The notes below the pieces were generated by a model. It worked only from the letters and a program-made list of their open reading frames with translations. It did no database searches and had not been told where the DNA came from. 64,000 nucleotides of DNA, taken from IMG/VR virus record IMGVR_UViG_3300020048_000003, one strand, 5' to 3'. The position numbers and the translations under genes were made by a program. Positions 1-64,000 of this stretch are shown piece by piece (within the stretch, counting starts at the first letter, position 1; the number at the start of each line of letters is the position of its first letter). This DNA is from a virus.

Positions 1-33
1 GTAAAGCCGTGAGTTCGATTCTCACCAGCATCT
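1..33 (+). tRNA. tRNA 3' fragment truncated by the window start
   Basis: T-loop-like GAGTTCGATTCTC followed by an acceptor 3' strand. The 5' half lies outside the window. Confidence 0.3.
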
Positions 34-48
34 CAAACAAATTAAAAT

Positions 49-133
49 GCCGTAATGAGCGGAGTTGGTCTATCGCAGTTGGCTCATATCCAACCGTCTT
101 AAGTGACATCGTGTGTTCGAATCACACTTACGG
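49..133 (+). tRNA. tRNA, CAT anticodon loop (Met/Ile2-type), with an unusually long variable region
   Basis: Acceptor GCCGTAA/TTACGGT. Anticodon stem GTTGG/CCAAC with loop CTCATAT. T-arm GTGTG-TTCGAAT-CACAC. Variable region of about 16 nt. Confidence 0.5.
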
Positions 134-150
134 TACAAATATATATACAT

Positions 151-224
151 GGTCTTGTATATCAATTGGTTAGATTGCAAACCTGATAAGTTTGAGGTTG
201 GAGGTTCAAGTCCTCCCAAGACTA
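151..224 (+). tRNA. tRNA-Ile (GAT)
   Basis: Acceptor GGTCTTG/CAAGACT. Anticodon stem CAAAC/GTTTG with loop CTGATAA. T-arm GGAGG-TTCAAGT-CCTCC. Confidence 0.6.
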
Positions 225-235
225 CAAAAACAAAT

Positions 236-314
236 GCTGCTGTATCCCCGCTGGCTTATATCCAGTCATTAACAAGGTAATTGGTGTATGTGGGTTCGAG
301 TCCCTCCAGCAGTA
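236..314 (+). tRNA. tRNA-like gene, isotype unresolved
   Basis: Acceptor GCTGCTG/CAGCAGT and a canonical T-loop GGTTCGAGTCC. The anticodon arm could not be folded confidently by eye. Confidence 0.35.
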
Positions 315-319
315 CAAAT

Positions 320-401
320 AGTGATGTAATCAGCCGATCCTGATAAGATCGAGAACTGTAATTGGTTTTGAAACTGTGAGTTCGAGTCTCACCTTCACTA
401 C
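320..401 (+). tRNA. tRNA-like gene with anticodon loop CTGATAA (GAT) and a long extra arm
   Basis: Anticodon stem CGATC/GATCG. T-arm GTGAG-TTCGAGT-CTCAC. Acceptor AGTGATG/CTTCACT with one mismatch. Confidence 0.4.
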
Positions 402-600
402 AATGAAATAATATAAATATAGTATAAACAATTAAATTATGAAAGGAAAGACACTAAATTAATCTGAATGTGAGAAACCCGCCCTGCCTCGCTAGCAAGG
501 GAATGGCTGTTCAAGACTGCGTACTGTTGAGAGGTGGTATGAGGGTAAATGTCAGATGATTGTCAAAATAGCGTAACAGAAATAAATTTAAAATAGTAAG

Positions 601-688
601 TACTCGTTGCTTTAGTTGGCCGAAAAGTCCAGACTGTTAATCTGGTAAGGTTTATCCTTCATCGTAGGTTCGAATCCTACCGAGTGCG
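601..688 (+). tRNA. tRNA, type-II-like, anticodon loop CTGTTAA (GTT)
   Basis: Acceptor GTACTCG/CGAGTGC. Anticodon stem CCAGA/TCTGG. Long variable arm AAGGTTTATCCTT. T-arm GTAGG-TTCGAAT-CCTAC. Confidence 0.5.
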
Positions 689-873
689 CATTTTGACAGT
701 ACCAATGTATCATTAACTTAATCGCGGGGATGCATACTCTTTCGTTGTTACGACTGAGCGTTCGGGTTCAAAGATAGAGGAAAGCGGTTGATACCCCTAT
801 ACCAATTAAAATTTAGAGATTTAAAGAAAACTTCCAGCAATAAAAAAAACTTTGACTGTTAATCAAATCCAAA

Positions 874-1164
874 ATGTTTTCTGTTCTCTTTTTTTTTTAT
901 TTTGAAATTATTTTATATCTTTATAAAATGATAGAATTAATTTGTCCAAGATATAGAGTTTGTAAATTTAGATGTGAGCATAAATTTCTTCATCAACAAA
1001 ATGACTCCTGTAAGCTTATATGTGTATCAGGGAACTGTAATTGTGTATCATCATCGGTATATTATAGAAAAGAAAAATTAGAAAAAATTAAAAATTATGG
1101 GTGTTCAGGAGAAAATACAACAGGAGAACTTAATCTTAAAGAGTTTAAAAAGAGAAATTCTTAA
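874..1164 (+). CDS. small hypothetical protein, family A
   Basis: ORF track. Carries the RKEKLEKIKN motif immediately before the next ATG at 1097. Confidence 0.3.
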   Translation: MFSVLFFFYFEIILYLYKMIELICPRYRVCKFRCEHKFLHQQNDSCKLICVSGNCNCVSSSVYYRKEKLEKIKNYGCSGENTTGELNLKEFKKRNS

Positions 1165-1309
1165 ACATGCTAAAAAGAATGAAACTTATCACTATTGGGA
1201 TATATCTGGTTTATCCGATTCTATGGTGAAAAGTATAGTTGTTGAGTTAGAAAAAGATGGTAAGAATGTAAATAGTAAGGGACCAAATTATAAAATTATA
1301 AGGTGGTAA
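1097..1309 (+). CDS. small hypothetical protein
   Basis: ORF track. Its ATG directly follows the A-rich family A junction element. Confidence 0.35.
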   Translation: MGVQEKIQQENLILKSLKREILKHAKKNETYHYWDISGLSDSMVKSIVVELEKDGKNVNSKGPNYKIIRW

Positions 1310-1313
1310 TATA

Positions 1314-1408
1314 TTGCAGATTAGAGAAGTGGCTGTAATCCAGAGAAGATACTTATCTCGTCCCCGCGCATGAAGGGGAAGAGCCGTGGTTCGATTCCAC
1401 GATCTGCG
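1314..1408 (+). tRNA. tRNA, type II (long variable arm), isotype unresolved
   Basis: T-arm CGTGG-TTCGATT-CCACG. Variable-arm hairpin TCCCC-GCGCATGAA-GGGGA. Acceptor 3' strand ATCTGCG. Confidence 0.45.
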
Positions 1409-1500
1409 ACAATTTGTTTTTAAGAGATAATTTTAAATAGTAAACCCTATCTTCATAAAAAACATGAAAGTGCTTCTGAAGAGATAAAAATGATAATGAG

Positions 1501-1974
1501 ATGAAATTTGGTGTAGCGATTTTGATAATTGAAAGTATGTTTCATAAAAGAGAAATAAAACTTAGTGGAATGGATTTCGGCTGGGGAAATGGGTATGTGT
1601 TATTACCAAAAAATCATCCTTTATATGGAGAAGATTATGATGCTGTTTCGGTTAATACTATTGATATTCATGGTGGATTAACTTATGGTTGTGAGTTTGA
1701 TTCAAATCATTTTATTAAATGGATAAATAGTAGAGAAATTGATGGTGATGTTACTATGAACAATTATCAGAAATTTAATGGTTATTGGATGTTTGGCTTT
1801 GATACTTCCCATTTGGGTGATAGTTTACTTACTTGTCCAAAATCATATGTTATGAGTCAGACCATCAATCTTTTAGAACAATGTATAAGTGATGATATAT
1901 ATAATATTCAAAAATATAAAAGATTCTATCAAAGAAAAGATAAATTAAAAAAGATAGATTTATTAAGTGAATAA
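1501..1974 (+). CDS. hypothetical protein, family A
   Basis: ORF track. C-terminal RKDKLKKIDLLSE tail. The stop abuts the tRNA at 1975. Confidence 0.5.
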   Translation: MKFGVAILIIESMFHKREIKLSGMDFGWGNGYVLLPKNHPLYGEDYDAVSVNTIDIHGGLTYGCEFDSNHFIKWINSREIDGDVTMNNYQKFNGYWMFGFDTSHLGDSLLTCPKSYVMSQTINLLEQCISDDIYNIQKYKRFYQRKDKLKKIDLLSE

Positions 1975-2053
1975 GCCTCTGTATTAGCCTTGTCTTCGAA
2001 ACAAGAGACGTATAATAGGAACGAAAATGTGGGTTCGAATCCCACCAGAGGTT
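1975..2053 (+). tRNA. tRNA-like gene, anticodon loop CTTCGAA (TCG, Arg?), reduced D-arm
   Basis: Acceptor GCCTCTG/CAGAGGT. Anticodon stem CTTGT/ACAAG. T-arm GTGGG-TTCGAAT-CCCAC. Confidence 0.45.
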
Positions 2054-2120
2054 CAACATCTTAATCTATGAAAATAGAAAAATACGAGTTTTAATTATTT
2101 ATATATAGAAATAAAACAAT

Positions 2121-3110
2121 ATGAATAATTTTAATTGTAAAATATGTGGAAAAGAATATCCATTATTATTAAGTTTTAGTAAACATTTAGCAAATAAACA
2201 TAAATATAATGGAGGATTAGTACAATATTATATTGATTATGAAAATTTCATAGTTCCTAAATGTATTTATTGTGATAATGAGGCTAAAAGAAAAGAAGGA
2301 TTAGAGTATAGAAAAACTTGTGGTGATAAAAATTGTATTAAAAAATTAAATATTAACAAAAAACACACAGAAGAAACAAAATCACAAATTAGTAAAAAAT
2401 TAATTGAGTCTCATAAAAAAGGTGAGCATTCTGGTTGGGATTTTATTAATAAGGATTTGAATAGAAGAAGTTATCCAGAAAAATGGTTCATTAAGAATGT
2501 ACTAGAAAAATATTCTTTTTATTACAAATATACAATAGAAGAAAAATTTCCTTTTGGTAAGTATTGGCTAGATTTTGCTATTATTGATATGAAAATTGAT
2601 ATAGAAATAGATGGTCAACAACATTTTAGAACGATTGATGCTATTGAACATGATAAAGAAAGAGATGAATTTGTGTTGAGTAAAGATTGGAAAGTATATA
2701 GAATTGCTTGGATTGAATTGAAAAATAATAGAGAAGATGTTGTTGATGATTTTTTAAATTGGATTGAACAAAATGAAATTAAATATCATAAATATGATGT
2801 TGATGAAATTGTTCATAAATTTAAAAAAAATAATTATCGAACTTATGATGTTAAAAAAATTAAACCATCAAAACATAAAAAATCTATTGAATATTTTTCA
2901 GATAGAAAAAATCAATATGATTTGAGGCAAATTCCTAATATAGAAAAAATTATTAATAGTGATATTGATTTTTCAAAAGAAGGTTGGGTAAAAAAGGTTT
3001 CTATTCTAATTGGTATATCAGAGAATAAAGGTTCGGGTTGGATGAAAAGAAACATGAATGAATTTTTTATTAATAATTGTTGGAAAAGAAAATCAAAGAA
3101 GGTCTTGTAG
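2121..3110 (+). CDS. homing-endonuclease-like protein (zinc-finger N-terminus, NUMOD3-like motif, C-terminal Vsr/DUF559-like endonuclease fold)
   Basis: CxxC...CxxC at the N-terminus. HTEETKSQISKKL resembles NUMOD3. IEIDGQQH...DKERDEFVLSKDWKVYRIAW resembles the DUF559/Vsr-like nuclease fold. The 3' end overlaps the tRNA at 3101. Confidence 0.5.
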   Translation: MNNFNCKICGKEYPLLLSFSKHLANKHKYNGGLVQYYIDYENFIVPKCIYCDNEAKRKEGLEYRKTCGDKNCIKKLNINKKHTEETKSQISKKLIESHKKGEHSGWDFINKDLNRRSYPEKWFIKNVLEKYSFYYKYTIEEKFPFGKYWLDFAIIDMKIDIEIDGQQHFRTIDAIEHDKERDEFVLSKDWKVYRIAWIELKNNREDVVDDFLNWIEQNEIKYHKYDVDEIVHKFKKNNYRTYDVKKIKPSKHKKSIEYFSDRKNQYDLRQIPNIEKIINSDIDFSKEGWVKKVSILIGISENKGSGWMKRNMNEFFINNCWKRKSKKVL

Positions 3111-3172
3111 TTCAACGGATAGAATTAAAATTTGCGGAATTTTAGATATGAGTTCGATTCTCATCAAGATCA
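3101..3172 (+). tRNA. tRNA (anticodon loop TTGCGGA, GCG, Arg?)
   Basis: Acceptor GGTCTTG/CAAGATC. T-arm ATGAG-TTCGATT-CTCAT. D-loop AACGGATAGA. Confidence 0.5.
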
Positions 3173-3197
3173 CAAAATTTAAGAATAAATTTAACAT

Positions 3198-3443
3198 ATG
3201 AAATATTGTCCAAGACATGGTGAAGTTGAGCCAGGATTTCTTTTAATAGAGACTTCTAGTGGTTCGTTTAGTATAGAACAAAATGATTGTCCAATTGACA
3301 ATTGTTTTGAAGATTGTTTTGATATGCCCTTATCAAATAGCACAAAAGAAGAACTTAAAATATATCAGAAGTATGTGGTACAATCTGAAAGAGTAGAAAA
3401 ACTTAAAAAACTCAAAAAATTTCCAAGATATTTTTTTTATTAA
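3198..3443 (+). CDS. small Cys-rich hypothetical protein, family A
   Basis: ORF track. C-terminal tail ...VEKLKKLKKF. Confidence 0.4.
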   Translation: MKYCPRHGEVEPGFLLIETSSGSFSIEQNDCPIDNCFEDCFDMPLSNSTKEELKIYQKYVVQSERVEKLKKLKKFPRYFFY

Positions 3444-3484
3444 AAACTTTTTTATACTTTTGTATTATAATTAATAAAATAAAT

Positions 3485-3567
3485 GCCCCGATGGTGAAAT
3501 AGGTAGACACGTAAGACTTAAAATCTTATTCTCATTGCGAGAGTGCCGGTCCGATTCCGGCTCGGGG
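3485..3567 (+). tRNA. tRNA-Leu (TAA)
   Basis: Acceptor GCCCCGA/TCGGGGT. D-arm GGTGAAATAGGTAGACAC. Anticodon stem TAAGA/TCTTA with loop CTTAAAA. Long variable arm. T-arm GCCGG-TCCGATT-CCGGC. Confidence 0.7.
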
Positions 3568-3678
3568 TACAAAATCAAAAATAGAAAAAACTTAATAAAA
3601 AATAATACTATATAATAATATGAAAAATATCTTAAACATAGTTCAACAACAACAGATTTAGGTCTGATTGGGTTAACT

Positions 3679-3951
3679 ATGTCTTTTTTTACCCAATCTC
3701 CTGAGGATTGGGTTTTTTATTTTAAAATAATTTGGAATATGGAAAATAATAAAGGAAGAAGAAATGAAATAACAAAATTAAAATGGAAGAAAAGAATTTC
3801 ATTTTTAAGAACACAATATAATGTTGAAGAACCTGCAAAATTATATTGCTATAAGACAACTGGAAAACCTTGTAGTTGTCCTATGTGTTCACCTTATAAA
3901 TATGATAGAAATGAAAAGCATAAAAAGAATTTTGAAGATGATGTTCAGTAA
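3679..3951 (+). CDS. small Cys-rich hypothetical protein
   Basis: ORF track. Confidence 0.35.
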   Translation: MSFFTQSPEDWVFYFKIIWNMENNKGRRNEITKLKWKKRISFLRTQYNVEEPAKLYCYKTTGKPCSCPMCSPYKYDRNEKHKKNFEDDVQ

Positions 3952-4000
3952 AAATGTGTTTTCATTTAAAATGAAAACGATAAAATAATGAACAAATATT

Positions 4001-4071
4001 GTCCTGTGGTGTAATTGGCTAGCACGAAACACTTTGACTGTTTTAGATAAAGTTCGAATCTTTACAGGACA
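4001..4071 (+). tRNA. tRNA-Gln (TTG)
   Basis: Acceptor GTCCTGT/ACAGGAC. Anticodon stem AAACA/TGTTT with loop CTTTGAC. Confidence 0.6.
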
Positions 4072-4077
4072 ACACAT

Positions 4078-4165
4078 TGACCTATGATGGAAAAGAGTAG
4101 ACATACCAGGTTTTGACCCTGGTGCCCCAACGGGTGTGAAGGTTCGAGTCCTTCTAGGTTAGCCA
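4078..4165 (+). tRNA. tRNA, type II, with a genomically encoded CCA; anticodon loop TTTTGAC
   Basis: Acceptor TGACCTA/TAGGTTA. Anticodon stem CCAGG/CCTGG. Variable-arm hairpin. T-arm GAAGG-TTCGAGT-CCTTC. Ends GCCA. Confidence 0.5.
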
Positions 4166-4168
4166 TAT

Positions 4169-4242
4169 TGACCCGTAGAATAATTGCGTAGTTCGTCACC
4201 CTTTGAAGGTGTATGGTATTGGTTCGAGTCCAATCCGGTCAA
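4169..4242 (+). tRNA. tRNA (anticodon loop CTTTGAA, TTG)
   Basis: Acceptor TGACCCG/CCGGTCA with one mismatch. T-arm ATTGG-TTCGAGT-CCAAT. Confidence 0.5.
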
Positions 4243-4247
4243 CATAT

Positions 4248-4321
4248 TATCCAATAGCACAATCGGTGGTTGCAACTGCCTCTGAAGCAGTAGGTTATAG
4301 GTTCAAGTCCTATTTGGATAA
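4248..4321 (+). tRNA. tRNA-Gln (CTG)
   Basis: Acceptor TATCCAA/TTGGATA. Anticodon stem ACTGC/GCAGT with loop CTCTGAA. T-arm ATAGG-TTCAAGT-CCTAT. Confidence 0.55.
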
Positions 4322-4324
4322 CTT

Positions 4325-4362
4325 TTGAAGCTAAAAGTTTTGAACTTTTAGCTTTTTTTATT
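4325..4362 (+). terminator. rho-independent terminator after the tRNA cluster
   Basis: Hairpin AGCTAAAAGTT-TTG-AACTTTTAGCT followed by a T-run. Confidence 0.55.
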
Positions 4363-4384
4363 ATATAATAAAATAAAAAATAAT

Positions 4385-4975
4385 ATGGAAGTTAGACCGA
4401 TTTTTGAGGTTAAGAGTACGATTGATCAGACGGAATATTACTGGTTTCAAGATGCTTTTTCGGAGGAGGAGTTAATTTGGATGGATAATTTGAAAGAATT
4501 ATTTCCTTATGAAGTTGCATCTATTGTTGGTGATACTGGTTATGTTGATTCTGTTAGAAAGTCTAAAATAAAGTGGATTACTTTGGATGATACAACTCTT
4601 TGGGTTTATGATAAGTTGAAAAATTTTGCAATTGAGGCGAATAATACGATATGGGATTTTGATTTGCGTTCAATAGTGGATCCGATTCAATATACTGAGT
4701 ATAATGAGGGAGGTGATCATTATGATTGGCATCTTGACATAGGACCTGCGAGTATTAATCATAGGAAAATAAGTATAGTAGTTCAGTTGTCGGATCCTGA
4801 TGATTATGATGGTGGTGATTTTGAATTATATTGTGGTGGTGAGTTTAAGAGGTTGCCTAAGTTAAAGGGTTGTGCTATTTTATTCCCAAGTTTCTTATTA
4901 CATCGTGTTACTCCAGTTACGAGGGGAATTAGAAAGACGTTAGTTCTTTGGATTGGTGGAGGAAGTTTCAAATAA
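4385..4975 (+). CDS. 2OG-Fe(II) oxygenase family protein (prolyl-hydroxylase-like)
   Basis: HxD...H triad: DWHLD and LHRVTP, plus RKTLVLW. Confidence 0.6.
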   Translation: MEVRPIFEVKSTIDQTEYYWFQDAFSEEELIWMDNLKELFPYEVASIVGDTGYVDSVRKSKIKWITLDDTTLWVYDKLKNFAIEANNTIWDFDLRSIVDPIQYTEYNEGGDHYDWHLDIGPASINHRKISIVVQLSDPDDYDGGDFELYCGGEFKRLPKLKGCAILFPSFLLHRVTPVTRGIRKTLVLWIGGGSFK

Positions 4976-4978
4976 AAA

Positions 4979-5010
4979 AAGCCGTTCTAATAACGGCTTT
5001 TTTTATACAT
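4979..5010. terminator. bidirectional rho-independent terminator
   Basis: AAGCCGTT-CTAAT-AACGGCTT flanked by A- and T-runs, between convergent genes. Confidence 0.6.
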
Positions 5011-5392
5011 TATATTTATCTGCATCAATTTTCATAATAATATCATTCATATTGACTTTACCGAGGTATATTATTTCTGGTTCGTCTGTCCAGTATTTTA
5101 AAATAAGTAGGTTATTTCCTCTTAGTTTAAATCTTATTCTACAGTCACCGTTTCCCATTCTACCGTAGTGAAGAGTATATCCTTTATTTATATAAGACCA
5201 ATCAGTTTTTCTGGGATTACCTAAATGTGCATTATTATGAGAGACACTATTTATTTTATAGTTTACTTTATAATTTGGAAAGAAGTTACTATCAAAATAT
5301 GTTTTTATTTTGATTAGTTCTTGTTCGTATTTAATGGCTTTTTCTTCGGTATCAAAGAGTTTGCCATCAAGAGTTTGATATTTTATTTTCAT
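5003..5392 (-). CDS. hypothetical protein
   Basis: ORF track. A class-1 promoter element lies upstream at 5408-5420. Confidence 0.5.
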   Translation of the reverse strand: MKIKYQTLDGKLFDTEEKAIKYEQELIKIKTYFDSNFFPNYKVNYKINSVSHNNAHLGNPRKTDWSYINKGYTLHYGRMGNGDCRIRFKLRGNNLLILKYWTDEPEIIYLGKVNMNDIIMKIDADKYNV

Positions 5393-5440
5393 ATCTTTGA
5401 TTTAGAGTGCAAAGGTATGGAAATATTTTTAATAAAAAAA

Positions 5441-6187
5441 CTACAATATATTGAATTGTTTTATTGAGTCAATAATTTTTGTATTAAGAAATTCTTTAAT
5501 TTCTTCTTCTGTGAAGCAATAATTTTTTCCTTTTGTGAGCATAAGTTTAATCAGATCAATTTTTTGATCAAATTCAATTTTGTTAAGATCAATAAGAACT
5601 AGTGATAGAGTTTGAAATAGTATTGATGTTTTTTCTTTTTCTGAGTAGAGAAGAAATTTTCTAGTTTGTTCACCAGTTTTTACTTTTTCACCTTTTATAT
5701 TTTTAAGTTTTATGCTTCTTTGTTCTTTTATTGGAATTTCTTCAAATCTATATGGGTTAACATAGTTTCTAACACCACGAATTTTTAGCATAATGTTGTT
5801 TATGAAATTACCGCCATATGTTTTTGTTTTTTCTCTTTTTTCATTTTCAACGTAGTATATTTCACCTTCTTTAAAGGATTTTCCAGAACTATATCTACAT
5901 CTAACGAATTGTCCTGTATAATTTTTTTCTGAGTCTAATGGTGCTCTATATGATCCAAAATCTTTATGATAATCTAATGATTTACCATCAATATCAGTAA
6001 AATTAGCAAGTGAATAAGTACCAATATTTTTGAGTGTTATTTTTCTCTCGGTGGTATGACTTGTATAAATACAGGTAGCTACATAGGTTGCACCTTTTAA
6101 GAGTTTTGTAGAATTTCTTGCGTTTATGCAGATAACTTTTATTGGTTCGTGATAAGGTGTCATAGATTTATATTTGGTTTTTAACAA
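5441..6187 (-). CDS. hypothetical protein
   Basis: ORF track. Confidence 0.5.
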   Translation of the reverse strand: MLKTKYKSMTPYHEPIKVICINARNSTKLLKGATYVATCIYTSHTTERKITLKNIGTYSLANFTDIDGKSLDYHKDFGSYRAPLDSEKNYTGQFVRCRYSSGKSFKEGEIYYVENEKREKTKTYGGNFINNIMLKIRGVRNYVNPYRFEEIPIKEQRSIKLKNIKGEKVKTGEQTRKFLLYSEKEKTSILFQTLSLVLIDLNKIEFDQKIDLIKLMLTKGKNYCFTEEEIKEFLNTKIIDSIKQFNIL

Positions 6188-6262
6188 AAGTAAGTATTTT
6201 TTATGGAATAAAAAAATGAAAATGAAATTTTAATATATACCGTAAAACTATAATTATTTATT

Positions 6263-6901
6263 ATGATCAGAAAATCTCAGAATGGGTATGATATAATTCA
6301 AGGTATAGTAAATAATGATTATTTTGTTAGTGATTTATCTAATGATAGGTATAAATTTTATTATAGGATTCAAAATTTAAATAGAGAGCCGGTTCAGGAA
6401 TTTAGAAGACCTAGTTATGTATTGAGTTTAATATTTTTATTTTTAATTGTGGTATCAGGATTTTTAATTATAGAACAGCAGCCAAGAAACGTTTCTGAAA
6501 AATTATTTAAGACTTATTATAGTTCTGAAAATATTATTGATATAACTCGTTCTGATGAAGTTAATGTAGCGATAGTTAGATTTAAAGATAAGGATTATGC
6601 TGAAGCATCGGTATTATTTTCAAATATAATCAAGAGGGATAGTACAAATATTGCTGTTATTTTTTATAATGGTATATGTCAAATTGAGAATAATGAACTT
6701 GAGAATGCTATAAAATCTTTTCAGTATATAATACGATATGAAGATACTTTATATGTTGAGCATGCAGAGTGGTATTTGGCGTTATGTTATTTAAAAACCC
6801 ATCAACTTGATTTAGCAAAGGTTCAATTCAAAAAGATTGTAAGTGAGGATGATAATTATTATAAAAAAGATGCTCAAAAGATTTTATCTGAGTTGAAGTA
6901 A
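6263..6901 (+). CDS. membrane-anchored TPR-like protein
   Basis: Internal hydrophobic helix LSLIFLFLIVVSGFLII. The C-terminal region has TPR-like helices. Confidence 0.4.
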   Translation: MIRKSQNGYDIIQGIVNNDYFVSDLSNDRYKFYYRIQNLNREPVQEFRRPSYVLSLIFLFLIVVSGFLIIEQQPRNVSEKLFKTYYSSENIIDITRSDEVNVAIVRFKDKDYAEASVLFSNIIKRDSTNIAVIFYNGICQIENNELENAIKSFQYIIRYEDTLYVEHAEWYLALCYLKTHQLDLAKVQFKKIVSEDDNYYKKDAQKILSELK

Positions 6902-7315
6902 TTTAATTTTTCTAATTTTAATTAACCAATCTTTATATTCAAGTCTTTCTCCATTGAGATAATAATTTTCTAATCCAGGAAAATTTACAGAGTGATTGTT
7001 CCATATTCTATAGAAAGCTTCGCGGGATTCATTGTGCATTTCACAATTTTTTAGATGTAGGTAGTTTACACATTCGTCAAGATTGTGGTCTTTATAGCAA
7101 ATACAAGAAATTTTATGTTTATTTCTTTTTATAAAGAGGTAGAATTCTTGTACTACTCTACTTTTTTTATTATGTCCTTGATTTTTGTGTATTGTGTGGT
7201 AAGTTGATCTTTCAAATATAATATTATCAATAGTAACGCTAATGATTTTACTCATTATAATTTCTCTACTTTTTGGTACACTTTTACTAGGTATATCTAA
7301 TCTTAGTTTAGCCAT
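6884..7315 (-). CDS. hypothetical protein
   Basis: ORF track. Confidence 0.4.
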   Translation of the reverse strand: MAKLRLDIPSKSVPKSREIIMSKIISVTIDNIIFERSTYHTIHKNQGHNKKSRVVQEFYLFIKRNKHKISCICYKDHNLDECVNYLHLKNCEMHNESREAFYRIWNNHSVNFPGLENYYLNGERLEYKDWLIKIRKIKLLQLR

Positions 7316-7842
7316 TTAGATTTCTCACTTGGAAATTGAAATTGGTTTTTATTTGAGGATTTTAAAGCAGAATTATTTCTTTTTATAAATTTAGCGGAAT
7401 ATGAGTTTGTATATTCCTGACTAACTTCTTTACCATCAAGATAAACAATATATTCTCCTGTTTCGTATAGTGTATCGTTTTCAATTTTAGATTTTACATT
7501 GAAAAAGTACATTTTTGTTTTTGAGCAAGTTGCGGTAGAATCGCCACCTTCAATTATATAATCTCTGTATATGAGATAATCATCATTTACATGTGCGCTT
7601 ATAATGATAAAAGGAGCATCTGAAATGATGATGTTAAGCATATCAAAGTCATATGAAATTCTTCTAACTGAAGTTGTTGTATCTTCAAAAAACCCTGTGT
7701 AGATTGTGTTCATACCTTTAGGGTTTGGATTATCTTGTTCGCTTGCCCATTCGCCAATAAATTTATTATACGTTGGTTCTTTTGAACATCCGATAGTAGT
7801 AGTTAGTACTAGGATAAATAGTATTTTAATGAGATTTTTCAT
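7303..7842 (-). CDS. putative lipoprotein
   Basis: Signal peptide ending LTTTIGC, a lipobox-like Cys. The upstream gene ends in the family A motif. Confidence 0.5.
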   Translation of the reverse strand: MKNLIKILFILVLTTTIGCSKEPTYNKFIGEWASEQDNPNPKGMNTIYTGFFEDTTTSVRRISYDFDMLNIIISDAPFIIISAHVNDDYLIYRDYIIEGGDSTATCSKTKMYFFNVKSKIENDTLYETGEYIVYLDGKEVSQEYTNSYSAKFIKRNNSALKSSNKNQFQFPSEKSKWLN

Positions 7843-8132
7843 AAGTTTTTTATTTTTTGGAGTTTTTCTTTTCTTAATTGTATTCTTATTTCTTTTAATG
7901 TGTTTTCAAATTCAGCACCTGGACAAACATTAGCATGAAACCATTCTTTTTTTGAATACCAATGTCTTTTATATCTTATTTGATGTCTAATGTTTAAACA
8001 ATTACTATTATTTGGTATACCATACTCAATAATTTTAATATCATCTAATGATATTGATTTTCTTGTATAATCATTAGATTTCTGAATATATCTTTTCAAT
8101 TCGTCTATTGAGTGTGGAGTTTTGTTTAGCAT
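7839..8132 (-). CDS. hypothetical protein, family A
   Basis: C-terminal LRKEKLQKIKNL overlaps the next start. Confidence 0.45.
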   Translation of the reverse strand: MLNKTPHSIDELKRYIQKSNDYTRKSISLDDIKIIEYGIPNNSNCLNIRHQIRYKRHWYSKKEWFHANVCPGAEFENTLKEIRIQLRKEKLQKIKNL

Positions 8133-8545
8133 TGTTTTAATTGTTTAAGTTTTAGGTATCTTTCTGCTTGTTGTAAATCTTCATTCAATACAAAATAAAA
8201 TGGGTCATACCAAATTTCGTTTTGATTATTTATTTCATTTTCTAATTCATCCCAAAATTTACCATTTGTTTGAAAGATGTATAATTTATTTTTTTTAAAT
8301 GTAAATGTTTCAAACAATGGTTTACGTTTCTCGGCATATTTATTATAATTATGATTTGAACGATGATAAATCATGTTATCACCTGAAAAATCAACATAAT
8401 CACAATTTGATGAAAGGTTAAAATTTTTGAAATTTTTTACATATGAAGTTTCTTCAAAATTTTCATCAACTATTATGTTTATAATACTATTTCTCAAATG
8501 ATAAACATCACCATATTTTTTGAATAATTTAGTCTCCATACGCAT
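8126..8545 (-). CDS. hypothetical protein
   Basis: ORF track. Confidence 0.45.
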   Translation of the reverse strand: MRMETKLFKKYGDVYHLRNSIINIIVDENFEETSYVKNFKNFNLSSNCDYVDFSGDNMIYHRSNHNYNKYAEKRKPLFETFTFKKNKLYIFQTNGKFWDELENEINNQNEIWYDPFYFVLNEDLQQAERYLKLKQLKQC

Positions 8546-8756
8546 CTGCCTTATAAAAAATAATATCCATTATAAGAGTCTGAAAAAATGCACAAAAAAC
8601 TGGTATTGTTAAAATATCATGTATTGTAATATTTGGTGTTTCTGCCGCCCATATCCAAAAACAAGCATAAATCAAATAACTAAACACAAACATAAATCCA
8701 ACCCATATAACTCTAAAACTTTGCCATTTTGTAAAGTATCTTTTTATAGTTTTCAT
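8529..8756 (-). CDS. small membrane protein
   Basis: Two hydrophobic helices. Confidence 0.4.
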   Translation of the reverse strand: MKTIKRYFTKWQSFRVIWVGFMFVFSYLIYACFWIWAAETPNITIHDILTIPVFCAFFQTLIMDIIFYKADAYGD

Positions 8757-8761
8757 AGTTT

Positions 8762-8953
8762 TTAATATATTGAGATTATATTTTCGGGATAAACTAACAT
8801 AACATCTGGAGTATCAAAGTCCATATCCATATCATCTTTTTCAAGTTTTACTAAATACATATCATGGTGATTATTTCCGTTTCTTACTTTGTCGTAAACT
8901 ATACCTGTATAGTCACAATCGTCAATTCTAAAAGTTATTTTTCTACCTATCAT
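8762..8953 (-). CDS. hypothetical protein
   Basis: ORF track. Confidence 0.35.
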   Translation of the reverse strand: MIGRKITFRIDDCDYTGIVYDKVRNGNNHHDMYLVKLEKDDMDMDFDTPDVMLVYPENIISIY

Positions 8954-8981
8954 AATTTTATTTTATTTTGAATACAAATAT

Positions 8982-9335
8982 ATGCTTTTTTTGTTTATAA
9001 AAAAATTATATATACAAAAAAAAGTTATTCTTATGAAGAATGTTAGAAGTTATGAATCTTTTGATTTTAATTTTGATGAAGATAGTAGTAGAGTTTATGG
9101 TAAAAATACCTTTGAAGTAACTGTAAATGGTATTCCATTAGCAGTTGAGGGAGAGGTTATAGAAGGTAGTAAGGGTGATAGAGATACACCTGGTGTTACT
9201 GATTCTTTTGAAATATCAAAAATTTACATGTTTGATGAAGATGATCAAGAGGTAGAAGCAACACCTCAAGAATTAAAGGGTTTAGGTATATCTTATGATG
9301 ATATTGAATTTGAGGTACTTAATCAGATTGATTAA
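8982..9335 (+). CDS. acidic hypothetical protein
   Basis: ORF track. Confidence 0.4.
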   Translation: MLFLFIKKLYIQKKVILMKNVRSYESFDFNFDEDSSRVYGKNTFEVTVNGIPLAVEGEVIEGSKGDRDTPGVTDSFEISKIYMFDEDDQEVEATPQELKGLGISYDDIEFEVLNQID

Positions 9336-9526
9336 TGAATACCCAGATACCAAACACCTTTAATTTTTTCAAATTTATATTGAATTTTATCTTTCTTCAA
9401 CATGTTATCAAATGGTTTAATATCTGATTTCCATTTATCACCACGGGCGACAATTTCTTTAATATGAATATAAACTTGTTCAACATTCAAATTTTCAAAT
9501 TTCAAATTTCTTAGTTTTTTTAACAT
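9332..9526 (-). CDS. hypothetical protein
   Basis: ORF track. Confidence 0.35.
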   Translation of the reverse strand: MLKKLRNLKFENLNVEQVYIHIKEIVARGDKWKSDIKPFDNMLKKDKIQYKFEKIKGVWYLGIH

Positions 9527-9528
9527 TT

Positions 9529-9870
9529 TTATAGGGTTTTTTTAAGTTCTTCAATTTCTTTTTCGTGTCTTTTTATTTCTGATAATTTTGCTTTGTAATC
9601 TTTTTCTAATGATTGTTCATAAGTTTCTCTGAAATTTTGAATAATATTCCAAAGACCCCAGACTATGCAGAGTACCATAACGGCTGAGAAAAAATAGATA
9701 TCAAATCTAGTAAATAGATTTGTACTATTGTATGGTGGAATAAAATATAAACAGGTTGCACTTCCAACAACGTAAAATGACCATAAAAATATACTGAATA
9801 TTTTTAGTACAGTATATTTTCTTTTACTTTGCACATTTACTACTTTATATCTACTTTGCATAATCTTCAT
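9529..9870 (-). CDS. membrane protein with a coiled-coil tail
   Basis: Two transmembrane helices followed by a charged C-terminus. Confidence 0.45.
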   Translation of the reverse strand: MKIMQSRYKVVNVQSKRKYTVLKIFSIFLWSFYVVGSATCLYFIPPYNSTNLFTRFDIYFFSAVMVLCIVWGLWNIIQNFRETYEQSLEKDYKAKLSEIKRHEKEIEELKKTL

Positions 9871-10204
9871 ATTTTACTAGTTGCTTTTTTGTTTCTTCTA
9901 TTGCGTTATCACAATTTTTAATACCATTTTCTTTTGATTTAATTTCTTTTTGAAAATCTTCTTTTGTTCTTTCATAGAATATAATTCTTCCTTCTAAATA
10001 TTTCTTGTAGGTTGTTTTTGAGACTGAAAACATTGCATAAAATCCAGCAAAAGCACAGAATAATATAAGAAATTTTATAACGCCCATAGTTGGATCAGGA
10101 TTAAAATTTAACCATATGAACAATCCAAATGCTGAGAATCCGTAGATAAGACAAAACATTATCTTCAAAACTTTATCTGCTGTGAAACTTTCTAAACTTC
10201 TCAT
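9851..10204 (-). CDS. membrane protein, paralog-like of 9529..9870
   Basis: Similar architecture: two transmembrane helices and a KE-rich tail. Confidence 0.45.
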   Translation of the reverse strand: MRSLESFTADKVLKIMFCLIYGFSAFGLFIWLNFNPDPTMGVIKFLILFCAFAGFYAMFSVSKTTYKKYLEGRIIFYERTKEDFQKEIKSKENGIKNCDNAIEETKKQLVKYEDYAK

Positions 10205-10542
10205 TTTTTTCTTATAATTAAATCTTCATCAATAAAATCATGACTATATTTACCATTATCAAGTTTGTATTTGATACGGTATTTTTTTGTATTTTCATCA
10301 AATACAAGAGGTTCATCAAATGGCGGAAACATATCTACCATACCAAATAGCGTATCTATGTCTTTTTCACCTGGTACAGTAAAATAGACATAGTCACCAT
10401 TTTTATATTTTGGTTCAACTTTTTGTGGTTCTGGTTTAGGTTCAGAACATGCGGCTAACAATAATATTGTTATAAAGGTTAAGAGAATTTTATTTATCAT
10501 CTTCGTTTGAGTATTTGACATAAATATCACTATCAATGTCAC
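10201..10542 (-). CDS. putative lipoprotein
   Basis: MINKILLTFITILLLAACSEPKPEP: signal peptide plus lipobox Cys. Confidence 0.5.
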   Translation of the reverse strand: MTLIVIFMSNTQTKMINKILLTFITILLLAACSEPKPEPQKVEPKYKNGDYVYFTVPGEKDIDTLFGMVDMFPPFDEPLVFDENTKKYRIKYKLDNGKYSHDFIDEDLIIRKK

Positions 10543-10681
10543 GGTTTTTTAACATTTTTTTAAGTAAATCTTCTTTTGTCCTTTTTGCAGAATTTTCTGA
10601 AATTGCGTGCATTTGTGCAAAGAGACTAATTCCACCAAACAACAGTACAAGTGCCATAAGTAAGTAATATCCAGTTCCCAT
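10490..10681 (-). CDS. small membrane protein
   Basis: ORF track. One transmembrane helix. Confidence 0.35.
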   Translation of the reverse strand: MGTGYYLLMALVLLFGGISLFAQMHAISENSAKRTKEDLLKKMLKNRDIDSDIYVKYSNEDDK

Positions 10682-10708
10682 AGTTTTTAAGTTTTTTTAT
10701 AGTTTATT

Positions 10709-10873
10709 ATCGTGTCATTTCAAGTGCGTCCTCAAGAGAGAAATTCAATTCTACTTTATCGGTAAAAAAATCAGCTTTTTCAGCATCGGTGAGATCATTG
10801 ATTGTCATAGAAGGTTTTACACCACATTCAATCATTTTTGATTCAACTTCAAAATTTTCAGTATAGTTTGTCA
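10709..10873 (-). CDS. small acidic hypothetical protein (55 aa; not in the ORF track)
   Basis: Hand translation gives MTNYTENFEVESKMIECGV.... A class-1 promoter element lies directly upstream at 10913-10926. Confidence 0.35.
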
Positions 10874-10945
10874 TAGTTTTGTAGATTAAAGTGATTAGTA
10901 ATTCGTTAACAATGCAAAGATACGGATTTTACCCGGAAGAAAAAA

Positions 10946-11152
10946 TTACTTCAATTTTTGAAATTCTTTGTAAATAGCAATATCACAAAAAATATTTATT
11001 ATTGTTGCGACACTTCCAATTATTGTTAAAGATGGAAAATAAAGAAATCCTTTGGTGAATCCAATATAAAGTACTGGAAATGTGTATATTATATGCACAA
11101 GTATAGATACTAGTATAAGTGCTTTTAAAATAAGTTTGTTATAATTATCCAT
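10946..11152 (-). CDS. small membrane protein
   Basis: ORF track. Two transmembrane helices. Confidence 0.4.
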   Translation of the reverse strand: MDNYNKLILKALILVSILVHIIYTFPVLYIGFTKGFLYFPSLTIIGSVATIINIFCDIAIYKEFQKLK

Positions 11153-11501
11153 TAGTTATTTTTTTTAGAAAAAATGCATCTTTTTTTGAAGTTCTCACAA
11201 AAACTAAGTGGCTTAATATTTCTGTGAGTTCGCTTTTAATATTACAATCCATTAAATTATCAATTCCAAAGACTAAAATTTGATTTTTAAATTTCTCATT
11301 TCCAATTAGTTTTGCAATTGTACCACCTGCTTCAAGTATTTTTGGTATTATAGTTTCATCTTTTAATGTTTCAAGTTCAATATTTAATTCAATATCATTT
11401 TTTATAATTTCACCGTTCACAATGATTTGTGAATTTTTCATTCTTGCTTTTATGTCGTTAGCAAATAATCCGTGTATTTTTAAAATTTCTGAGAGTTTCA
11501 T
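11145..11501 (-). CDS. hypothetical protein
   Basis: ORF track. A class-1 promoter element lies immediately upstream. Confidence 0.45.
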   Translation of the reverse strand: MKLSEILKIHGLFANDIKARMKNSQIIVNGEIIKNDIELNIELETLKDETIIPKILEAGGTIAKLIGNEKFKNQILVFGIDNLMDCNIKSELTEILSHLVFVRTSKKDAFFLKKITNG

Positions 11502-11531
11502 AATGCAAAGATATGCAAAAGTTTAAAATAA

Positions 11532-11562
11532 AAAAAGTGGACTAAAAAATCCACTTTTTTTG
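11532..11562 (-). terminator. rho-independent terminator after the TonB receptor gene
   Basis: GTGGA-loop-TCCAC hairpin with a T-run on the minus strand. Confidence 0.45.
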
Positions 11563-11577
11563 TTTTCAATGAAGAAA

Positions 11578-14500
11578 TTAGAAAATATAACGTACTCCAA
11601 CTTGTGCTCCCCAAGTACTTTGAGTTGAAAGTACAGGTGTGAATGTTGATGTTGGTAATGAAGAACCAGTATAATTCATTTGATAATGAGGAATACCATC
11701 TGTTCCAGTTTTACTCATTTTTAATAAAGTAATATCATATGAACCTAAGGTTTGTTTTTGATAGATACCCCAACTTGAGTTTAGTAAATTTCCAACATTT
11801 AATAAATCTAAGCTTATTTGTAATGTTTGTCTTTTATTATTTTTACCTACTCCTGTAAATATATCTTGTAAAAGTTTTACATCAAATCTATTTACCCAAG
11901 GCATAATAACACCATATCTCTCAGCATATTGTCCTTTGTTTTCTGATAAGTATTCATCTTGATCAACATAAGCCCAGAAAGCAGCATTTTGTTCTTCTGA
12001 TGTAAATATTGTTTCAAATGTACCATCTGCTAATTTTTTAGTAATAGGATCAAAAATTATTTCGGACTCATCTTTAGGAATATACATAAGGTCAGCGGCA
12101 TTACCATCACCGTTCATGTCATTTGAATAGATATAATCTAAACGACCTTGGCTACTACCTTGATATACTAATGATACTGAAGTTCCTAAATGTTTAAGAT
12201 ATTCTTTATGATAAGTTACTGAACCTATAACTCTGTTAGGTACAGCGAATTGTGAATAACTTAATTCTAAAGCATTTTGACTTGCTACTGTTGGATTGCT
12301 TGCCCATGCTGATGATGCTGCGGAACCTGGATTTGAAGTAAAGTCTTTTACACCAAAGTGTGTATAAGCAATAAAGCCACTAAATCCATTTTGGAATTGT
12401 TTACTTAACTGTGCGGTTAATGAATATGAGTATCCATTTTCAATTGAAAGTTCATTAGTTAGAACCATTGCGTTGCTAACTCCTGGATTGATTTTGCGAG
12501 TAGCAGAGAAGTATCTTGGTCGCATATCTGGACCATTGAATGTTGCGGTGCTATCTTTTTGGTTTGCATTATATTGAATAACATCATTGATATTATTTGA
12601 ATACATACCTTCAAATGTTCCAACAATACCCCAAGGTAATTTAACATCAACTGCTAAATTAGTTCTCCAAACTTGTGGCATTTTGAATTTTGGATCAACA
12701 ACAGCAATAGAGCCAGGTGCAACACTTGATGGTTGACTTGGAAATAATGTTGTGTTGGATAAGTGATAGAAAGGATCTGGATTGAAAGTTAAATCTACTA
12801 ATTGAGCAGCTTTTGTAACTTCAACTGTGTTTTGTAGAGTTCCAGAATTTGTTGGTTGGTTTGTGAACCATACAAATGGTAATCTACCTGTAAAAACTCC
12901 TGAACCTCCTCGTACTTGAAGTGATTTATCTCCCTTAACATCCCAGTTAAAACTTACTCTAGGAGAGAAGGTGGGTTTGGATTCGGGCCATTTGCCAGCA
13001 TCTAATGTTAAATCTTCACCATTTAAATCTTTGAAAGTTAAATCTGTGATTGATGGATTAGGAATTAAATTATCAAAATATATTGGTAGTTCAATTCTTA
13101 AGCCTGCTGTTACTTTCAAATTATCTAAAATTTGAATTTCATCTTGTCCATAAAGAGCAGCGTAGCCAAAGGTTAATTCAGCATATCCATTTCCTGCGCC
13201 TTCATAAGGATAAGTTAGACCAAATGTAGTAGGAATTCCACCATTATAAAAATCATCCATAGATGCATATCTATAATAGCTTGTTCCATATCTTTTGTAA
13301 CTATTAGCAAAATACATTTGATCATAAGATGCACCTATTGTAAATGTGTGCATTCCCATATAATAGTTATAGTTATTAATAAAAGTTAATGTGTTATTTT
13401 TTACATCATTATCTTTTGTAAATAATTCATAACCAAATGACATGTAAGGATCTCCATCTTTATAAATATCAACAAATGGAAAAGGTGAACTGTTACTATT
13501 TCTAGTATCTTGAATTTTAGTATAAGTAAATAAGAATTTATTTGCAGATTTACCCCAAACACTATTTAATTCTGCTGATACTGAACCTACTGTATTAAGA
13601 AATCCATAATTAGAATTACTGAATGCCATAGATTTTTCTCCAATACGACCAAATGTTGAACGAGTTCCTGGTGCACTTGTTGCATTAACTTGTTGATCGT
13701 TAGTTGATTCAACATAGTTATATCTAACAGCGAATTTGTGATGTTGGTTAATATTCCAATCAATTTTTCCTAAAATTTTGTAATTATTACTTTCAAAATT
13801 TCCAAAATTTTGATAACTTCCAGCATCATATTGATATGTATTTTTGAGATAATCACTCATAACTGACATATCAGTAGCAGTTGTTCTAGAAATATAATTC
13901 GCAGCATCTGGTTCAATACCATTTTCTGGATCGCTTACACTCCAAGGAATTCCTGGATATGATGATTTTTCCTTTTCTGCGTTAAAGAATATAAATAATT
14001 TATTCTTTATAATTGGTCCTCCTACTGATGCTCCGTAACTAAGTGTACTTTGATCGGTTAGTGTTAACTCTTTATCTTCTACTTTTTTTCCATTGAAGGA
14101 TTTATCACGGAAATAAGTATAAGCGGTTCCTTTCCATTCGTTAGTACCACTTTTAGTAACAGCATTAATATTTGCACCTGTAAAATTTGACTGTCTAATA
14201 TCAAATGGTGCGACATTTACGCTAATTTCTTCAATAGCATCTAAACTAATTGGTTGTGCATCACCACCTGGTAGTGATTTTGTGCTTAGTCCGAAGTTGT
14301 TGTTGAAGTTTGCACCGTCAACTGTGATGTTATTGTATCTTCCATCACGACCTGCAAAACTGGTTCCGTTGGATTGTGGTGTCATTTTAGTGAAATCTGT
14401 AATACTTCTATTGATAGAAGGTAATGCTTTGATTTCAGCCAAATTGATGTTTGTTGATGCTCCAGTTTTATTACCATCAATTAATTGATTTTTTTGTGCT

Positions 14501-14925
14501 GTTACTTCAACACCTGTAATTTCACTGGCATTTTGAGATAGTGTTTCATTTAATCCTAGTGTTTGTCCTAAGTTTAAATTGATATTTTCCTCAACAATTG
14601 GTTTGTAGCCAACGTAGGATATGGTTAGTGTGTAAGGTCCTCCAACTTTTAAGTTAGTAATTCGGTAGAGCCCATCCACATCTGTAACTGTGCCGTATTG
14701 TGTTCCTGTTGGAACATGAACTAATACAACACTTGCACCTGGCAATGAGACTTTGTTTTCTCCATATATCTTACCACTTATACCTGAAGTGGTAACTTGA
14801 GCAAACATTATCAAACTGCTAAATGAGAACAATAGAAAAAAGATTAATCTTTTTAGGTTTTTTGTCATAGTTTTGATTTTTTTTTTGACTTCCCGCGGAA
14901 TTACGAGAGTTATCATTTTTATCAA
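11578..14925 (-). CDS. TonB-dependent outer-membrane receptor (Bacteroidetes type: CarbopepD_reg N-domain, plug, 22-strand barrel)
   Basis: Signal peptide. N-terminal domain VTTSGISGKIYGENKVSLPGASVVLVHVPTGTQYGTVTDVDGLYRI. Plug-like region. C-terminus ends ...VGVRYIF. GC is noticeably higher than flanking DNA. Confidence 0.85.
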   Translation of the reverse strand: MIKMITLVIPREVKKKIKTMTKNLKRLIFFLLFSFSSLIMFAQVTTSGISGKIYGENKVSLPGASVVLVHVPTGTQYGTVTDVDGLYRITNLKVGGPYTLTISYVGYKPIVEENINLNLGQTLGLNETLSQNASEITGVEVTAQKNQLIDGNKTGASTNINLAEIKALPSINRSITDFTKMTPQSNGTSFAGRDGRYNNITVDGANFNNNFGLSTKSLPGGDAQPISLDAIEEISVNVAPFDIRQSNFTGANINAVTKSGTNEWKGTAYTYFRDKSFNGKKVEDKELTLTDQSTLSYGASVGGPIIKNKLFIFFNAEKEKSSYPGIPWSVSDPENGIEPDAANYISRTTATDMSVMSDYLKNTYQYDAGSYQNFGNFESNNYKILGKIDWNINQHHKFAVRYNYVESTNDQQVNATSAPGTRSTFGRIGEKSMAFSNSNYGFLNTVGSVSAELNSVWGKSANKFLFTYTKIQDTRNSNSSPFPFVDIYKDGDPYMSFGYELFTKDNDVKNNTLTFINNYNYYMGMHTFTIGASYDQMYFANSYKRYGTSYYRYASMDDFYNGGIPTTFGLTYPYEGAGNGYAELTFGYAALYGQDEIQILDNLKVTAGLRIELPIYFDNLIPNPSITDLTFKDLNGEDLTLDAGKWPESKPTFSPRVSFNWDVKGDKSLQVRGGSGVFTGRLPFVWFTNQPTNSGTLQNTVEVTKAAQLVDLTFNPDPFYHLSNTTLFPSQPSSVAPGSIAVVDPKFKMPQVWRTNLAVDVKLPWGIVGTFEGMYSNNINDVIQYNANQKDSTATFNGPDMRPRYFSATRKINPGVSNAMVLTNELSIENGYSYSLTAQLSKQFQNGFSGFIAYTHFGVKDFTSNPGSAASSAWASNPTVASQNALELSYSQFAVPNRVIGSVTYHKEYLKHLGTSVSLVYQGSSQGRLDYIYSNDMNGDGNAADLMYIPKDESEIIFDPITKKLADGTFETIFTSEEQNAAFWAYVDQDEYLSENKGQYAERYGVIMPWVNRFDVKLLQDIFTGVGKNNKRQTLQISLDLLNVGNLLNSSWGIYQKQTLGSYDITLLKMSKTGTDGIPHYQMNYTGSSLPTSTFTPVLSTQSTWGAQVGVRYIF

Positions 14926-14975
14926 AAAATAAACAAAAAGTTTTAAAAAGATTAATCTTTTAATACTTGCTGATA

Positions 14976-15362
14976 TTATTCACCATCATAATCATCAACA
15001 ATCTTGATGCCAAGTTCAATTTCAATTGTGTTAAGTTTTTCAACTTTTTCTTTTTCGGTTTCGTATGTTTCCACTATTGCTGATAAAACATCACGAAGTG
15101 ATTTGAATTCTTTTCTTGAAAGAAAGTTTTCAACTTTCTTTTCTGTTTCTATGTCATTACTTAAAGAGTAAAATCTATCAAGAATACCATGTAAAAGATG
15201 TATTTGCTCATTGGTTTTAAGTGATAGTGTTTTTTTAACAGCATCATCCAAATCTAATGTTGAAAAATCTTCTTCTTTTTCAACATTTAATGTGTTTTTA
15301 ATTAAATCCAATTCGGATTGTGGTGTTTCAGCGTAAAAAGTGTATGTTCCTTCGGTTATCAT
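14976..15362 (-). CDS. acidic hypothetical protein
   Basis: ORF track. Confidence 0.45.
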   Translation of the reverse strand: MITEGTYTFYAETPQSELDLIKNTLNVEKEEDFSTLDLDDAVKKTLSLKTNEQIHLLHGILDRFYSLSNDIETEKKVENFLSRKEFKSLRDVLSAIVETYETEKEKVEKLNTIEIELGIKIVDDYDGE

Positions 15363-15382
15363 TTTATTTTATTTTTTAATGT

Positions 15383-15796
15383 TTATACATTAGTATTATC
15401 TTCGGTTGATTCTGTTGGTGTTACAGGTATAATAGGTGTTATCGTTGTTAAACTGTCGTTTAAATGATAAAGTTGGTTCAGATGCAGCGAATTTTCTTTT
15501 GTTGATGCAGGATCAACAGGTGTTACAGTGCTATTACTTTTTGCTTTTTCTGCCTCAATTAAATCCCATACTTCTTTAAAAACCATATCAGATTTAAATG
15601 CGGCAATAACGTAAGCTATCAGAACAATATTCATAAAAATTAAACAAATTAATATCATATGAAATATTGATGTTTTTGGTACCATATAAAGTGCGGCAAC
15701 AAGCCATCCGGTCATTATTAGTCCACGATATACGTTTTGTTCAAGATTTTTTACAATCTCAATAACTGTTGATGTTTTTAATTTTTCTATTTTCAT
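15383..15796 (-). CDS. membrane protein
   Basis: Two transmembrane helices and a Thr/Pro-rich tail. Confidence 0.45.
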   Translation of the reverse strand: MKIEKLKTSTVIEIVKNLEQNVYRGLIMTGWLVAALYMVPKTSIFHMILICLIFMNIVLIAYVIAAFKSDMVFKEVWDLIEAEKAKSNSTVTPVDPASTKENSLHLNQLYHLNDSLTTITPIIPVTPTESTEDNTNV

Positions 15797-16125
15797 TAGT
15801 TTTTTTGTTTAATTGTCATTGCTATTGGATAAGAGGAACTTCTACCTTCTACAATATATAATGTATCAGCATCACAAGTATATTGATATATAATACCAAA
15901 CTGTTCAGAATTAGATTTACTAATCAGTTTGAAGTTATTTGGAATTTCAATCTTTTTTTCTTCGGGTTTTTCTTCAGATTCAACTGATTTGCAGCCTGTT
16001 AAAAAACTTGCTAATCCAAATAGAACTAGAAAAAATATTAATGCAAATAAAATAGATGCTCTTCCGTGAAAAACATTTGCTCGTTTTTGATTGTAATCAA
16101 TCATTTCTTTTAATTCTTTTTCCAT
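15796..16125 (-). CDS. membrane protein
   Basis: One transmembrane helix near the N-terminus. Confidence 0.4.
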   Translation of the reverse strand: MEKELKEMIDYNQKRANVFHGRASILFALIFFLVLFGLASFLTGCKSVESEEKPEEKKIEIPNNFKLISKSNSEQFGIIYQYTCDADTLYIVEGRSSSYPIAMTIKQKN

Positions 16126-16354
16126 ATTATTTATTTTTAGTGTGTTCTAACATTTCGTATACTGTGTACAATGCCACAAGAATTGGCAACATCCATATTA
16201 TTTCCATTAAAGTGATTTTATAAGTTTATTCCTATCATTTACGATTTTTTCAATGAGTTTTTTATTATCATTAGAAAATTTAATCTGAACTACAACATAA
16301 GTTATAATTGCAATTATTGCTAATGATATTGGTATCCAAATTAAAATGTCCATA

Positions 16355-16678
16355 TTATTTTTTATTTTTTGTTTCTAAAAAGGTGTACGCTGCAATTATT
16401 TTCTGCATTTGAGCAGTAGTATTAACGCCTGGATTTTTATCTGGATGCCATTTCATAGCCATTTTGCGATATGCTTTCTTTATTTCAGCAAATGTAGCGC
16501 CAACTTCAATACCAAGAATAAAATATGGGTCATCCACACCAAGAACTGTTACCGCTTCTTCATAACCCATTCTTTGATTAAATGCTTTTTTCCATTGTGA
16601 AGCATCACCATAACCATCAACTGAAGGATTATAAGTTTTATATCCATCCATAAATCCCTTTTTTGCTTTTGTTGTCAT
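16355..16678 (-). CDS. J-domain (DnaJ-like) co-chaperone
   Basis: [33 protein letters not shown] with the HPD motif. Confidence 0.75.
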
Positions 16679-16687
16679 AGATTTAGT

Positions 16688-16951
16688 TTAATTTGATTTG
16701 AGATTAAGTGTAACTGGAACTTCGTGTCCTGGTAATCCAAGTGCCTGTAAGTGTTTACAAGTACGGTAACGCCTCCAACCTGGGCAGGAGCAACCCATAT
16801 GACCTTTTATGATATTCTGTGAAACGATATAAACTCTATCAGACGATTCCGAACGAATTTCAAAGCGATTTTTCCACAATTTATTATCTGGAAGAAAATC
16901 AGATTTTTTCACATATAATGTTATTGATGAATCTTTTACCAAATTTGACAT
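16688..16951 (-). CDS. SWIM zinc-finger protein
   Basis: CSCPGWRRYRTCKHLQAL, a CxC...CxH pattern. Confidence 0.55.
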   Translation of the reverse strand: MSNLVKDSSITLYVKKSDFLPDNKLWKNRFEIRSESSDRVYIVSQNIIKGHMGCSCPGWRRYRTCKHLQALGLPGHEVPVTLNLKSN

Positions 16952-16980
16952 ATCTTGTTTTTAAGAGGTTAGCACTATAT

Positions 16981-17028
16981 TGTTTCAACAGTACAAAAGT
17001 ACTATTTTTCTTTGAATAAAAAAAATCC
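16981..17028 (-). promoter_or_regulatory. class-2 promoter element (~46 bp; contains TACTTTTG, matching the Bacteroidetes -7 box, on the minus strand)
   Basis: One of 5 near-identical copies of TGTTTCAACARTACAAAAGTACAATTTTT..TGAATAAAAAAAAT. About 40 nt upstream of the start of 16688..16951. Confidence 0.5.
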
Positions 17029-17082
17029 AAATGAAATAATAATTATAAAAAAACTTTTAATATAAAATTTTATAAGTAAATT

Positions 17083-17898
17083 ATGTTTACTTTAAAAGAA
17101 TTGCAAGATAAAGTTGAAAAAGGAATATCAGAATACATAGGTTTTGATGTGAATAAAATTTTTGAACAATCTGATTATATTACAATTTATGGTGGTGCTG
17201 TCCGTGATAGTCTTGCTGGTGTTGAAATACACGATATAGATATTTTATGTATGCCAAATTCTGCACATAAACTTAAAACCTATCTTAATTCAGTTGGTTA
17301 TGAATCACTTGATTTATATGACCCTGATACTTTGAATATGTATCATGGTATATCATTAATTTCAGAACCTTGGACCCTTATGAATGATAAAAAGAAAATT
17401 ATTCAAATTATTAGACCAAGATGGAATGGACAACTTTATAGAAAAGGTAAAATTAGTGAATATCATGCGGCTGAAGTGACAAATTATCAACTAGCATATT
17501 ACAATTTAATAAAAAATGTTGATATTTCTTGTTGTGGTGTATTTTTAGAAAATCATGATAGAGAAATTAGGTTAAGAGAGGCTTGTAAAAATTCAATAAT
17601 TAATTGCTTATCTCAAACTTATACAGTTAACAAATGGGCAAAATTATATAGTTCAAATAGAACTGAAAATAGAAAACACAAATTATCAACTAGAGGTTGG
17701 ATAGAACTTGATCAAGCTATATCTATTAGTAGTCCATATACTCCGGCTCATAAAATATTCTTAAAAAAAGAAAGATTATTCAAAATTATGAATTTAGAGT
17801 TTAATCCTGAGTATAATTATAAAATTTGGACAGAAGAAGAATATTTAAATAGAATTAAACCTTTTGAGCCTATTGATATTTGGGATTTACTCAAATAA
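17083..17898 (+). CDS. Pol-beta-type nucleotidyltransferase, tRNA CCA-adding/poly(A) polymerase head-domain family
   Basis: IYGGAVRDSLAGVEIHDIDIL matches the GGxVRD...DxD head-domain signature. Confidence 0.55.
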   Translation: MFTLKELQDKVEKGISEYIGFDVNKIFEQSDYITIYGGAVRDSLAGVEIHDIDILCMPNSAHKLKTYLNSVGYESLDLYDPDTLNMYHGISLISEPWTLMNDKKKIIQIIRPRWNGQLYRKGKISEYHAAEVTNYQLAYYNLIKNVDISCCGVFLENHDREIRLREACKNSIINCLSQTYTVNKWAKLYSSNRTENRKHKLSTRGWIELDQAISISSPYTPAHKIFLKKERLFKIMNLEFNPEYNYKIWTEEEYLNRIKPFEPIDIWDLLK

Positions 17899-17902
17899 AA
17901 AA

Positions 17903-17930
17903 GCCAGATTTTTTCTGGCTTTTTTTCTTA
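17903..17930. terminator. bidirectional rho-independent terminator
   Basis: AGCCAGA-TTTTTT-CTGGCT with a T-run, between convergent genes. Confidence 0.55.
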
Positions 17931-17935
17931 AAGTT

Positions 17936-18709
17936 CTATTTTTTACTCCAAGTTTCAAATTCTTTTACTATTTCTAATAATTTTGGATCCAATTTTTCAT
18001 ATGCTTCATCTGAAATTGAGGTTGGTATTCCATAAAATGCTTGTGCTATTCCACCAGCCATACAACCTGTTGTATCGCAATCACCACCTAACCATATAGT
18101 TAGACGAATACAATCTTCGTAATTTTTACTTTCCAAGAAACATACAATTGCTTCTGGTACAGAACCTTGACAAGTTTCTTGAAACCAATAATCTGGTTTC
18201 CGTTCGGCAATAGTTGTATCAAGGTCGTAATCAAAATTATTTTCAATATAATTTTTTATTTCTTGTTTACCTTGTCCAGTTCTTGCTAAGAAGATAGCAG
18301 CGGCAATTGCTTGTGCGCCTTTAATTCCTTCTGGGTGATTATGTGTAACTTCGGCACTTTTCTTTGCCATTTCCAATGTTTTTTCCAATGTATCATAGGC
18401 AAATCCAATTGGACTAATTCGCATTGCGGAGCCATTACCAAAACTATTGTATGGTTGTGGATCTGAGAAATCTATCCATTTTTTGAACATTCCGCCATAT
18501 CCAGCATTTCGGAACATTCTTGCATATTTTTGATATGTTTCTGTGAAATCTAAGTTGTGCATTATACAATCTGCTGTTGCTACGGATAAAACTGTATCAT
18601 CAGTAAATTTAGATTTTTCAGAAAAAAGTGGAAAATCATTTTTTTCACCTTTCCAATTTTTGAATTCATATACGGAGCCTATAATATCTCCTGCGATTGC
18701 ACCTATCAT
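17936..18709 (-). CDS. ADP-ribosylglycohydrolase (DraG/ARH family)
   Basis: MIGAIAGDIIGS...TDDT...GGDCDTTGCMAGGIAQAFYG match the family signatures. Confidence 0.7.
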   Translation of the reverse strand: MIGAIAGDIIGSVYEFKNWKGEKNDFPLFSEKSKFTDDTVLSVATADCIMHNLDFTETYQKYARMFRNAGYGGMFKKWIDFSDPQPYNSFGNGSAMRISPIGFAYDTLEKTLEMAKKSAEVTHNHPEGIKGAQAIAAAIFLARTGQGKQEIKNYIENNFDYDLDTTIAERKPDYWFQETCQGSVPEAIVCFLESKNYEDCIRLTIWLGGDCDTTGCMAGGIAQAFYGIPTSISDEAYEKLDPKLLEIVKEFETWSKK

Positions 18710-18737
18710 AATTTTTTATTTTAAAATAGTGAGAAAA

Positions 18738-19067
18738 TTAAGAAAAGTTTAGTTCTTTAATTTTTTGTAATTTTTTCTGACGATTTTGATTCTTCATTTT
18801 TCTTTCTAATTGAAGAATTTTATTATCACTCCATTTATTAAATATCATATCTCTTATATGACTAAAATCGTTATCAGCAAGAAATCTTTCAACTTTTGTT
18901 ATTTCTAAATCACGATCACCAGAAAGTGTATATTCAATATCCATTACATGTAGAATAAAGTCTCTAACTTTTATGAGAGATAATGAAGAAAGATAATTTT
19001 TTAATTCAACTATCTCAATAGGATTTAGTTTTGCGACTAATACTATATTTAAATCAAATTTTTTCAT
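18738..19067 (-). CDS. hypothetical protein, family A
   Basis: C-terminal tail ...RQKKLQKIKELNFS. Confidence 0.45.
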   Translation of the reverse strand: MKKFDLNIVLVAKLNPIEIVELKNYLSSLSLIKVRDFILHVMDIEYTLSGDRDLEITKVERFLADNDFSHIRDMIFNKWSDNKILQLERKMKNQNRQKKLQKIKELNFS

Positions 19068-19069
19068 AA

Positions 19070-19711
19070 TTAGAATTTATAAAGTTTAGTAGGTTTACGA
19101 CTTTTTAACATATGGAGGCTCATGTTCATTTCAGAAATTCCTTTTTCTAATTTAGCTTTGTCTCCTATTCTTTTAAGAACCCATCCTTCAAGCATGTCAA
19201 CTAATGTGATTTTTTTCCAAAGTTCTAAGAAATTTTCATAGAAAGTTTTTACTCTATACACATTTTCATTAATTTTATAGAGATAATCATTTTCATCAAC
19301 AGTACCGAAAAGTTCATCAAGTAATTTTACTCTTTCTTCAAATGTAGTACCAATAAGATATTCACCATTATAAACCAAAATGTCAAAAATTACAAATTTG
19401 TGATTCCAAGGTTTACCATCAATTCCTTTTTTATTTTTATTCATGTATTCGCCAACAATAACATTCCAGTTATCATTACCGCAATTAAGAACTTCTAAGT
19501 CATTGATTTTCAATTTGAAATTTGATAAATTCTCATTTTCATGTCTACCAAAATTTTTGAAATCTTTTCCTTTTATGTAGATAGTGCAACATGAACCATT
19601 CAATTTTGGTTGACCTAAATACATACCTTCATATTGTCCAAGTTTTTCTGGATTAGTTGTGTACTCTGGACGAGGAGGATAGTAGTACTTAAAACGAGTA
19701 TATGGTTGCAT
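19070..19711 (-). CDS. minimal ATP-dependent ligase (DNA/RNA ligase nucleotidyltransferase superfamily)
   Basis: Motif I KLNGS around the Lys. Motif III VIVGEY. FDIL. Motif IV EGWVLK. A class-1 promoter lies upstream. Confidence 0.55.
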   Translation of the reverse strand: MQPYTRFKYYYPPRPEYTTNPEKLGQYEGMYLGQPKLNGSCCTIYIKGKDFKNFGRHENENLSNFKLKINDLEVLNCGNDNWNVIVGEYMNKNKKGIDGKPWNHKFVIFDILVYNGEYLIGTTFEERVKLLDELFGTVDENDYLYKINENVYRVKTFYENFLELWKKITLVDMLEGWVLKRIGDKAKLEKGISEMNMSLHMLKSRKPTKLYKF

Positions 19712-19732
19712 ATTTTTCTATTTTGATTAGAA

Positions 19733-19746
19733 TGCAAAGATACGGA
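19733..19746 (-). promoter_or_regulatory. class-1 promoter element (coding strand CCGTATCTTTGCATT; -7 box TAnnTTTG)
   Basis: One of about 11 copies of TGCAAAGATACGG on the plus strand, each 15-40 nt upstream of a minus-strand start codon. Confidence 0.5.
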
Positions 19747-19765
19747 AATATTATGGATTAAAAAA

Positions 19766-20089
19766 TTAACTTTTATACCAAGGTTTATATTTCTTGATTT
19801 GTTCTAGTTTTATTTTTCTTTTTACTTTAATATCAACAATCACTTCTTTTGGTTTGAATTTATAAAATTTTGATTTTTCAAAAATTGATATTCTATCATT
19901 TATAAACTTGAGTCTAAATCCTTCGCAGTAGCTAAAATTAGACCAACGGTAAGCTTTGGAAATATCCTGAGTAATCTCGTATGAATAACCAAGAGGTCTC
20001 TTCCTAAAGGTTTTAATGTAGCCTACGAAAGTTTGCTCATTTTTAATTTCAATTACATAAATACCTGATTTAAATTTTATTTCTTTCAT
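19766..20089 (-). CDS. hypothetical protein, family A
   Basis: C-terminal tail KRKIKLEQIKKYKPWYKS. Confidence 0.45.
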   Translation of the reverse strand: MKEIKFKSGIYVIEIKNEQTFVGYIKTFRKRPLGYSYEITQDISKAYRWSNFSYCEGFRLKFINDRISIFEKSKFYKFKPKEVIVDIKVKRKIKLEQIKKYKPWYKS

Positions 20090-20153
20090 TTAGCAAAATT
20101 AAATTAAAATCCATTATAAAAAAATAATATATAAAGAAAAGTAATATTTAGAT

Positions 20154-20354
20154 ATGAAGATAAAAAAATTTTCAAAATTAAATGAGGGATTTTTAGACAA
20201 ATCCGAGTATTTCTGGGAGGTTAGAAAGAATATAAATAATTTTGGTTTTGATAATGATGAAGTCTTAGATTTTTTTATTGCTGAAATTGGTAAAGAAAAG
20301 AGTAAAGAGATATTAGAGAAACTGCACGATAAATTAGAAAGAGATGATTTTTAA
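20154..20354 (+). CDS. small hypothetical protein
   Basis: ORF track. Confidence 0.35.
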   Translation: MKIKKFSKLNEGFLDKSEYFWEVRKNINNFGFDNDEVLDFFIAEIGKEKSKEILEKLHDKLERDDF

Positions 20355-20374
20355 GAAAAAATAATAAACACAAA

Positions 20375-20887
20375 ATGAAAACAACAAATAATAAAATACT
20401 TCCTTTTTCAATATTTGAAGGGTATGATGATGGTGATATTGGTATAGAAAATAAAAAAGAGACTGTTGAGAAATTAAATAAACTATTATCTAATTATTTC
20501 ATTTTATATATGAAGTTATTAAATTTTCATTGGAATATTGTTAGTAAAAGATTTAATAATATTCATAAATTCTTTGAAGAACTTTATGATAAAATTTTTG
20601 AAAATATTGATAGTGTTGCAGAAAGAATTAGAATAATTGGTGGTAGACCTATAAGTAGTTTGGAAGGCTATTTAAAAAATACGGACTTGAAAGAAAATAC
20701 TGATTCAGATGTTCCTGATGTTGATAAAATGATAGAAGAAATTCTCTATGATTATGAAACAATAATAAAAGAAATTAGAGATTATTTAAGTGATGATTTA
20801 GATAATGGTACAAGTAAATTTTTAGAAGATTTAATTGAAGCACACGAAAAAGACGCATGGATGTTAAGATCAAATTTAGAGAATTAA
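20375..20887 (+). CDS. Dps-like ferritin (DNA-protection-during-starvation family)
   Basis: LNFHWNIVSKRFNNIHKFFEELYD...IDSVAERIRIIGGRP matches the Dps signature NFHWNVKG...HE.FEE.Y...D.IAERI..LGG. Confidence 0.65.
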   Translation: MKTTNNKILPFSIFEGYDDGDIGIENKKETVEKLNKLLSNYFILYMKLLNFHWNIVSKRFNNIHKFFEELYDKIFENIDSVAERIRIIGGRPISSLEGYLKNTDLKENTDSDVPDVDKMIEEILYDYETIIKEIRDYLSDDLDNGTSKFLEDLIEAHEKDAWMLRSNLEN

Positions 20888-20891
20888 TGTT

Positions 20892-21233
20892 ATGATAAAT
20901 TTAATTACTATAATAATACCGTTTATAATCACCATATTATTTTCAATATTTAATGGTTTAATTATTAATTGGAGGTCGGCTACAGGTGAAGATGCGATTA
21001 GACTTTCAAAAAAATGGCATAAAGTTGGATTTTTAATACATATGTTAATTGTAGCTGAAATTTTTTTACTTGGTGGTTGGATATGGGGAATAGTTGGATT
21101 TTTTACAGTTTGGATTATACATAATATAATCATTGCGATTCAAATGGGTCAGAAATGGTATTATGTTGGAACAACATCTTGGTTTGATAGACAAATACGA
21201 AAAATATTCAAGAATGTAAATTTTGATAAATAA
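20892..21233 (+). CDS. membrane protein
   Basis: Three hydrophobic helices. Confidence 0.45.
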   Translation: MINLITIIIPFIITILFSIFNGLIINWRSATGEDAIRLSKKWHKVGFLIHMLIVAEIFLLGGWIWGIVGFFTVWIIHNIIIAIQMGQKWYYVGTTSWFDRQIRKIFKNVNFDK

Positions 21234-21238
21234 AAAAA

Positions 21239-21262
21239 GCCACCTATTGGTGGCTTTTTTTT
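21239..21262 (+). terminator. rho-independent terminator
   Basis: GCCACC-TATT-GGTGGC followed by a T8 run. Confidence 0.6.
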
Positions 21263-21436
21263 AACATATTAATTACTATCTCTATTATAAAATCTAATTT
21301 TTGCTTTTTTGGCTTATCTATATTATATATTATTATTATAAATTTACCAAGTCGGGGGACTGTTACACCTTTCCATATTTTATTAATTTATTGGTTAATA
21401 ATCTGTTAGTGAGTTTATATTGAATTCTTCAAAGAA

Positions 21437-21592
21437 GAATGGATTATTCAGGAAAATTGCAAGTATCAATTCGGTTAGAATCATCAACAAAATTAACAAC
21501 GGTTTTGTCAAAATTCAAATTGGGAGAAAGTTTCAAAGAAGATTCAAATCCGAAACCAGTAGTCAACAAATCATCAAACATATCATTCATAA
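21437..21592 (-). CDS. small acidic hypothetical protein (49 aa; not in the ORF track)
   Basis: Hand translation gives MNDMFDDLLTTGFGFESSLKL.... A class-2 promoter copy lies upstream. Confidence 0.3.
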
Positions 21593-21620
21593 TTTTTAAT
21601 TTTTAAAGGATTAGTGTTTC

Positions 21621-21666
21621 TGTTTCAACAATACAAAAGTACAATTTTTATTTGAATAAAAAAAAT
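21621..21666 (-). promoter_or_regulatory. class-2 promoter element
   Basis: Second copy of the ~46-bp repeat. Confidence 0.5.
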
Positions 21667-21677
21667 TCTATAAAAAT

Positions 21678-22685
21678 TTATTGAAAAGTTTGATTATTTA
21701 TTACAGGATTTTCGTTTATATTAAGTACATTTACTGTTACTGTTGCTGAACTTGATAGAGCCGGTGTACCATTATCAATTACTTTAATCACTAATGCGAA
21801 AGATGGTGTTGTTTCATAATCAAGTTGAGAAGGATTAGTTACAAGTAATGCACCTGTTGCGGCATTTATAGAGAATGTGCCACCCGTATTTCCAGACTCA
21901 ATTGAGAAAGTTTTTGTTTGTCCAGCATCAGGATCAGTGGTGACAATAGTTCCAACTAATGTGGCATTTGCAGAATTTTCATTCACATTAAATGTTTGAT
22001 TATTAATAACTGGTGTTTCGTTTACATTAAGTATATTAACTGTAATTGTTGCTTGTGCAGATAGTGGTACAGTTGCATTGTCTTGTACTTTTACAACAAT
22101 AGGAATGGATTGAACTGTTTCATAATTCAATATTGGAGAATTAAAAACTGTTAATACTCCTGATGTTGCGTTTATTGCAAATACTCCTCCAGTGTTTCCT
22201 GATACGATAGAATATGTTTTTGTTTGTCTTGCTTCTGGGTCCGTAGCAACTACGGTACCAATTACTGTACTATTTGATGAATTTTCATTTATACTAAATG
22301 TTTGAGGTGCAATACTTGGCACAGTATTATATTCATTTAATGTGATAAGATAAGTAGAAAATTTAGGATCTGGTAGACCATTTGTTGTACCATTATCTAA
22401 TAGTTTAAGTGTGAAAGTAAATGTAGTTAATGTACTATTATTTATTGCTGTAGCGTCATTTACAAATATATCACCAAGTGTATTTTTCCATAGTGTCTGT
22501 GTTTCTACTATACTCCAAGTAATTGTGTTATTTTCAGGATCACAACCTGTAAAATGTTCAACTTGTAAGTTGGCTGTTACTGGTTTATAGAAATTTATTG
22601 GTTTTACTACATATGTAGGACATATAGTTTGACTGAAGCCAATGAATGACATTAGCATTAAGATGATTGTAAATAATTTTTTCAT
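21678..22685 (-). CDS. secreted cadherin-like repeat protein
   Basis: Signal peptide. Tandem ~95-aa repeats containing SGNTGGVFAINATSGVLTV..NYETVQS, a cadherin-like L.YE signature. Confidence 0.55.
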   Translation of the reverse strand: MKKLFTIILMLMSFIGFSQTICPTYVVKPINFYKPVTANLQVEHFTGCDPENNTITWSIVETQTLWKNTLGDIFVNDATAINNSTLTTFTFTLKLLDNGTTNGLPDPKFSTYLITLNEYNTVPSIAPQTFSINENSSNSTVIGTVVATDPEARQTKTYSIVSGNTGGVFAINATSGVLTVFNSPILNYETVQSIPIVVKVQDNATVPLSAQATITVNILNVNETPVINNQTFNVNENSANATLVGTIVTTDPDAGQTKTFSIESGNTGGTFSINAATGALLVTNPSQLDYETTPSFALVIKVIDNGTPALSSSATVTVNVLNINENPVINNQTFQ

Positions 22686-22731
22686 AATTTTGATATTTAT
22701 TATATATATTTAGTGTGATTTTTTTAAAAGT

Positions 22732-23370
22732 TTAATTTGGAAATATGAAATTGAAACATAAATTATAAGTATATCCATTTAAGATATTGTCTGGTGTCAT
22801 AGTTAAATTGATAGTATCTGTAAATTTATAACTAACACCACCAGATATTTTAAAAAATTTAACTATATTTAGTTCAACTTCGGCACCAGGTTCAATAATA
22901 TAAAATATATCTTGATAATTATCATCATAAATTGTCAGGTTATTATTATCACAATAAGAGGCTGAACCTACACCACCTTTAAAAGTTGCATTAACGTGAA
23001 TTGGTAATACTGGAAAAAATCTTACTTCGGTGAATAAACCACCATATCCATATCTAAAATATCCACCCCGACTTTGATATCCATAGATTGTAGAATAATT
23101 ATAAGGTATGTATGGATTATACAAATTATCAGAATTTGTATAACCATACACACCAATAGCAAAATTCTCATTTAATATACAACCTATTGATAGTCCAATT
23201 TCAATTGCTCTATTATCACTTAAATTTTGGTCATTTAACAACTGATAACCTAATTTAAATGAGCCAGATAAAGATACTCTTGTGGTATCAGAATTTCCAA
23301 AGAGATTAATATCTTGTGAAAATGTAGATAAACTACATAATATAAAAAGTAAAATAAATATTTTTTTCAT
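22732..23370 (-). CDS. putative outer-membrane beta-barrel protein
   Basis: Signal peptide. Alternating Gly/Tyr-rich amphipathic strands. The C-terminus ends in an aromatic residue. Confidence 0.45.
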   Translation of the reverse strand: MKKIFILLFILCSLSTFSQDINLFGNSDTTRVSLSGSFKLGYQLLNDQNLSDNRAIEIGLSIGCILNENFAIGVYGYTNSDNLYNPYIPYNYSTIYGYQSRGGYFRYGYGGLFTEVRFFPVLPIHVNATFKGGVGSASYCDNNNLTIYDDNYQDIFYIIEPGAEVELNIVKFFKISGGVSYKFTDTINLTMTPDNILNGYTYNLCFNFIFPN

Positions 23371-23371
23371 T

Positions 23372-23857
23372 TTAATAATTTTGAGTAAGAACTAATTTAT
23401 ATGCAACATTATAAACTCTGCTACCGTGATTGCTACAACTTGATGGATGAAGGGGTTTTCTACATTTATGATATGTAGCACCACATACAGGACAAGTTAA
23501 GGTGTATTTTACAATTTTTTTAAGAGACTTTGCACGACCTTCTTCACCATCTTTATATTTTTCAGCGCCATGACAACGTTTTCCATCACCACCAAGTTCT
23601 ATACATTTGGCTTTCCAAACTTTATCATGATTGTGTATAGGAGTTAATGCGTGTGCAATTTCGTGTAAGATAGTATCTTTGATTGCCCAATCAGTCATTA
23701 AAGGAACAAGATATTGAGAAAGTTCAATTTGTTTATCGGTGTAATCACAACAACCGAAGGCTCTTTTCCTTCTATTGGTAGTTACAGTCCAATTTTTCAA
23801 TTCGCTATGATTTTTCAGTAAATTTTTTGTTAGTGTAATTGCCTGATTTATAGTCAT
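23372..23857 (-). CDS. SprT-like zinc metalloprotease with a C-terminal zinc ribbon
   Basis: HEIAHAL HExxH motif. C-terminal CPVCGATYHKC...C..H. Confidence 0.55.
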   Translation of the reverse strand: MTINQAITLTKNLLKNHSELKNWTVTTNRRKRAFGCCDYTDKQIELSQYLVPLMTDWAIKDTILHEIAHALTPIHNHDKVWKAKCIELGGDGKRCHGAEKYKDGEEGRAKSLKKIVKYTLTCPVCGATYHKCRKPLHPSSCSNHGSRVYNVAYKLVLTQNY

Positions 23858-23898
23858 ATGATTTTTTTAGAGGTTTAGAGGTTTAGAAAGATTTATTC

Positions 23899-23945
23899 TG
23901 TTTCAACAATACAAAAGTACAATTTTTTCCTGAATAAAAAAAATT
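23899..23945 (-). promoter_or_regulatory. class-2 promoter element
   Basis: Third copy. Preceded by the TAGAGGTT TAGAGGTT tandem. Confidence 0.5.
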
Positions 23946-23956
23946 ACATGAAAAAA

Positions 23957-23980
23957 AGCCACCTTTCGGTGGCTTCCCAG
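23957..23980 (-). terminator. rho-independent terminator (minus strand)
   Basis: AGCCACC-GAAA-GGTGGCT with a T-run on the minus strand, after 23988..24335. Confidence 0.5.
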
Positions 23981-23987
23981 GCTGGCA

Positions 23988-24335
23988 TTAGGAACTGGCA
24001 GTCTGATGTTCTTTTAATTTTTCTAATCTAATATTAAATAAATATCTTATAATATGTTTTTGCATTTCATAAAAATTAATATCTGACAATTTGACAGGTT
24101 TTTCTAATTTTTCGTCCCATAAATGAGACATTCCTGACACTCTAAAGAATAAATCATTAAATATTTTAATTTTTATATTATCTTTTTCAAAAACTACATT
24201 TTCAAGTTTTCTCCTACAATAGAATTTACCAAATCTATGTTCATCAGTTTCATCATAATCTTCGTGAAATGAGAAACCTTCTGATTCTAGGTCGGAGATT
24301 ATTTTTTTAACTGAATTACTCTCCAAGTTTGTCAT
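23988..24335 (-). CDS. hypothetical protein
   Basis: ORF track. Confidence 0.45.
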   Translation of the reverse strand: MTNLESNSVKKIISDLESEGFSFHEDYDETDEHRFGKFYCRRKLENVVFEKDNIKIKIFNDLFFRVSGMSHLWDEKLEKPVKLSDINFYEMQKHIIRYLFNIRLEKLKEHQTASS

Positions 24336-24408
24336 ATTATTTGGTTATTATAGTTTATAAAAAAGGACAACAAGAGATTTCTCTTGTTGTCCTAACCTCT
24401 TCTAACTC

Positions 24409-25014
24409 TTAACGGGTTTCTTTCAACATAAGAACTGGGTTGATATCACCAATAAGTCCTTCAACATCACCATTTCCTACGGTGAAAGCTTCGTTGATTG
24501 CATCTGACTTAATGTTATAGGTAACACGGTTGGTAAAAAGTTCTTCTTTTTCAGCATCGGTCATAAAGTCGTTTGCTTCACCAAGGATCAGTTCTTCAAT
24601 TTTCTCGGCATATTTGCGATAAAGTTCGTCATTCATAATGAGTTCTGATTTTTCTTCAACGAAAGTTTCGCCATATTTTTCACGAAGTTCAGTTGCGCGG
24701 TCTTCGTCCATTGCTCCGGTATATTTCTTTACAACGATGAACATAACTTTGTCACCATTTTCTGATTCAACTTTAATTGATTCAGGATTGCGTTTCAGTT
24801 TGGTATACATTTTCTTGTATTCATCAAGAGCGGTTGCTTTGATTTCACCTTCAACTGATTTCTGCTCGGCAGTCAGGTCTTTAATGTCGTTTTTCACTTT
24901 ATTGAATTTTGCAAGTTTTTCTGCAAAATCAGCACCTTTTACAACTGCAACTGGGTGTAAGTCTTTCTTTACAGTTTCTTTTTTTGCTACTACGGTTTTC
25001 TTTCCTAATGCCAT
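24409..25014 (-). CDS. Lys/Glu-rich hypothetical protein, probably highly expressed
   Basis: Two tandem class-2 promoter copies lie upstream. Higher GC than its neighbours. Confidence 0.5.
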   Translation of the reverse strand: MALGKKTVVAKKETVKKDLHPVAVVKGADFAEKLAKFNKVKNDIKDLTAEQKSVEGEIKATALDEYKKMYTKLKRNPESIKVESENGDKVMFIVVKKYTGAMDEDRATELREKYGETFVEEKSELIMNDELYRKYAEKIEELILGEANDFMTDAEKEELFTNRVTYNIKSDAINEAFTVGNGDVEGLIGDINPVLMLKETR

Positions 25015-25048
25015 AATGTTATGTTTTTTTTAGAGGTTTATATCTTAT

Positions 25049-25095
25049 TGTTTCAACAGTACAAAAGTACAATTTTTATCTGAATAAAAAAAATC
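25049..25095 (-). promoter_or_regulatory. class-2 promoter element (proximal copy)
   Basis: Fourth copy. Confidence 0.5.
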
Positions 25096-25142
25096 TGATT
25101 AAAAATTTCTTTTGTTAATGTTTTTGATGATTGAGTGTTAGT

Positions 25143-25188
25143 GTTTCAACAGTACAAAAGTACAATTTTTATCTGAATAAAAAAAATC
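25143..25188 (-). promoter_or_regulatory. class-2 promoter element (distal tandem copy)
   Basis: Fifth copy, about 95 bp from the fourth. Confidence 0.45.
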
Positions 25189-25509
25189 CTATTTTTTAAT
25201 TTTTTTCGCAATGAATTCAATATCTTTAATAAAAGTTTGAATTAATATATCTCCAAAATAACCCATTCCAGTTCCTTCATAATTTTCTGATAAAAAGAAA
25301 AGTTTCATAATGGTAAATCCAAAATATACTGTCCATACCGCAGTACATAACATTGATAAACAGAGGTAAATTACTTCTATTATTCCAAATGGAAATAATG
25401 TGGCACCTATCAAAAATGCCGCAGACATAATATAAAGAACAATAGTTTCTTTAAGTGTTGTATAAAAACTTTTTAAGTCTTGATTAAATTCTAATGCTGT
25501 CTTTTTCAT
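25189..25509 (-). CDS. membrane protein
   Basis: Three transmembrane helices. Confidence 0.45.
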   Translation of the reverse strand: MKKTALEFNQDLKSFYTTLKETIVLYIMSAAFLIGATLFPFGIIEVIYLCLSMLCTAVWTVYFGFTIMKLFFLSENYEGTGMGYFGDILIQTFIKDIEFIAKKIKK

Positions 25510-25513
25510 AATT

Positions 25514-26554
25514 TTATTCTTCTTCTTCTCGTAAATATGTTTTATTAATTTCTACAAATTTTTCAAGTAATACTTGATGTTGATTATATTCGCCGCATTG
25601 TGGTGTTACATATAATTGATATGGTTTAAAATAACCTGACATACAATGTAAATTGTGCCTAATGGTTACAAGATCACACAACCAGCCACCAAAAGTTTTC
25701 ACATCTTCAATATATTGATCAACAATTGTAATGGGTTTTTTTGGTTCATTTTGAAAATTAAATTTCTTTGTCATTTTTCTCCAACTCCAATCGGAATTGC
25801 TCATTCCAATAATCCAAAATAATTGTTCTGCTTGTTTATCTTCTTCAAGATATTCCCACAATTGCCACATTGATTTATCACCAACCCACATTTTATCTTC
25901 TGGAATTTTCACAACACTATTTAGACTAGAATATTTATCAGTAAGATTGTGTATGGATCCTGATTTATGATGTAACCAAGTACCATCTGAATAGAATTTT
26001 TCACCATTAAATTCCCAAGTCTGATTGTATCTACTGATTTGACTTAACAAATATGTAGCATTTTGATTAGTTTCACCTTCAAAATCTGTGGCTTGTGCTT
26101 GTCCAACATAAGTAAAACCAAGCAATTCCAATATTTGTTTATTACCAAATTCTAAACTTCCAGCACCACCATAACCTTTATGAACATTAGTGCTCATAAA
26201 GTCATATACTTTTCTGTCAATAAACATGAATTCCCAATCTTTAATTTCACTTACTTTTTTGAGGTGTGCTGGAAAATCATCTTCATCATCACGAATTAAA
26301 CCGCGAGTAAAAAATGTACAAAATTGTTCAATTGTACAATTAAAATATTCTTCAATTTTCTTTGTATTATCATTTTTTTCAATATCCTCAAGTCCACCAT
26401 AATCATCATACTTACCAAAGATAGGAAGAGTTGCAGGAAGATATGGTAGATATGAACCATTCATCCTATCATTTTTTAGTGGTAAAAGAACACACTGTTG
26501 ACCTGCTGTTATAGCTATTTGACTTATTCCACAATAAACCGACCAAGAACCCAT
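25514..26554 (-). CDS. hypothetical protein
   Basis: ORF track. A class-1 promoter lies at 26577-26589. Confidence 0.5.
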   Translation of the reverse strand: MGSWSVYCGISQIAITAGQQCVLLPLKNDRMNGSYLPYLPATLPIFGKYDDYGGLEDIEKNDNTKKIEEYFNCTIEQFCTFFTRGLIRDDEDDFPAHLKKVSEIKDWEFMFIDRKVYDFMSTNVHKGYGGAGSLEFGNKQILELLGFTYVGQAQATDFEGETNQNATYLLSQISRYNQTWEFNGEKFYSDGTWLHHKSGSIHNLTDKYSSLNSVVKIPEDKMWVGDKSMWQLWEYLEEDKQAEQLFWIIGMSNSDWSWRKMTKKFNFQNEPKKPITIVDQYIEDVKTFGGWLCDLVTIRHNLHCMSGYFKPYQLYVTPQCGEYNQHQVLLEKFVEINKTYLREEEE

Positions 26555-26667
26555 ATTTTATATTTTTAGATTAGAATACAAAGATACAGAATATTTTTGA
26601 AATAAAAAAACTTAATGTATTTTTTAGAATAAAATAAAATGCTTAAATTTGCTTAAAATAAAACAAT

Positions 26668-27576
26668 ATGGATAAATTAGGATACGCTTGTATAAACACA
26701 ACATTAGCAGAAAAAGATATTACTGTTAATAGAGGTATGGTTCAGAGAACATTTAAGACTAAAGGTCTAAATTATGTTTCTGAACTTATCATTCTTAACG
26801 TTCAAGATTTTATATCTATAATTGAATGGAATGAAAAAAATAATATCAAGAATTATAGAATGAGTTCTGATATGTTTCCGTGGTTCACTCACTATAATTT
26901 AGAAGATTTGCCTCAGTATCAAAAAATAAAATTTTTGATGAAAACTGCTGGCAATTTAGCAAAAAAGTATAATCATAAATTAAGTTTTCATCCAGGTCCT
27001 TTTAATTGCTTGGCATCACCAAATCCTGATGTTGTTAAGAAAACTATTTTTGAATTAAATCAACATTCAAATTTAATTGACTTATTAGAACTTGATGAAA
27101 GTCCGTTTTATAATATTAATATTCACATAGGAGGCGTTTACGGTGATAAAATAGGTACGATGGAGAGATTTATTGAAAATTTTAACCTACTCTCAGAACC
27201 CACCAAAAAGCGGTTAACTTTAGAAAATGATGATTCAAATGGTTATACTGTAAAAGATTTATATACAGTTCATCAACGAACTAATATTCCAATTGTTTTT
27301 GATACATTACATTACTATTGTAATCCAGGTGATATGAGTTATGAAGATAGTTTTAATCTTGCATACTCTACTTGGAATAGTATTATTCCTGAAATACATC
27401 ACGCATCAAGCAAGAAGTTATATGAAGATGTAAAGGCAACTATTAAAACACATGCTGATTACATATTTGATGAAATAAATACTTGTGGAAAAGATGTTTA
27501 TGTTACTATTGAAAGTAAGGCAAAAGAATTAGCTTTACTGAAATATAGAAAAGATTATCATAAATTATATTCATAA
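26668..27576 (+). CDS. uvdE: UV damage endonuclease (UvdE/UvsE family)
   Basis: MDKLGYACINTTL...NYRMSSDMFPW plus His-rich C-terminal barrel residues typical of UVDE. Confidence 0.65.
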   Translation: MDKLGYACINTTLAEKDITVNRGMVQRTFKTKGLNYVSELIILNVQDFISIIEWNEKNNIKNYRMSSDMFPWFTHYNLEDLPQYQKIKFLMKTAGNLAKKYNHKLSFHPGPFNCLASPNPDVVKKTIFELNQHSNLIDLLELDESPFYNINIHIGGVYGDKIGTMERFIENFNLLSEPTKKRLTLENDDSNGYTVKDLYTVHQRTNIPIVFDTLHYYCNPGDMSYEDSFNLAYSTWNSIIPEIHHASSKKLYEDVKATIKTHADYIFDEINTCGKDVYVTIESKAKELALLKYRKDYHKLYS

Positions 27577-27758
27577 TGCCATATAAATATTTTTTAGAAC
27601 CTTGTGCTTATTGTAATAAAACTTTAATTGGAGAACATATTTGTTTGGTAGAGGAAAATTTTATAAATATATGTCGTTCTTGTTTTAATAATAGACAAAG
27701 AAAAGAACAAAGAAAAGAAAAGTTAAAAAAATTAAGCAATGTTCTTGATTTGCTCTAA
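27576..27758 (+). CDS. small zinc-ribbon protein, family A
   Basis: CAYCNK...CRSC. C-terminal tail RKEKLKKLSNVLDLL. Confidence 0.4.
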   Translation: MPYKYFLEPCAYCNKTLIGEHICLVEENFINICRSCFNNRQRKEQRKEKLKKLSNVLDLL

Positions 27759-28160
27759 TTTCATTTTTCTGTTAATTTTATTTATTTGTTTAATATAATA
27801 TTCTTTAGGTAAGAACATTCTATTTGTATCAAAATCATTACTTACCGTGTGAATTTTTTGTCCAGTTATTTCTTCAAATATTAAGCAAGGATCAAAAAAT
27901 GATATTCCATTTATAAAATCAACATGATGTATTCTTATGATTTGTTTAAATATTTCAGGATGATAATATTTAAGTTGTTGTATATCACAAGGTTTCATAA
28001 TTTCATGTATATCAACCACAAATGGATATACACGAATTATATATTTTTTATGTAAAGCAACATATTCTCTATAACTAATATCATAAAAATGATATTCTTT
28101 TAAATTTAAAAGAATATCATTTATTTCATTTGATTCTCTTATGTGCCAGGTGTTTAACAT
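27732..28160 (-). CDS. hypothetical protein, family A
   Basis: C-terminal tail RKMKLEQIKNIA. Confidence 0.45.
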   Translation of the reverse strand: MLNTWHIRESNEINDILLNLKEYHFYDISYREYVALHKKYIIRVYPFVVDIHEIMKPCDIQQLKYYHPEIFKQIIRIHHVDFINGISFFDPCLIFEEITGQKIHTVSNDFDTNRMFLPKEYYIKQINKINRKMKLEQIKNIA

Positions 28161-28366
28161 TTTTTTAGTTGTTCTAATTTTTGTTTCCTGATTTCTTTAG
28201 TATCTATGAATAAATTTTTACCATAAAACATGTCTAAACCTATATCATTTATCACCATAATTAATAAACTATCTTCATGTAAAACTTCGTACCATTTACC
28301 AATTGTAAGTGATGTGTGATATCTAGGATCATTTTCTTTATTTTTTATACATAATACTTTTTTCAT
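28154..28366 (-). CDS. small hypothetical protein, family A
   Basis: C-terminal tail RKQKLEQLKKC. Confidence 0.4.
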   Translation of the reverse strand: MKKVLCIKNKENDPRYHTSLTIGKWYEVLHEDSLLIMVINDIGLDMFYGKNLFIDTKEIRKQKLEQLKKC

Positions 28367-28638
28367 TCACTTAACTTATTAAGTTTCTGTAATTTGTATT
28401 TTCTTTTTACTAATTCTAATTTTGATTTAATATCAGGTGTTTCTGATGCAAAAAGAGTGTATTTTTTACCTTCACCTACATCATTCCAAGACACATATTC
28501 ATAGTCATGAAAGATTTGAAGATATTCTTTTATGTGATTATAGAGGATTTTATTCACAACAATATCATTTCGTGTCGTAGTATATACACGAAAAAAATGT
28601 AATCCTTGTTGTAATATGTCACCTTCTTTAATTTCCAT
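28363..28638 (-). CDS. small hypothetical protein, family A
   Basis: C-terminal tail KRKYKLQKLNKLSE. Confidence 0.4.
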   Translation of the reverse strand: MEIKEGDILQQGLHFFRVYTTTRNDIVVNKILYNHIKEYLQIFHDYEYVSWNDVGEGKKYTLFASETPDIKSKLELVKRKYKLQKLNKLSE

Positions 28639-29261
28639 TATTCTTTTTTATGATATGATTCAACAGTTTTAAAACTCCAAGAAGGGTCTGGTTTATATTC
28701 AGAATTTAAAAAATACTCATAAATAGGTTTCCAATCAATTTCCGGATCGAATCCTGATTTATCTTCAAATAAGACATTATAGTAAGGTTTCTTATCATAA
28801 CAACCAAATGTACCTTTTGCATCTGAAATTTCAGGGTTTTCATTTACATATTTGAAATGTATACCATCTTTTGCAAAAGTGTCCATATAAACTTTAATTT
28901 CATCAGGATATGATGATGTGAAAAGAATCATAATAATATCAGGACGATTTTTTGTAATAAACTGAAGAGTTTCTTTTACATATGGATAGTAACTTACTTC
29001 TTTTACATTTTTACGATAATCAGGACGAGAGATAACACCATGTACATCAAAAAGCCAATATGTTTCATACCATTGTCTTTTTTCAGCATGATCAAACATT
29101 TTTTCAATCCATTTTAGTAATGAAGGTTTATAGTTAGATAAAAATTCTTCAATAGGAACACCAGCAAACCCCATTTTTTCAATTTCAGCCCATTCAATCT
29201 GAAATTGTTCTGGAGTAATGTTACTTAAATGTTTACGGAGATTATCTAATAGTGTGTTCAT
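28638..29261 (-). CDS. hypothetical protein, possible HAD-like phosphatase
   Basis: Weak DxDG-like motif LFDVHGVI. Assignment tentative. Confidence 0.3.
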   Translation of the reverse strand: MNTLLDNLRKHLSNITPEQFQIEWAEIEKMGFAGVPIEEFLSNYKPSLLKWIEKMFDHAEKRQWYETYWLFDVHGVISRPDYRKNVKEVSYYPYVKETLQFITKNRPDIIMILFTSSYPDEIKVYMDTFAKDGIHFKYVNENPEISDAKGTFGCYDKKPYYNVLFEDKSGFDPEIDWKPIYEYFLNSEYKPDPSWSFKTVESYHKKE

Positions 29262-29438
29262 ATAGTTTCAATTGAAATTTTTGCTTTGATTCCGTGAGTT
29301 TTAGAATATTCATTTGCAATTTTGAAAACTTTATTAAAGACGATATCATACTCCTTTACAGTACAGGGAGCATCTAATGCTTCTGTTGTAATTATTAGAG
29401 ATTCAGTTTTAACTACAAATTTAAATTGTTTTTTCATA

Positions 29439-29882
29439 TTATTCGCCTTTTAAATTTAATTCACCAATTTTTAACATCCTAATTAAAAGTTTCACATCTT
29501 TATATTTAGCATATTTTTGATTTCTTTGTACCCTAAGAGATAAATTTTCAACTTCACCATAATTAGTTGATCCAGAGCATATTACCTTGAATTTTTTACC
29601 ATATGGTTTGGCTTTATCTTCTGTTGTTCTAGCAAAGGGATTAAAATTGTTCATAGGTGCAGAAACTGTACAATTTTTATACAGAGTATAATTTTGTCTT
29701 TTGAATTTCATTTGCCAAACAATAAAGAGTTCATCACCTTGTTCTTCACAGTTATTGACTAATTCTAAAAATTCGTTTAGAATTTTATCGGAAAGAATAA
29801 TTAATTCAAATCCTTTTTCGGATTGATTAGTCATTTTAACGAATTGCTTATCTTTGTGATAAAATTTTAAAAATCTCTTCAT
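29439..29882 (-). CDS. hypothetical protein
   Basis: ORF track. A class-1 promoter variant TGCAAAGTTAA lies upstream. Confidence 0.45.
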   Translation of the reverse strand: MKRFLKFYHKDKQFVKMTNQSEKGFELIILSDKILNEFLELVNNCEEQGDELFIVWQMKFKRQNYTLYKNCTVSAPMNNFNPFARTTEDKAKPYGKKFKVICSGSTNYGEVENLSLRVQRNQKYAKYKDVKLLIRMLKIGELNLKGE

Positions 29883-29951
29883 ATCTTATAATAGTTTTAA
29901 TTAAATGCAAAGTTAAAAAATTATTTAGAATAAAAAAATTATATATATGAA

Positions 29952-30287
29952 ATGAAACATTTACAAATTTATGAAAATTTCATAACTGATTTATTTAAAA
30001 AAAAACAAAAGAGTAAACTTCATCAGGCACTATATCCTGATAATAATAATTTTTTATCTGTAGTTAAAATTAAATATCAGATAGGAGAAATATTAAAAAG
30101 AGTAGAAGATGGAAGATTAGGAAAAGTTCTTGCACATGAGCCTGGTATAACTAATGATAATCAGTTAGAAATAGTATATATGATTAAATTTGGTAATGAA
30201 CTTAATGGATATTTTAAAAAGGATCTTGAAGTACCAACAGAAGAAGAAAAAGAATTTTTTGAAACTATAAACAAATATAATTTATGA
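29952..30287 (+). CDS. family B cassette protein (N-terminus MKHLQIYENF, C-terminus NKYNL)
   Basis: Conserved termini. The stop overlaps the next start as ATGA. Confidence 0.5.
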   Translation: MKHLQIYENFITDLFKKKQKSKLHQALYPDNNNFLSVVKIKYQIGEILKRVEDGRLGKVLAHEPGITNDNQLEIVYMIKFGNELNGYFKKDLEVPTEEEKEFFETINKYNL

Positions 30288-30892
30288 GACATTTACAAAT
30301 ATATGAAAATTTTTCAACTGATGAGATGCTTTTAGAAAGCAATAGGAATATATATCGTTCTATACAAGATAAAACTATTAAAAAATTAGCTTTAAATTTA
30401 TATTTTGTTGGTACATTTCAAATGGGAGTAACTATATTATATCCAATTGTTGAAGCACTTGTGAATAATTCTGATATACCACAAATAATAACACCTGAAC
30501 ATATTGTTTTAATGACAATATTTTCAATTGCTCAAATTTTAAATGTGAATACAGAAGATGTTAAGAAAATTAAAACAGAGTTGGAAAAAGATAATCTTGT
30601 GGAGGTTACAGAAAAGGTTAAAATATCATTACAATCTATATACAAAATATTTAGTTACGTGGCTAAGAGATTTAATAAAATAGTAGATGTTTTTACTGAT
30701 GTATTGGCATATGTAGCATTAGGTACGCCTTTTTATCTTGCGTTATTAGAAATGATATCTAAGGAAGGATTGAATTTAGATACATTACCTCAAAAAGTTC
30801 TTGTTTTTGGTACTGGTGTTGCAATTTTTGCATTTAAAAGTTTTGCTGAGGCAATTGTGAATATCATCAAAAATAAAATGAATAAAAATTAA
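30284..30892 (+). CDS. family B cassette protein with a membrane region (N-terminus MRHLQIYENF)
   Basis: Conserved N-terminus. Several hydrophobic helices. Confidence 0.5.
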   Translation: MRHLQIYENFSTDEMLLESNRNIYRSIQDKTIKKLALNLYFVGTFQMGVTILYPIVEALVNNSDIPQIITPEHIVLMTIFSIAQILNVNTEDVKKIKTELEKDNLVEVTEKVKISLQSIYKIFSYVAKRFNKIVDVFTDVLAYVALGTPFYLALLEMISKEGLNLDTLPQKVLVFGTGVAIFAFKSFAEAIVNIIKNKMNKN

Positions 30893-30939
30893 AAACATAT
30901 CTAAGTTTTTTTCATATATAAAGAAAAAATTAGATTTTT

Positions 30940-32133
30940 GTGGTTGTTCAGAGTGATTTAGAGTACTTATTACAGTTTGTTTCAAAAGATTTTCAATATT
31001 TAACTCAACAAGTAAAGATACCGTATAAAGGTATAAATTTGAAATGTAATTATCTTATTAATATAATACATGAACTTTTAATAAAGTACTATTTCAGTAA
31101 TAATACAGAACTAAAATTCAATTTATCATCCACTATTCTCAGAAAAAGATACGGTGAACATTATAATTATTATATAGAGTATTTATGTAATAATGGATTT
31201 ATGAGTTTAGTTTCTAAATATTATGTTGGTAAAAAAACTAATACTTATAAATTAGATTCTAAATATGTTTATGATGTAATAAGATGGAAAAATTGTGATA
31301 ATTTTTTATTGAAAAAAACAAAAGATAGATTTGAAACATCTATAACTGAACTTGGTGAAAGTTCTATATTGCCATCAATAAGAAAAAAATTAGTAACATC
31401 ACTAGGTAATATAGAAATTGATTATGATGGTGCATTTAAATATCTTAATGAATTGAAAAATAGTAATTTAATAGATGATTCAAAATATTATAAGAATTTA
31501 ATATCAATTGAAAATATAAATATTAATGTTAATAATATTTATTTTAATTTTGATGATTTTGGAAGATTTCACACCAATTTTACTATTCTAAAAAAGGAAA
31601 TTAGAAATAAATTTTTAACCATAAATAATGAAATGCTTGCTGAAGTTGATATTAAAAATTCGCAACCATTATTTTTTGCTGTTTATTTGAAAGAAGAGTT
31701 ATTTAATGAGATAAATGAAGATACAAAAAAATATTTTGATATAGTAAAATCAGGATTACTTTATGATGATATAATTGAAAATTCGGAATTAACAAATAGA
31801 AGTGAGGCTAAAGAAATGATGTATAAGGTTTTATTTGGTAATAATAAGTCAAATAAGAAAGAAAACGCTATTTTTAAAAAATTATATCCATCAGTATATG
31901 AGTATATTTGTGAATATAAGGATTTAAGAGATAATTATAAAGAATTGGCACATGATCTTCAACGAAAAGAGAGCAATTTTATATTTAATAATGTTATAAA
32001 AGAGATATTTGAAACTTATCCTGATGTAACATTATTTACGGTTCATGATTCAATAATATTTTCTAAATCTTATCAAGAAAGAATTGAAGTTATATTTAAT
32101 AAACATTTTCAAAATTTAATAAAAATTTTTTAA
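30940..32133 (+). CDS. hypothetical protein
   Basis: ORF track (397 aa; N/K-rich). Confidence 0.5.
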   Translation: MVVQSDLEYLLQFVSKDFQYLTQQVKIPYKGINLKCNYLINIIHELLIKYYFSNNTELKFNLSSTILRKRYGEHYNYYIEYLCNNGFMSLVSKYYVGKKTNTYKLDSKYVYDVIRWKNCDNFLLKKTKDRFETSITELGESSILPSIRKKLVTSLGNIEIDYDGAFKYLNELKNSNLIDDSKYYKNLISIENININVNNIYFNFDDFGRFHTNFTILKKEIRNKFLTINNEMLAEVDIKNSQPLFFAVYLKEELFNEINEDTKKYFDIVKSGLLYDDIIENSELTNRSEAKEMMYKVLFGNNKSNKKENAIFKKLYPSVYEYICEYKDLRDNYKELAHDLQRKESNFIFNNVIKEIFETYPDVTLFTVHDSIIFSKSYQERIEVIFNKHFQNLIKIF

Positions 32134-32143
32134 TATATAGAAT

Positions 32144-33088
32144 ATGAAATTTTTAAAAAGTTTTGAGGAAACTTTATATAAGAAGCATCGTCCGAGTGAA
32201 ATGTCAAGAGAAGAGTTACTAGGACATATTTTACACTTATATGGTTCTATTCCTTTATATAAACAAAAATCACAAACAGTCTTAAAAAAGATATTATATG
32301 GCAAATTTCCAGTATTTGGTGAAGATGTACATTTAGATCATAAGAATTCTCATGATAAAGTTAGATTTGTTGATTATTTTGATTCTTTATTAAATGCTAA
32401 AGAAGTTAGAGGACATAATTTTGAAGGATTTATTGCTGGATTATATGATGGTGAGTTATCTAAACCTGGTGAAAAATATGATATAACAATAGATGGTAAA
32501 ACATGGAGTTTAAAGTTTGTTGATAATCCATCAAAAGCACCAGAAATAGGTAGTTTCTTAGCGCCTATAATAGAAAATGGTTTACAAGCAACTGTTAAGG
32601 AGAAACAAGGATTAACAAAGATATTTCAGAGTAAAAATAATGATTTAAAAAAACAACTCTTTGATATAGTATCAAAAGGTATAACAGGTGGTTGGTTGAT
32701 TGCTTATCCTATGAAAACCAAAAAAGAATTTTATATACAAATTCATATTATAGATTTGGTTGATATGGAAAATTTATTAATGCAGGGTTATAGCACATCA
32801 CCAAAAGGTGGCTTAAAGTCTTTATATTCTCTTGCTTTAAGTGCAAGGTATAAAACTTTTGAAGATGTTAAAAATTATAAAATTATAATTCCTGAAATAT
32901 CAGATGATGAATTAAGAGAAATTTATATTTCTGATAATGAAGAAATTTGGGGTACAGAAGTTTTTGGTAAAAAAACATATAAAATAAGACCAGATGTTTT
33001 AAAGTATATTAAGAAAAATTCAAAAGATATTGGTAAAAAACTAATGGACTTTGAAGAACCTACAAAATTTGATGATCTACCATTTTAA
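32144..33088 (+). CDS. hypothetical protein
   Basis: ORF track (314 aa). Confidence 0.5.
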   Translation: MKFLKSFEETLYKKHRPSEMSREELLGHILHLYGSIPLYKQKSQTVLKKILYGKFPVFGEDVHLDHKNSHDKVRFVDYFDSLLNAKEVRGHNFEGFIAGLYDGELSKPGEKYDITIDGKTWSLKFVDNPSKAPEIGSFLAPIIENGLQATVKEKQGLTKIFQSKNNDLKKQLFDIVSKGITGGWLIAYPMKTKKEFYIQIHIIDLVDMENLLMQGYSTSPKGGLKSLYSLALSARYKTFEDVKNYKIIIPEISDDELREIYISDNEEIWGTEVFGKKTYKIRPDVLKYIKKNSKDIGKKLMDFEEPTKFDDLPF

Positions 33089-33684
33089 TCTTCAAATGTA
33101 TTTTTTAATCTCTCCAATTTAAATTTTCTTAGAGCAACTTTTACTTTATATCTTTGAAAGAAATCAGTTTCAAAGTTATCTTTTGCATTGACAAATGCTT
33201 GTTCTATTATATTACCATCTTTATCAATAATTTGATAAGATTCTTCTACTTTTATGTGTGATTTTCCTCTTATTATTTCTTCTTTTATTCCAAAGGTGTT
33301 TATTTTAGGACCAGGTTCATCTTCTGTGAAAAACACCCCAGCAAAATAATTCATGTTGTTAGACTTGAACATACCATTTATTATATTTCCATATTCAAAT
33401 GTTATTGAAAATGGTTTAGGTTGTATAACTTTTTTATATGCAGAAAAGAAAATTTCAAAATTTGGTTGATAATTATAAGTGCAATATACAGTTTCATCAA
33501 TGTCTAAATCATTGAATTTTATATATTTTAAATCAAATCCAATATCATCAAATTTTTTAAGTAAAATTCCATAATTGATACTAGAAAATTGATATTTTAT
33601 TTTTTTTGAAATTAAAAAACTGTAATCAAATTTAATTTCTGATCCATAATAATGAAATTGTATATGTATAGTATCGTGATACAT
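33085..33684 (-). CDS. hypothetical protein
   Basis: ORF track. Confidence 0.45.
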   Translation of the reverse strand: MYHDTIHIQFHYYGSEIKFDYSFLISKKIKYQFSSINYGILLKKFDDIGFDLKYIKFNDLDIDETVYCTYNYQPNFEIFFSAYKKVIQPKPFSITFEYGNIINGMFKSNNMNYFAGVFFTEDEPGPKINTFGIKEEIIRGKSHIKVEESYQIIDKDGNIIEQAFVNAKDNFETDFFQRYKVKVALRKFKLERLKNTFED

Positions 33685-34031
33685 TATTTAGACATTTGTA
33701 CTAATGCGTTATCAATAAGTCTTTTGGATGCTTTGCTCCATTCAACAAAAAAGTTATTCTTTTCAAATTCTTTAACTGTAGTCATAAGATTTTCATCTTC
33801 AGGAATACGAATATAATCCTCTATAATAGAATCGCTTTTAATTTTTTCGTATTTCTTCATATCTTCAGTATATTTATTCTTTAATTCTGAATAAATATCA
33901 AGAACACCATCTATATCCGAATTTGGATTGATTTTTTGAACTTCTTCAAAAACTGGTTCGGAAGGTTTTGGTGCTACTCTACGATTAAAGTAGAGTACTA
34001 ATTCAAATTTTTCGGTATAGTTATAGTCCAT
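33684..34031 (-). CDS. hypothetical protein
   Basis: ORF track. A class-1 promoter lies at 34053-34066. Confidence 0.45.
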   Translation of the reverse strand: MDYNYTEKFELVLYFNRRVAPKPSEPVFEEVQKINPNSDIDGVLDIYSELKNKYTEDMKKYEKIKSDSIIEDYIRIPEDENLMTTVKEFEKNNFFVEWSKASKRLIDNALVQMSK

Positions 34032-34085
34032 ATTTTTACTTTTATTTGTTAATGCAAAAGTACGGAAAATTATCGGATTAAAAAA

Positions 34086-34409
34086 TTATAAATTATATTT
34101 ATTTGCTTCCATTTCTATATCTAATTGTTCTAGATATTCTTCTGGTAGAAATACTTCAAATCTGATTGCCTTGTTGTCTAGTAAAAATTTATACTCAAAA
34201 TCATTAAAATCATGATAAAATTTTTGAATATTCTTTTTTTCTAAAATTCGTGCATATTTAATAACAATATTGAGCATACCTTGATTTTCATAAAATAAAA
34301 CATTATCTGCTTCATATTTTTTCAATATATAATGATAATATTTAACGTATTTTTTGTTAAATAACTTATATTCAATGCTTAATGCTTCAAATTGTTTAAC
34401 GTGTTTCAT
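34086..34409 (-). CDS. family B cassette protein (MKHVKQFEAL ... ANKYNL)
   Basis: Conserved termini. Confidence 0.5.
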   Translation of the reverse strand: MKHVKQFEALSIEYKLFNKKYVKYYHYILKKYEADNVLFYENQGMLNIVIKYARILEKKNIQKFYHDFNDFEYKFLLDNKAIRFEVFLPEEYLEQLDIEMEANKYNL

Positions 34410-35205
34410 TTTCTAATATCATTTTTAAATGTGTTGGTAGTTCTAAATCTATATCAAAATCTCTTTTTATTCTTTCCTTCATGTATGTGAAAGTGTAATG
34501 TTTATAATATAATTTTGACCAATTTGAAGGTATTTTTTTATTTAATTCTTCTATTGTTATTGGTAAATAATTTTCATGTAATTCTCTTGACCAATTTTCA
34601 ACATAAGGATATTTTAATAACCAATGTAAAAGAGTTCTATAATTATCAATAGGACCCCAATATTGTTCAAATTCTTTTAATTGTTTAGGATCAGCTTTAT
34701 CTCTTATTATTTTAGTGAAAACTGGACTAAATTTCATGTGTTTTAATGATGGAATCATATCCCTTACTATAATATACTTGAATGTATCAATAAATACTTG
34801 ATCATTCCAAAATTCTCTAATACTTTTTGATGTGCCATATGAATAAACTTCATGAATAACTGATGATAAATATAATGCTGGTGTTTCATATTTATCTGTT
34901 TCTTCTTTTACTAATTCCCAATCATTTGTGAATAAAATATCAGACTTTTCATTCTTCAAAATATTTATCATTCTATCGTCTAAATCATAACCTATTAATT
35001 TTATATCAGGATTTATTTCGTGTATCTTTTTGAGTATGAAACCATTAGCACAACCAAAATCTACAATACAATCTGGTTGAATTTTATTTAGAAAAAACAA
35101 TTTTGATCCTAATCCTTTTTCCATTCTAGATAAATATAAATCTAAATTTGGAATAGGTTGAGCATCAATACTTTCAGTTACTATAAAGTCATTATAAGAT
35201 TTCAT
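34396..35205 (-). CDS. class I SAM-dependent methyltransferase
   Basis: Motif I IVDFGCANGF. Confidence 0.5.
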   Translation of the reverse strand: MKSYNDFIVTESIDAQPIPNLDLYLSRMEKGLGSKLFFLNKIQPDCIVDFGCANGFILKKIHEINPDIKLIGYDLDDRMINILKNEKSDILFTNDWELVKEETDKYETPALYLSSVIHEVYSYGTSKSIREFWNDQVFIDTFKYIIVRDMIPSLKHMKFSPVFTKIIRDKADPKQLKEFEQYWGPIDNYRTLLHWLLKYPYVENWSRELHENYLPITIEELNKKIPSNWSKLYYKHYTFTYMKERIKRDFDIDLELPTHLKMILENETR

Positions 35206-35561
35206 AAATTATATTTTTTTGCATTTCTTCTTAGTTCAATCCATTCGTAAAGTTTAACTGATTCATTAAATTCCATATGAATATAAGAAATTCTATCATA
35301 TGTTGTATCGTGTTCGTCAACAATCTCATCATAAAATTCTACCATTGAATCTATATCATCATATTCATCTAATTGTTCTAATATAGAATCATATCCTTCT
35401 TTTTTACATGCAAAATAAACTTTATTTGCTATAAAATTAAAAGCATCAGTATAATTATCAAATAACCATCTATAATTACTATATCCATCACCAATTCTCT
35501 CAAACGAATAGATATGAGGTTTTTCAGATTCTAGATTTTCGTTAAATTTTATAATTTTCAT
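35202..35561 (-). CDS. family B cassette protein (MKIIKFNENL ... AKKYNL)
   Basis: Conserved termini. Confidence 0.45.
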   Translation of the reverse strand: MKIIKFNENLESEKPHIYSFERIGDGYSNYRWLFDNYTDAFNFIANKVYFACKKEGYDSILEQLDEYDDIDSMVEFYDEIVDEHDTTYDRISYIHMEFNESVKLYEWIELRRNAKKYNL

Positions 35562-35914
35562 AAATTGTATTTTTTTGCTACTTTATTAAGTTCTTTATCT
35601 TCTATCCATTTTTTATATTCTCCTGGTGATCTCCACATTGGAGCATAATTTTTTTGACCACAATTATCACATATCCATTCTGGTGGTTGCATTCCACCTT
35701 TTGGTATTGGTGTTAATTTATAACTATCACATTTAGTACAAATATAATATCTATCACCAAATACGGTGTCATATAGATAAGGATTAAAATTATCTTCAGG
35801 TTGTTCTTGTTTAGTTAAATAATTTCCTTTCGCATTATACAATTCACCTGTACTCCAATTCTTTTTAAATTTAGGTTTCTTTTTGAAGAACTCATAGATT
35901 TTTACGTGTTTCAT
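35558..35914 (-). CDS. family B cassette protein with a zinc ribbon (MKHVKIYEFF ... AKKYNL)
   Basis: CTKCDS...CDNCGQ. Confidence 0.5.
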   Translation of the reverse strand: MKHVKIYEFFKKKPKFKKNWSTGELYNAKGNYLTKQEQPEDNFNPYLYDTVFGDRYYICTKCDSYKLTPIPKGGMQPPEWICDNCGQKNYAPMWRSPGEYKKWIEDKELNKVAKKYNL

Positions 35915-36291
35915 TATAAGTTATATTTATTTGCGATTCGTCTAGTAGGATCAGTATCTTCTATATCTTGATTTAAATTTGAATTTTTTTCTATTTCTTC
36001 TTGTTTTTTAGCAATACTTTTCAATTCTTTCCAATATTTTTTAGAAAATTCATAACGAGTAATTGTATCTCCTTGTGATACAGATACAAAATATTGATTA
36101 GAAATTGCATTATCATTATAAAAACAAAAATACCTTTTATTATCTATTTTAAATCTATATCCAATTTCGTCTTCAATTTCAATTTGTATATTTTCATCTT
36201 TTAAAATTTCTATAATGTTTGACATTATTGGATCACCTATTTTTGGTTTATCTAAACCAAACAATTCGTTAATTTGGAGTATGTGTTTCAT
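35914..36291 (-). CDS. family B cassette protein (MKHILQINELF ... ANKYNL)
   Basis: Conserved termini. Confidence 0.5.
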   Translation of the reverse strand: MKHILQINELFGLDKPKIGDPIMSNIIEILKDENIQIEIEDEIGYRFKIDNKRYFCFYNDNAISNQYFVSVSQGDTITRYEFSKKYWKELKSIAKKQEEIEKNSNLNQDIEDTDPTRRIANKYNL

Positions 36292-36294
36292 ATT

Positions 36295-36735
36295 TTATAA
36301 ATTATATTTTTTGATATCCTCTCTTCTTTGAATAACTTCTCTTGTTATTCTTTTACCTTCATCATCAACACCTCTTTTTTTATACTTATTAATAAGTTCT
36401 ACAATCCAAGGTTCTAAACTTCTACCACCATTACCTTCAACTTCACTTCTAAGTTCTTTTGGTAACCAAATATGATATAGTTTAGTATCTTGTTGAAATC
36501 TTGATCTCATTTCTAACATGGTCATAGCAGCTACACTATTTGAGTCTGCTTGTATTCTTACCATATTTTCAATATCCAATCCTTTTTTAAATAATTTTTT
36601 TACTGGAATAAAGGTTTCAGATGCAAGAAAGATGTAAAAATCATGATCTTCACTTAATGGATTTTCTGTTAATAAATCTCCTAAAAGTTCTATTTTTTCT
36701 TCTGTTTTTGATTCAAATGTTTTTAAATGTTTCAT
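36295..36735 (-). CDS. family B cassette protein (MKHLKTFESK ... KKYNL)
   Basis: Conserved termini. Confidence 0.5.
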   Translation of the reverse strand: MKHLKTFESKTEEKIELLGDLLTENPLSEDHDFYIFLASETFIPVKKLFKKGLDIENMVRIQADSNSVAAMTMLEMRSRFQQDTKLYHIWLPKELRSEVEGNGGRSLEPWIVELINKYKKRGVDDEGKRITREVIQRREDIKKYNL

Positions 36736-37262
36736 TATAAGTTATATTTTTCTGATTCTAGAAAGAATTCAAATTCACTTTTTGTTAAATATTTTATAAA
36801 GTTTTTTATTTCTTCTATCGTATTAATTTTATAAAAATTTACTCCATTTTTAAATTCTTCTGATGTTATTTTTTGAAAATTGTTTGCTTTTTCACATACA
36901 TATACTAAAAAATCTGCAATATTTTTTTCTATTTCTGATATTTTTATTGGATAAATATTATCTTTTATAAAAATTTTTAATAATATTTTATTATCATTTG
37001 TTTTTAGAAAATCAATGGTATTTAACTTTAACATTATATAATATAAACTTTTTCCATCAAGTGGATTATCTTTCATCTTAACGGTCATATTATTTACAGA
37101 AAAATTAAAATCTTTACCTTTTGGCTTTTTTAATTTTGCAAATAATTCTAATTCATCAAGAAAACTTTTTGTTGAATTTACTAATAATTCAACATTTTTT
37201 TTACTTGTTACTGAATCTTTATTAAAAAAATCAAAAAATTCAAATGTTTTTAAATATTTCAT
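36735..37262 (-). CDS. family B cassette protein (MKYLKTFEFF ... SEKYNL)
   Basis: Conserved termini. Confidence 0.5.
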   Translation of the reverse strand: MKYLKTFEFFDFFNKDSVTSKKNVELLVNSTKSFLDELELFAKLKKPKGKDFNFSVNNMTVKMKDNPLDGKSLYYIMLKLNTIDFLKTNDNKILLKIFIKDNIYPIKISEIEKNIADFLVYVCEKANNFQKITSEEFKNGVNFYKINTIEEIKNFIKYLTKSEFEFFLESEKYNL

Positions 37263-37798
37263 AAATTGTATGATTTTATATCTTTTAAGAAGTTAATTGC
37301 TTCTTCAAGTTCTGTTAATTCGCTATTATATATTTTTATTTTTTCATTTTTATTATCATGTATATTTAATAGAATATATTCATCTTGTCCATAAGTATTA
37401 TCTGGTACATGTGATTGTGGTAATCCCATTACGTTATAGAAACTTGCCGAAAAAATAAAATTTAACTCATAATGAAATTTCATATGTAAAAATGCACTTT
37501 TTACTTTGCCAATATAAGAAGAATATCCCCACTTATCTTTTTTCATATTCCATTCAATATATTTACCTTCAATAAGAGGCTTAAATGCTTTATCTCTAAA
37601 TTCTTCTGCTATCATACCTTTTTTACCCCAAGCATTTATATCTTTTGAATCTTTAAATGTTATCATCTTCTTTTCTATAATTTGATCTCTATACGTATTG
37701 TAATCTTTCCATAGCATACTTAAATCAACTTCTCTAAAACTTTCATTTTCAAGAAACTCTCTAATAGTTTGATTTTCATATGGTTTAATATATCTCAT
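37259..37798 (-). CDS. family B cassette protein (MRYIKPYENQ ... KSYNL)
   Basis: Conserved termini. Confidence 0.5.
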   Translation of the reverse strand: MRYIKPYENQTIREFLENESFREVDLSMLWKDYNTYRDQIIEKKMITFKDSKDINAWGKKGMIAEEFRDKAFKPLIEGKYIEWNMKKDKWGYSSYIGKVKSAFLHMKFHYELNFIFSASFYNVMGLPQSHVPDNTYGQDEYILLNIHDNKNEKIKIYNSELTELEEAINFLKDIKSYNL

Positions 37799-38082
37799 AA
37801 GTTATATTTATCTGCTTCCATTTCATAGTCTGGTACTAATCTCATTTCATATGCTGTTTTCCATCCACCACCAGTTTTTTGTACACCACCTCTATTATTT
37901 ATATCTTCACAAAAATAAGAATTATCTCTAAATCCACTCAATGTTACAATAAAAAAAGTATTTAATTCTTCACCTCTTTTATCCAAAACTTTTACAATAT
38001 CACCATTTTTAAATTTTTTAGTAGCATTAATAACAGTATAAGATGCATCAGTTTTTGTTTCGTATGTTTTAATATGTTTCAT
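37795..38082 (-). CDS. family B cassette protein (MKHIKTYETK ... ADKYNL)
   Basis: Conserved termini. Confidence 0.5.
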   Translation of the reverse strand: MKHIKTYETKTDASYTVINATKKFKNGDIVKVLDKRGEELNTFFIVTLSGFRDNSYFCEDINNRGGVQKTGGGWKTAYEMRLVPDYEMEADKYNL

Positions 38083-38417
38083 AAGTTATACCTATTTGCT
38101 ATTATTTTTAAACCTAATTCGGAATTCTCTATTTCTTCTGGTGTTAGTTTTCTAACAAAATATATTTCTTCAAATTTACAATCATCAATTTGAATTTTTT
38201 GAACACCTAAAATAGTTTCAATCATAACATCGTAATAAATATTATAACCTTTTTGTTTTTTTCTTTTTTCACCTAATTTTAATATCCATTTAATATAACA
38301 ATCAATTTCATTATCGTGCATCATTAGTTTTACTAAATCACCAACACGTACAAAGTCATTATTTTCACATAAAATTTCATAATTATCAAACATTTCAAAC
38401 TTTTTTATATACTTCAT
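38079..38417 (-). CDS. family B cassette protein (MKYIKKFEMF ... ANRYNL)
   Basis: Conserved termini, with codon-level variation (AGG TAT AAC TTA). Confidence 0.5.
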   Translation of the reverse strand: MKYIKKFEMFDNYEILCENNDFVRVGDLVKLMMHDNEIDCYIKWILKLGEKRKKQKGYNIYYDVMIETILGVQKIQIDDCKFEEIYFVRKLTPEEIENSELGLKIIANRYNL

Positions 38418-38794
38418 AAGTTATATTTCTTTGCATTTTTATAAATATCTGTATCATTCATATATTCAACAAAGTATTCAATTTGTTCTTTATTAAGAGA
38501 AATTTTTTCAGATTCTTCACCATTATCCCAACTAATATATACACTAATATTATCGTCATCTTTATTTACTCTATATACATCAAAAGCATCTTCATATTCA
38601 GTATAATTTTTATTATCTTCCTCTAATACTTTTGGTAATAAGGTAGGATTATAAAATAAAAATTCTTCCATTCTTCTAAATAAATTTTGTTCTCTAACAA
38701 ACATATCAACCCTTTCATCTAAAAATTTTGATAATTTACTTGCTGACCATCCAACTTCTAAAGTACTTGATTCATAATTTTTTAGATATTTCAT
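38414..38794 (-). CDS. family B cassette protein (MKYLKNYESS ... AKKYNL)
   Basis: Conserved termini. Confidence 0.5.
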   Translation of the reverse strand: MKYLKNYESSTLEVGWSASKLSKFLDERVDMFVREQNLFRRMEEFLFYNPTLLPKVLEEDNKNYTEYEDAFDVYRVNKDDDNISVYISWDNGEESEKISLNKEQIEYFVEYMNDTDIYKNAKKYNL

Positions 38795-39651
38795 AGTTCC
38801 ATTAATTTGTTTGTATATAGATAATACATAAATGCTGTCATGATTTTTTCACGACTCCATTTATCAATCATTATGGGTATATTTAAATATTCTTTATATT
38901 TATTTGAGTACTCATCTTCAAATTTTATTAAATATTCGTTGAATATTGTTAATGAATCTGCTTTAACTATATCACTATAAAGCTTATATGGATCCGTTTC
39001 TTTTTGTTTCTTTTTTAATTTATCAATATCTTTTGCTCTATCAACATTTAAGTATAAAATATCACTAATTTGTTGATCTGTCAATCCTCTTTTTACATTT
39101 TTTAAGTGATTAACAATAATATTTGTGATAATATTAGATTTTCTACCATACATTTTTTTAACAATTCTAGTAAAATTTTCTGCAAATTCTTTTTTGAAAG
39201 TATTTGTAATATCTTCAAAGTTTTCTTCTTCTTTTTTTAATTTTCTTGTTCCTGAAAATTCATGTAGCCAATTACCAGATATTAATTGATAATTTTTATA
39301 GCCTCTCTCAATCTTTTTTGTGATTTCTGTGAATGTTGATTGAATTCTTTCTACTCTTTTCCATTGTTCATTTCCAAAATCATCTTTTTCAGTTAATAGA
39401 TATGTTTCAACATAATATTTTCTATCATAAGAAAATAGAATAAATAATTTATCTTGATGAATAGATATGATTAATGTATTTTTTGATCTACGTAAAGCAG
39501 AAACAGCATCTTTTTTATATGTTAAATTTTTCCATTGTGCATCATCAGAAATAGCATAATTCTTTTGTATGCTTTTCATTACTGAATATGGTACACCTAT
39601 TTCTAATAATGATGTTTTTTCAAATAATTTGAAAGATAATATAAATTTCAT
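38791..39651 (-). CDS. family B-like protein, first gene of the minus-strand array (MKFILSFKLFE)
   Basis: N-terminal similarity only. Confidence 0.45.
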   Translation of the reverse strand: MKFILSFKLFEKTSLLEIGVPYSVMKSIQKNYAISDDAQWKNLTYKKDAVSALRRSKNTLIISIHQDKLFILFSYDRKYYVETYLLTEKDDFGNEQWKRVERIQSTFTEITKKIERGYKNYQLISGNWLHEFSGTRKLKKEEENFEDITNTFKKEFAENFTRIVKKMYGRKSNIITNIIVNHLKNVKRGLTDQQISDILYLNVDRAKDIDKLKKKQKETDPYKLYSDIVKADSLTIFNEYLIKFEDEYSNKYKEYLNIPIMIDKWSREKIMTAFMYYLYTNKLMEL

Positions 39652-39826
39652 ATTTTATATATATTAAAATGGTAATATGATTTTTATTTTTGGTTTGATA
39701 AAAAATGAGTTTTTTTATTTAATATATAATAGAAAAAATAATAAGGCATATTACAAAAAAATATCTTTTACTGATGGCGAAGAGGTAGTCATATAAAGAC
39801 CTTATAAAAAAATAATTAAAAGAAAA

Positions 39827-40528
39827 ATGAGAATTAAAAAATTAATGTATGATTCGTTCTACTCAAATAATGAAGCGTTTTCAGGTGTTACGTCAGTAGA
39901 AAGTTTAGGAAGCGATTTATATTTTCACTATATAAAACAAAGTAGTGGACACTATAAATTATCGGGAAATACAGCTGCATTGGCATCAGGGGTAATTTTT
40001 GAGGATAGTGTTACCACATCAATTGTTGTTACACCAGCAGCAAGTTATCAATATTCAGGTTTAACTGTACAAATAGCTGTTGTCAATCAAGATGGTATTG
40101 ATGTACTCAGTGAATGTAGTATTTTAAGTTCAAATCCTGTTGTTGGACAAACTGGCTCAACTAAGGGACTTATAACAGTTACTAACACAGGTGTAACTAC
40201 AATTAATGTTACACATAATGATGGTCCAACTGGATCCGCAACTGTAACAGGCTACTGGCCAGGTCCAGTAACAATTACACCTCTTGTAGCAACTGGCGTA
40301 ACTGGAACAACTCTACAATTTACTTTAACTAGTGATCCAACAGGAAGAAATATAACTTCATTAGCAACTTGGACAAGTAGTGCAACTGGTGTTACTATCG
40401 GAGCATCAACAGGTTTAGCTACAATTGCCGCACACGCAGGATCAACTGCGACAATAACAGCAACATATGGAACATTAACAGGTTCAGCATATGTACCAAC
40501 ACGAACTCTTACTATTTCCGGGGCTTAA
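39827..40528 (+). CDS. bacterial Ig-like (Big_2-like) domain protein, Thr/Ser/Gly-rich
   Basis: ITVTNTGVTTINVTHNDGPTGSATVTGYWPGPVTITP repeats. Higher GC than the surrounding DNA. Confidence 0.5.
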   Translation: MRIKKLMYDSFYSNNEAFSGVTSVESLGSDLYFHYIKQSSGHYKLSGNTAALASGVIFEDSVTTSIVVTPAASYQYSGLTVQIAVVNQDGIDVLSECSILSSNPVVGQTGSTKGLITVTNTGVTTINVTHNDGPTGSATVTGYWPGPVTITPLVATGVTGTTLQFTLTSDPTGRNITSLATWTSSATGVTIGASTGLATIAAHAGSTATITATYGTLTGSAYVPTRTLTISGA

Positions 40529-40545
40529 CTTTAATGTTTAATCAA

Positions 40546-40578
40546 AACAAAAAGACCATTTTTCAATGGTCTTTTTTT
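40546..40578. terminator. bidirectional rho-independent terminator
   Basis: AAGACCATT-TTTCA-AATGGTCTT with A- and T-runs, between convergent genes. Confidence 0.6.
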
Positions 40579-40603
40579 GTTTCTGTAAAACTCTGATTAT
40601 CAA

Positions 40604-41545
40604 TTACTTTTCATCATCTAATTCAAAGAAGTCTTCTGCATCATCGTTTTCGCCGAATGTTGCTTCATCTTCAGGTTCTTTAGTTGAGAATGTATCAGAT
40701 GCTTTTTGTATTGCTCTTTCTGACATATTAATATCGTTTCCGACTAATACTTCAAGAATTTGTGATACTTTGTAGCGATCTTCTGCTGTCCATTCTTTTG
40801 GAAGATGATCTTCCAAATTAACAGTGCGTTCCATTAAGAATTGAGTAATCTTTTCTTTAACTTTAGGATTTGTGATTTTGTTTTTTCCAGTTTTTGGATC
40901 AACTTCAACAGGTGCTTTCTTACCTTGAATTTGAATAGGAGAGATATCCATAAATGTACTTGAATCATAATTAGGATAATCACCTAATTGTTTCATAACA
41001 AGTTTAAAGTTTTTACCATTAGCCAAGTCAAATACATTACAAGGGTCGCCTGAAATGCCATCTTTTTGGTCTTTGATTTTTTCTTTAATCTTGTAGCCAT
41101 AAGGATAAATTAGAATTTTTCCTTCTAATTCACGATTTTGTTCATCTTCAATAACAAGAATATAAGAATAATATTTTGTGTTTCTTCCAATAAGTTCTGC
41201 CTTTTCTACATCAGAAGCATTTTTTGAATTTTTTAATTTCCAGTACATTGTACAAAAATCACACTTGTCAGTAAAATTTTTCATACAGTCATAATATCCC
41301 ATTAATTCAGGATGATTTTTAAAATCAACATAGTGCTGGTGTTTTTCAATTGCTGCTTGTAATACTTTTCCTTCTTTGGAGAGATTGGGTAAAAAACGGA
41401 TTGTTGAGATATATCCTTTTTTCTTGTCGGTAATTTTTGGACGATAGATACCATCTAAACTACCACCTTTTTTTTCTAGAAAATCTAGAGTTTCACTTCC
41501 TGCGTCAATACTGTCAAAAATATCAACATTTTCAATTTCTTTCAT
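40604..41545 (-). CDS. putative ssDNA-binding protein (T4 gp32-like)
   Basis: His...C-x7-C-x2-C zinc site HPELMGYYDCMKNFTDKCDFC. Acidic C-terminal tail ...DDAEDFFELDDEK. Confidence 0.4.
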   Translation of the reverse strand: MKEIENVDIFDSIDAGSETLDFLEKKGGSLDGIYRPKITDKKKGYISTIRFLPNLSKEGKVLQAAIEKHQHYVDFKNHPELMGYYDCMKNFTDKCDFCTMYWKLKNSKNASDVEKAELIGRNTKYYSYILVIEDEQNRELEGKILIYPYGYKIKEKIKDQKDGISGDPCNVFDLANGKNFKLVMKQLGDYPNYDSSTFMDISPIQIQGKKAPVEVDPKTGKNKITNPKVKEKITQFLMERTVNLEDHLPKEWTAEDRYKVSQILEVLVGNDINMSERAIQKASDTFSTKEPEDEATFGENDDAEDFFELDDEK

Positions 41546-41668
41546 TGCCTTTAATTATTTTTAATAAGCCTTTTAGCCTTAAAATATTCTAAAACCTCTT
41601 ACAGTCTTAAAACATTATATATGTTATATAATTAAATATATGAAAAGTTTAATTTAGATTAAATAAAA

Positions 41669-41971
41669 TTAAAGATATTTTATCCAAGAGTATGGCTTTC
41701 TTTTGCTTAAATACCCTAGGTTGTGGTCATTTTGATATGCTTCTTTTTCAAATGAAATTTCATGATATCCTTTAAATGCCCACTCAATCAAATACAAAAT
41801 ATAAAAAGGTAAAATCAACATTTCTAATTGTTGTTTATAATGTATTTTCTCGTGATTTAAAGTTTTTATATTATGTGGATGTTTTAGATATATTCCAAAA
41901 GGGCAGAGAGATATTCCTAATATTTCACCAAAAAAATATTTTATTGGTTTATTTATTTTTCTTATTCTCAT
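41669..41971 (-). CDS. small membrane protein
   Basis: ORF track. Hydrophobic helices. Confidence 0.35.
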   Translation of the reverse strand: MRIRKINKPIKYFFGEILGISLCPFGIYLKHPHNIKTLNHEKIHYKQQLEMLILPFYILYLIEWAFKGYHEISFEKEAYQNDHNLGYLSKRKPYSWIKYL

Positions 41972-42356
41972 TTTTTATACCTTTTATATCTATAATATAT
42001 TTTTTATTTACTTTTTGCTTTATATCTGAATTTTTGTAGAAATCTTCAAATTTATAACCAAGTTCGTCTAGTTTTAGGTTAAGCATACATTGTAAATTAT
42101 AGAGGTTAAATTGCCAAAAGTTTATATAAAATTGAGAATAACCTTCAGCAGTAAATATATCAAAGTTTTCAAGATTCTTTAAAGTCATATTTAGAAATTC
42201 AATACAAAAATCGTTATATTTATATTTATATTTGATTTTAGATTTCTTCAAATCATTGTTAATGAACTCTATGGTCGTTTTATATGCTTTATAGTCATCA
42301 ACAAAAGAATTGATTAAAGCTGTTTTAATAATCTTTTTCCTATCTTCAACTTCCAT
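41949..42356 (-). CDS. hypothetical protein
   Basis: ORF track. Confidence 0.4.
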   Translation of the reverse strand: MEVEDRKKIIKTALINSFVDDYKAYKTTIEFINNDLKKSKIKYKYKYNDFCIEFLNMTLKNLENFDIFTAEGYSQFYINFWQFNLYNLQCMLNLKLDELGYKFEDFYKNSDIKQKVNKKYIIDIKGIKNENKKNK

Positions 42357-42425
42357 ACAGTATATATTAAAAAATTATATTTGATAAGTATAAATTTTAT
42401 ATATAAAAGAAATTAAAAATATAAA

Positions 42426-45137
42426 ATGGCTTTATTAAAGTTATCAAGTATAAAACCTACTATTGCAACAAATGCACAATCATCTGATTTATCAAGTTCT
42501 GTGAGTGGTAATTTAGGTCTTATAGAATCTCAAACAAATTTAAAGAATAATGATTACATTAATATTAGGAATGCTGTTAAAATATTAGAAAAATATTCTA
42601 ATTGGAATGGATATACAAAACTTTATACCGAAGTACAGAGTAATTTTCATTTAGGTGATATAGTTTATATTACATATACAGAACCGACAATTGATTCAGA
42701 GACATTTAATCTTGAAAATCCATCCGTACCATTTGCTGATTTCTATTTGGGTTATAAAGTATTACATGCTAATCCATATAAAAATATGGTTGTTATTGAT
42801 AGATATTTCAATGATATAACTTCTGGTAAAAAGTTAAAAAATCAATATCTAAGTAAAATATCTTGTAGAGGCGGTGATTATTATGATGATGTTGCTGATG
42901 GTGTAGTTTTTTACGATTGTAATATTTTTAATAACACATTTGCACCATTAACAGGCATAGTTAGTGGTTCAACAATTGCTGGTGCAGTTATAAATTGTTT
43001 CGGAGTTAGTTCTATATCAGATTCTGGTGGTTCATATTCAATGAATGTGCCTATTGGTCCTGTTATCTTAAATTGTCAAGCAACTGGTTATATTGGTAGA
43101 ACACTTTTTTTGAATATACAAGAAAACACAACAAATGTACAAGATATTCTCATGACTCTTGGCTCAAATTCAATAACTATAAGTGCTGATGCTACAACAA
43201 TTTGTGCAGGTAAAACTATTACATTTTCTGTTAGTAGTATGATAGGCTATTCAGATCCAATAGTTAGTTATTTATGGAAAATAAATGGAATAAACGTAGG
43301 AACTGATAATTCAATTTTTGCATATAGTTCATTTTCAAATGGTGATGTTGTAACATGTGAAGTTAATGATGATATTACTTCAAGTGTAAGTAACTCTATT
43401 ACAATAACTGTTCAGCCAGTTAAAAATGTAAATATACATATTGCAAATACTCCAAATTCTATGTTTGGAAATAGATGTTATGTTAATCTAATATATCATA
43501 TTATGTTTGTTGCTACAACAGAAAATGTTTGTGCTGGTGATGTTTATCAATGGTATAAAAATGATATTGCGGTTGGTACTAATTCAAATACTTATGAAGA
43601 AATTGCACCAATGGAATTAGATAGATTCTATTGTGTTGTGACAAGTGGCTGTCTTTGTCCAAATGTACCATCGGCACAATCCAATACAGTAGAATTACGT
43701 TCTAGAAAAATACATATAACAAGCAATCAAGCATCAAATACTATTTGTAGCGGAACTACAGTTCATTTTTATGCTACACAATCTGGATTTAAGGATCCTA
43801 TATATACTTGGAAAGTTAATGGTGTAGCATCTATGTTTATACCAACAAACAACACAACCTATTCTACTATGTTATCAACTGGTGATATTGTTACTTGTGA
43901 ATGTAAAGATGCTAATGATAGTTTTCCTGCTGATACAAGTAATCCAATAACATTTATCGTTGTTCCATCTTCTACATTTGAAGTTGAAATTGTTAATCCT
44001 ATTTATATTCCATCTGGTGGATATAATACTATTTATTTTAATCCTTCTAACACTTCAATGAATCTTGAAGGTGAAATCCAAGGAACAGCATATACTGGTG
44101 ATACATTAAAATGGTACAGAAATGCCACTTTACTTTCAACAACAGTTATTACGAATCCATTATCACCAACTTCAACATATACATTAGATTTACCACAAAA
44201 TCAGGATCAGATAAATTTAGTTGGTCATAGTACCTGTGTTTGTAATGTTGTGAGAGATGTTACATTTAGTGCCGAACTTATCGCTATGTCTGTTCAGATA
44301 TCTTCAAATAATTCTTCAAATTTATGTTCAGGTAGCACAATTGCATTTACATCTTCTTTAATAGGATTTATAATTCCTACATATCAATGGAAACGAAATG
44401 GATCAAATATTGGTGGTGCTACAACATCAACATATTCATCAGCATCATTAAATAATGGCGATGCAATTACTTGTGTTGTGACAGAGTCACCTAATTCTAT
44501 TACAAGTAATGCGATTTCTGTGATTGTTAATAAGAAAACTGATTTTGAACTTGATATAACACAAAATTCATCATTACCTATTTATAATTCTAATCCACCT
44601 TCTTCCGGTGATTATTTTATACCTGTTGCTAATGAAGATGGATTAAGTATATCTTTTACTGCTATCGCAAATGCAAATCCAACTGTAACATATTCACCAA
44701 CATATCAATGGTACTATATTAGAACTGGTGTTCATGCTGTGAATGGAGCAACAACAACTAATTTAGTCTGGAATGAACCTTTAAATAACGATACTATTTA
44801 TTGTAAAATGAATAGTAACTATAATTGTATAAATACATATGGTCCTATTGTTGATAGTCAACAAGTTAGAATTGTATTTAAAAGTATAAGTATTTTATAT
44901 TCACCACCTAATTTTTATTCAAGTATTATTGGATTTAATACACCAATATATCAATGGTTCTCTGGTACAACTATAAGTAATGTTGCTACATGGGTTGGTG
45001 CAACAAGTTCAACTTCTCCTCCTAGATCATATTCTAGTGGAAATGCAGTTCAATGTATGGTAACTGAAGGAGATGTATTATCTGGAGATTATGATTATTT
45101 TGCTTACAGTGAAGTTTTAGTTTATCCTTTTACTTAA
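42426..45137 (+). CDS. large Ig-like/PKD-like repeat protein (adhesin or tail-fibre candidate)
   Basis: At least four repeats of ICxGxTxxF...Y.WK.NG.......Y.....GD.VTCEV. Confidence 0.55.
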   Translation: MALLKLSSIKPTIATNAQSSDLSSSVSGNLGLIESQTNLKNNDYINIRNAVKILEKYSNWNGYTKLYTEVQSNFHLGDIVYITYTEPTIDSETFNLENPSVPFADFYLGYKVLHANPYKNMVVIDRYFNDITSGKKLKNQYLSKISCRGGDYYDDVADGVVFYDCNIFNNTFAPLTGIVSGSTIAGAVINCFGVSSISDSGGSYSMNVPIGPVILNCQATGYIGRTLFLNIQENTTNVQDILMTLGSNSITISADATTICAGKTITFSVSSMIGYSDPIVSYLWKINGINVGTDNSIFAYSSFSNGDVVTCEVNDDITSSVSNSITITVQPVKNVNIHIANTPNSMFGNRCYVNLIYHIMFVATTENVCAGDVYQWYKNDIAVGTNSNTYEEIAPMELDRFYCVVTSGCLCPNVPSAQSNTVELRSRKIHITSNQASNTICSGTTVHFYATQSGFKDPIYTWKVNGVASMFIPTNNTTYSTMLSTGDIVTCECKDANDSFPADTSNPITFIVVPSSTFEVEIVNPIYIPSGGYNTIYFNPSNTSMNLEGEIQGTAYTGDTLKWYRNATLLSTTVITNPLSPTSTYTLDLPQNQDQINLVGHSTCVCNVVRDVTFSAELIAMSVQISSNNSSNLCSGSTIAFTSSLIGFIIPTYQWKRNGSNIGGATTSTYSSASLNNGDAITCVVTESPNSITSNAISVIVNKKTDFELDITQNSSLPIYNSNPPSSGDYFIPVANEDGLSISFTAIANANPTVTYSPTYQWYYIRTGVHAVNGATTTNLVWNEPLNNDTIYCKMNSNYNCINTYGPIVDSQQVRIVFKSISILYSPPNFYSSIIGFNTPIYQWFSGTTISNVATWVGATSSTSPPRSYSSGNAVQCMVTEGDVLSGDYDYFAYSEVLVYPFT

Positions 45138-45152
45138 AAAAACAATTAAATA

Positions 45153-46463
45153 ATGAAAATAACACAAGCCGTTTTAAAATATTGTAATGTTTATGGTATA
45201 ACATTTAGTGATAAATATTCAAATATAAAATCTATTGTTACAAGTGATAATTACAATTCTAAATTTACTAGTGAATCACAAACTTCTACTATATTATTAA
45301 ATGATTCATCGTATTATAATAGAGTAGAAAAATGTAAATTATTTAATTGTAATGTTGAAAATGGACATTTTTTGAATTCTAATTTTATTGGTTTATCTGG
45401 TGTGACAAACTACATTAATGAAGGTTATTTTAGTGGATGTACTTTTTCTGGATATACAATAAATGGTGGTAAATTCTATAACTGTGTTGTACATTCAAAT
45501 AATGTATGGGAGAATGGATATTGGGACAATTCAAATGGTACGGTAGATTTTAGAGCATCTTGGCACGATGGTATCTGGAATAGAGGAAGATTTGCAAGTG
45601 ACCAAGGATGGACAGGTGGTACATTTAATGGAGGTACTTTTGAATATCCAGCAATTTGGTATAATGGTATAGCAAATGGTGGAATATTTAGTGGAGCAAC
45701 TTGGTGGAGAGGCTTAGTTAGAAACGCAACTTTTATGAATTCACAATTTAATGGTGGCGTTTTCAATTCAGGTAAAATAATTAATAGTGCAATTCAAGGT
45801 GGTATAATTAATGGTGGTAGTATAAATAATTCAGTTGTAACTGCTTATTATAATCATACAATTCTCAATGGTGGAACATTGTCTGGTGGTTCATTGAGTG
45901 ATATGAACGTTGAAGTTAGAGGTGCTAATTTAAATTATATAAATACAACTTATTGTACTATATATGCAACTAATTCAATAGGTACAAGGTTAGATGGTGC
46001 TATAATATATGGTGGAATTTTTAAAAATTGTAATATTGAAAGTGGTGATATATATAACGGCACCTTTACTAATTTATCGGGCACTACGGGTCCAAGTAGT
46101 TCATTTACAATACACAATGGTACATTTGATAATAGTTATTTTCAAAATGCGACATTGATTAAAAATGGTAATTTTGTAAATTGTGTTGCAAATAATATAA
46201 CTTGGGATTATGGTATTTTTACAGATGGAAATATGTTAAATAGTATTTGGCGTGATGGGTATGTTAATGATTCATTTTTATCTGGAACGACATGGCACGA
46301 TGGTCAATTTTATGGATCTGAATTTTGGTCGGGAACACCGACTAGTAAATGGTTAGGTGGAATTTTCCATTATGGATATTTAGATGGTATTTATTATACA
46401 CAAGCACCTACAACAAAATGGTCTTCTCAACAGCAAGTAGCACAACCACCTTCATCATTTTAA
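45153..46463 (+). CDS. beta-helix-like repeat protein, Gly/Asn-rich (fibre or receptor-binding candidate)
   Basis: Dozens of GG.F.N/ NG.F.NS pseudo-repeats. Confidence 0.5.
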   Translation: MKITQAVLKYCNVYGITFSDKYSNIKSIVTSDNYNSKFTSESQTSTILLNDSSYYNRVEKCKLFNCNVENGHFLNSNFIGLSGVTNYINEGYFSGCTFSGYTINGGKFYNCVVHSNNVWENGYWDNSNGTVDFRASWHDGIWNRGRFASDQGWTGGTFNGGTFEYPAIWYNGIANGGIFSGATWWRGLVRNATFMNSQFNGGVFNSGKIINSAIQGGIINGGSINNSVVTAYYNHTILNGGTLSGGSLSDMNVEVRGANLNYINTTYCTIYATNSIGTRLDGAIIYGGIFKNCNIESGDIYNGTFTNLSGTTGPSSSFTIHNGTFDNSYFQNATLIKNGNFVNCVANNITWDYGIFTDGNMLNSIWRDGYVNDSFLSGTTWHDGQFYGSEFWSGTPTSKWLGGIFHYGYLDGIYYTQAPTTKWSSQQQVAQPPSSF

Positions 46464-46518
46464 ATAAACTTATATGTATATTTTATCTATATGAAATTAT
46501 TAAAAAATAATTGAAAAT

Positions 46519-46860
46519 ATGGATGAAAATTATTATAATATCGTTGGAAACAATGGTGAAAAAAGAGTTTATACAATTCCTATTGGTACAATATCACAAA
46601 AAGATGCTCAAGATACTATAAAAAATCTTATGATGGATTATAGAGATGATGTTGATTTTACTGTTGATTATTTTTTTCCGACTGAAGAAAATTTTCCATT
46701 AGAATTTGATACAGAAGAAGAAACTAAATATCATGACGAATGGATTCCACCTACATTAGATGAAATATGTGATAATTTAGAACAGAAACACAAGTTTTTA
46801 AGTGATGGTGAGTCAATTTCAATTATGAGATTAGTTGAATTTTATAGAAATTATAAATAA
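46519..46860 (+). CDS. acidic hypothetical protein
   Basis: ORF track. Confidence 0.45.
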   Translation: MDENYYNIVGNNGEKRVYTIPIGTISQKDAQDTIKNLMMDYRDDVDFTVDYFFPTEENFPLEFDTEEETKYHDEWIPPTLDEICDNLEQKHKFLSDGESISIMRLVEFYRNYK

Positions 46861-46861
46861 A

Positions 46862-47293
46862 ATGGCATTTAACTTAAATATAGGCTATCCTAATGATCCT
46901 GTTTATACAAATTTATTTATAATAAATTTTGATGATGAATATATGAAGGAGAATTGTTATAAAATGGATAAAAAATATTGTTATTTTAATGCTAATGAGA
47001 TTAATGAGAAAATTGTTCCATTAGAATATATTTATAGACTAATTAAAAATAAAGAAGTCTTTGACTTACCTATTTATATTCATAATAAAAAAGAAACAGT
47101 AATACAGATTATTATATTAGAAAATTTTCAATTTACCAAATTAAAAGATGTTGTAAATTTTGATTACAGTAGATTTTCTGATATTATGAAATTAAGAGTG
47201 AGATATAAATATAAAAATATGGTATTGTGTAATGATTATAATAAATATTTGAGAAAAAAGAAATTAGAAAATATAAAAAAAATATCTGAATAA
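46862..47293 (+). CDS. hypothetical protein, family A-like tail
   Basis: ORF track. Start moved to the MAFNLN ATG that follows the upstream stop. C-terminus KKLENIKKISE. Confidence 0.4.
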   Translation: MAFNLNIGYPNDPVYTNLFIINFDDEYMKENCYKMDKKYCYFNANEINEKIVPLEYIYRLIKNKEVFDLPIYIHNKKETVIQIIILENFQFTKLKDVVNFDYSRFSDIMKLRVRYKYKNMVLCNDYNKYLRKKKLENIKKISE

Positions 47294-47294
47294 A

Positions 47295-48242
47295 ATGGCA
47301 AGAGGAAGTAATTATATTTCATATTTTGGTGGAAAGAATAAAGCATCAAATTGGATTTGGTCACAAGTAACACCAGAAATGAAAAAATCAACAAAAATTT
47401 TTACTGAGGTTTTTTCGGGTGCTTTTTGGGTTTATCTTAATGAAGATTTTAGTTTTGCTGATAAAATCATATATAATGATATGAATCAGTATCTTACAAA
47501 TTTTTATGCTTGTGTGAGTACTCCAGAATATGTGGAACACTTAGAAAAACTTAGTAAACCAGGTGAATTATTACATTTTAATGTAAATTTAAAATCAACA
47601 CCAAAAGAAACTTATGATCATTATTACAGTTACTTTAAGGAATTGTTTCAAAAATATCGTCAAGAACTCTATTATGATAGAATAGGAGAACAGTTTACTA
47701 TAAATATACCTGACTTTGATCTTGCCGTAAAGTATGGTATAATGTTACGTCATGCGTTCTCAGGTATAAGTAATGATAAACAATGTGGTTTTTCTTATTC
47801 AGCATCTTCTTATATTGAAGGCAAAAAATGTCCAGAACCAAAATCGCAAATGCTAATAAGAAAAGTTAAAGATCCAATTTTAACAAATAAACTTAATAGA
47901 GTTAGCGCATTTGAATGTCTTGATTTTGAAGAACATATAAACAAATATGATTCAGAGAGTACATTATTTTATTTGGATCCACCTTATTATAGTACTGAAT
48001 TTCAATATTATAGAGGTAAAGAACATTTTGGAAAAGAAGGTCATCAAAGATTGGCAAATGTATTAAAAGATATAAAAGGAAAATTTATTTTATCTTATTA
48101 TGATTTTGATGGTTTAGATGAAATGTATCCGAGGAATGAGTTTAGATGGGAAGAAAAATCTTTTACAAGAGCAAGTACAACAATATCAAATCAAACTCTT
48201 GAAGAGAAGCAAGGTCATGAAATTTTAATCATGAACTATTAA
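47295..48242 (+). CDS. Dam-family N6-adenine DNA methyltransferase (alpha class)
   Basis: N-terminal YFGGKNK and FSGAFWVYLN (motif I), then DPPYYSTEF (motif IV). Confidence 0.7.
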   Translation: MARGSNYISYFGGKNKASNWIWSQVTPEMKKSTKIFTEVFSGAFWVYLNEDFSFADKIIYNDMNQYLTNFYACVSTPEYVEHLEKLSKPGELLHFNVNLKSTPKETYDHYYSYFKELFQKYRQELYYDRIGEQFTINIPDFDLAVKYGIMLRHAFSGISNDKQCGFSYSASSYIEGKKCPEPKSQMLIRKVKDPILTNKLNRVSAFECLDFEEHINKYDSESTLFYLDPPYYSTEFQYYRGKEHFGKEGHQRLANVLKDIKGKFILSYYDFDGLDEMYPRNEFRWEEKSFTRASTTISNQTLEEKQGHEILIMNY

Positions 48243-48257
48243 AAATAATAAAAAATT

Positions 48258-48698
48258 ATGGAACAACAATATTTCATACCAAAGCATAAGGATGAATATT
48301 TACCTGAGATAGTAAACGAAATGATGCTAAGTGGTAGAATACAAAGAGTTTATCCTTGGAATAATAGTATTTTATCTATTGAAAAGAGATTTTTTAGAAA
48401 ATTAAAAATTCAAAATATTGAGAATAGATTAACAGGTGATAATAAAAAATTATTAGATGTTTTAATTGATGAAAAATTTACACATTTATTAACTCCATCT
48501 GAATATAAAAAAAGAACAACGACACAAAGTTCAAGTGGATTTTCAGGTACTTGGGGTATGAGTGGTACTTCAGGTGTTTCAGGAGTTTCAGGTGGTTATG
48601 GAGTTTCAGGAAGTAATACTATTACAACTGGAAATTATAATACTGCTATTGGTCATACTGTATTAGCAGCAGGAACATATACTACATATACCATATGA
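48258..48698 (+). CDS. hypothetical protein with a Gly/Ser-rich collagen-like tail
   Basis: GFSGTWGMSGTSGVSGVSGGYGVSGS. Confidence 0.45.
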   Translation: MEQQYFIPKHKDEYLPEIVNEMMLSGRIQRVYPWNNSILSIEKRFFRKLKIQNIENRLTGDNKKLLDVLIDEKFTHLLTPSEYKKRTTTQSSSGFSGTWGMSGTSGVSGVSGGYGVSGSNTITTGNYNTAIGHTVLAAGTYTTYTI

Positions 48699-48872
48699 AA
48701 ATAATATTATAGTAAATCACTAAATTTTTCTTTACTGTTCCAATGTGCTAATTTCCAAATAGGATAAGATAGTATTATTAAGAAAATCATAAAAAAATAT
48801 GATATGATACCTATCATACCCATAAATGCGAAATAAAATAAAAATAAAATGTCTCTCATAACTTATATATAT

Positions 48873-49220
48873 TTATTGTAAGTATTCATTTTTTTCATAC
48901 CAAGAATCTTTCCATAATTTTTCAGATTCTATTATAATCTCAGGATTTGTAATTTGATGTAATTTAGCTTTTCTTCTATATGTGATATTAACAAAGTCAA
49001 ATTCATATATTTCACTGAAGTTGTATTCTTGATCATAATTAATTTTTGTATATCTGTGAATTAAATATAATTTATTATCAACAAATAAACTCATTAAATC
49101 TAAGTACCATGTATTTGGTGCTTCAGAAGAATTTGATAATGATAAAAACAATTCAATTTTTTCTTGTTCAATTTTAGAGATAAGTGATTTTATAAAATTC
49201 TCACTTTCATCATAATGCAA
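48873..49220 (-). CDS. hypothetical protein
   Basis: ORF track. Confidence 0.45.
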   Translation of the reverse strand: MHYDESENFIKSLISKIEQEKIELFLSLSNSSEAPNTWYLDLMSLFVDNKLYLIHRYTKINYDQEYNFSEIYEFDFVNITYRRKAKLHQITNPEIIIESEKLWKDSWYEKNEYLQ

Positions 49221-49313
49221 TACAAATTCATGCCAATTGTTATTGTTAGTTATTTTTTATTAAAAATTTCTAAAATATAATTATCTTTATCATTTTTAAA
49301 TAGAATTGACGAT

Positions 49314-49634
49314 TTAAGTAACATCGTTTAATTTTTTAAGTTTTTCTTTTCTTTGATAAGTTATTATTAATTTTTTCATTAATTTATCACGTTCAAACTT
49401 ATTATAACCTAATTTTTGCATCATATTTGAAGTTATATTATTAGGTATGTTTATAATTTTTTCATATTTGCCTCTACTAAGTCTTTTTACAAATCCGGAA
49501 TTAAGCATATGATTAATATATTGACCCTCAGTAGAATTGCTGCTATCGGTTATACGGAGAGATATTCTCATTTCTTTTTTTGTAAATATTTTATTATTAT
49601 TTACAAAATCTACAACATCAGACCACTTACTCAT
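49314..49634 (-). CDS. hypothetical protein, family A
   Basis: C-terminal tail QRKEKLKKLNDVT. Confidence 0.45.
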   Translation of the reverse strand: MSKWSDVVDFVNNNKIFTKKEMRISLRITDSSNSTEGQYINHMLNSGFVKRLSRGKYEKIINIPNNITSNMMQKLGYNKFERDKLMKKLIITYQRKEKLKKLNDVT

Positions 49635-50064
49635 TTGTTAATTTTTTTAATTTTTCTTTTCTAAGTTCTTTTAATGGTGTTTTATTAAAATCTTCTATGT
49701 CAACAAAACAACCTCCACCAAAAAATGCTTGTATGCCAGATTTACTTGTTAGTGTCATTCCCAAATAACTTTCACCATCTAAATGAAATGAACCAATTTT
49801 TTCTATATAATTTTTACTACCATTAAATACATCTGTATCATCACCAATTGTTAGAACTTTATTATCATTAAGTCTTAAAATTGAATGAATATAATAATTA
49901 TCATACCAATTATATGTAGCATTTAATATTATAAAATTAAATTCTGAGTCTTTTTCTGTTATTATTATATTATTCCACTTCTCACGAGTTCTTAATTTTA
50001 AGAATCCATATTTTTCCTTGGTTACTATTCGTTTATAATAACTTAAAATTTTATAATTGGACAT
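49627..50064 (-). CDS. hypothetical protein, family A
   Basis: C-terminal tail LRKEKLKKLTNE. Confidence 0.45.
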   Translation of the reverse strand: MSNYKILSYYKRIVTKEKYGFLKLRTREKWNNIIITEKDSEFNFIILNATYNWYDNYYIHSILRLNDNKVLTIGDDTDVFNGSKNYIEKIGSFHLDGESYLGMTLTSKSGIQAFFGGGCFVDIEDFNKTPLKELRKEKLKKLTNE

Positions 50065-50119
50065 TGTTAATCTTGTTTAGTTTATTTCTTTAGAGTATAA
50101 TTTTTATATATAATAAAAT

Positions 50120-50593
50120 ATGGATAGTTTTAATAATTTTTTGAATGAGAGACGAACATGGACAAAAGAAATGCTCCAAAAAGAAGTAGATAAATATAAA
50201 ACTAGAGGAGAATTTAAGAAAAAAAGTGTAGGTGCATATATTAAATCTAGAAGATTAGGTATTTTAGATGATTTATTTAAAAATCATGAAAATCTAGGAT
50301 TTGATGAAAATAGAAAAACTAAAAATTATTGGACCGAAGAGAAATTACAAGATGAAGTTAATAAATATAAAACAAGAGGAGAATTTTGGAAAAATAATAG
50401 TGTAGCGGCAAATATAGCACTTAAGAAAGGATTAATGAATAATTTATTTAATAAACATCAAAACTTAGGTAATACAGATAAACAAGTTATATCTGGATAT
50501 TGGACAGAAGAAAAATTACAAAAAGAAGCCAATAAATATAAAATAGACATAGTTTTAGGGAAAATAGTAATGGCGCATACAAAGCAGCATTGA
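50120..50593 (+). pseudogene. N-terminal repeat-module fragment of a frameshifted GIY-YIG endonuclease gene
   Basis: Two and a half copies of the ~38-aa module WTEEKLQ.E.NKYKTRGEF.KN...A...KKGL...LF.KH.NLG. The third copy breaks near 50555-50585. The frame then continues in 50590..51309. Confidence 0.5.
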
Positions 50594-51309
50594 GAAAAGG
50601 GTTATTAGATGAGTTATTTAAAAATCACACAAATTGTGGCTACTTAAATAAGGATGAATGGAAAGAAAATAGTTATGTAATATATGCTTATGAATTACAA
50701 GAATACAATAAAGTTTATGTTGGATTAACCAATAATGTAAAAAGAAGAGATATAGAGCATTTATGGAGTGAAAAAGAAGCATTAAGTTTATTTTGTAGAG
50801 AAAATGATATAACATACCCAAAATATAACATTCTAGAAGATGATTTAAAATCAACAGAAGCACAGAAAAGAGAAAAATATTGGGTTGACGTCTACAAAGA
50901 AAATGGCTGGGAAATGTTTAATATCGCTAAAGCAGGTGCATTAGGTGGTTCTACAATAAAATGGAACAAAAAGTCATTACAACGAGAAGCAGATAAATAT
51001 AAAACAAGAACAGAATTTCAAAAAAATAATGGTGGTGCATATTTTGCCGCTTGCAAAAAAGGAATACTAGATGAATTATTTAAAAATCACTTAAACCTAG
51101 GACGTACAGACAAACAAGTTATTTCTGGTTATTGGACAAAAGAAAAATTACAAGAGATAGTTAATAAATATCTTACAAGAGGTGAATTTCAAAAGAACGC
51201 GAATTCTGCATATCAGGCCGCTCTTAAAAAAGGCTTAATGGATGAATTATTCAAGAATCACACAAATGATAGAAAATATATAAAATTTTTTGAAGATGTT
51301 AAAAAATGA
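50590..51309 (+). CDS. GIY-YIG homing endonuclease catalytic domain flanked by the same repeat modules
   Basis: YVIYAYELQEYNKVYVGLTNNVKRRDIEH matches the GIY...YIG...R...E/H signature. Confidence 0.6.
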   Translation: MRKGLLDELFKNHTNCGYLNKDEWKENSYVIYAYELQEYNKVYVGLTNNVKRRDIEHLWSEKEALSLFCRENDITYPKYNILEDDLKSTEAQKREKYWVDVYKENGWEMFNIAKAGALGGSTIKWNKKSLQREADKYKTRTEFQKNNGGAYFAACKKGILDELFKNHLNLGRTDKQVISGYWTKEKLQEIVNKYLTRGEFQKNANSAYQAALKKGLMDELFKNHTNDRKYIKFFEDVKK

Positions 51310-52128
51310 TTATTCTGATTTTTTTAGTTTTTCTACCTTTCTTCGTTTTCTTTCTTGATAGGTTATACCTTTAATAAAATGATTATCAATTTCATTTTGA
51401 TATTTTTGTCTATAGTCCTCAACATTATTTAGTCTTTCTTTTGCCATTTTAATATAATTTTCAGATATATCAATACCTACATAATTACAACCAAACAATG
51501 TTGCTGAAAGTGCGACGGTGCCAGATCCGCAATAAGGATCTAATACAATTTTATCCTTATCATTGTCAAATATAGAGTAGATAATCCTTGTAGGCAATTC
51601 TAACGGAAAAGGCGCAGGATGTGGGTTTTTATTCTCAGGCATTATATCCCATATGGCTGTAGCATTTGCGTGTTTTGGTAAAAGTTCTTTTCCTATTTTA
51701 GAATGGTTTGGTTTGTATAGCCAATAAATTCTTTCGTCTGTTTGCCAAAATCTCCATCCTCTTAAATTTCCAGTTATTTTTCTATTCCATACAATTTCTT
51801 GTTTAATCATGAAATTAGTTTTACTTAACCAAAGTATTGGATGAATCATATTTCCTTCATCCCATCTACATTTATGATTATAAAAAAATGAACCACCAGG
51901 TTTTAAAGTTCTATAAACTTCATTGATTACTTCAATCTGACGACTTTGATATACATCTTCTGGAAGATTATCATCATAAGAATCATACTTTACTTTTTTA
52001 ATAATCTGACCTTGATTATTTCGCTTATTATAGGGTGGGCTTGTAATTGCGAGATCAAAATAGTCAGAATCTATCAATTGTAATGTTTTTAATGTTTCTC
52101 CTATTAGTAATTCATTTAGTGGTTTCAT
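51310..52128 (-). CDS. DNA methyltransferase, beta class (N4-C/N6-A; motif IV SPPY before motif I), family A tail
   Basis: DLAITSPPYNKRN, then LDPYCGSGTVALSA. C-terminal tail RKRRKVEKLKKSE with no downstream gene. Confidence 0.7.
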   Translation of the reverse strand: MKPLNELLIGETLKTLQLIDSDYFDLAITSPPYNKRNNQGQIIKKVKYDSYDDNLPEDVYQSRQIEVINEVYRTLKPGGSFFYNHKCRWDEGNMIHPILWLSKTNFMIKQEIVWNRKITGNLRGWRFWQTDERIYWLYKPNHSKIGKELLPKHANATAIWDIMPENKNPHPAPFPLELPTRIIYSIFDNDKDKIVLDPYCGSGTVALSATLFGCNYVGIDISENYIKMAKERLNNVEDYRQKYQNEIDNHFIKGITYQERKRRKVEKLKKSE

Positions 52129-52256
52129 TTAGTTTTTTTAATTTTTCTTTTCTTTTCTTTGCTATGTTTTCACAGTCTGGGCAAAATTTTGAATTTATAC
52201 AATTTCCCTTAGCTTCATGTAATTTTACATGTGGACAAAGAAAACAATGTTTATCT

Positions 52257-52574
52257 TTACCTGGGCAAATTACTTTCATTAATTTGGTCTATTTTATTTT
52301 TACGTTCTTCTTTTATATCAATAATACCATATTTATCATGAAGCATTTCCAATATATCACGAACAATTACAATTTTAAGAGTCATTTCTTCTGCAAATGT
52401 ATCATCAATAGAAATATCAAATTCATTTTCTAAATCTATAATCATTTGAACTTGATCTAGAGAGTCTAGTCCTAATTTTACTAAATTTGTACCTAAGTTT
52501 ATATCATGATATTCAACACCATATTCTTTAATGGCTGCACTAACTGCTTTAAATAATTTTTGATGTACGTTCAT
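52257..52574 (-). CDS. acyl carrier protein-like
   Basis: LGLDSLDQVQMIIDLENEFDISI matches the ACP phosphopantetheine-site motif [21 protein letters not shown]. Confidence 0.6.
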   Translation of the reverse strand: MNVHQKLFKAVSAAIKEYGVEYHDINLGTNLVKLGLDSLDQVQMIIDLENEFDISIDDTFAEEMTLKIVIVRDILEMLHDKYGIIDIKEERKNKIDQINESNLPR

Positions 52575-53189
52575 TTAACTCTCATTTTTTAATTTGTTAC
52601 TAAATTCCACAAATAATCCTAACCAATGTTTAGGATTACAATCTTCATCATATATTCTATGTTTTAAAGAATTCAATGATGAATATTCTATAATGCTTCC
52701 ATTATCTTTAATTTGTTTACCAAAGTCTAATATTCGTAGAGCATGATAGATATTTTTACTTACATAATCAAAATTTTCATCTTTATATGAAAGAATTGCA
52801 TTGTGCCAACTTGCTGAAGCCAGACTTATAACTTTTTTACACATTTCTTTCTCATTATACTTATTCATTTTGAAGTTAAAAGTTTTCTTTACTATCATTT
52901 CTTCTGGTAAAAATATACATTCTAATGCTGACATTTGATAATTATTTATAGCATCTATAAATCCACCTCTTGAGTAGCAAGTACCTTGAATTTCTCTATT
53001 TTCAGATGAAATTGCATTATCTTTAAATGCTCCGCTTGGTAAAAGTGAACGCTTATGAACTATGATATAATCATAGTCTGAAAATTCAGTATTACTACCG
53101 TAAACATGAGAACCATAAGGATATATGTTTAATATATCATTTATGTTTAGATTTAAACTTTCACAAATTTCTTCAGCTGTAAATTTCAT
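52575..53189 (-). CDS. Pol-beta-superfamily nucleotidyltransferase domain protein
   Basis: YPYGSHVYGSNTEFSDYDYIIV matches GS...G...SD.D. Confidence 0.5.
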   Translation of the reverse strand: MKFTAEEICESLNLNINDILNIYPYGSHVYGSNTEFSDYDYIIVHKRSLLPSGAFKDNAISSENREIQGTCYSRGGFIDAINNYQMSALECIFLPEEMIVKKTFNFKMNKYNEKEMCKKVISLASASWHNAILSYKDENFDYVSKNIYHALRILDFGKQIKDNGSIIEYSSLNSLKHRIYDEDCNPKHWLGLFVEFSNKLKNES

Positions 53190-53349
53190 TTTTTTATATT
53201 ATTTAGTTTTTTTTGTCTAACATATCTTTCAATAACATCAAATGGTAAAGAATCTAATATTTGTTCATGTGATAGGTCTTTTATGCGCGGAAACCATTCC
53301 TCATATCCTTCTGTTATAAATATTCCAGGTCGTTTATATTTATTTAAAT

Positions 53350-53622
53350 CTATATTGATTGGCATAATTTTTTCAATTTTAATTTTCTATCTAATTTCTT
53401 AGTTGTGAATCTTGATGAAAAACAATTAATTATTCCTATATCACTATAAATTTGTACTTCATCAGCGTTATATTCTCTATATGATCTAATTACTGTATAT
53501 TCATTACCTTCTGTTAAATAATGAGTTAACCCCATGTTACAAATACAGATGATTCTATCACCTTCTTTCCATTTAGGGGTTCTCTTATCTGTTGGTTCAA
53601 AATATTTATATTTCATTTTCAA
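53350..53622 (-). CDS. small family A protein
   Basis: C-terminal tail LDRKLKLKKLCQSI. Confidence 0.4.
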   Translation of the reverse strand: MKMKYKYFEPTDKRTPKWKEGDRIICICNMGLTHYLTEGNEYTVIRSYREYNADEVQIYSDIGIINCFSSRFTTKKLDRKLKLKKLCQSI

Positions 53623-53881
53623 TGTTTTTAATCTTTTTTCTTCTTAATTCTTTTATTCCTGTAAAATGTTCTAATCTTGGATAACCATATAATGCAACAA
53701 ATAAGTTATAATTTATATTTACAAATTTAGTTGATAAAATAGTGATAAAATTATGATTATCATCAATATCAGTTATAATGAATTTATCATTTTTATTGAT
53801 AAGATGAGAACGACCCTGAGGATCTGTTGTTCTAAACTCTATTTTAGCAAATAAAACATCTCCAACCTTATAACCGTACAT
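53606..53881 (-). CDS. small family A protein
   Basis: C-terminal tail LRRKKIKNIENEI. Confidence 0.4.
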   Translation of the reverse strand: MYGYKVGDVLFAKIEFRTTDPQGRSHLINKNDKFIITDIDDNHNFITILSTKFVNINYNLFVALYGYPRLEHFTGIKELRRKKIKNIENEI

Positions 53882-54239
53882 TTTTTATCTTATTTAATTT
53901 ATCTTTTCTTACCGCCTTTAATGATATTGCAAAATAGTCTGAAATATTTGTATCTTTTGCTAATTCATAATATTTGAAAAATTCATCTTGAATTTGAATA
54001 GTATAGTTACGATCAACTTCGCTATTCAGATAATATACAGGATAAGATGAAACATGCAATTTATATTTTTTACCAAATATAAATCTACTATTATGATAGT
54101 TATTACTTTGATTTGGTGGTACTTGCGTACCAATTGGATATAAGTATTTCGTATCATAGCCAGTTTTTATACAATATAGTTCAGTAATTTTACCGGCTAT
54201 AATATCTCTTGCTATTTCATTGTCTTTCTTTTTGTCCAT
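53868..54239 (-). CDS. small family A protein
   Basis: C-terminal tail VRKDKLNKIKNVRL. Confidence 0.4.
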   Translation of the reverse strand: MDKKKDNEIARDIIAGKITELYCIKTGYDTKYLYPIGTQVPPNQSNNYHNSRFIFGKKYKLHVSSYPVYYLNSEVDRNYTIQIQDEFFKYYELAKDTNISDYFAISLKAVRKDKLNKIKNVRL

Positions 54240-54453
54240 TTATTTTCTCCAATTTTAATTTTCTGTATTTACTCAAAGTTATAAAATAATTTTCAATATA
54301 GTTTATAGAGACTTGAGTATCACATCTATCACCATGTAACATATATCTACCTACATAATTTAAATCTTCAATTTCATAAATTTTACCTTTTTCAAAGTTA
54401 AATCCCCATTGTTTATGCGTTGAAAAATCATCTTTTATTGCTATGTATTTCAT
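54217..54453 (-). CDS. small family A protein
   Basis: C-terminal tail YRKLKLEKINGQKERQ. Confidence 0.4.
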   Translation of the reverse strand: MKYIAIKDDFSTHKQWGFNFEKGKIYEIEDLNYVGRYMLHGDRCDTQVSINYIENYFITLSKYRKLKLEKINGQKERQ

Positions 54454-54673
54454 TTAATTTTTGTTTTCTTTCTTTTTGTATATCTATAAAATGATATTTG
54501 AAATATTCTTCACTAAATTGTCCAATATTTCGTCCTAATATAGATTTATTATTATCATAAACAAAGTAGTTGTACGGATAAAACTCACGTTGTTCAATAA
54601 TTTTATAAATATAAATTTGATTCATTTCAAATGATGAATTTGGTGCAATCGGGACAACTAATTTACATTTCAT
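54428..54673 (-). CDS. small family A protein
   Basis: C-terminal tail ERKQKLNEIHSNKR. Confidence 0.4.
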   Translation of the reverse strand: MKCKLVVPIAPNSSFEMNQIYIYKIIEQREFYPYNYFVYDNNKSILGRNIGQFSEEYFKYHFIDIQKERKQKLNEIHSNKR

Positions 54674-54992
54674 TACTTAGTTTTTTTAATTTTTCTTTTC
54701 TTTCGTTTTTTAAGTTTGTGAAATAATCATGAAAATATTTTTGTCTATCATATGATGTAATACTAATTTGATAATTTTTCTTGAATGAGAATTTATAGCC
54801 TGGTGCAATATCATATAATTTTGTCTTTCTACTTGAAAGAAGATTTTTATTATAATCTATCATATCTTCTGGATAAAAACGCATATATACAACATTAGCA
54901 TCAGCACAAATTTCATATTCATAATATTTGCCTGCCTGAAATTTTCCAAAGCCACATTCAATAGTTTTGATACATTTATATTTTTCCGCCAT
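54663..54992 (-). CDS. small family A protein
   Basis: C-terminal tail ERKEKLKKLSNEM. Confidence 0.4.
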   Translation of the reverse strand: MAEKYKCIKTIECGFGKFQAGKYYEYEICADANVVYMRFYPEDMIDYNKNLLSSRKTKLYDIAPGYKFSFKKNYQISITSYDRQKYFHDYFTNLKNERKEKLKKLSNEM

Positions 54993-55293
54993 CTGAAATA
55001 TTTTTTAATTTTTCTAACTTTTGTTTTCTTAAGAAGACTTCTCCCATATATCTAAAGTTATATCCTTCAGGTCCATAACAATCATAATCATTCCATTCAA
55101 ATTTAGTACCATCATTTTCAACAGATACATAGAAAAAGCCTCTCTTTCTTATTCCTTCTACTATATAATCATCTTCAGAAGAATTTGATAGTCTACTTAA
55201 AATAGCATCAATGCGCATCGGTCTAAATCCTAAATGCCGCATAGAATCTCTGTAACCAGTCTTTTCAGTTATCTTCCAATATACATTTTCCAT
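54976..55293 (-). CDS. small family A protein
   Basis: C-terminal tail LRKQKLEKLKNISDGGKI. Confidence 0.4.
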   Translation of the reverse strand: MENVYWKITEKTGYRDSMRHLGFRPMRIDAILSRLSNSSEDDYIVEGIRKRGFFYVSVENDGTKFEWNDYDCYGPEGYNFRYMGEVFLRKQKLEKLKNISDGGKI

Positions 55294-55459
55294 TTAGTTT
55301 ATCAAGTTTTTCTTTTCTCATTTTTACAATATCTTTACAATCAGGACATTGAGTATTCATATAACAATTCCTGTCCTCTTTGTGATTTTTTCCATGATAA
55401 CAATCATTTTCCCATTTACACATATGAGCCATTGGACAAATTACTATTATTTTTGGCAT
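55265..55459 (-). CDS. small Cys-rich family A protein (starts MPKI)
   Basis: Eight Cys. C-terminal tail MRKEKLDKLNGK. Confidence 0.4.
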   Translation of the reverse strand: MPKIIVICPMAHMCKWENDCYHGKNHKEDRNCYMNTQCPDCKDIVKMRKEKLDKLNGKCILEDN

Positions 55460-55689
55460 ATTTTTTTTAATTTTCTCTTTCTTAATTCCTTTAAAGTTGG
55501 TGTAGGTTTAGGTATCATACTATACTCTATATAACCTCTCATAAAAAGTATAGATCCAAATAAAACATCAATTGCTACTATTGTATACCATTTAACGTGA
55601 TCAGAAGCACTAAATATTAGAAATGCTGTCATAACTAACATTATCTTACCAAATTTCTTCCAATCAACTGTTTTTAGAAATTCTTTCAT
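55447..55689 (-). CDS. small membrane family A protein
   Basis: Two transmembrane helices. C-terminal tail LRKRKLKKICQK identical to that of 55888..56148. Confidence 0.4.
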   Translation of the reverse strand: MKEFLKTVDWKKFGKIMLVMTAFLIFSASDHVKWYTIVAIDVLFGSILFMRGYIEYSMIPKPTPTLKELRKRKLKKICQK

Positions 55690-55900
55690 TTATTTCTTGT
55701 ATTTTTAGTTTTCTAAAATATTCTATTTGATCTCTCTTTTTTTGAAATTCAATTCTTTTATATTCACCCAAATAATATTCATTTTTTATAATGTTTTTAC
55801 AATGAGGACACTTATCATCATAACCTTGCACCACATAATCACAGTACTCACAACGAATTCTGTAATATTTTTTTGGTTGACATGGTGTTATTTTTGGCAT
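55664..55900 (-). CDS. small zinc-ribbon family A protein (starts MPKI)
   Basis: CEYCDY...CPHCKN. C-terminal tail FRKLKIQEINER. Confidence 0.4.
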   Translation of the reverse strand: MPKITPCQPKKYYRIRCEYCDYVVQGYDDKCPHCKNIIKNEYYLGEYKRIEFQKKRDQIEYFRKLKIQEINERISKNS

Positions 55901-56148
55901 ATTTTTTTTAATTTTCTCTTTCTAATTTCTTTTGTCGCTGGTATAAATAAATCACTTCTAAAAGAAGAATTCTTATACTCTTTTACTTTTATCCATTCTT
56001 CATTTAATCCTTTAAATCCAAATTTTATATCAACACTTTCAACAACATGAATTGCATTAATATTATAAGTATTTTTATAATACATCAACGATTCAATATC
56101 GCCTGATAATCTATTCTTATCAAATATAACTAAATCTCCTTTTTTCAT
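55888..56148 (-). CDS. small family A protein
   Basis: C-terminal tail IRKRKLKKICQK. Confidence 0.4.
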   Translation of the reverse strand: MKKGDLVIFDKNRLSGDIESLMYYKNTYNINAIHVVESVDIKFGFKGLNEEWIKVKEYKNSSFRSDLFIPATKEIRKRKLKKICQK

Positions 56149-56630
56149 TTTTCATTTAACTTTTTTTCATACATCATTTTAACTCTATCAACATCAATAG
56201 TTTGAAAGTTAGTCATATATCCAATTTCGTTATATGCTGATCCCATTTTTTCAATAGTATCAATACATAAGCCTTTAATTGAATCTAAACTTAAATTGTT
56301 ATTAATAGTTGGCAATGCTAAGTATAAATAAATACAAATATCATTGTTATTTGAATTGTATGCAATTTGCTGAAATTGATATACCATATCTTTATCAATT
56401 TTTCTGATAATATGAGATAGTATCATATTGGTATCTTCACATACTTTATTACCACATGTTTTCCATAAGTTGAAACCAAGAGCCACAACCATTTTAAGAT
56501 CCTCTACAGGATTTTTAGAATTGGTCAATGCTTTTGTAAACCGATTCATTTGGTTTGCAATAGTTGACTCTACATTATCATATGTTTCACCCTTTGAAGG
56601 ATTGTTGATTAACTTTTCTACATCTATCAT
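56145..56630 (-). CDS. hypothetical protein
   Basis: ORF track. Confidence 0.45.
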   Translation of the reverse strand: MIDVEKLINNPSKGETYDNVESTIANQMNRFTKALTNSKNPVEDLKMVVALGFNLWKTCGNKVCEDTNMILSHIIRKIDKDMVYQFQQIAYNSNNNDICIYLYLALPTINNNLSLDSIKGLCIDTIEKMGSAYNEIGYMTNFQTIDVDRVKMMYEKKLNEK

Positions 56631-56641
56631 ATTTTATTTTA

Positions 56642-57127
56642 TTAAAAAAATTTACTCCAGAATTTTTTTTTCTTTTCTGGTAATTTAAAATCAGCTTCAA
56701 TCTGTTCAGGTTCAGCAGGTTTAGTAGGTTCAACTTCAACAACTTTTTTTACTACCGGAATTGGATCAGGCATAGTTTTAGATATTTCCTCTAAGGCTTT
56801 TAACTTAGTTGCTCTATCTTCAAGTCCAAACGCTTCAATTAGTTTCTGCATTGCTTCTTTTTCTTTCTGTACTTTTATAATTGCTTCAGCATTTTTAAAA
56901 ATTTCATGTGCTTTCAAGAAAATTTCTGCGGATAACTTCCTATTCACAAAGGCATATTGTTGTGGTGATATTAAAGTAACCTCTCTTGAATGAACATGCA
57001 TTAGAATATAATAATTCTTTACTTTATGCTTGATTGAGGTAAGTGTTTGATTGGACCAGTTGTCTGGATAATCTAATTCTTTTAATAGCTTTGCCGCTAA
57101 TGCTTTTTCAAATATTTCTACGTCCAT
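56642..57127 (-). CDS. hypothetical protein
   Basis: ORF track. Confidence 0.45.
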   Translation of the reverse strand: MDVEIFEKALAAKLLKELDYPDNWSNQTLTSIKHKVKNYYILMHVHSREVTLISPQQYAFVNRKLSAEIFLKAHEIFKNAEAIIKVQKEKEAMQKLIEAFGLEDRATKLKALEEISKTMPDPIPVVKKVVEVEPTKPAEPEQIEADFKLPEKKKKFWSKFF

Positions 57128-57176
57128 AATTATAATTTTATATGGGGCTAATATATGAAGAATATTTAAAATAAAA

Positions 57177-57205
57177 AAACCTCCGAAGAGGTTTATTTTT
57201 TTGTT
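57177..57205. terminator. rho-independent terminator (hairpin flanked by T-runs on both strands)
   Basis: AACCTC-CGAA-GAGGTT. Confidence 0.5.
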
Positions 57206-57579
57206 TTTACTGTTGGCTCAAAATCTTTTTTTAATTGTCTATTATAGTAAGTTTCAAAGTCGGTTTTTAGAAAAGACCATTCACGATTTTTAAAATCAAC
57301 ACAACCATTTACAGTCTTTACATCACTTGAATATTGAATTGAAATTCTATTGTAATACCAATAATTTTGAATACTACCTTTGAAATTTTTATATGTAAAA
57401 GAATATGTTATATCTTTTTTACCATATCCATCCCTTGGTGTGTGTTTTGTGAATTTGAATCCTTTTTTCGTAAGGAAATCTATTGGAATTTCAATAACAG
57501 TTTCATAAACTTCATTGGTTAACTTTTCAACCTCACTTCTTAATTGAAGAAGTTCATTTAATTTTTTCTCAGGAGTCAT
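57193..57579 (-). CDS. hypothetical protein
   Basis: ORF track. Confidence 0.45.
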   Translation of the reverse strand: MTPEKKLNELLQLRSEVEKLTNEVYETVIEIPIDFLTKKGFKFTKHTPRDGYGKKDITYSFTYKNFKGSIQNYWYYNRISIQYSSDVKTVNGCVDFKNREWSFLKTDFETYYNRQLKKDFEPTVKTKK

Positions 57580-57583
57580 ATTT

Positions 57584-57844
57584 TTAGTTTATCATGTTAA
57601 TAACATCTGAAATTTCAGAATTGAATAATACCTTTTGCTGTTCAGCACTAGAGGTATTGAATAAATCAAGGATTTTATGAACAGTATCAAGAACTTGTTC
57701 TTTTTCTGCGTCACCATTCAAATTTTCTTCAACTAAACTTTCAAAAATGCCAAATTTACCATTGTTTTGGCAAAGAGTTGAAAATGAATGTTCTACTTTA
57801 TTGATGAATTTCTGTGTCATAGTTTTACCGTTTTGATAGTACAA
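57584..57844 (-). CDS. hypothetical protein
   Basis: ORF track. A class-1 promoter lies at 57840-57852. Confidence 0.45.
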   Translation of the reverse strand: MYYQNGKTMTQKFINKVEHSFSTLCQNNGKFGIFESLVEENLNGDAEKEQVLDTVHKILDLFNTSSAEQQKVLFNSEISDVINMIN

Positions 57845-57873
57845 AGATACGGAAAAGGTTTAGAATAAAAAAA

Positions 57874-58419
57874 CTACAGATAAAAAATTCTGTTAATTTT
57901 TCTCTGGCTATTTATTGTTGGTACTATGGTTAGCACATTTATATTAGTGTTATCTTCAAATAAATTATCAACATTATATTCTAAAATTAAAAAAGCAAGT
58001 AAATCAGGTACTTTAATAGCAATTCTATTTGTTCTAAAATCGCTTGTCATTCTTACTGCAATTTCTTTAAAATGTTCATGAAATAATTTTTTTATTGCTT
58101 TTTCAAATACTTCATTAAATTCTGATATTGAGTCTGATATAGTTCTTACTTCTACTCTATATTTAAATGGATGTTCTTTTGTGTTATACCAAGTAAAATT
58201 TAATTCTTTATTAAAACTTTCATCATATATTTTAGTTACTAGTTCAGCATCATATAAAAAATGATCCTTTTTTATAATAGTTTCAAAATCTATTTCATCA
58301 GCAAATATAGATACATCTGCAAATTTAGCCTCTAAATATAATTGAAAATTTGTTATCATTCTAATATATATTAAAATGATAAAGTAAAAAATTAATATAT
58401 AAAAGAAAAAATATTTCAA
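57874..58419 (-). CDS. hypothetical protein with an N-terminal transmembrane helix
   Basis: ORF track. Confidence 0.45.
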   Translation of the reverse strand: MKYFFFYILIFYFIILIYIRMITNFQLYLEAKFADVSIFADEIDFETIIKKDHFLYDAELVTKIYDESFNKELNFTWYNTKEHPFKYRVEVRTISDSISEFNEVFEKAIKKLFHEHFKEIAVRMTSDFRTNRIAIKVPDLLAFLILEYNVDNLFEDNTNINVLTIVPTINSQRKINRIFYL

Positions 58420-58482
58420 TGAAATATATTAGATTGTTTGAAGATAATAAGATATAAAACAGTTTAAATGGAAACATTTATA

Positions 58483-58512
58483 AAAAAAGAGCCAAAAGGC
58501 TCTTTTTTTATA
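58483..58512 (-). terminator. rho-independent terminator after the helicase gene
   Basis: AGAGCC-TTTT-GGCTCT with a T-run on the minus strand. Confidence 0.55.
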
Positions 58513-60061
58513 AAACTTCATTTAAGAAGTCTTCCATACTTAGTGAGGCAATTCTTTCATCTTCATAATCAGCCTCTACTTCTTCAATATTTTTACCGAT
58601 ATTAGGACACCTTTTTTTCAATTTATTCAATGCTTCTGGTCCATCAATAGTTGGTAATCCATTTGCATCATTTGATATAACCATATCATCAACTGGATTG
58701 AATCCAAAATCTCTCATTTTGTGAATTAGTTCACCAATATGCTCTTTACTATCTTTATTTTCATGTATAATTTCTGGTATAATAACCCAAGCATACTTTT
58801 TAATGAAATCTTTCAAATTTAGAGGGTTTAATACACCATCTTCCAATTTTTTGCGATCTCTTGGATCTGGTCTTGCCGAACGACCATAAGTCTGAAAAAA
58901 TTTAGAATCACTTAATTCTCTTAATGGCATAATCCCTGTGAATCCAGAAATATCAATACCTTCAGCAACTATATCATAGTGTAAAACAATAAGTTCCTTA
59001 CTTGGATCTTCACCATCTATTTTTAATCTTTTAAGAAAATCTTGTCTTGTTGTTTTTTCACCATTTATATTATTACCAATAGCATCATTAGATGAAACCA
59101 TATAAATATTAACACCACGGATATTCCTTAAATAATCATATTCTGGACTATTTAAAAATTTAACCATATCTTTTGTTCCAGTAACACTCAACAACATTTT
59201 TGGTCTAAGTTCAGACACATATTGATGTTGTTTAAATGATTCAAGTATAATATTAGGAATACTATTTTGAAATTCATCTTTATTGAATTCTAAACTTTGA
59301 TTTTTAAGACGAACAAAGTGCATTCTTGGTCTAACCATTTTACCTTTTGAAATTGCTTCCATTGGTGTCATTGTGAATAAATTCTTACCATAAAATTTTT
59401 CGTTGTTCATACCCCTACCTTCAGATGATTCTGAATGAATTTCAGTAGCAGTAAAGAAATAAAAACGATTTGGTTTTAATATTTTTAATAGTTCAAAAAA
59501 TTTACCTTGAACTAAATATTGTGCTTCATCATTCACAACGATTTCAATTTTTTTCTCGTCTTTCAATGAAAGTTCAATTCTATCAGCACTATTATAAGTA
59601 GAAAAGAAAATTAATGGTAAATTTTGGTTTTCAGATTTTTTGATCATTTCTTTTATGATATCTGATGATGTACCATTTGCAATATCAGAATAAGGAATAT
59701 TATCTTCTAAATTTTCATTTGCATTTTCACGAATTTTTTCCAATTCCTGAATATCAGTTTGCCCACCTGAATGAACGCACATATACCTTGCTTCAACACC
59801 AAATTTAACTAAAAATGAATAAACTTCTCTAAGAAGTTGATAAGATAACATAATACGAGGAGCATTTATCACATAAATCCTAAATTTATTAGGATTTTTC
59901 AAAATATCAATAGCAATTATAGCGGCTTGAATCCTTGTTTTACCTGTACCTGTAGGAAGAATAACTTTACCTTTTTTACTTAGGTTAGTTGCTTGTAATG
60001 CTTCTTGTTGGTAGTCATACAAGGAATCTATAATTTGTTTAATTTTATTTTCGTTTTTCAT
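58508..60061 (-). CDS. SF2 (DEAD/DEAH-like, ResIII-type) helicase
   Basis: Motif I ILPTGTGKT, II VNDEAQ, III FSTYNS, VI QTYGRSAR. Start set at MKNENKI (60061) because a class-1 promoter at 60081-60092 lies inside the longer ORF extension. Confidence 0.7.
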   Translation of the reverse strand: MKNENKIKQIIDSLYDYQQEALQATNLSKKGKVILPTGTGKTRIQAAIIAIDILKNPNKFRIYVINAPRIMLSYQLLREVYSFLVKFGVEARYMCVHSGGQTDIQELEKIRENANENLEDNIPYSDIANGTSSDIIKEMIKKSENQNLPLIFFSTYNSADRIELSLKDEKKIEIVVNDEAQYLVQGKFFELLKILKPNRFYFFTATEIHSESSEGRGMNNEKFYGKNLFTMTPMEAISKGKMVRPRMHFVRLKNQSLEFNKDEFQNSIPNIILESFKQHQYVSELRPKMLLSVTGTKDMVKFLNSPEYDYLRNIRGVNIYMVSSNDAIGNNINGEKTTRQDFLKRLKIDGEDPSKELIVLHYDIVAEGIDISGFTGIMPLRELSDSKFFQTYGRSARPDPRDRKKLEDGVLNPLNLKDFIKKYAWVIIPEIIHENKDSKEHIGELIHKMRDFGFNPVDDMVISNDANGLPTIDGPEALNKLKKRCPNIGKNIEEVEADYEDERIASLSMEDFLNEVL

Positions 60062-60113
60062 AGTTTTTCTGTTTTGATACTGCAAAGATACAATAAAATA
60101 TTGGAACAAAAAA

Positions 60114-60710
60114 TTATTTTTTCAATTCCGATGCAATATTCCTGCATAAATCCCAAAAATGAAAGTTGTTATCCAAAAGAGATTTCAAATCTTCAATACC
60201 ATAACATTTAACAAATCCTTTAAACATTTCATTATCTGTATAAAAATTTAATCCTTTTGCAGTAGTGAAAACATAATGTCTTGGCACATCTGTATTGCTC
60301 TCTGGTGCAATAATTTTAAATTTAAACATAGCATCAGCAATGAAGTTACTAAGATGGTCTTCATTTGCGGTTAGAGTTTTCATGGTGTTTGAACGATATT
60401 TAACTTGAATTGCACATTTTTCACGAAGTGAATTTAATCCTGTACCATCAACACCATTATCATCAGATTGAACTGGTTCATACCCAGCAATATTGATTCT
60501 ATTATCATATTGAGAGGTTTTGATAATAAGTTCTACTAAAAATTCAAAACCATCACCAACATATTTATCCCTATCATATCGATCTGGATCAAGTTTACCT
60601 TGTTTTTCAAGTTTTCGCATGAATGTTGACATTTTGTTGGTATCTTTGAATAAAGCAACAATATCATGTGCTCTTTTACCAAATCCGTGTTGAATATCTT
60701 TTGAAGTCAT
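60114..60710 (-). CDS. Mrr-like PD-(D/E)xK restriction-endonuclease-domain protein
   Basis: GYEPVQSDDNGVDGTG...REKCAIQVKYRSN matches the Mrr catalytic core D.G.DG...Q.K. Start set at MTSKDIQ because a promoter at 60734-60744 lies inside the longer ORF. Confidence 0.55.
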   Translation of the reverse strand: MTSKDIQHGFGKRAHDIVALFKDTNKMSTFMRKLEKQGKLDPDRYDRDKYVGDGFEFLVELIIKTSQYDNRINIAGYEPVQSDDNGVDGTGLNSLREKCAIQVKYRSNTMKTLTANEDHLSNFIADAMFKFKIIAPESNTDVPRHYVFTTAKGLNFYTDNEMFKGFVKCYGIEDLKSLLDNNFHFWDLCRNIASELKK

Positions 60711-60767
60711 AGAGGTTTTATTTTTGATTGAAGAGCAAAGGTACAAAATTATATTGAGATAAAAAAA

Positions 60768-61079
60768 TTAAGTTTTAACTTGAACCATAAAATCTACCAT
60801 ATCATCAATTGTGACTTTTGTGAAATCCATATCACAACCTTCTTTATTTGTATCATTTGGTATCAAGATATAATGATATAATAGTTTATATCTATTATCT
60901 TTATTATCTAATAAATATTCATAGATAATATAGTTTAGAGCATGTAGCGGTAATTCATTAATCTTAATATCAGATTTTTTTGGTTTTGTAAATTGCTTAT
61001 TTGAACCAATCTTATATTGATTATTCTGAAGTTTTTCTAAAATTATATCGTAGTATTCTTTAATTGTCATATCAATCAA
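60768..61079 (-). CDS. hypothetical protein
   Basis: ORF track. Confidence 0.4.
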   Translation of the reverse strand: MIDMTIKEYYDIILEKLQNNQYKIGSNKQFTKPKKSDIKINELPLHALNYIIYEYLLDNKDNRYKLLYHYILIPNDTNKEGCDMDFTKVTIDDMVDFMVQVKT

Positions 61080-62547
61080 TAAATTCTTTCCAGAAATCTT
61101 TTCTAAATAATTCTAAAATTTTTGGATATGCCAATGGGTTTCCAGCAGTTGAAACAAATTTAGTATTTAAATTTATATTTTGAAATTTTTTGCTTTTTAA
61201 GCAAATATCAATTTTAGATAAATTCTCAACATCATCAATTATTCCATATGCATATTGTGTCATTCCATATAATCCATTATTATCAATAACACTTGTTGGA
61301 TTTGCACCATTACCTAATATAAGTTTTACAATACCAAAATGTCCATTGGTGTTTTTATTAGACCAATGCAAATTAAATTTATTATCTTTTAACACACTAT
61401 AAATACAAGGATATTTAAATTCTGTTGTCATTTCTTTTGACATAAATGGTTTTCTTGTTTCGTATGCTGAATAACTATGTAGAATTTTAACTTTTTCTTC
61501 ATTATTCTTTGCTAATAATTTTTTAATTTCTGAGAACATCCCATTAGGAATAAATTCCATATCGTTAAGATTAACATTCTCTATTGTACCATCTTGACAT
61601 TTAACAATTGTTTGCTTATTTTTTATTGTATTAATATTATTAATACAATAAAAATCATATGGTGTTGTTGCGTTAAAAGTTTTTTCACCATCTGCACTAT
61701 TATGCATCTCAAGATAAATAATATATTTTGATAATAATAGTTTTTGTATATTTTTATATATTCCATCAACATTTCTCCATCCTGATGGATGAACCATAGT
61801 CATATATCCACCTTCTGATAATACTGAAACATATTTTTCAACAAAAAATTGCCAAATAGATTGTGTTTTTTTAAATCCTTCTTTTTTTTCTTGATATGGT
61901 GGATTTCCAACCATAACATCTAGTTTTTCAATTTTCCATTCATTTTTCATATGTTCATCAAATTCTTTTTCTAAAGAATTGCCCCTATACAAGTTCAATT
62001 TGAACTCATTTCTTGGATCAATACTTACCATCCAAAAGAACATATTTTTTATCTGAAGTTCAGCAACATAAATCATATTTTCAACAATATGTTTATATCT
62101 TTTTTCTTGGTTAGGTTCCCATGATTCAAGACCAATCATCAATCGTTTTATGATTATAACCATAAAATTACCAACACCATTACAAAAATCTCCCCATTTC
62201 AAATTAGGATTATTCCATACCTCAACTGGTAAAGTATCTAGCATGTCATTTATCAACCAAAATGCTGTAAATATTTCACCATATGATTTTTTCTCAACTT
62301 CTCCAACTGGATTATATTTTCTTATTCTTTCAATAACTTTATCTAATTCGGATATTCTATCAATAGATTTTATTTTTATAAGCATATTTTTTAATTCATT
62401 GTCTTTTTTATAACAAAGAGCAGCAAGCATAGCAATTCTTTTTTTCTCTCTAGGTAATCCTTCAATTATAACTCGGATTTTTGCACCATGTTGAGATTCA
62501 ATAATGTCTAAAACACTTTGTTCTATATTGTATATATTATTTTTCAT
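61072..62547 (-). CDS. N6-adenine DNA methyltransferase, gamma class, with a C-terminal target-recognition region
   Basis: Motif I-like WGDFCNGVGNFMVII precedes motif IV VMVGNPPYQ. A class-1 promoter lies at 62578-62590. Confidence 0.7.
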   Translation of the reverse strand: MKNNIYNIEQSVLDIIESQHGAKIRVIIEGLPREKKRIAMLAALCYKKDNELKNMLIKIKSIDRISELDKVIERIRKYNPVGEVEKKSYGEIFTAFWLINDMLDTLPVEVWNNPNLKWGDFCNGVGNFMVIIIKRLMIGLESWEPNQEKRYKHIVENMIYVAELQIKNMFFWMVSIDPRNEFKLNLYRGNSLEKEFDEHMKNEWKIEKLDVMVGNPPYQEKKEGFKKTQSIWQFFVEKYVSVLSEGGYMTMVHPSGWRNVDGIYKNIQKLLLSKYIIYLEMHNSADGEKTFNATTPYDFYCINNINTIKNKQTIVKCQDGTIENVNLNDMEFIPNGMFSEIKKLLAKNNEEKVKILHSYSAYETRKPFMSKEMTTEFKYPCIYSVLKDNKFNLHWSNKNTNGHFGIVKLILGNGANPTSVIDNNGLYGMTQYAYGIIDDVENLSKIDICLKSKKFQNINLNTKFVSTAGNPLAYPKILELFRKDFWKEFID

Positions 62548-62685
62548 TTAGATTGTTTTAAGTTTCTTATTCAACTCTGCAAAAGTACGGATTATTTTTG
62601 AATTAAAAAAACTTTTAGTAATTATAAATGTACTGAATTATTATCCGAATTAAAAATTAAAGTTTATATTTTAATATATAACTAT

Positions 62686-63042
62686 ATGAAATATTTTAAG
62701 TCGTTTGAAGATTACTCTAATTACTCAAGTAATAAGTTAAAATTTCCAGATAAAAATTTCCAGATGGCATTTATGGAGGATATGATGGATGTTTATATGA
62801 ATCCTGAATCTTTTTATAAATTTTATTTCAAAGGTGGCTTAACAAGAGAAATGATGTTAGAGTATATTGATCTTTTTATAAAAGTAAGAGGAGGTAATTT
62901 TTTAGGAGACCTTTTTGATAGAGAAATTTTCAGAGACTTATTACTTTTTAAATTTTTTAATGTACCATTAAGTGATATAGATTCAAATATTGAACCATTT
63001 CTAACTGATTTTGAAGTAGATACAAATAAATATAATCTCTAA
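62686..63042 (+). CDS. family B cassette protein (MKYFKSFEDY ... TNKYNL)
   Basis: Conserved termini. Confidence 0.5.
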   Translation: MKYFKSFEDYSNYSSNKLKFPDKNFQMAFMEDMMDVYMNPESFYKFYFKGGLTREMMLEYIDLFIKVRGGNFLGDLFDREIFRDLLLFKFFNVPLSDIDSNIEPFLTDFEVDTNKYNL

Positions 63043-63071
63043 AAGAGATATTTACAAAAGTAAATTAATTT

Positions 63072-63374
63072 ATGAAATATATCAAACTATTTGAATTACT
63101 TGAACTTGAGCAATATAGTAAATATTGGAAGATAAGAACAGATACACCATACTATAACATTAGTTTAGATAAAATAAAAATGCCAAAAGATATACAAAAA
63201 GATTATTTAGATTCAGAAATAAGAAGAAGATATTTTAAAAATTTAAAATTTGTTTTTATTGCAAAAGAACAAGCAGGAACAGGATTTGAATGGACTTGGA
63301 GTGGTTATGAAACTGAATATAGAAAAAAGTTCAGAAATATGGGTGATCACATCAGAAGATTTAGAAGAATATGA
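63072..63374 (+). CDS. family B cassette protein (MKYIKLFELLE). The KYNL junction downstream is in a different frame.
   Basis: The stop at 63372-63374 precedes the junction element AAATAAATATAATTTATGA, which reads ...VNKYNL in the +1 frame. Confidence 0.45.
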   Translation: MKYIKLFELLELEQYSKYWKIRTDTPYYNISLDKIKMPKDIQKDYLDSEIRRRYFKNLKFVFIAKEQAGTGFEWTWSGYETEYRKKFRNMGDHIRRFRRI

Positions 63375-63404
63375 ATTAAATAAAACTGTAAATAAATATA
63401 ATTT

Positions 63405-63689
63405 ATGAAATATATTAAAACATACGAATCATACATCCAGCCTGGAAACAAAGAAGTAAATTACAAAATAGGTGATATAGTAGTTTGTAGTACTAAAAAA
63501 AAACTTATGAATCCAAATGATCCTGGTAAAGTGCCAATATATGGTAGAAAATATAAAATATTAGATATGTTTCAAAATCAATATCTAACAATACAAGATA
63601 TTGTTGATACTTCTTTTATTCAAATTGGATGGGATAAAAGAAATTTTACATCAGAAATAAAATGGGATTTAAATAATTATAACTTATAA
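63405..63689 (+). CDS. family B cassette protein (MKYIKTYESY ... LNNYNL)
   Basis: Conserved termini. ATGA overlap with the next gene. Confidence 0.5.
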   Translation: MKYIKTYESYIQPGNKEVNYKIGDIVVCSTKKKLMNPNDPGKVPIYGRKYKILDMFQNQYLTIQDIVDTSFIQIGWDKRNFTSEIKWDLNNYNL

Positions 63690-63690
63690 T

Positions 63691-64000
63691 GAAGTACTTA
63701 CAAATATATGAAAGTTGGTATAAAGATTGGTTTCTTAAAAATAAAAAAGAAGAAGAACCAATAATTTATCCTAGTGCTGAAAATCAATATTGGAAACGTA
63801 TTTTTTCAATAACTTTGAATCCAGGATACGGTGCGGTTGTTTTTGATCAAAAACACTTTAATATTGAATTAATTATGAAATTTACGTATGAAATTGATTT
63901 GATGGATGATGGAAAAGGTGGTGAATATCATTTTGACGGAATTTGGAAAACTGCTTTTGATTGGAGTGTTTATTATAAAAATAAGTCTCCCTTATTTGGT
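63691..64000 (+). CDS. family B cassette protein, 3'-truncated by the window end (MKYLQIYESW)
   Basis: Conserved N-terminus. Open to the end of the window. Confidence 0.45.

Follow-up and report, generated by a model that had tools for sequence, protein, structure and literature searches.

Several bacteriophages are known to carry genes for host-type envelope or uptake proteins that are made in the infected cell, among them the porin Lc of the lambdoid phage PA-2, Lom and Bor of lambda, and the PstS of cyanophages. These are porins, small outer-membrane proteins or periplasmic binding proteins, in contrast to the TonB-dependent transporters, which are energised, gated, 22-strand barrels that depend on the TonB of the host. 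TonB-dependent transporters are classic receptors for phages and bacteriocins. A phage-associated receptor of this superfamily has already been deposited (UniProt A0A8D9FQQ5, 'TonB-dependent receptor SusC [uncultured marine phage]'). In Myxococcus xanthus, Oar (MXAN_1450) is required for the TonB-dependent secretion of the protease PopC, and the Oar architecture predominates among the TonB-dependent transporters of Bacteroidetes (PMC6434023).

We analysed a 64-kb stretch of DNA, hereafter the window, in which positions 11578..14868 (minus strand) hold a TonB-dependent transporter gene encoding 1096 amino acids plus a stop codon. The uninterrupted reading frame spans 11578..14925 (minus strand) and opens at a TTG at 14925, from which a preliminary description of this DNA had counted 1115 residues. 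The gene stands, but its length does not: the ATG at 14868 was the start in three independent gene calls and in the homologue alignment, an identical 1096-residue product was called in the ENA, JGI and Logan assemblies, and the TTG is probably not the start.

The translation begins with a putative signal peptide (residues 1-24, MTKNLKRLIFFLLFSFSSLIMFAQ; 14797..14868, minus strand, as are all features below) that would be cleaved before VTTSG and contains no Cys, and the receptor is therefore not a lipoprotein. Residues Q24, V25 and T26 were invariant in an alignment of 42 receptor homologues. An N-terminal CarboxypepD_reg extension follows at residues about 30-110 (14539..14781); it scored above the Pfam gathering score for both PF13620 CarboxypepD_reg (67.7 bits) and PF13715 (49.6 bits), and was all-beta in the AF2 model with a pLDDT of 83-87. 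A candidate TonB box, EITGVEVTAQ, was recognised by motif only at residues about 116-125 (14494..14523) within a flexible linker; its G-V-x-[VI]-x motif is present in both phage and bacterial copies, and residues 114-128 had a pLDDT below 50, which fits a disordered linker. A divergent plug domain occupies residues about 138-245 (14134..14457). Its Pfam Plug match fell below threshold (18.3 bits, E 0.0033; the cut-off is 23.9 bits), but the AF2 model supports the domain, as do Foldseek matches to TonB-dependent transporters over the full length. It is the best-conserved region of the receptor (82-85% identity among copies), with many invariant residues within 154-243 of the homologue alignment. 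The remainder (11581..14133) forms a beta-barrel, matched by PF25183 OMP_b-brl_4 at 160 bits (above the Pfam cut-off) and modelled with 22 strands, 10 short periplasmic turns and 11 extracellular loops of up to 84 residues (DSSP on the AF2 model). The complete architecture claimed earlier thus holds for the signal peptide, the CarboxypepD_reg domain and the barrel, which does end in F (...VRYIF), with the plug a sub-threshold match in Pfam.

The AF2 model as a whole had a pLDDT of 81.6 and a pTM of 0.78. Foldseek matched it to the solved transporters FusA, YddB, PirA and PfeA (E 1e-39 to 1e-31) with target-normalised TM-scores of 0.66-0.70. The best of these, FusA (4zgv, E 6e-39) and YddB (6ofr, E 6e-37), share 11-13% identity with the phage receptor, are 250-340 residues shorter than it and have no counterpart of its N-terminal extension, and their substrate cannot be transferred to it. 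SusC/RagA transporters, which belong to polysaccharide utilisation loci, are likewise TonB-dependent proteins of Bacteroidota with a CarboxypepD_reg-type N-terminal domain, and SusC structures were among the weaker fold matches, but neither the phage nor any of 83 bacterial loci has a SusD-like gene adjoining the receptor. No NCBIfam model matched the receptor, and therefore no SusC/RagA-type model did; with this, and with the stand-alone position of the orthologue in the 83 bacterial loci, SusC/RagA membership is not supported. The CarboxypepD_reg extension, TonB-box plug and 22-strand barrel are shared with Oar, to which the protein is likened by architecture. Oar exports protein, and the phage barrel could by analogy release a phage or host protein such as a depolymerase or lysis factor. 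This architecture is too widespread in Bacteroidetes to be diagnostic of export, neither phages nor bacteria keep a gene for a candidate cargo next to the receptor, and nothing on the phage receptor indicates export; we consider such outward transport very unlikely.

The preliminary description had called the receptor Bacteroidetes-type, and the intact gene is indeed of Bacteroidota origin. Full-length, stand-alone orthologues with 63-74% identity were found in Bacteroidales (P0004, P0011, P0016, P0031), and the nearest GTDB genomes, the nearest named relatives, were Lentimicrobiaceae (70% identity). These orthologues resemble the phage copy in domains, TonB-box motif, plug motifs and C-terminus. 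They differ in setting: in Bacteroidales contigs, one of them 3.75 Mb long, the gene lies in a conserved, chromosomal, housekeeping-type locus (thioredoxin, thioredoxin, WbqC, 7TMR-HD, NlpC/P60, receptor) with a GC3 of 0.35-0.61, whereas the phage copy lies among small phage genes with a GC3 of 0.166.

The window looks like part of an AT-rich huge phage. It holds 118 genes (1.8 genes per kb) and 11 tRNAs. Phage replication genes are present, and among the products encoded are a single-stranded DNA-binding protein (SSB), a helicase similar to the ones in T4-like cyanophages, UvdE, several DNA methyltransferases and a tail-family Ig protein; no housekeeping genes were seen in the 64 kb. Phage-like genes flank the receptor on either side over tens of kilobases, in line with the earlier view that it is phage-borne, although neither the 64 kb nor a further 8.5 kb outside it yielded a capsid, portal or terminase gene. 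This negative result, and the overall GC of the receptor gene (32.6% against 27.0% for the window), would fit a host chromosome, another mobile element or a chimeric phage-host assembly joined at the gene. We regard this as extremely unlikely. The receptor protein and its neighbours recur on three contigs (20-50 kb, 209 kb and 287 kb), the junctions of the receptor are identical in three independent assemblies, a 74%-identical copy lies on an IMG/VR viral contig, and the chromosomal context of the bacterial orthologues is quite different. Base composition also argues against a junction at the gene, as the GC excess of the receptor lies at codon positions 1-2 (GC2 0.399, z 1.5) while its GC3 (z 0.2) is close to the window mean of 0.156 and far from that of the bacterial orthologues. 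The gene is therefore not a recent insert. The GC-richer region described previously comes down to the receptor gene itself: the flanking genes of the block (27.0%) are like the rest of the window (26.6%), several other window genes equal or exceed the receptor in GC, and a foreign origin of the block is not supported by its composition.

Receptors of this kind are rare in catalogued phages, as had been supposed. No PHROG family matched the receptor, A0A8D9FQQ5 was the sole full-length such fold among the BFVD viral models (E 4e-38; 805 residues, 10% identity, annotated as SusC-type), and we found no published report of the phage-borne receptor described here. Related phage-like contigs nevertheless carry intact copies with 71-84% identity and differing neighbours, and the gene is not a pseudogene in these relatives. 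Among four phage-borne copies dN/dS was 0.09-0.16, values that are approximate because dS was near saturation (1.1-1.8), and the gene has been kept under purifying selection in the phage. The phage copies were monophyletic in 0 of 100 bootstrap replicates. A further, abundant phage group on contigs of 200-300 kb (up to 299 kb) comprises at least 120 receptor clusters at 90% identity, and in a second further group (78-105 kb) the gene lies within the replication module. Huge phages hold many host-derived genes, and in two related loci TnpB/IS605-type genes lie about 0.6 kb (L010) and about 5 kb (L002) from the receptor, so that a passenger without a role, brought in by illegitimate recombination or along with a mobile element close by, has to be weighed. 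The low dN/dS (about 0.1), third codon positions fully adjusted to phage composition and intact copies in several diverged phage lineages, including the large clade, make this decidedly unlikely.

The receptor is set in a block where genes for small membrane proteins and for lipoproteins are frequent. Between 9332 and 16125, 7 of the 11 genes other than the receptor were predicted to encode a hydrophobic segment or a lipobox, and the wider interval 8529-16353 gave 9 of 15. The rest of the window yielded 5 of 102, a significant difference for both intervals (Fisher P = 2e-5 and P = 9e-7, respectively); the enrichment reported before was borne out, with seven such genes inside 9332-16125 rather than at least eight. 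Downstream of the receptor (9529..11152), hydropathy and lipobox scans predicted two small membrane proteins, each with two transmembrane segments and a coiled-coil tail (9529-9870 and 9851-10204), which are weakly alike and may be paralogues (28% identity, E 9e-5), a lipoprotein with an LLAAC lipobox (10201-10521), and membrane proteins with one (10490-10681) and two (10946-11152) transmembrane segments. Upstream (15383..16353) are a transmembrane protein with a Pro/Thr-rich tail (15383-15796), a transmembrane or lipoprotein-like protein with LTGC (15796-16125) and a 48-residue protein with one transmembrane segment (16207-16353). None of these flanking genes rose above noise in Pfam or PHROG, none is SusD-sized, and none was found beside the receptor in the other phage-like loci examined that carry one; nor does any gene in the block resemble SusD, ExbB, ExbD or TonB. 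The suggestion that they are Sus-like partners is thus not borne out, and we treat them as context only.

The block, the retained candidate TonB box and the use of such transporters as phage and bacteriocin receptors would suit a role in competition, in which the phage receptor alters the susceptibility of the infected cell to other phages or to bacteriocins; TonB-dependent receptors have also been proposed, from docking only, as targets of Crassvirales tail spikes. If the host orthologue is a receptor, the phage protein could displace or out-compete it; it could also titrate a limited TonB pool and thereby block competitors that enter through TonB. The neighbouring small membrane proteins and lipoproteins might contribute to exclusion. 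However, other phages with the receptor do not keep this block alongside it, and a 1096-residue transporter is costly next to known small exclusion proteins. Plug, strands, loops and TonB-box motif in the phage copies are conserved as among the bacterial orthologues, with a loop-to-strand divergence ratio of 0.94-1.07 against 1.15 between bacteria. The extracellular loops being no more diverged, the phage version would show the surface of the host protein. The preliminary description had put forward nutrient uptake and superinfection exclusion as roles. Surface remodelling is unlikely in our judgement, and on loop conservation the sequence data lean towards a retained transport function and away from an altered surface.

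A terminator-like hairpin with a U-run (11531..11560) lies 18 nt past the receptor stop codon; its predicted stability (-16.4 kcal/mol, z -4.6) was equalled by 0 of 200 shuffled sequences, and it closes the transcription unit. The 107-nt intergenic region 5' of the gene (14869..14975) lacks the TAnnTTTG (Bacteroidota -7) motif, and expression would use a promoter of another kind or co-transcription with upstream genes.

The most likely reading, which we hold tentatively and at a little under an even chance, is a joint one: that the receptor is a complete TonB-dependent outer-membrane transporter of Oar architecture, that it came to the phage from the Bacteroidales lineage of its hosts, and that it is an auxiliary transport gene supplementing the transporter of the host during infection. 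The data show what the gene is, where it came from, that it is intact and under selection, and that it recurs in other large-phage lineages; its expression, localisation, substrate and benefit to the phage are inferred. The protein would be exported by the host Sec system through its signal peptide, inserted by host BAM into the outer membrane through its C-terminal Phe signal, and energised by host TonB-ExbBD through the TonB box. It would do the job of the conserved stand-alone orthologue of the host, hence an auxiliary transport gene, and keep up or raise that activity while the phage replicates. Against this reading stand the lack of a Bacteroidota promoter motif upstream, the plug score below the Pfam threshold and the virion hallmarks not seen in the sequence examined. 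The orthologue has no assigned substrate and no neighbour conserved across its 83 bacterial loci, so 'uptake' is taken from the fold alone. Outer-membrane proteins are stable, and what the phage would gain from an extra copy, with an orthologue already in the host, is not obvious. Retention of a host-type transporter nonetheless recurs in several large-phage lineages, which suggests that phages with this receptor change what crosses the outer membrane of the infected cell.

The minus-strand reading frame of the receptor gene runs uninterrupted from 14925 to 11578. The length of 1115 aa in the preliminary description was an overestimate. The ATG at 14868 is the start both in the gene calls of three public assemblies and in an alignment with 41 homologues, for a protein of 1096 aa. 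The putative signal peptide, MTKNLKRLIFFLLFSFSSLIMFAQ, was recognized by inspection as a hydrophobic N-terminal leader that ends in AQ immediately before VTTSG. A CarboxypepD_reg N-terminal extension (Pfam PF13620, 67.7 bits, and PF13715, 49.6 bits, both above cut-off) precedes the plug and barrel, as in the Oar architecture, which is defined by this extension ahead of plug and barrel (PMC6434023). The barrel matched Pfam family PF25183 (OMP_b-brl_4) at 160 bits and the classical barrel model PF00593 at 21.2 bits, below its 27-bit cut-off. No NCBIfam family, and hence no SusC/RagA-type model, matched the receptor at E≤0.01, and a sequence search of solved structures returned only a 52-residue match to 6ytc, a fragment of the N-terminal extension.

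An AF2 model of the receptor built from 42 sequences (pLDDT 81.6, pTM 0.78) contains 22 long strands, joined by ten turns of 2–6 residues and eleven longer loops. Foldseek matched the model along its entire length with TonB-dependent transporters of solved structure, best of all FusA (E 6e-39) and YddB (E 6e-37). The candidate plug is the most conserved region of the receptor and is mixed alpha/beta in the model; scanned alone, it gave a weak match to PF07715 (18.3 bits against a 23.9-bit cut-off, E 0.003). The homologue at L018, a locus of one of the phage groups, exceeded this cut-off with 27.3 bits. A candidate TonB box, EITGVEVTAQ, is a motif-level match in a disordered linker modelled at low confidence, and its G-V-x-V/I-x motif is kept across phage and bacterial copies. 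The protein ends in RYIF, with an aromatic C-terminal residue as used for outer-membrane insertion, and F1096 is invariant in the 42 homologues. As a protein, the receptor is in no way unusual for the known superfamily to which it belongs.

The preliminary description had placed the receptor in a block of elevated GC. The receptor itself is at 32.6% GC compared with 27.0% for the window, but its flanking genes in the block are also at 27.0%, indistinguishable from the rest of the window. The excess sits at codon positions 1 and 2 (GC2 0.399), so the supposed GC-rich block reduces to the amino-acid composition of one barrel protein. Calculated gene by gene, receptor GC3 is 0.166, at the norm for the window (mean 0.156±0.044), whereas bacterial orthologues have GC3 of 0.35–0.61 and lie in loci of 38–49% GC. 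The GC3 test places the receptor in the phage genome. A foreign island was rejected because GC3 of the receptor and GC of the flanks both match the window. The description had also raised the possibility of a chimeric assembly, against which three assemblies agree: the same receptor protein, with largely the same neighbours, occurs on three contigs (ENA ERZ27262924 k141_278361 and its counterparts from JGI and Logan). Neither a chimera nor a recent insertion of the gene is likely. A virome pipeline would be apt to treat such a gene as contamination from the host and remove it. Amino-acid composition (FYMINK/GARP) was tried as a means of sorting context-less homologues into phage and bacterial and was dropped, as the ranges overlapped.

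The window has about 118 genes in its 64 kb, with a median size of about 110 aa. PHROG and Pfam matches included SSB, a DEAD-box helicase, UvdE, several DNA methyltransferases, an Ig-domain protein with a tail-family match and several phage-only families of unknown function. The nearest reference relatives of the helicase are from T4-like cyanophages (27–30% identity). Two assemblies give the contig of the window lengths of 209 kb and 287 kb, and on the 209-kb contig the receptor is about 50 kb from the nearer end. Within the window the phage-like genes around the receptor reach more than 11 kb in one direction and about 49 kb in the other, and the 8.5 kb past the window again contain nothing but very short genes without annotation and genes for methyltransferases, an RNA ligase and an ankyrin protein. 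Neither capsid nor portal nor terminase genes turned up among 30 window proteins searched against PHROGs or in the 8.5-kb extension. Megablast of 25 kb of the window against reference phages gave no match, a scan of IMG/VR with the window helicase gave no relative, and tblastn of the receptor against reference phages gave nothing beyond two 'Bacteriophage sp.' contigs from the human gut, which lack annotation and match at 25–34% identity. The evidence that the surrounding DNA is phage is strong and the proof incomplete; with the gene at the same place in independent assemblies and phage-like genes on both sides, we consider it extremely improbable that the receptor is an artefact or lies in non-phage DNA.

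Several other features of this genome were recorded. An array of 11 tRNA genes, four tandem tRNA-Gln among them, occupies 49–4322; several of the tRNA predictions are unusually long (86–96 nt), and one is a tRNA-Tyr with the anticodon ATA, oddities that could represent introns, odd variable arms or mispredictions. At least four genes of DNA methyltransferase type lie within about 70 kb: a phrog_56, an N6_N4_Mtase, an Eco57I-like and a MethyltransfD12 gene, at 47295–48242, 51310–52128 and 61072–62547 of the window and at 5–847 of locus L123. Their number suggests heavy investment in restriction evasion. Genes of host-interaction type near the receptor encode a DnaJ-domain protein (16355–16678), an ADP-ribosylglycohydrolase (17936–18709), a cadherin-repeat protein with a signal peptide (21678–22685) and a SprT-like protease (23372–23857).

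Thousands of receptor homologues exist, and ten were examined for their genomic context, four proving phage-like and six bacterial. Besides the window itself, the phage-like contexts were those of P0002 (locus L002, 84% identity), surrounded by small genes without annotation and by ART-PolyVal, ClpX and DUF7487 proteins; P0005 (L003–L005 and L013, 74%), on IMG/VR contig UViG_3300009776_000018; and P0007 (L010 and L011, 71%), which adjoins a phage-lysozyme-domain protein and a TnpB gene. Homologues P0004 (74%), P0011 (71%), P0026 (69%), P0016 (68%), P0031 (67%) and P0046 (63%, on a 3.75-Mb contig) are on bacterial chromosomes, and most of these six loci share the gene order thioredoxin, thioredoxin, WbqC, 7TMR-HD, NlpC/P60, receptor. 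The search for a donor, which the preliminary description had proposed, found the receptor nested among Bacteroidales orthologues in the tree; the nearest species-representative genomes are Lentimicrobiaceae MAGs (70%), and many Bacteroidota orders have orthologues at 41–52% identity, while Bacteroides pyogenes has one at 46%. One further contig classed as viral, IMGVR_UViG_3300029356_000132 (L006/L030), carries a receptor at 46% identity with a GC of 0.36 against 0.43–0.44 for its surroundings, and with large genes next to it; the contig may represent bacterial DNA or the flank of a prophage and not phage. TnpB/IS605 OrfB-type genes, 28% identical to each other, were seen near the receptor at L002 (18250–19470) and L010 (13863–15089, 0.6 kb downstream), and could be a vehicle that moved the receptor gene.

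The phage copies probably do not trace to a single capture. In bootstrapped neighbour-joining the window protein, P0002 and P0003 grouped at 100% support, while P0007 paired with the bacterial P0016 at 64% support, and the four phage copies were monophyletic with respect to known bacterial copies in 0 of 100 replicates. In agreement with the tree, by nonsynonymous distance the copy at L010 was nearest to that of the bacterial locus L007 (0.154) and the copy at L003 to that of the Lentimicrobiaceae locus L042 (0.173). The AT-driven composition of phage copies should draw them together artificially, so the lack of monophyly is a conservative result. At least two host-to-phage transfers are likely, with the caveat of short deep branches and a simple method. 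L002 and L003 each have a DUF7487 gene at an identical distance from the receptor, which indicates vertical inheritance within this pair; beyond the receptor, the window shares nothing locally with either.

Scanning IMG/VR with conserved motifs of the receptor family yielded 28 loci. One group (L015–L022, L031 and L034), about 36% identical to the window protein, is on contigs of 133–274 kb with phage-like gene density, a phage-type helicase and a T4 gp63-like RNA ligase. The receptor is syntenic between two members of this group, and a protein search with one member returned at least 120 clusters (at 90% identity) with 82–97% identity on contigs of up to 299 kb. Some of the clusters in this large clade contain hundreds of member sequences, and at L016, L018, L031 and L034 the receptor lies between the helicase module and a P-loop NTPase gene. 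In the second group (L024–L029 and L037–L040), about 30% identical to the window protein and on contigs of 78–105 kb, the receptor is within a replication module with DnaB helicase, ribonucleotide reductase and DNA polymerase. These receptors form their own clade of about 30 clusters, and their nearest cellular homologues are at most 45% identical, which suggests that they were acquired long ago. For L025, L027 and L037 the closest cellular matches with a name are outside Bacteroidota (a Gemmatimonadaceae bacterium and Lentimonas). Both groups have the same receptor architecture. A few small window proteins (63405–63689, and L123 5101–5439) have their sole detected relatives, at 30–35%, in L023, an AT-rich IMG/VR contig whose receptor is 37% identical and on a different branch of the family. 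Distantly related phages may thus carry different receptor lineages.

PHROGs holds no family for the receptor, and the single full-length viral protein with the receptor fold in BFVD is an 805-aa 'SusC' of an uncultured marine phage. In the literature, including the text of the 2020 huge-phage survey, we found no phage-encoded TonB-dependent transporter; one paper describes a phage ExbB as a putative auxiliary gene. That large phages recurrently carry and conserve the receptor seems to be new to the literature. The observation in the preliminary description is real, and on its main point it is stronger than could be known from the window sequence.

The enrichment of membrane and lipoprotein genes around the receptor was confirmed: 9 of the 15 genes in 8529–16353 encode predicted membrane proteins, compared with 5 of 102 elsewhere in the window (p = 9e-7). 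The suggestion that Sus-like partners are among them was not borne out. No SusD-like lipoprotein gene adjoins the receptor, its neighbours being 48–137 aa without a family match; the flanking small proteins had no Pfam or PHROG match above noise, and no TonB, ExbB, ExbD or SusD relative is among the flanking genes. A match to an Rz-like spanin (E 0.003) was set aside as noise, since it spans only the lipoprotein signal region. Other phages have the receptor without any of these neighbours: when 32 window proteins were searched by tblastn against the other phage-like loci, the receptor alone was recovered. Membership in SusC/RagA was rejected, there being neither a family-model match nor an adjacent SusD-like gene.

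A stable U-run hairpin follows the receptor stop codon (−16.4 kcal/mol, z −4.6); the terminator scan missed it and RNA folding confirmed it. This terminator and promoter-like TATCTTTGCA motifs set the receptor apart from the downstream genes. The exact motif occurs at 10913–10922, 11504–11513, 19733–19742 and 60081–60090, all on the minus strand, with a start codon following at a distance between a few and about 40 nt, and contains the Bacteroidota −7 element TAnnTTTG. This element is over-represented in the window (170 sites compared with 129±12 expected, a number that no shuffle reached), which fits a Bacteroidota host. A sigma-70 scan of the window found fewer promoter-like sites than in shuffles, and the region upstream of the receptor has no motif containing TAnnTTTG. 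We regard the flanking small genes as a separate, lineage-specific, envelope-directed set; speculatively, they could serve exclusion or lysis. At 9529–10521 (minus strand) two adjacent, weakly similar proteins, 28% identical and each with two TM segments and a charged coiled-coil tail, are followed by a small lipoprotein, a layout that recalls a spanin- or holin-like lysis cassette.

The bacterial gene has no fixed partner either, SusD-like or other. When neighbours were clustered, the commonest family was present in 10 of 83 bacterial loci; the gene is therefore a stand-alone one, and its substrate cannot be read from context. Phosphodiest (PF01663), seen at the loci L007 and L012, was rejected as an operon partner because it occurs in only 8 of the 83. 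For a protein of this architecture, Oar-like export might be considered, but it is very unlikely here: no cargo candidate for secretion of the Oar/PopC type is conserved beside the receptor in phage-like or bacterial loci. Iron-related genes were observed in the window, namely a ferritin (PF00210; 20375–20887, plus strand) and a 2OG-Fe(II) oxygenase (4385–4975, plus strand), and elsewhere a rubrerythrin is at L002 7651–7956, 2 kb upstream of the receptor, and the receptor directly follows a ribonucleotide reductase gene in the L025 group. Together with FusA as best structural match these are weak hints of a link to iron, and we leave them outside our verdict.

Among the four phage-borne copies dN/dS was 0.09–0.16 (Nei-Gojobori), an approximate value with dS of 1.1–1.8 near saturation. 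The preliminary description had considered that the gene might be a pseudogene in related phages, and these values, with no decay, speak against it. That the receptor is a neutral passenger is accordingly improbable. Identity was then calculated by region with the topology of the AF2 model. In N-terminal extension, plug, strands, periplasmic turns and extracellular loops the phage copies are as conserved as bacterial orthologues are among themselves. Plug identity was 0.83–0.85 in the phage-copy comparison, and extracellular-loop identity was 0.70–0.71 between phage and bacterial copies and 0.68 between bacteria. The ratio of loop to strand divergence was 0.94 (phage-phage), 1.07 (phage-bacterium) and 1.15 (bacterium-bacterium). 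At only 17 positions invariant in eight bacterial orthologues does the window protein differ, mostly by conservative changes or in two short insertions. The region-wise comparison of phage and bacterial copies pointed neither to remodelling of the surface nor to decay of the transporter. The receptor gene is host-derived, intact, long resident in a huge-phage-like genome and under purifying selection.

Competition or exclusion at the cell surface, including titration of TonB, would be another use for such a protein. We judge this unlikely, as the extracellular loops of the phage copies show no raised divergence relative to bacterial copies; the altered surface-exposed parts that a substitute surface protein for superinfection exclusion should have were not seen. 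We favour an auxiliary transport role, if tentatively, because every functional element, loops included, is conserved as in the cellular proteins. The receptor would be made in infected cells, inserted by host machinery and coupled to host TonB, and would perform the same transport step as the host orthologue, for a substrate that we leave unassigned.

Large phages of Bacteroidota and of some other Gram-negative hosts may have repeatedly captured one stand-alone transporter of Oar architecture and kept it for long to control energised outer-membrane transport during infection, a reading that we offer as possible and with reserve. If it is true, these genes form a class of phage auxiliary genes not described so far, with its site of action at the outer membrane, and the phage copies are a route to the function of a transporter with orthologues, in our searches, in many Bacteroidota orders. 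This stand-alone Bacteroidota transporter is strongly conserved, unusually so in its loops, and is worth characterising. The phage auxiliary genes known so far act mainly in cytoplasmic metabolism, and a few encode proteins of the periplasm or of porin type. To this repertoire a gated transporter dependent on host TonB would add active outer-membrane transport, and its retention under purifying selection by several large-phage lineages unrelated to one another suggests a need that is general among phages with long cycles in diderm hosts.

Follow-up and report, generated by a model that had tools for sequence, protein, structure and literature searches.

Five near-identical repeats of an uncultured jumbo phage as probable strong Bacteroidota-type promoters fused to a conserved mRNA leader

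Results

Five intergenic repeats in a 64-kb stretch of an uncultured jumbo phage genome (the window) are most likely strong Bacteroidota-type promoters fused to a conserved mRNA leader. Each copy is probably (roughly 0.8) a promoter-plus-leader cassette, read on the minus strand by the primary, Bacteroidota sigma-A-type RNA polymerase of the host. Promoter activity and strength, like the start sites, are deduced here from sequence. Copy counts refer to the 64-kb window; the remainder of the source genome is at least 286 kb.

The 46-nt element is present in five same-strand copies, at 16981, 21621, 23899, 25049 and 25142; the initial annotation had four of these positions right and the fifth off by one, at 25143. 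A motif search of the window with the 29-nt core TGTTTCAACARTACAAAAGTACAATTTTT gave five matches, all on the plus strand and with one mismatch in the copy at 16981, and none in 100 dinucleotide-preserving shuffles (chance expectation 0). The other half of the element (T7-ATTC..AAAAATTGTACTTTTG) was found at the same five positions, confirming the proposed five-copy repeat. Mean pairwise identity is 93% over the 47-nt element and only 41–44% in the flanks, 14–40 nt on either side, so the repeat is sharply bounded. The 46-bp intergenic unit first described is a genuine repeat, but not a stand-alone one, as it runs on into a conserved 5′ leader.

Read on the minus strand, each copy has the form T8-ATTC-N4-A5-TTG-TACTTTTG-TAYT-GTTGAAACA. 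The −7 box TACTTTTG (TAnnTTTG) occurs in 5/5 copies, each aimed at the next minus-strand gene, which bears out the Bacteroidetes-type −7 box that had been claimed. In Flavobacterium johnsoniae this box is T-12 A-11 H H T-8 T-7 T-6 G-5, with transcription starting 4–5 nt after it, AT-rich motifs at −18 and −28 and a mean leader of 33 nt (PMC6847099); the F. psychrophilum box lies at −12 to −5 (PMC9723704). All five copies fit this model, with a T8/TTATT tract at approximately −36 to −26, an A5 tract at approximately −20 to −16 and TACTTTTG at −12 to −5, although a T-run sits at the textbook position of the −33 TTTG, which counts against a promoter reading. Placing +1 by the rule of a start 4–5 nt after the box (PMC6847099) predicts initiation at the G of GTTGAAAC, 38–50 nt before an ATG.

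Copy 1 (16981..17026, minus strand) has its −7 box at 16994–17001 and a predicted +1 G at 16989. The corresponding minus-strand positions are 21634–21641 and 21629 in copy 2 (21621..21666), 23912–23919 and 23907 in copy 3 (23899..23944), 25062–25069 and 25057 in copy 4 (25049..25094, the proximal tandem member), and 25155–25162 and 25150 in copy 5 (25142..25187, the distal member, which begins directly after the stop codon of ORF 25189–25509). The first base of the −7 box lies 50, 51, 62, 55, and 148 nt from the next minus-strand ATG in copies 1–5, respectively. From the end of the element the distance is 30–42 nt, rising to 128 nt in the distal tandem copy, in agreement with its reported location upstream of minus-strand starts.

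The pattern TTTTTT-N12–18-TAHHTTTG has 26 matches in the window, at approximately 22 distinct sites (2.8 ± 2.4 expected), nearly all just upstream of a same-strand ATG. Sites of sigma-70 type show no enrichment (101 observed in the window, 102 expected), and Shine-Dalgarno-like 4-mers lie upstream of just 1/111 ORFs. The nearest GenBank relatives are 634–735 kb phages, for which Al-Shayeb et al. predicted replication in Bacteroidetes. Together, these features support the suggested Bacteroidota host for the source phage.

Among the approximately 22 promoter-like sites of the window, the five copies form a sharp sub-class, with an invariant box after −7 and a conserved, unstructured leader as its hallmark. 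The class box TAYTGTTGAAAC matches at 12/12 positions in the five sites and at no more than nine in the other 26 candidates (background mean 3.9), in line with the distinct promoter class that had been put forward; the class-defining part of the element is downstream of the −7 box. A diverged sixth member (10882..10947, minus strand; T6..CCG-TATCTTTG-CATTGTTAACGAA plus leader) precedes ORF 10707–10874 and is the orthologue of a class promoter at 20037 in the related contig L004; its HMM match (E = 8e-6) is aligned through the leader. A class-like site at 57808..57875 (minus strand; T7ATTC..CCG-TATCTTTG-TACTATCAAAAC) has 9/12 positions of the class box and an HMM E-value of 2e-7.

The conserved leader after the box reads GTTGAAAC-RATAGA..AAACCTC-TAAAAA. 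Predicted 5′ leaders, all on the minus strand, span 16952..16989 in unit 1 (GTTGAAACAATATAGTGCTAACCTCTTAAAAACAAGAT; conserved in relatives, its +1 placed by rule), 21591..21629 in unit 2, 23858..23907 in unit 3 (two AAACCTCT repeats) and 25015..25057 in unit 4 (GTTGAAACAATAAGATATAAACCTCTAAAAAAAACATAACATT; 43 nt to the ATG at 25014). The motif TAGAGGTT (minus strand AACCTCTA), described as recurring, follows copy 3 in two instances and copy 4 in one, but follows neither copy 2 nor copy 5; the corresponding motif after copy 1 reads AAGAGGTT. AAACCTC itself occurs 10 times in the window, no enrichment over the 6.8 expected, but it is kept at approximately +20 of the leader in related phages. The hairpin AGTAC-AAAA-GTACT, previously assigned to every copy, exists in copy 1 only and is not conserved: the stem is 4 bp long (GTAC/GTAC) in copies 4 and 5 and 3 bp long (ATAC..GTAC) in copies 2 and 3. 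Folded as RNA, copy 1 has a z-score of −2.1; those of the remaining four copies lie between −0.04 and +1.0. RNAalifold found 0 pairs across 18 leaders, and an Rfam search returned tRNAs only.

Copy 1 heads unit 1 (16951->11578, minus strand), which encodes an 87-aa CxC..CxH protein, a DnaJ-domain protein, four small ORFs and a 1115-aa beta-barrel protein of outer-membrane type. Unit 2, headed by copy 2, is the minus-strand gene 21444–21590 for a 48-aa acidic peptide, which is kept in L004 (62% identity, E = 6e-18). Unit 3, headed by copy 3 on the same strand, comprises a SprT-like gene (23372–23857), a 212-aa gene and a cadherin-domain gene (21678–22685). These downstream genes do not bear out a 'late' class. 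Terminator positions match the expected ends of transcription units. A minus-strand hairpin just upstream of copy 3 (23951..23973; GCCACC-gaaa-GGTGGC then T7) closes the unit of the Lys/Glu-rich gene and a 115-aa gene, and a bidirectional terminator (21231..21262, both strands; A8-GCCACC-aata-GGTGGC-T7) closes unit 2 and convergent plus-strand genes.

The Lys/Glu-rich gene (24409..25014, minus strand, 201 aa) lies behind copies 4 and 5 and has no assigned function. The tandem pair noted upstream of it is real, and recurs at the orthologue in two related phages, 90 nt apart in L281 and 108 nt apart, with other promoter sequence, in LR756502. In the window the two copies are spaced 93 nt, and the entire 93-nt unit is 80% identical (repeat family D2), so that promoter and leader were duplicated together. 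A strong intrinsic terminator (24364..24393, minus strand; a 13-bp stem then T5) is placed directly 3′ of the gene, and two promoters with a dedicated strong terminator would imply very high expression. A structural or scaffold-like product, as had been suggested, is not borne out: none of 123 homologues has a meaningful name, no family match was obtained, and the AF2 model (pLDDT 80.7) has no PDB fold match.

Metagenome and viral scans identified 33 distinct low-GC clade members in related lake-phage contigs, all intergenic and aimed at the next ORF, with the ATG 36–62 nt after the box start where an ORF was callable, excepting distal tandem copies and L304. The 12-nt box was imposed by the search pattern for relatives, and its invariance among those matches is partly ascertainment; the window, the flanking positions and the unforced L004 variants CCTTGTTGAACGG, CAATGTTGAAACG, and CACTAATTGAAACG are unbiased in this respect. 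A relatives-only profile HMM has the five window copies as its top matches, with E between 2e-11 and 4e-8 (copy 1, 7e-11 at 17026–16955; copy 2, 3.5e-8; copy 3, 1e-8; copy 4, 2.4e-11; copy 5, 3.4e-10). Its alignments enter the leader in 4/5 copies, and end at hmm 59, approximately 20 nt past the −7 box, in copy 3.

Four genes have cassette-bearing orthologues: those for the 87-aa CxC..CxH protein, the small acidic peptide, the SprT-like protease and the Lys/Glu-rich protein. Cassettes before the same orthologues were found in L004/L271, L281, L005/6, L097, L258, L272, L291, L303, L310, and others. Orthologous promoter pairs (window versus L004 or L281) are 60–81% identical, compared with 93% among the window copies. 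The core GTTGAA(A)C is retained where −4..−1 vary (L004 13614, 18094, and 18710), and the C/T in TAYTG is orthologue-specific: in 3/3 genomes the SprT-like gene is preceded by the T form and the Lys/Glu-rich gene by the C form. Relatives with TTTGG place its TTG 19–20 nt upstream of the box, and distant relatives have canonical TTTG-N20-TAnnTTTG promoters at the same gene. The region is colinear with L004 except for gene-cassette indels abutting promoters, namely the 212-aa and cadherin genes, a block (16353 to 11145) that includes the beta-barrel gene, and approximately 2.5 kb that separate the Lys/Glu-rich from the SprT-like gene in L004.

Discussion

The T8/TTATT tract, the A5 tract and TACTTTTG would together make the promoter, with the G of GTTGAAAC, 4–5 nt beyond the box, as the predicted first transcribed base. 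The resulting leader of 38–50 nt would be unstructured, A-rich and devoid of a Shine-Dalgarno sequence, running from a fixed 5′ end (GUUGAAAC-RAUAGA) through AAACCUC or ACACUU at approximately +20 and an A-run to the AUG. The five copies and one or two diverged ones probably form a co-expressed set kept across a freshwater jumbo phage clade, made up of the units of the 87-aa CxC..CxH protein and of the SprT-like protease together with the genes for the small acidic peptide and the Lys/Glu-rich protein. Near-identity of the window copies probably reflects homogenisation, by mutual recombination or conversion or by co-adaptation to one polymerase or factor, rather than independent conservation of every base. 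Since conservation to +15 and beyond exceeds promoter needs, more than initiation may be encoded; beyond setting start and strength, the +1..+15 box could aid promoter escape, or act as an operator or RNA 5′-end signal.

It is possible, if tentative, that this is a regulated class, in which the invariant TAYT-GTTGAAAC-RATAGA box over +1 is an operator or RNA 5′-end signal on a host-type promoter; a phage- or host-encoded factor binding it would turn these genes on or off at a given stage. Such regulation would refine, not exclude, the promoter-plus-leader reading. The box sharply separates the class from generic promoters with the same upstream half, its core survives variation at −4..−1, conservation reaches approximately +30, beyond initiation needs, and one gene set carries it across phages. 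However, there is no conserved dyad symmetry (TGTT-GA-AACA of the window becomes TGTTGAAACG in most relatives), leaders yielded no RNA structure, and no candidate regulator was identified. Strong phage early promoters, those of T4 for example, likewise show conservation far outside the host consensus and are not known to contain an operator. Rather unlikely is a recombination cassette akin to the PeSLs of T4-type phages, which act as such patches (PMC2839356, PMC4122927); the copies would be near-identical mainly as homology patches shuffling accessory-gene modules, with the promoter role secondary. Identity that is higher within the genome than between orthologous promoters fits this, as do the indels versus L004, but these adjoin the element on one side only, as any intergenic insertion would. 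In addition, a stem-loop half stands beside just 1/5 copies, no chimeric or swapped cassettes were seen, and the orthologue-specific C/T speaks against wholesale conversion.

That the element serves a polymerase or sigma factor encoded by the phage, as a middle or late promoter, is improbable, given that the complete host-type −7 box and upstream AT-tract geometry are common to generic sites, that the downstream genes are not structural, and that distant relatives use the canonical host arrangement at the same gene. Very high conservation through +1 is nevertheless typical of phage-specific polymerase promoters and is seen here, and many jumbo phages carry genes for transcription factors of their own. 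It is most improbable that the element is a terminator or 3′-UTR element of the upstream gene. Its minus strand opens with a T8 run, and copies 2 and 5 start 12 nt or less from the upstream stop codon, yet no G+C-rich hairpin precedes the T-run, folding energy is no better than shuffled in 4/5 copies, separate genuine terminators lie nearby, and spacing is constrained to the downstream ATG, not to the upstream stop.

As a host-type promoter with leader, the element is of an ordinary kind; what is notable is the same cassette before the same small gene set across related lake phages. Its closest known counterparts are Bacteroidota sigma-ABfr promoters (−33 TTTG/−7 TAnnTTTG; PMC6847099, PMC9723704), with which it shares a TAHHTTTG box, AT-rich tracts approximately one and two helical turns upstream, a leader of approximately 40 nt that lacks a Shine-Dalgarno sequence and is A-rich before the AUG, and, in related phages, the upstream TTG. 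In contrast to these, the window phage has a T8 run in place of TTTG at −33, its copies are nearly identical to each other, and 13 nt after the box plus approximately 30 nt of leader are conserved, which is not reported for host promoters. T4-type early promoters and PeSLs (PMC2839356, PMC4122927) are likewise host-type promoters that are repeated, strongly conserved and preceded by an AT-rich tract. They too cluster with accessory genes and ORFans where a large, myovirus-like genome is plastic, and cassette indels adjoin the phage element as they do PeSLs. The phage element differs in lacking a consistent stem-loop terminator part, in its Bacteroidota rather than sigma-70 host consensus, and in a conserved part that reaches into the leader; recombination between window copies remains putative. 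A gp32-type SSB and a tRNA array in the source genome are a further likeness to T4-type phages.

Tandem strong promoters are familiar from P1/P2 of rRNA operons and from phage early regions. The arrangement before the Lys/Glu-rich gene is similar in that two complete promoters approximately 90–110 nt apart serve one short, terminator-bounded gene, and it recurs in three phages. Unlike rRNA P1/P2, the window pair is a recent duplicate of one 93-nt unit and not two differently regulated promoters.

Five copies of an intergenic element

The 29-nt core of the element occurs five times in the window, in a single orientation, at 16981, 21621, 23899, 25049 and 25142 (copies 1–5, read on the minus strand), with none expected by chance. 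Matches to the upstream half of the element are found at the same five positions. Over 47 nt the copies share 93% identity, versus 41–44% in their flanks, the latter being background for the window's 27% G+C DNA. The element proposed in the initial annotation as a five-copy intergenic repeat is thus a real repeat with clear boundaries. In its minus-strand form, each copy reads (G/A)A-T8-ATTC-N4-A5(T/A)-(T/A)G-TACTTTTG-TAYT-GTTGAAACA. Copies 4 and 5 lie 93 nt apart and the whole 93-nt unit is duplicated, bearing out the tandem pair described ahead of the Lys/Glu-rich gene (24409–25014, minus strand, 201 aa).

Fit to Bacteroidota sigma-A promoters

RNA-seq start predictions in Flavobacterium johnsoniae define a −7 box, T−12 A−11 H H T−8 T−7 T−6 G−5, with the start 4–5 nt beyond the box, AT-rich motifs at −18 and −28, a weak −33 motif and a mean leader of 33 nt (PMC6847099). 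The promoters of F. psychrophilum agree with this layout (PMC9723704). The same study tightens the −7 consensus TAnnTTTG to TAHHTTTG (PMC6847099). All five copies carry the −7 box TACTTTTG, which matches the tightened consensus, together with an A5 tract at −20 to −16 and, inside the T-run, TTATT at −30 to −26. All are intergenic and face a gene, and the leader contains no Shine-Dalgarno sequence. Transcription is predicted to start at the G of GTTGAAAC (positions 16989, 21629, 23907, 25057 and 25150 on the minus strand), giving predicted leaders of 38, 39, 50 and 43 nt, and of 136 nt for the distal tandem copy. The element therefore resembles Bacteroidota sigma-A promoters in its −7 box, its −18 and −28 AT tracts and its short leader without Shine-Dalgarno sequence. 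At −33 the window copies have TTT of the T8 run instead of the TTTG or TTG of the model; related class members have TTTGG, with TTG 19–20 nt 5′ of the −7 box.

Judged from these sequence features, the most likely reading of the element is a class of promoter-plus-leader cassettes of host type, belonging to a Bacteroidota jumbo phage. The element would be recognised by the host sigma-A polymerase, with transcription beginning at the G of GTTGAAAC, and would act as a high-strength promoter; the genes behind the copies would be co-expressed as a set. For this uncultured jumbo phage of at least 286 kb, the cassette thereby offers a concrete, testable map of its transcription units.

Class boundary and relatives

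Approximately 16 other sites in the window share the element's upstream half (T6-7 AT..N..) and also carry a TAYCTTTG box. These generic sites are 60% identical to one another and their leaders are shorter than that of the element. When the 12 nt following the −7 box were scored against TAYTGTTGAAAC, the five copies scored 12/12 and the other 26 candidates 9 or less, against a background mean of 3.9. Because of this gap, the class is defined by the sequence after the −7 box and not by the box itself, and the claim of a distinct promoter class is upheld. One generic promoter-like site, TAATTTTG (20094–20124, minus strand), lies 4 nt 5′ of the ATG of ORF 19766–20089; this ORF may have an mRNA with little or no leader, or a wrongly assigned start codon.

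IMG/VR and JGI metagenomes were scanned with sequence patterns, and additional loci were reached via the Lys/Glu-rich protein; together these identified 33 distinct further class members on low-GC phage contigs, many from lakes. All 33 are intergenic and face the next ORF. With the exception of distal tandem copies and the member on contig L304, the ATG lies 36–62 nt (mostly 44–62) past the first base of the −7 box. The common form in relatives is (T-run or TTTGG, TTG 19–20 nt upstream)-CCG-TAYCTTTG-TAYT-GTTGAAAC-RATAGA-..-AAACCTC or ACACTT-TAAAAA-..-ATG, in which the box of scanned matches was forced by the 20-nt search pattern; the unbiased material comprises the window, unforced variants in the related contig L004 and unforced flanks. 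Four genes recur behind the cassette in relatives: the Lys/Glu-rich protein (MALGKK..), an SprT-like protease (MTINQA..), a small acidic peptide (..LLTGFG) and an approximately 85-residue 'SNLP' CxC..CxH protein orthologous to the product of window 16688–16951. A search for orthologous loci with the SprT-like protein (23372–23857, minus strand, behind copy 3) found no relatives, while the Lys/Glu-rich query succeeded.

A profile HMM built from the relatives alone returned the five window copies as its top matches (E 2e-11 to 4e-8), followed by 57875–57808 and then 10947–10882. Four of these five alignments reach into the leader, and that of copy 3 ends approximately 20 nt beyond the −7 box; the generic window promoters are aligned over the promoter half only. 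The site at 10922 is orthologous to a full class member in L004. The scans also retrieved an unrelated phage group of approximately 34% G+C (contigs L010, L012 and L016 and some 20 more from IMG/VR, approximately 50–88 kb) with a conserved intergenic TTTG-N19-TATCTTTG-TATTGTTGAAAAAGCAAAGAGATA. In the second half of this sequence the −7 box is repeated in inverted orientation, and the group was retrieved only because the search pattern lies within this arrangement.

Alternative identities and the conserved leader

Several other identities were considered for the element. A promoter for a phage-encoded RNA polymerase, of the T7, N4 or phiKZ kind, would lack host-type recognition boxes; the element has both the complete −7 box and the upstream geometry of host promoters, and shares them with the generic sites, which argues against this identity. 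A T4-late-like motif, TATAAATA, is weakly over-represented in the window (34 vs 24.6 expected). The suggestion that the class is late gained no support; the genes concerned (SprT-like, DnaJ-domain, outer-membrane barrel, cadherin-domain and small-peptide genes) speak against a virion or late module. No evidence for mimicry of host stable-RNA promoters came from a scan of genome contigs with a 17-base pattern that proved too loose: among the matches listed, most were chance or coding occurrences in many phyla, with no 16S gene downstream.

An intrinsic terminator would place a G+C-rich hairpin directly before the T-run; none is present, and folding statistics are against it. The hairpin claimed for every copy is found only in copy 1, and the other four fold no better than shuffled sequence (z-scores approximately 0 for four of the five copies). 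A structured cis-regulatory RNA was rejected on RNAalifold, which gave 0 pairs on 18 leaders, and on Rfam, in which matches at the gathering threshold were tRNAs only, with no leader or riboswitch family. The dyad symmetry of TGTTGAAACA would suit an operator, and is not conserved in relatives.

Within the host-type promoter-plus-leader cassette, the conserved +1 to +30 region has three candidate roles: it may be tuned, as the initial transcribed sequence, to favour escape, may act as an operator, or may carry a signal at the RNA 5′ end or for translation. Of the four ATG-proximal leaders, three contain the TAGAGGTT motif reported between the element and the ATG; its AAACCTC form has no window-wide enrichment. 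It is tempting, if rather improbable, to speculate that the GUUGAAAC-RAUAGA 5′ end and the AAACCUC or ACACUU-UAAAAA at approximately +20 form a phage 'leader code', read by a phage-encoded factor or by phage-modified ribosomes or RNases. In hosts without Shine-Dalgarno pairing, such a code would privilege a small conserved set of genes in expression or timing, and would represent a post-initiation control layer common to a whole clade of uncultured freshwater Bacteroidota jumbo phages. Unless the leader box is a regulatory signal, the understanding of phage transcription is unchanged.

Homogenisation of the copies

The window copies have the spacer AAAAATTG and the box TACTTTTG in common, and the related contig L001 is of the same type (98%). 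The copies of L004 and of a further relative, L281, retain CCG-TATCTTTG. When window promoters are paired with their orthologues in L004 or L281, identity is 60–81%, compared with 93% within the window, and the copies have therefore been homogenised in this lineage, by what would be conversion or recombination, or co-adaptation. The C/T of TAYTG tracks the gene: the SprT-like gene is preceded by T and the Lys/Glu-rich gene by C in the window, L004 and L281.

The window region is colinear with L004 except for cassette indels adjoining promoters; no junctions were seen inside the element in this comparison. The homogenised copies and the indels at promoters resemble, by analogy and not as proof, the behaviour of the promoter-early stem-loop (PeSL) cassettes of T4-type phages, whose copies recombine to yield indels or mini-circles (PMC2839356, PMC4122927). 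Both have a host-type promoter, strong and early in PeSLs and predicted to be strong here, that is preceded by an AT-rich tract and recurs in a hyperplastic region. However, the element lacks the stem-loop half of PeSLs, and a terminator hairpin is present only 5′ of copy 3, outside the repeat.

The repeat also breaks short-read assemblies of this phage. Contig L318 (Logan SRR7760390, 1181 nt) begins inside copy 4 and finishes inside copy 3; it represents an assembly break at the repeat and was rejected as a transcript.

Predicted tandem promoters of the Lys/Glu-rich gene

Ahead of the Lys/Glu-rich gene, class promoters come as a pair in the window (spacing 93 nt) and in L281 (90 nt), and singly in L004. 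In the distant 642-kb phage LR756502.1 (L247), the gene for a homologue of 31% protein identity has a different 46-nt canonical promoter, TTTGG..CCGTATATTTG, doubled 108 nt apart; the tandem TTTGG..CCGTATATTTGTATATAATTAA copies are at 19721–19766 and 19829–19874. A 13-bp terminator hairpin lies directly 3′ of the Lys/Glu-rich gene in the window. Given the recurrent tandem promoters and the strong terminator, the arrangement suggests that selection has favoured a very high level of the Lys/Glu-rich protein.

Other terminators are placed at expected unit ends: GCCACC..GGTGGC followed by T7 at 23958–23973, ahead of copy 3, and an apparently bidirectional terminator flanked by A8 and T7 at 21239–21254, after the small-peptide unit. 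The two have the same GCCACC/GGTGGC stem, which gives three matches at no more than two mismatches versus 0.07 expected.

The Lys/Glu-rich protein has no match in PHROGs, Pfam or PDB sequence searches, and none of its 123 homologues is meaningfully named. The label 'delta 1-pyrroline-5-carboxylate dehydrogenase' on one 199-residue homologue looks spurious. No PDB fold matches the AF2 model of the Lys/Glu-rich protein (pLDDT 80.7), and viral matches are to uncharacterised proteins only. The cassette marks a small, conserved set of predicted highly expressed genes without assigned function, which are good candidates for roles in host take-over. The approximately 90-nt cassette and its tandem form may also be of use as a strong expression part in Flavobacteria, for which genetic tools are limited.

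Phage, host and gene content

The window encodes a tRNA array, a gp32-type SSB, a helicase, a methylase, UvdE, a ligase-like protein, an ADP-ribosylglycohydrolase and many small ORFs. An identical Lys/Glu-rich protein is encoded on contigs of 209 and 286 kb. The closest GenBank phages by tblastn are uncultured phage genomes of 634, 636, 642 and 735 kb, for which Al-Shayeb et al. predicted replication in Bacteroidetes; megablast of window 16–26 kb against INPHARED phages gave no match. Similar Bacteroidetes lake phages, including an outgroup genome of 308 kb and 27.3% GC, feature in a study of bS21 jumbo phages that contains no promoter analysis (PMC9723584).

Sigma-70-type sites are not enriched in the window (101 vs 102 expected), and TTTTTT-N12-18-TAHHTTTG occurs at approximately 22 distinct sites versus 2.8 expected. 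ORF upstream regions are A-rich, with Shine-Dalgarno-like 4-mers ahead of only 1 of 111 ORFs. Together these counts support the proposed Bacteroidota host, and promoter type and missing Shine-Dalgarno sequences provide host evidence that is independent of gene content.

The unit behind copy 1 includes a 1115-residue protein (11578–14925, minus strand) with a CarboxypepD_reg domain and an outer-membrane β-barrel (TonB-dependent-receptor/SusC-like). This gene falls in a block (16353 to 11145) that is missing from L004. The 87-residue copy 1 product (16688–16951, minus strand) has the CxC..CxH motif CSCPGWRRYRTCKH and no Pfam match; from its sequence the motif looks like a SWIM zinc finger.

The tRNA array (49–4322) includes four tRNA-Gln in a row. 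Several ARAGORN calls in the array are 86–96 nt long with odd anticodon positions; the ARAGORN calls at 311–401 and 1315–1410 have no Rfam confirmation, and an Rfam tRNA at 1975–2053 was missed by ARAGORN. A promoter-like site at 3431–3462 (plus strand) lies just 5′ of tRNA-Leu at 3485. Repeats with a period of approximately 171 nt (50155–51266, 60–78% identical) fall inside ORFs 50120–50593 and 50590–51309 and point to a protein that carries tandem repeat domains ending in ..LFKNH. Between 34000 and 39700 (minus strand), approximately 14 small, close-packed ORFs with 4-nt overlaps have a recurrent junction motif (TTTCATAAGTTATATTT on the plus strand), which may reflect a paralogous family or a conserved translational-coupling signal.

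What the first reader, a model, noticed from the sequence alone, without database searches (positions are those of the whole stretch)
17083..19711. Nucleotidyltransferase (CCA/poly(A)-polymerase head), ADP-ribosylglycohydrolase and minimal ATP-dependent ligase in one neighbourhood
ADP-ribosylglycohydrolases reverse ADP-ribosylation. A phage copy could undo host ADP-ribosyltransferase defences that modify DNA, RNA or protein, or reset phage-directed ADP-ribosylation. The truncated CCA-type nucleotidyltransferase and the 213-aa ligase (KxNG, EGWVLK) suggest RNA and tRNA end repair, comparable to T4 Pnkp/Rnl countering anticodon nucleases. The combination next to a large tRNA set is suggestive but unproven.
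Basis: inference. Interest (0 to 1): 0.6.

Follow-up and report, generated by a model that had tools for sequence, protein, structure and literature searches.

The report
Three unlinked repair-type enzymes, huge phage
A giant bacteriophage carries, side by side, an ADP-ribose-removing enzyme, a stripped-down DNA-ligase-like enzyme and a shortened tRNA-nucleotidyltransferase-like enzyme; all three look functional, but comparison with hundreds of related phages shows they are neighbours by local gene order, not a conserved repair system.

Summary
Window 17083-19711 encodes a 271-aa Pol-beta nucleotidyltransferase whose predicted fold matches the head and neck of class II CCA-adding/poly(A) enzymes. 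[quoted passage not shown]

The interpretation as one RNA/tRNA-repair plus anti-ADP-ribosylation module is only partly supported.
- The same phage contig carries a separate, clear RNA-ligase-family gene (PF09414) about 7.5 kb beyond the window's right end.
- No Pnkp, RtcB or ART gene was found in the window.
- Among 88 other ligase loci, the ARH is nearby in one. Among 80 phage ARH loci, the ligase is nearby in none.
- The NTase lies near the ligase only in the window's own narrow clade (5 of 33 NTase loci). In four other huge phage contigs the two genes lie about 175-300 kb apart.

The ARH sits in a variable cargo slot. The OB-less ligase family (at least 1381 metagenomic clusters, no cultured phage) and the mini class-II-like NTase family (590 representative clusters) are uncharacterised variants of known enzyme kinds. 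Interest is moderate.

The parts
17083..17898 (+). NT271: a 271-aa Pol-beta-superfamily nucleotidyltransferase with a class II (CCA-adding/poly(A) polymerase) head and neck, and no body or tail domains
17936..18709 (-). ADP-ribosylglycohydrolase (ARH/DraG family), 257 aa, with an intact di-metal site; an orphan with no ART partner found
   Evidence: PF03747 E 4e-37. PDB hits are ARH3, DraG and Tri1. Invariant residues are E15, T36 D37 D38, N92-R97, H123/H125, D210 D212 T213. It is about 60% identical to bacterial ARHs of several phyla. No ART was found in the window.
18738..19067 (-). orf109: a 109-aa ORF of unknown function, 2 bp downstream of the ligase and 28 bp upstream of the ARH
   Evidence: There is no significant Pfam, PHROG, NCBIfam or PADLOC hit. 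tblastn finds it in none of the 89 ligase loci.
19070..19711 (-). Lig213: a 213-aa adenylation-domain-only, DNA-ligase-like covalent nucleotidyltransferase with no OB domain
19766..20089 (-). orf107: a 107-aa ORF on the same strand, 54 bp upstream of the ligase; probably the first gene of the minus-strand run orf107-ligase-orf109-ARH
   Evidence: It has only weak PHROG hits of unknown function. Co-transcription is inferred from spacing alone; the promoter and terminator scan was uninformative.
49..4322 (+). Context only: the 3' part of a tRNA gene array (11 genes in the window, at least 19 on the contig); 10 of the 11 lack an encoded CCA end
   Evidence: ARAGORN results and inspection of the 3' ends.

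Best explanation
The region is a stretch of accessory genes in a huge phage (contigs of 209-286 kb, about 27% G+C). Three apparently active enzymes lie together through local gene order. They are not a conserved system.

(1) Lig213 is a minimal ATP-dependent ligase. Lys36 would be adenylylated, AMP passed to a 5'-phosphate, and a 3'-OH/5'-P nick sealed. DNA is the most likely substrate. Because the enzyme lacks the OB domain, it probably needs a partner or has low intrinsic affinity for its substrate.

(2) NT271 is a cut-down class-II-type template-independent nucleotidyltransferase. It most likely adds ribonucleotides to RNA 3' ends. One plausible target is the phage's own tRNAs, whose genes lack CCA.

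(3) The ARH is a bacterial-type, metal-dependent ADP-ribose eraser acquired horizontally. It sits in a variable cargo slot between the other two genes. It removes ADP-ribose from a macromolecule or small molecule that is not identified here. That could be a counter to host ADP-ribosylating defences or a reset of phage-made ADP-ribosylation.

Shown: gene identities, intact motifs, fold relationships, and the lack of conserved linkage. Inferred: substrates, co-transcription and biological roles.
For: Identity and integrity of the enzymes.

DNA-type ligase:
- In clade C phages the ligase lies 2 kb upstream of a DNA polymerase.
- The window neighbours Dps, SprT-like and UvdE are DNA-protection or DNA-repair genes.
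- A distinct PF09414 RNA ligase exists elsewhere on the same contig.

No conserved linkage:
- Among 89 ligase loci, the ARH is present only in L001, and in a different gene order. NT271 is present only in the 10 loci with the closest ligases, at least 55% identical.
- None of 80 ARH loci holds the ligase or NT271.
- Only 5 of 33 NT271-family loci hold the ligase.
- In four huge contigs that hold both genes, the two loci lie about 175-300 kb apart (contig ranges).

Variable slot between the ligase and NT271: it holds ARH plus orf109 here, GH16 plus GGACT in L007, ARH plus GH16 in the P0243 contig, and small ORFs in L004 and L006.

Horizontal origin of the ARH: it is 58-62% identical to ARHs of Firmicutes, Bacteroidota and Eremiobacterota, but only 48% identical to the ARH of the 735-kb phage.

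The tRNA genes lack an encoded CCA.
Against: - Two apparently independent ARH acquisitions ended up within 1 kb of the same ligase family, in the window and in L001. This is somewhat more than chance would predict.
- In another ligase clade the ligase is flanked, apparently in one operon, by a different Pol-beta NTase (18 loci) and an ADPRase-like Nudix (38 loci). Some ligase-NTase and ligase-ADP-ribose-enzyme cooperation may therefore exist in this family.
- The ligase, orf109 and the ARH are separated by only 2 and 28 bp and are probably co-transcribed.
- DNA versus RNA specificity cannot be read from a fold. Adenylation-only ligases such as DRB0100 have resisted assignment in vitro (PMC1997131).
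- I could not check whether the phage has another DNA ligase.
Confidence: 0.55

Rival explanations
1. The three enzymes form one nucleic-acid end-repair module aimed at RNA or tRNA, comparable to T4 Pnkp/Rnl. NT271 restores lost 3' nucleotides, Lig213 seals the break, and the ARH removes ADP-ribose placed by host defences.
For: - NT271 has the class II tRNA-NTase fold.
- The phage has a large tRNA set without encoded CCA.
- RNA-ligase-associated Pol-beta NTases (RlaP) are an established theme in jumbo phages, and RlaP adds 1-2 nucleotides to damaged RNA (PMC7824862; PMC12776372).
- D. radiodurans has an operon of an adenylation-only ligase, a macro domain and PNKP (PMC1997131).
- Clade B has an NT197-ligase-Nudix operon.
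- The ligase, orf109 and ARH are tightly spaced.
Against: - The ligase fold is DNA-ligase-like, not RNA-ligase-like.
- A separate PF09414 RNA ligase lies elsewhere in the genome.
- No kinase/phosphatase healing enzyme or RtcB was found in the window.
- NT271 does not match RlaP (PF10127), and it is transcribed convergently to the ligase.
- Linkage is lost outside a narrow clade.
- The tRNA array is 12.8 kb away.
Confidence: 0.15
2. A DNA end-repair module. Lig213 and a terminal nucleotidyltransferase act on broken phage DNA, as Pol X/TdT works with Lig4 or the LigD POL domain works with the LigD ligase domain. They would work alongside the neighbouring UvdE, SprT-like and Dps genes.
For: - The best profile and fold matches include Lig4, Lig3 and the LigD ligase domain.
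- DNA-repair or DNA-protection genes lie within 8 kb.
- The ligase sits in a replication-module context in small phages.
Against: - No Ku gene was found.
- NT271-ligase linkage is not conserved.
Confidence: 0.15
3. The ARH is the immunity or 'reset' partner of a phage-encoded ADP-ribosyltransferase, as in DraT/DraG-like or Tre1/Tri1-like pairs. It would not be a counter-defence enzyme.
For: - In 23 of 80 phage ARH loci, a protein of about 512 aa lies immediately upstream of the ARH (median -60 bp). Its sequence carries a C-terminal R-S-E-type ART motif (YRG, STS and E-x-E read by eye); I read its N-terminal part as MuF-like, without running a family search on it.
- ART-ARG pairs are described in phages (PMC9503650).
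- A related 501-kb phage has an ART-PolyVal gene 6 kb from its ligase.
Against: - No ART was detected in the 64-kb window by Pfam annotation or tblastn.
- Bacterial orthologues are also orphans, next to MFS transporters or a Nudix.
- The rest of the genome could not be searched.
Confidence: 0.15

Closest known systems
ARH3 / DraG / Tri1 family of ADP-ribosylglycohydrolases (PF03747)
   Same: It shares the fold family, the di-metal site (TDD...DxDT), the catalytic Glu and the NGSAMR and HNH motifs.
   Different: It is shorter (257 aa against about 300-350). It belongs to a very large bacterial subfamily of about 255 aa with unknown substrate. It has no ART partner nearby.
Minimal ATP-dependent DNA ligases (Chlorella virus ligase, bacterial Lig E) and the adenylation domains of Lig1/3/4 and LigD
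Deinococcus radiodurans DRB0098-DRB0100 operon (PNKP, macro domain, adenylation-only ligase)
   Same: An adenylation-domain-only ligase is encoded beside an ADP-ribose-binding or -processing enzyme and an end-modifying enzyme. DRB0100 self-adenylates but showed no ligation in vitro (PMC1997131).
   Different: DRB0100 starts with the 'KYP' motif and has the EKLDG lysine motif, like the phage's other small ligase (L092:1804-2424, PF09414) and unlike Lig213. The ADP-ribose enzyme there is a macro domain, not an ARH, and the healing enzyme is a kinase/phosphatase, not an NTase.
RlaP (PF10127), the RNA-ligase-associated Pol-beta nucleotidyltransferase of RNA-repair operons and jumbo phages
   Same: The theme is the same: a Pol-beta NTase encoded near a ligase (PMC7824862, PMC12776372).
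   Different: NT271 gives no PF10127 match and has a class-II-type fold. Its proximity to the ligase is confined to one narrow clade.
Class II tRNA nucleotidyltransferases (CCA-adding, A-adding, CC-adding enzymes, bacterial poly(A) polymerase)
   Same: It has motif A (GGxVRD...DxD) and the head and neck architecture.
   Different: It has no body or tail tRNA-binding domains and no recognisable EDxxR motif. Pfam PF01743 scores below threshold. It belongs to a separate family of proteins of about 200-340 aa.
Orphan ADP-ribose erasers used by phages as counter-defence (NADAR AdfN against DarTG1)
   Same: It is a stand-alone eraser enzyme of bacterial origin carried by a phage without the cognate transferase (PMC11825919).
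   Different: The fold family is different (ARH, not NADAR or macro). No activity on DNA or RNA is shown for this subfamily.

Membership tests
ADP-ribosylglycohydrolase (PF03747; ARH/DraG) | Profile match above the curated threshold | tested here: met
   128.8 bits against a cut-off of 26.2, covering residues 1-228. phrog_6572 E 2.3e-58.
ADP-ribosylglycohydrolase (PF03747; ARH/DraG) | Di-metal-binding Thr/Asp clusters (TDD... and DxDT) and the catalytic Glu | tested here: met
   E15, T36, D37, D38, D210, D212 and T213 are invariant in 25 sequences. They align to the ARH3 motifs in the PDB alignment.
ADP-ribosylglycohydrolase (PF03747; ARH/DraG) | Hydrolysis of an ADP-ribosyl linkage, and identity of the substrate | not testable with these tools
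   This needs enzyme assays.
ART-ARH toxin/immunity pair | An ADP-ribosyltransferase gene adjacent to the ARH | tested here: not met
   No ART appears in the Pfam annotation of the window. There is no tblastn hit with two phage ART queries.
ATP-dependent DNA ligase | Nucleotidyltransferase motifs I (KxDG/KxNG), III, IIIa, IV and V | tested here: met
   K36, E88, D110, E175/G176/K180, K203 and R205 are invariant, and F109 is conserved in at least 90% of sequences.
ATP-dependent DNA ligase | Adenylation-domain fold closest to DNA ligases | tested here: met
ATP-dependent DNA ligase | C-terminal OB-fold domain carrying motif VI | tested here: not met
   The chain ends at residue 213, ten residues after motif V. 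The model is a single domain. All listed homologues are 173-235 aa. No conserved downstream partner ORF was found.
ATP-dependent DNA ligase | Nick-sealing activity on DNA | not testable with these tools
   This needs biochemistry.
RNA ligase of the T4 Rnl1/Rnl2 type, with Pnkp (tRNA repair) | RNA-ligase family profile or fold | tested here: not met
   The window protein gives no PF09414 or Rnl1 hit. Some homologues carry a precomputed PF09414 hit. Fold Z to Rnl2, Rnl1, Rnl3 and Rnl5 is 8.5-10.2.
RNA ligase of the T4 Rnl1/Rnl2 type, with Pnkp (tRNA repair) | A linked end-healing kinase/phosphatase (Pnkp) or equivalent | tested here: not met
   None appears in the Pfam annotation covering the window.
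Class II tRNA nucleotidyltransferase (PF01743) | Motif A (GGxVRD...DxD) and the head-domain fold | tested here: met
Class II tRNA nucleotidyltransferase (PF01743) | Profile match above the curated threshold | tested here: not met
   17.6 bits against a cut-off of 23. Homologues score 13.9-23.1 bits. The PDB profile search gives E of about 0.3, over motif A only.
Class II tRNA nucleotidyltransferase (PF01743) | Motifs B (RRD) and D (EDxxR) that select the nucleotide | tested here: inconclusive
   The conserved NVD147ISCCG resembles RRDFTINA by eye, and R193/R197/K200 are conserved. No EDxxR is seen. No residue-level structural alignment was available.
Class II tRNA nucleotidyltransferase (PF01743) | Body and tail domains that bind tRNA | tested here: not met
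   The protein is 271 aa and only 159-176 residues align to enzymes of 372-425 aa. Nearly all of the 150 best family members listed are about 200-340 aa.
RlaP (PF10127) | PF10127 profile match | tested here: not met
   There is no hit at E of 0.1 or less.
RlaP (PF10127) | Conserved genomic association with a ligase | tested here: not met
   Only 5 of 33 NT271-family loci hold the ligase within 8 kb.

The most novel reading that the evidence does not exclude
The OB-less Lig213 family is the working nick-sealing ligase of a large group of uncultivated phages. It acts with trans partners, and the ADP-ribose-processing enzymes that recur beside it prepare its substrate. These enzymes are the ARH here and in the 735-kb phage, and an ADPRase-like Nudix in 38 other loci. 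They would uncap or process nucleic-acid ends blocked by ADP-ribose on terminal phosphates, so that the ligase can seal them. This would be a phage counter-measure to end-directed nucleic-acid ADP-ribosylation. ARH3 is known to remove ADP-ribose from phosphorylated RNA and DNA ends (PMC6582358).
Probability: 0.07. Interest if true: 0.75.

Novelty: new variant of a known kind. Interest (0 to 1): 0.35.

Why it matters
The three-gene 'system' is not supported, so it adds no new defence or counter-defence mechanism.

Two by-products may interest enzymologists.

(a) There is a large family of DNA-ligase-like proteins made of the adenylation domain alone. It comprises at least 1381 clusters at 90% identity. 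It was found in five uncultured huge-phage genomes and in none of the other 50,692 GenBank phage records. If these proteins are active ligases, they would show how sealing can work without the OB domain, which is thought to be needed for adenylation and DNA clamping. They would also be the smallest such ligases that I know of.

(b) There is a family of about 590 representative clusters of mini class-II-like nucleotidyltransferases in huge phages. Its members tend to lie a few kb from tRNA-Gln genes.

The orphan phage ARH is a candidate ADP-ribose eraser of unknown target.

Tried and rejected
- A single-sequence scan of viral contigs with the ARH found nothing. An alignment-based scan then worked.
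- hhalign between NT271 and the ligase-adjacent NT197 of clade B gave only a motif-level match (E 8.5e-4, probability 24%). I therefore did not treat them as orthologues.
- orf109 as a trans-acting OB partner of the ligase: it has no family hit and is absent from all other ligase loci.
- PADLOC gave no hits for the five window proteins.
- The promoter and terminator scan was uninformative: 29 promoter-like sites against 27.8 expected, and no terminators.
- The afdb50 fold library was unavailable.
- The cluster-2 protein of about 201 aa, which accompanies the ligase in about 29 loci and is also at window 24409-25014, has no Pfam or PHROG match.
- I could not test whether the phage has another DNA ligase such as LigA.
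- The hypothesis that NT271 and the ligase form a conserved pair was my working model. I rejected it after the reciprocal scan.
Full report
SETTING. The window is AT-rich (about 23-33% G+C in 2-kb windows). Its only DNA-level relatives in GenBank phages are uncultured huge phages of 462-735 kb and the Lak megaphages. The 271-aa NTase is 100% identical to a protein seen on metagenomic contigs of up to 286 kb. The same gene order as the window is found on a 209-kb ENA contig. The window therefore comes from a huge phage.

OBSERVATION.
- NT271: 17083-17898 (+).
- ARH: 17936-18709 (-).
- An unreported 109-aa ORF: 18738-19067 (-).
- Lig213: 19070-19711 (-).
The minus-strand genes orf107, ligase, orf109 and ARH are separated by 54, 2 and 28 bp. 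NT271 converges on the ARH with a gap of 37 bp.

ARH.
- Pfam PF03747 matches at E 4e-37 and PHROG 6572 at E 2e-58.
- PDB sequence hits are ARH3, the T. thermophilus ARH, MJ1187, DraG and Tri1.
- In an alignment of 25 homologues, the residues that build the ARH di-metal site and catalytic centre are invariant: G7-D8, S12, E15, T36-D37-D38, N92-G93-S94-A95-M96-R97, H123/H125 and D210-x-D212-T213. The enzyme looks active.
- It belongs to a very large subfamily of about 255 aa: more than 8000 clusters, about 60% identical to proteins of Firmicutes, Bacteroidota and Eremiobacterota.
- The bacterial copies examined are orphans. They lie next to an MFS transporter, and in one case next to a Nudt16-like Nudix.
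- At least 487 IMG/VR contigs carry relatives.
- In 23 of the 80 best loci, a protein of about 512 aa lies just upstream of the ARH. Its sequence shows a C-terminal R-S-E-type ADP-ribosyltransferase motif by eye, and I read its N-terminal part as MuF-like. This is the ART-ARG pairing already described for phages (PMC9503650).
- No ART is detectable in this window. Here the ARH is an orphan eraser.

LIGASE.
- Lig213 and its homologues are all about 200-235 aa (1381 clusters).
- They keep motif I (QPK36LNG), III (GE88YMNK), IIIa (FVIFD110), IV (E175GxVxK180) and V (K203xR205K).
- The AlphaFold model is confident (pLDDT 94.8) and is a single domain that stops just after motif V. The OB domain and motif VI of DNA ligases are absent.
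- Foldseek against viral models gives the same order.
- Among 50,697 GenBank phage records, the family occurs only in five uncultured huge-phage genomes.
- I found no literature on it.
- The nearest described architecture is the adenylation-only DRB0100 of D. radiodurans. That protein self-adenylates but showed no ligation in vitro, and it is encoded with a macro-domain protein and a PNKP (PMC1997131).
- DRB0100's N-terminal KYP and EKLDG motifs resemble the phage's second small ligase, not Lig213. That second ligase is a 206-aa PF09414 protein (E 2.8e-33) about 7.5 kb beyond the right end of the window on the same contig. The two ligases are not detectably similar by BLASTP.

NTASE.
- By sequence, NT271 shows only motif A of the class II enzymes.
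- It lacks the body and tail domains.
- An exhaustive profile search shows a family of 590 representative clusters. Nearly all of the 150 best listed are about 200-340 aa; only one of them reaches about 400 aa, and it matches the profile only over its first 200 residues.

IS IT A SYSTEM? I tested linkage in all three directions.

(i) From the ligase. I collected 89 loci and clustered all ORFs within 5 kb. This gave three contexts.
- In the window's clade (10 loci, ligase 55-72% identical), NT271 lies convergent, 1-3 variable genes downstream.
- In a second clade, a different small Pol-beta NTase (NT197, 18 loci) lies immediately upstream. An ADPRase-like Nudix (38 loci, median gap 44 bp) lies immediately downstream.
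- In a third clade of smaller phages, an unknown 201-aa protein precedes the ligase. In the one such locus examined (L066) a DNA polymerase follows within 2 kb.
- The ARH is near the ligase only in the 735-kb phage L001, in a different gene order. It is absent from L001's relative L070.

(ii) From the ARH. None of 80 loci holds Lig213, NT271, the Nudix or the PF09414 ligase.

(iii) From NT271. Only 5 of 33 loci, the closest relatives, hold the ligase within 8 kb. In four huge contigs that hold both genes, the loci are about 175-300 kb apart.

The slot between the ligase and NT271 carries different cargo in different relatives: ARH plus orf109, GH16 plus GGACT, ARH plus GH16, or small ORFs. The trio is therefore local synteny plus cargo insertion. 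It is not a conserved functional unit.

WHAT REMAINS SUGGESTIVE.
- The two phage ARHs next to Lig213-family genes are only 48% identical to each other, and each is closer to bacterial ARHs. They look like independent acquisitions landing near the same ligase family.
- The clade B operon places a Pol-beta NTase and an ADP-ribose-type Nudix around the ligase.
- ARH3 removes ADP-ribose from phosphorylated RNA and DNA ends (PMC6582358).
- RlaP NTases cooperate with RNA ligases (PMC7824862, PMC12776372).
These points keep a low-probability 'end uncapping, healing and sealing' reading alive. The evidence here does not establish it.

OTHER CONTEXT.
- The window's tRNA genes lack an encoded CCA.
- NT271-family genes lie within 4-7.6 kb of tRNA-Gln genes in 9 of 33 loci, against 2 of 81 ligase loci.
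- This fits an RNA/tRNA 3'-end role for NT271 that is independent of the ligase.
- Dps, SprT-like, UvdE and gp32 genes nearby fit a DNA role for the ligase.

VERDICT.
The enzyme identities and the ARH active site are right. The tRNA-repair ligase and the integrated module are not supported.
- The finding is a set of uncharacterised variants of known enzyme kinds, of moderate interest.

Noticed in passing
L092:1804-2424 (+), same contig, about 7.5 kb beyond the right end of the window: A second small ligase of 206 aa matches PF09414 RNA_ligase at E 2.8e-33. It has KYPRT and EKMDGEN motifs like D. radiodurans DRB0100. It is the better candidate for any RNA-repair ligase in this phage.
   Followed up: partly
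window 11578-14925 (-): An ORF of 1115 aa (called as 1096 aa) has CarboxypepD_reg domains and an outer-membrane beta-barrel, like a TonB-dependent receptor or SusC. This is unusual cargo for a phage genome.
   Followed up: no
window 49-4322 and L093:5765-12202: The tRNA array has at least 19 genes, including four tandem tRNA-Gln at 4000-4322. Ten of the 11 window tRNA genes lack an encoded CCA. Several ARAGORN calls are 86-96 nt long, and one has an odd ATA 'Tyr' anticodon; these may be introns or false calls.
   Followed up: partly
L181, L183-185, L188, L190, L203, L205, L212 (NT271-family loci): tRNA-Gln genes lie 4-7.6 kb from NT271-family genes in 9 of 33 loci (about 6 of 25 after rough de-replication), against 2 of 81 ligase loci. 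Fisher p is about 0.005, on rough counts. In the window, the tRNAs nearest to NT271 are also tRNA-Gln.
   Followed up: partly
L171:4420-5958 and 22 other ARH loci (L097-L176): A protein of about 512 aa lies immediately upstream of the ARH in 23 of 80 phage ARH loci. It has a C-terminal R-S-E ADP-ribosyltransferase motif, and its N-terminal part looks MuF-like by eye. This looks like a head-packaged ART toxin with an ARH antidote.
   Followed up: partly
L021-L053 (for example L034:7388-7981, 8001-8633, and the Nudix downstream): In another clade of huge phages the ligase sits in an apparent operon: NT197 (a small MNT-like Pol-beta NTase), the ligase, then an ADPRase-like Nudix. A SHOCT-domain protein and an M28 peptidase follow.
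   Followed up: partly
window 24409-25014 (-); L001:6738-7463; L066:61-666: An unknown protein of about 201 aa has no Pfam or PHROG match. It accompanies the Lig213 family in about 29 loci, usually just upstream, and also occurs 4.7 kb from the ligase in the window.
   Followed up: partly
window 20375-20887 (+), 23372-23857 (-), 26668-27576 (+), 40604-41545 (-): Dps/ferritin-like, SprT-like, UvdE (UV damage endonuclease) and gp32-like SSB genes lie near the finding. Together they form a loose set of DNA protection and repair genes.
   Followed up: no
window 21678-22685 (-): A 335-aa protein has cadherin repeats and a signal-peptide-like N-terminus. It may be a surface or adhesion protein encoded by the phage.
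   Followed up: no
L178:7599-8795 and L179: In a 49-kb phage contig, an ARH 65-67% identical to the window's lies between a 121-aa receiver-domain protein (Response_reg) and a 3'-5' exonuclease-like gene. The receiver-domain protein may be the 'cRec' type discussed in PMC7824862. Receiver-domain genes also lie 3-7 kb from the ligase in L004 and L006.
   Followed up: no
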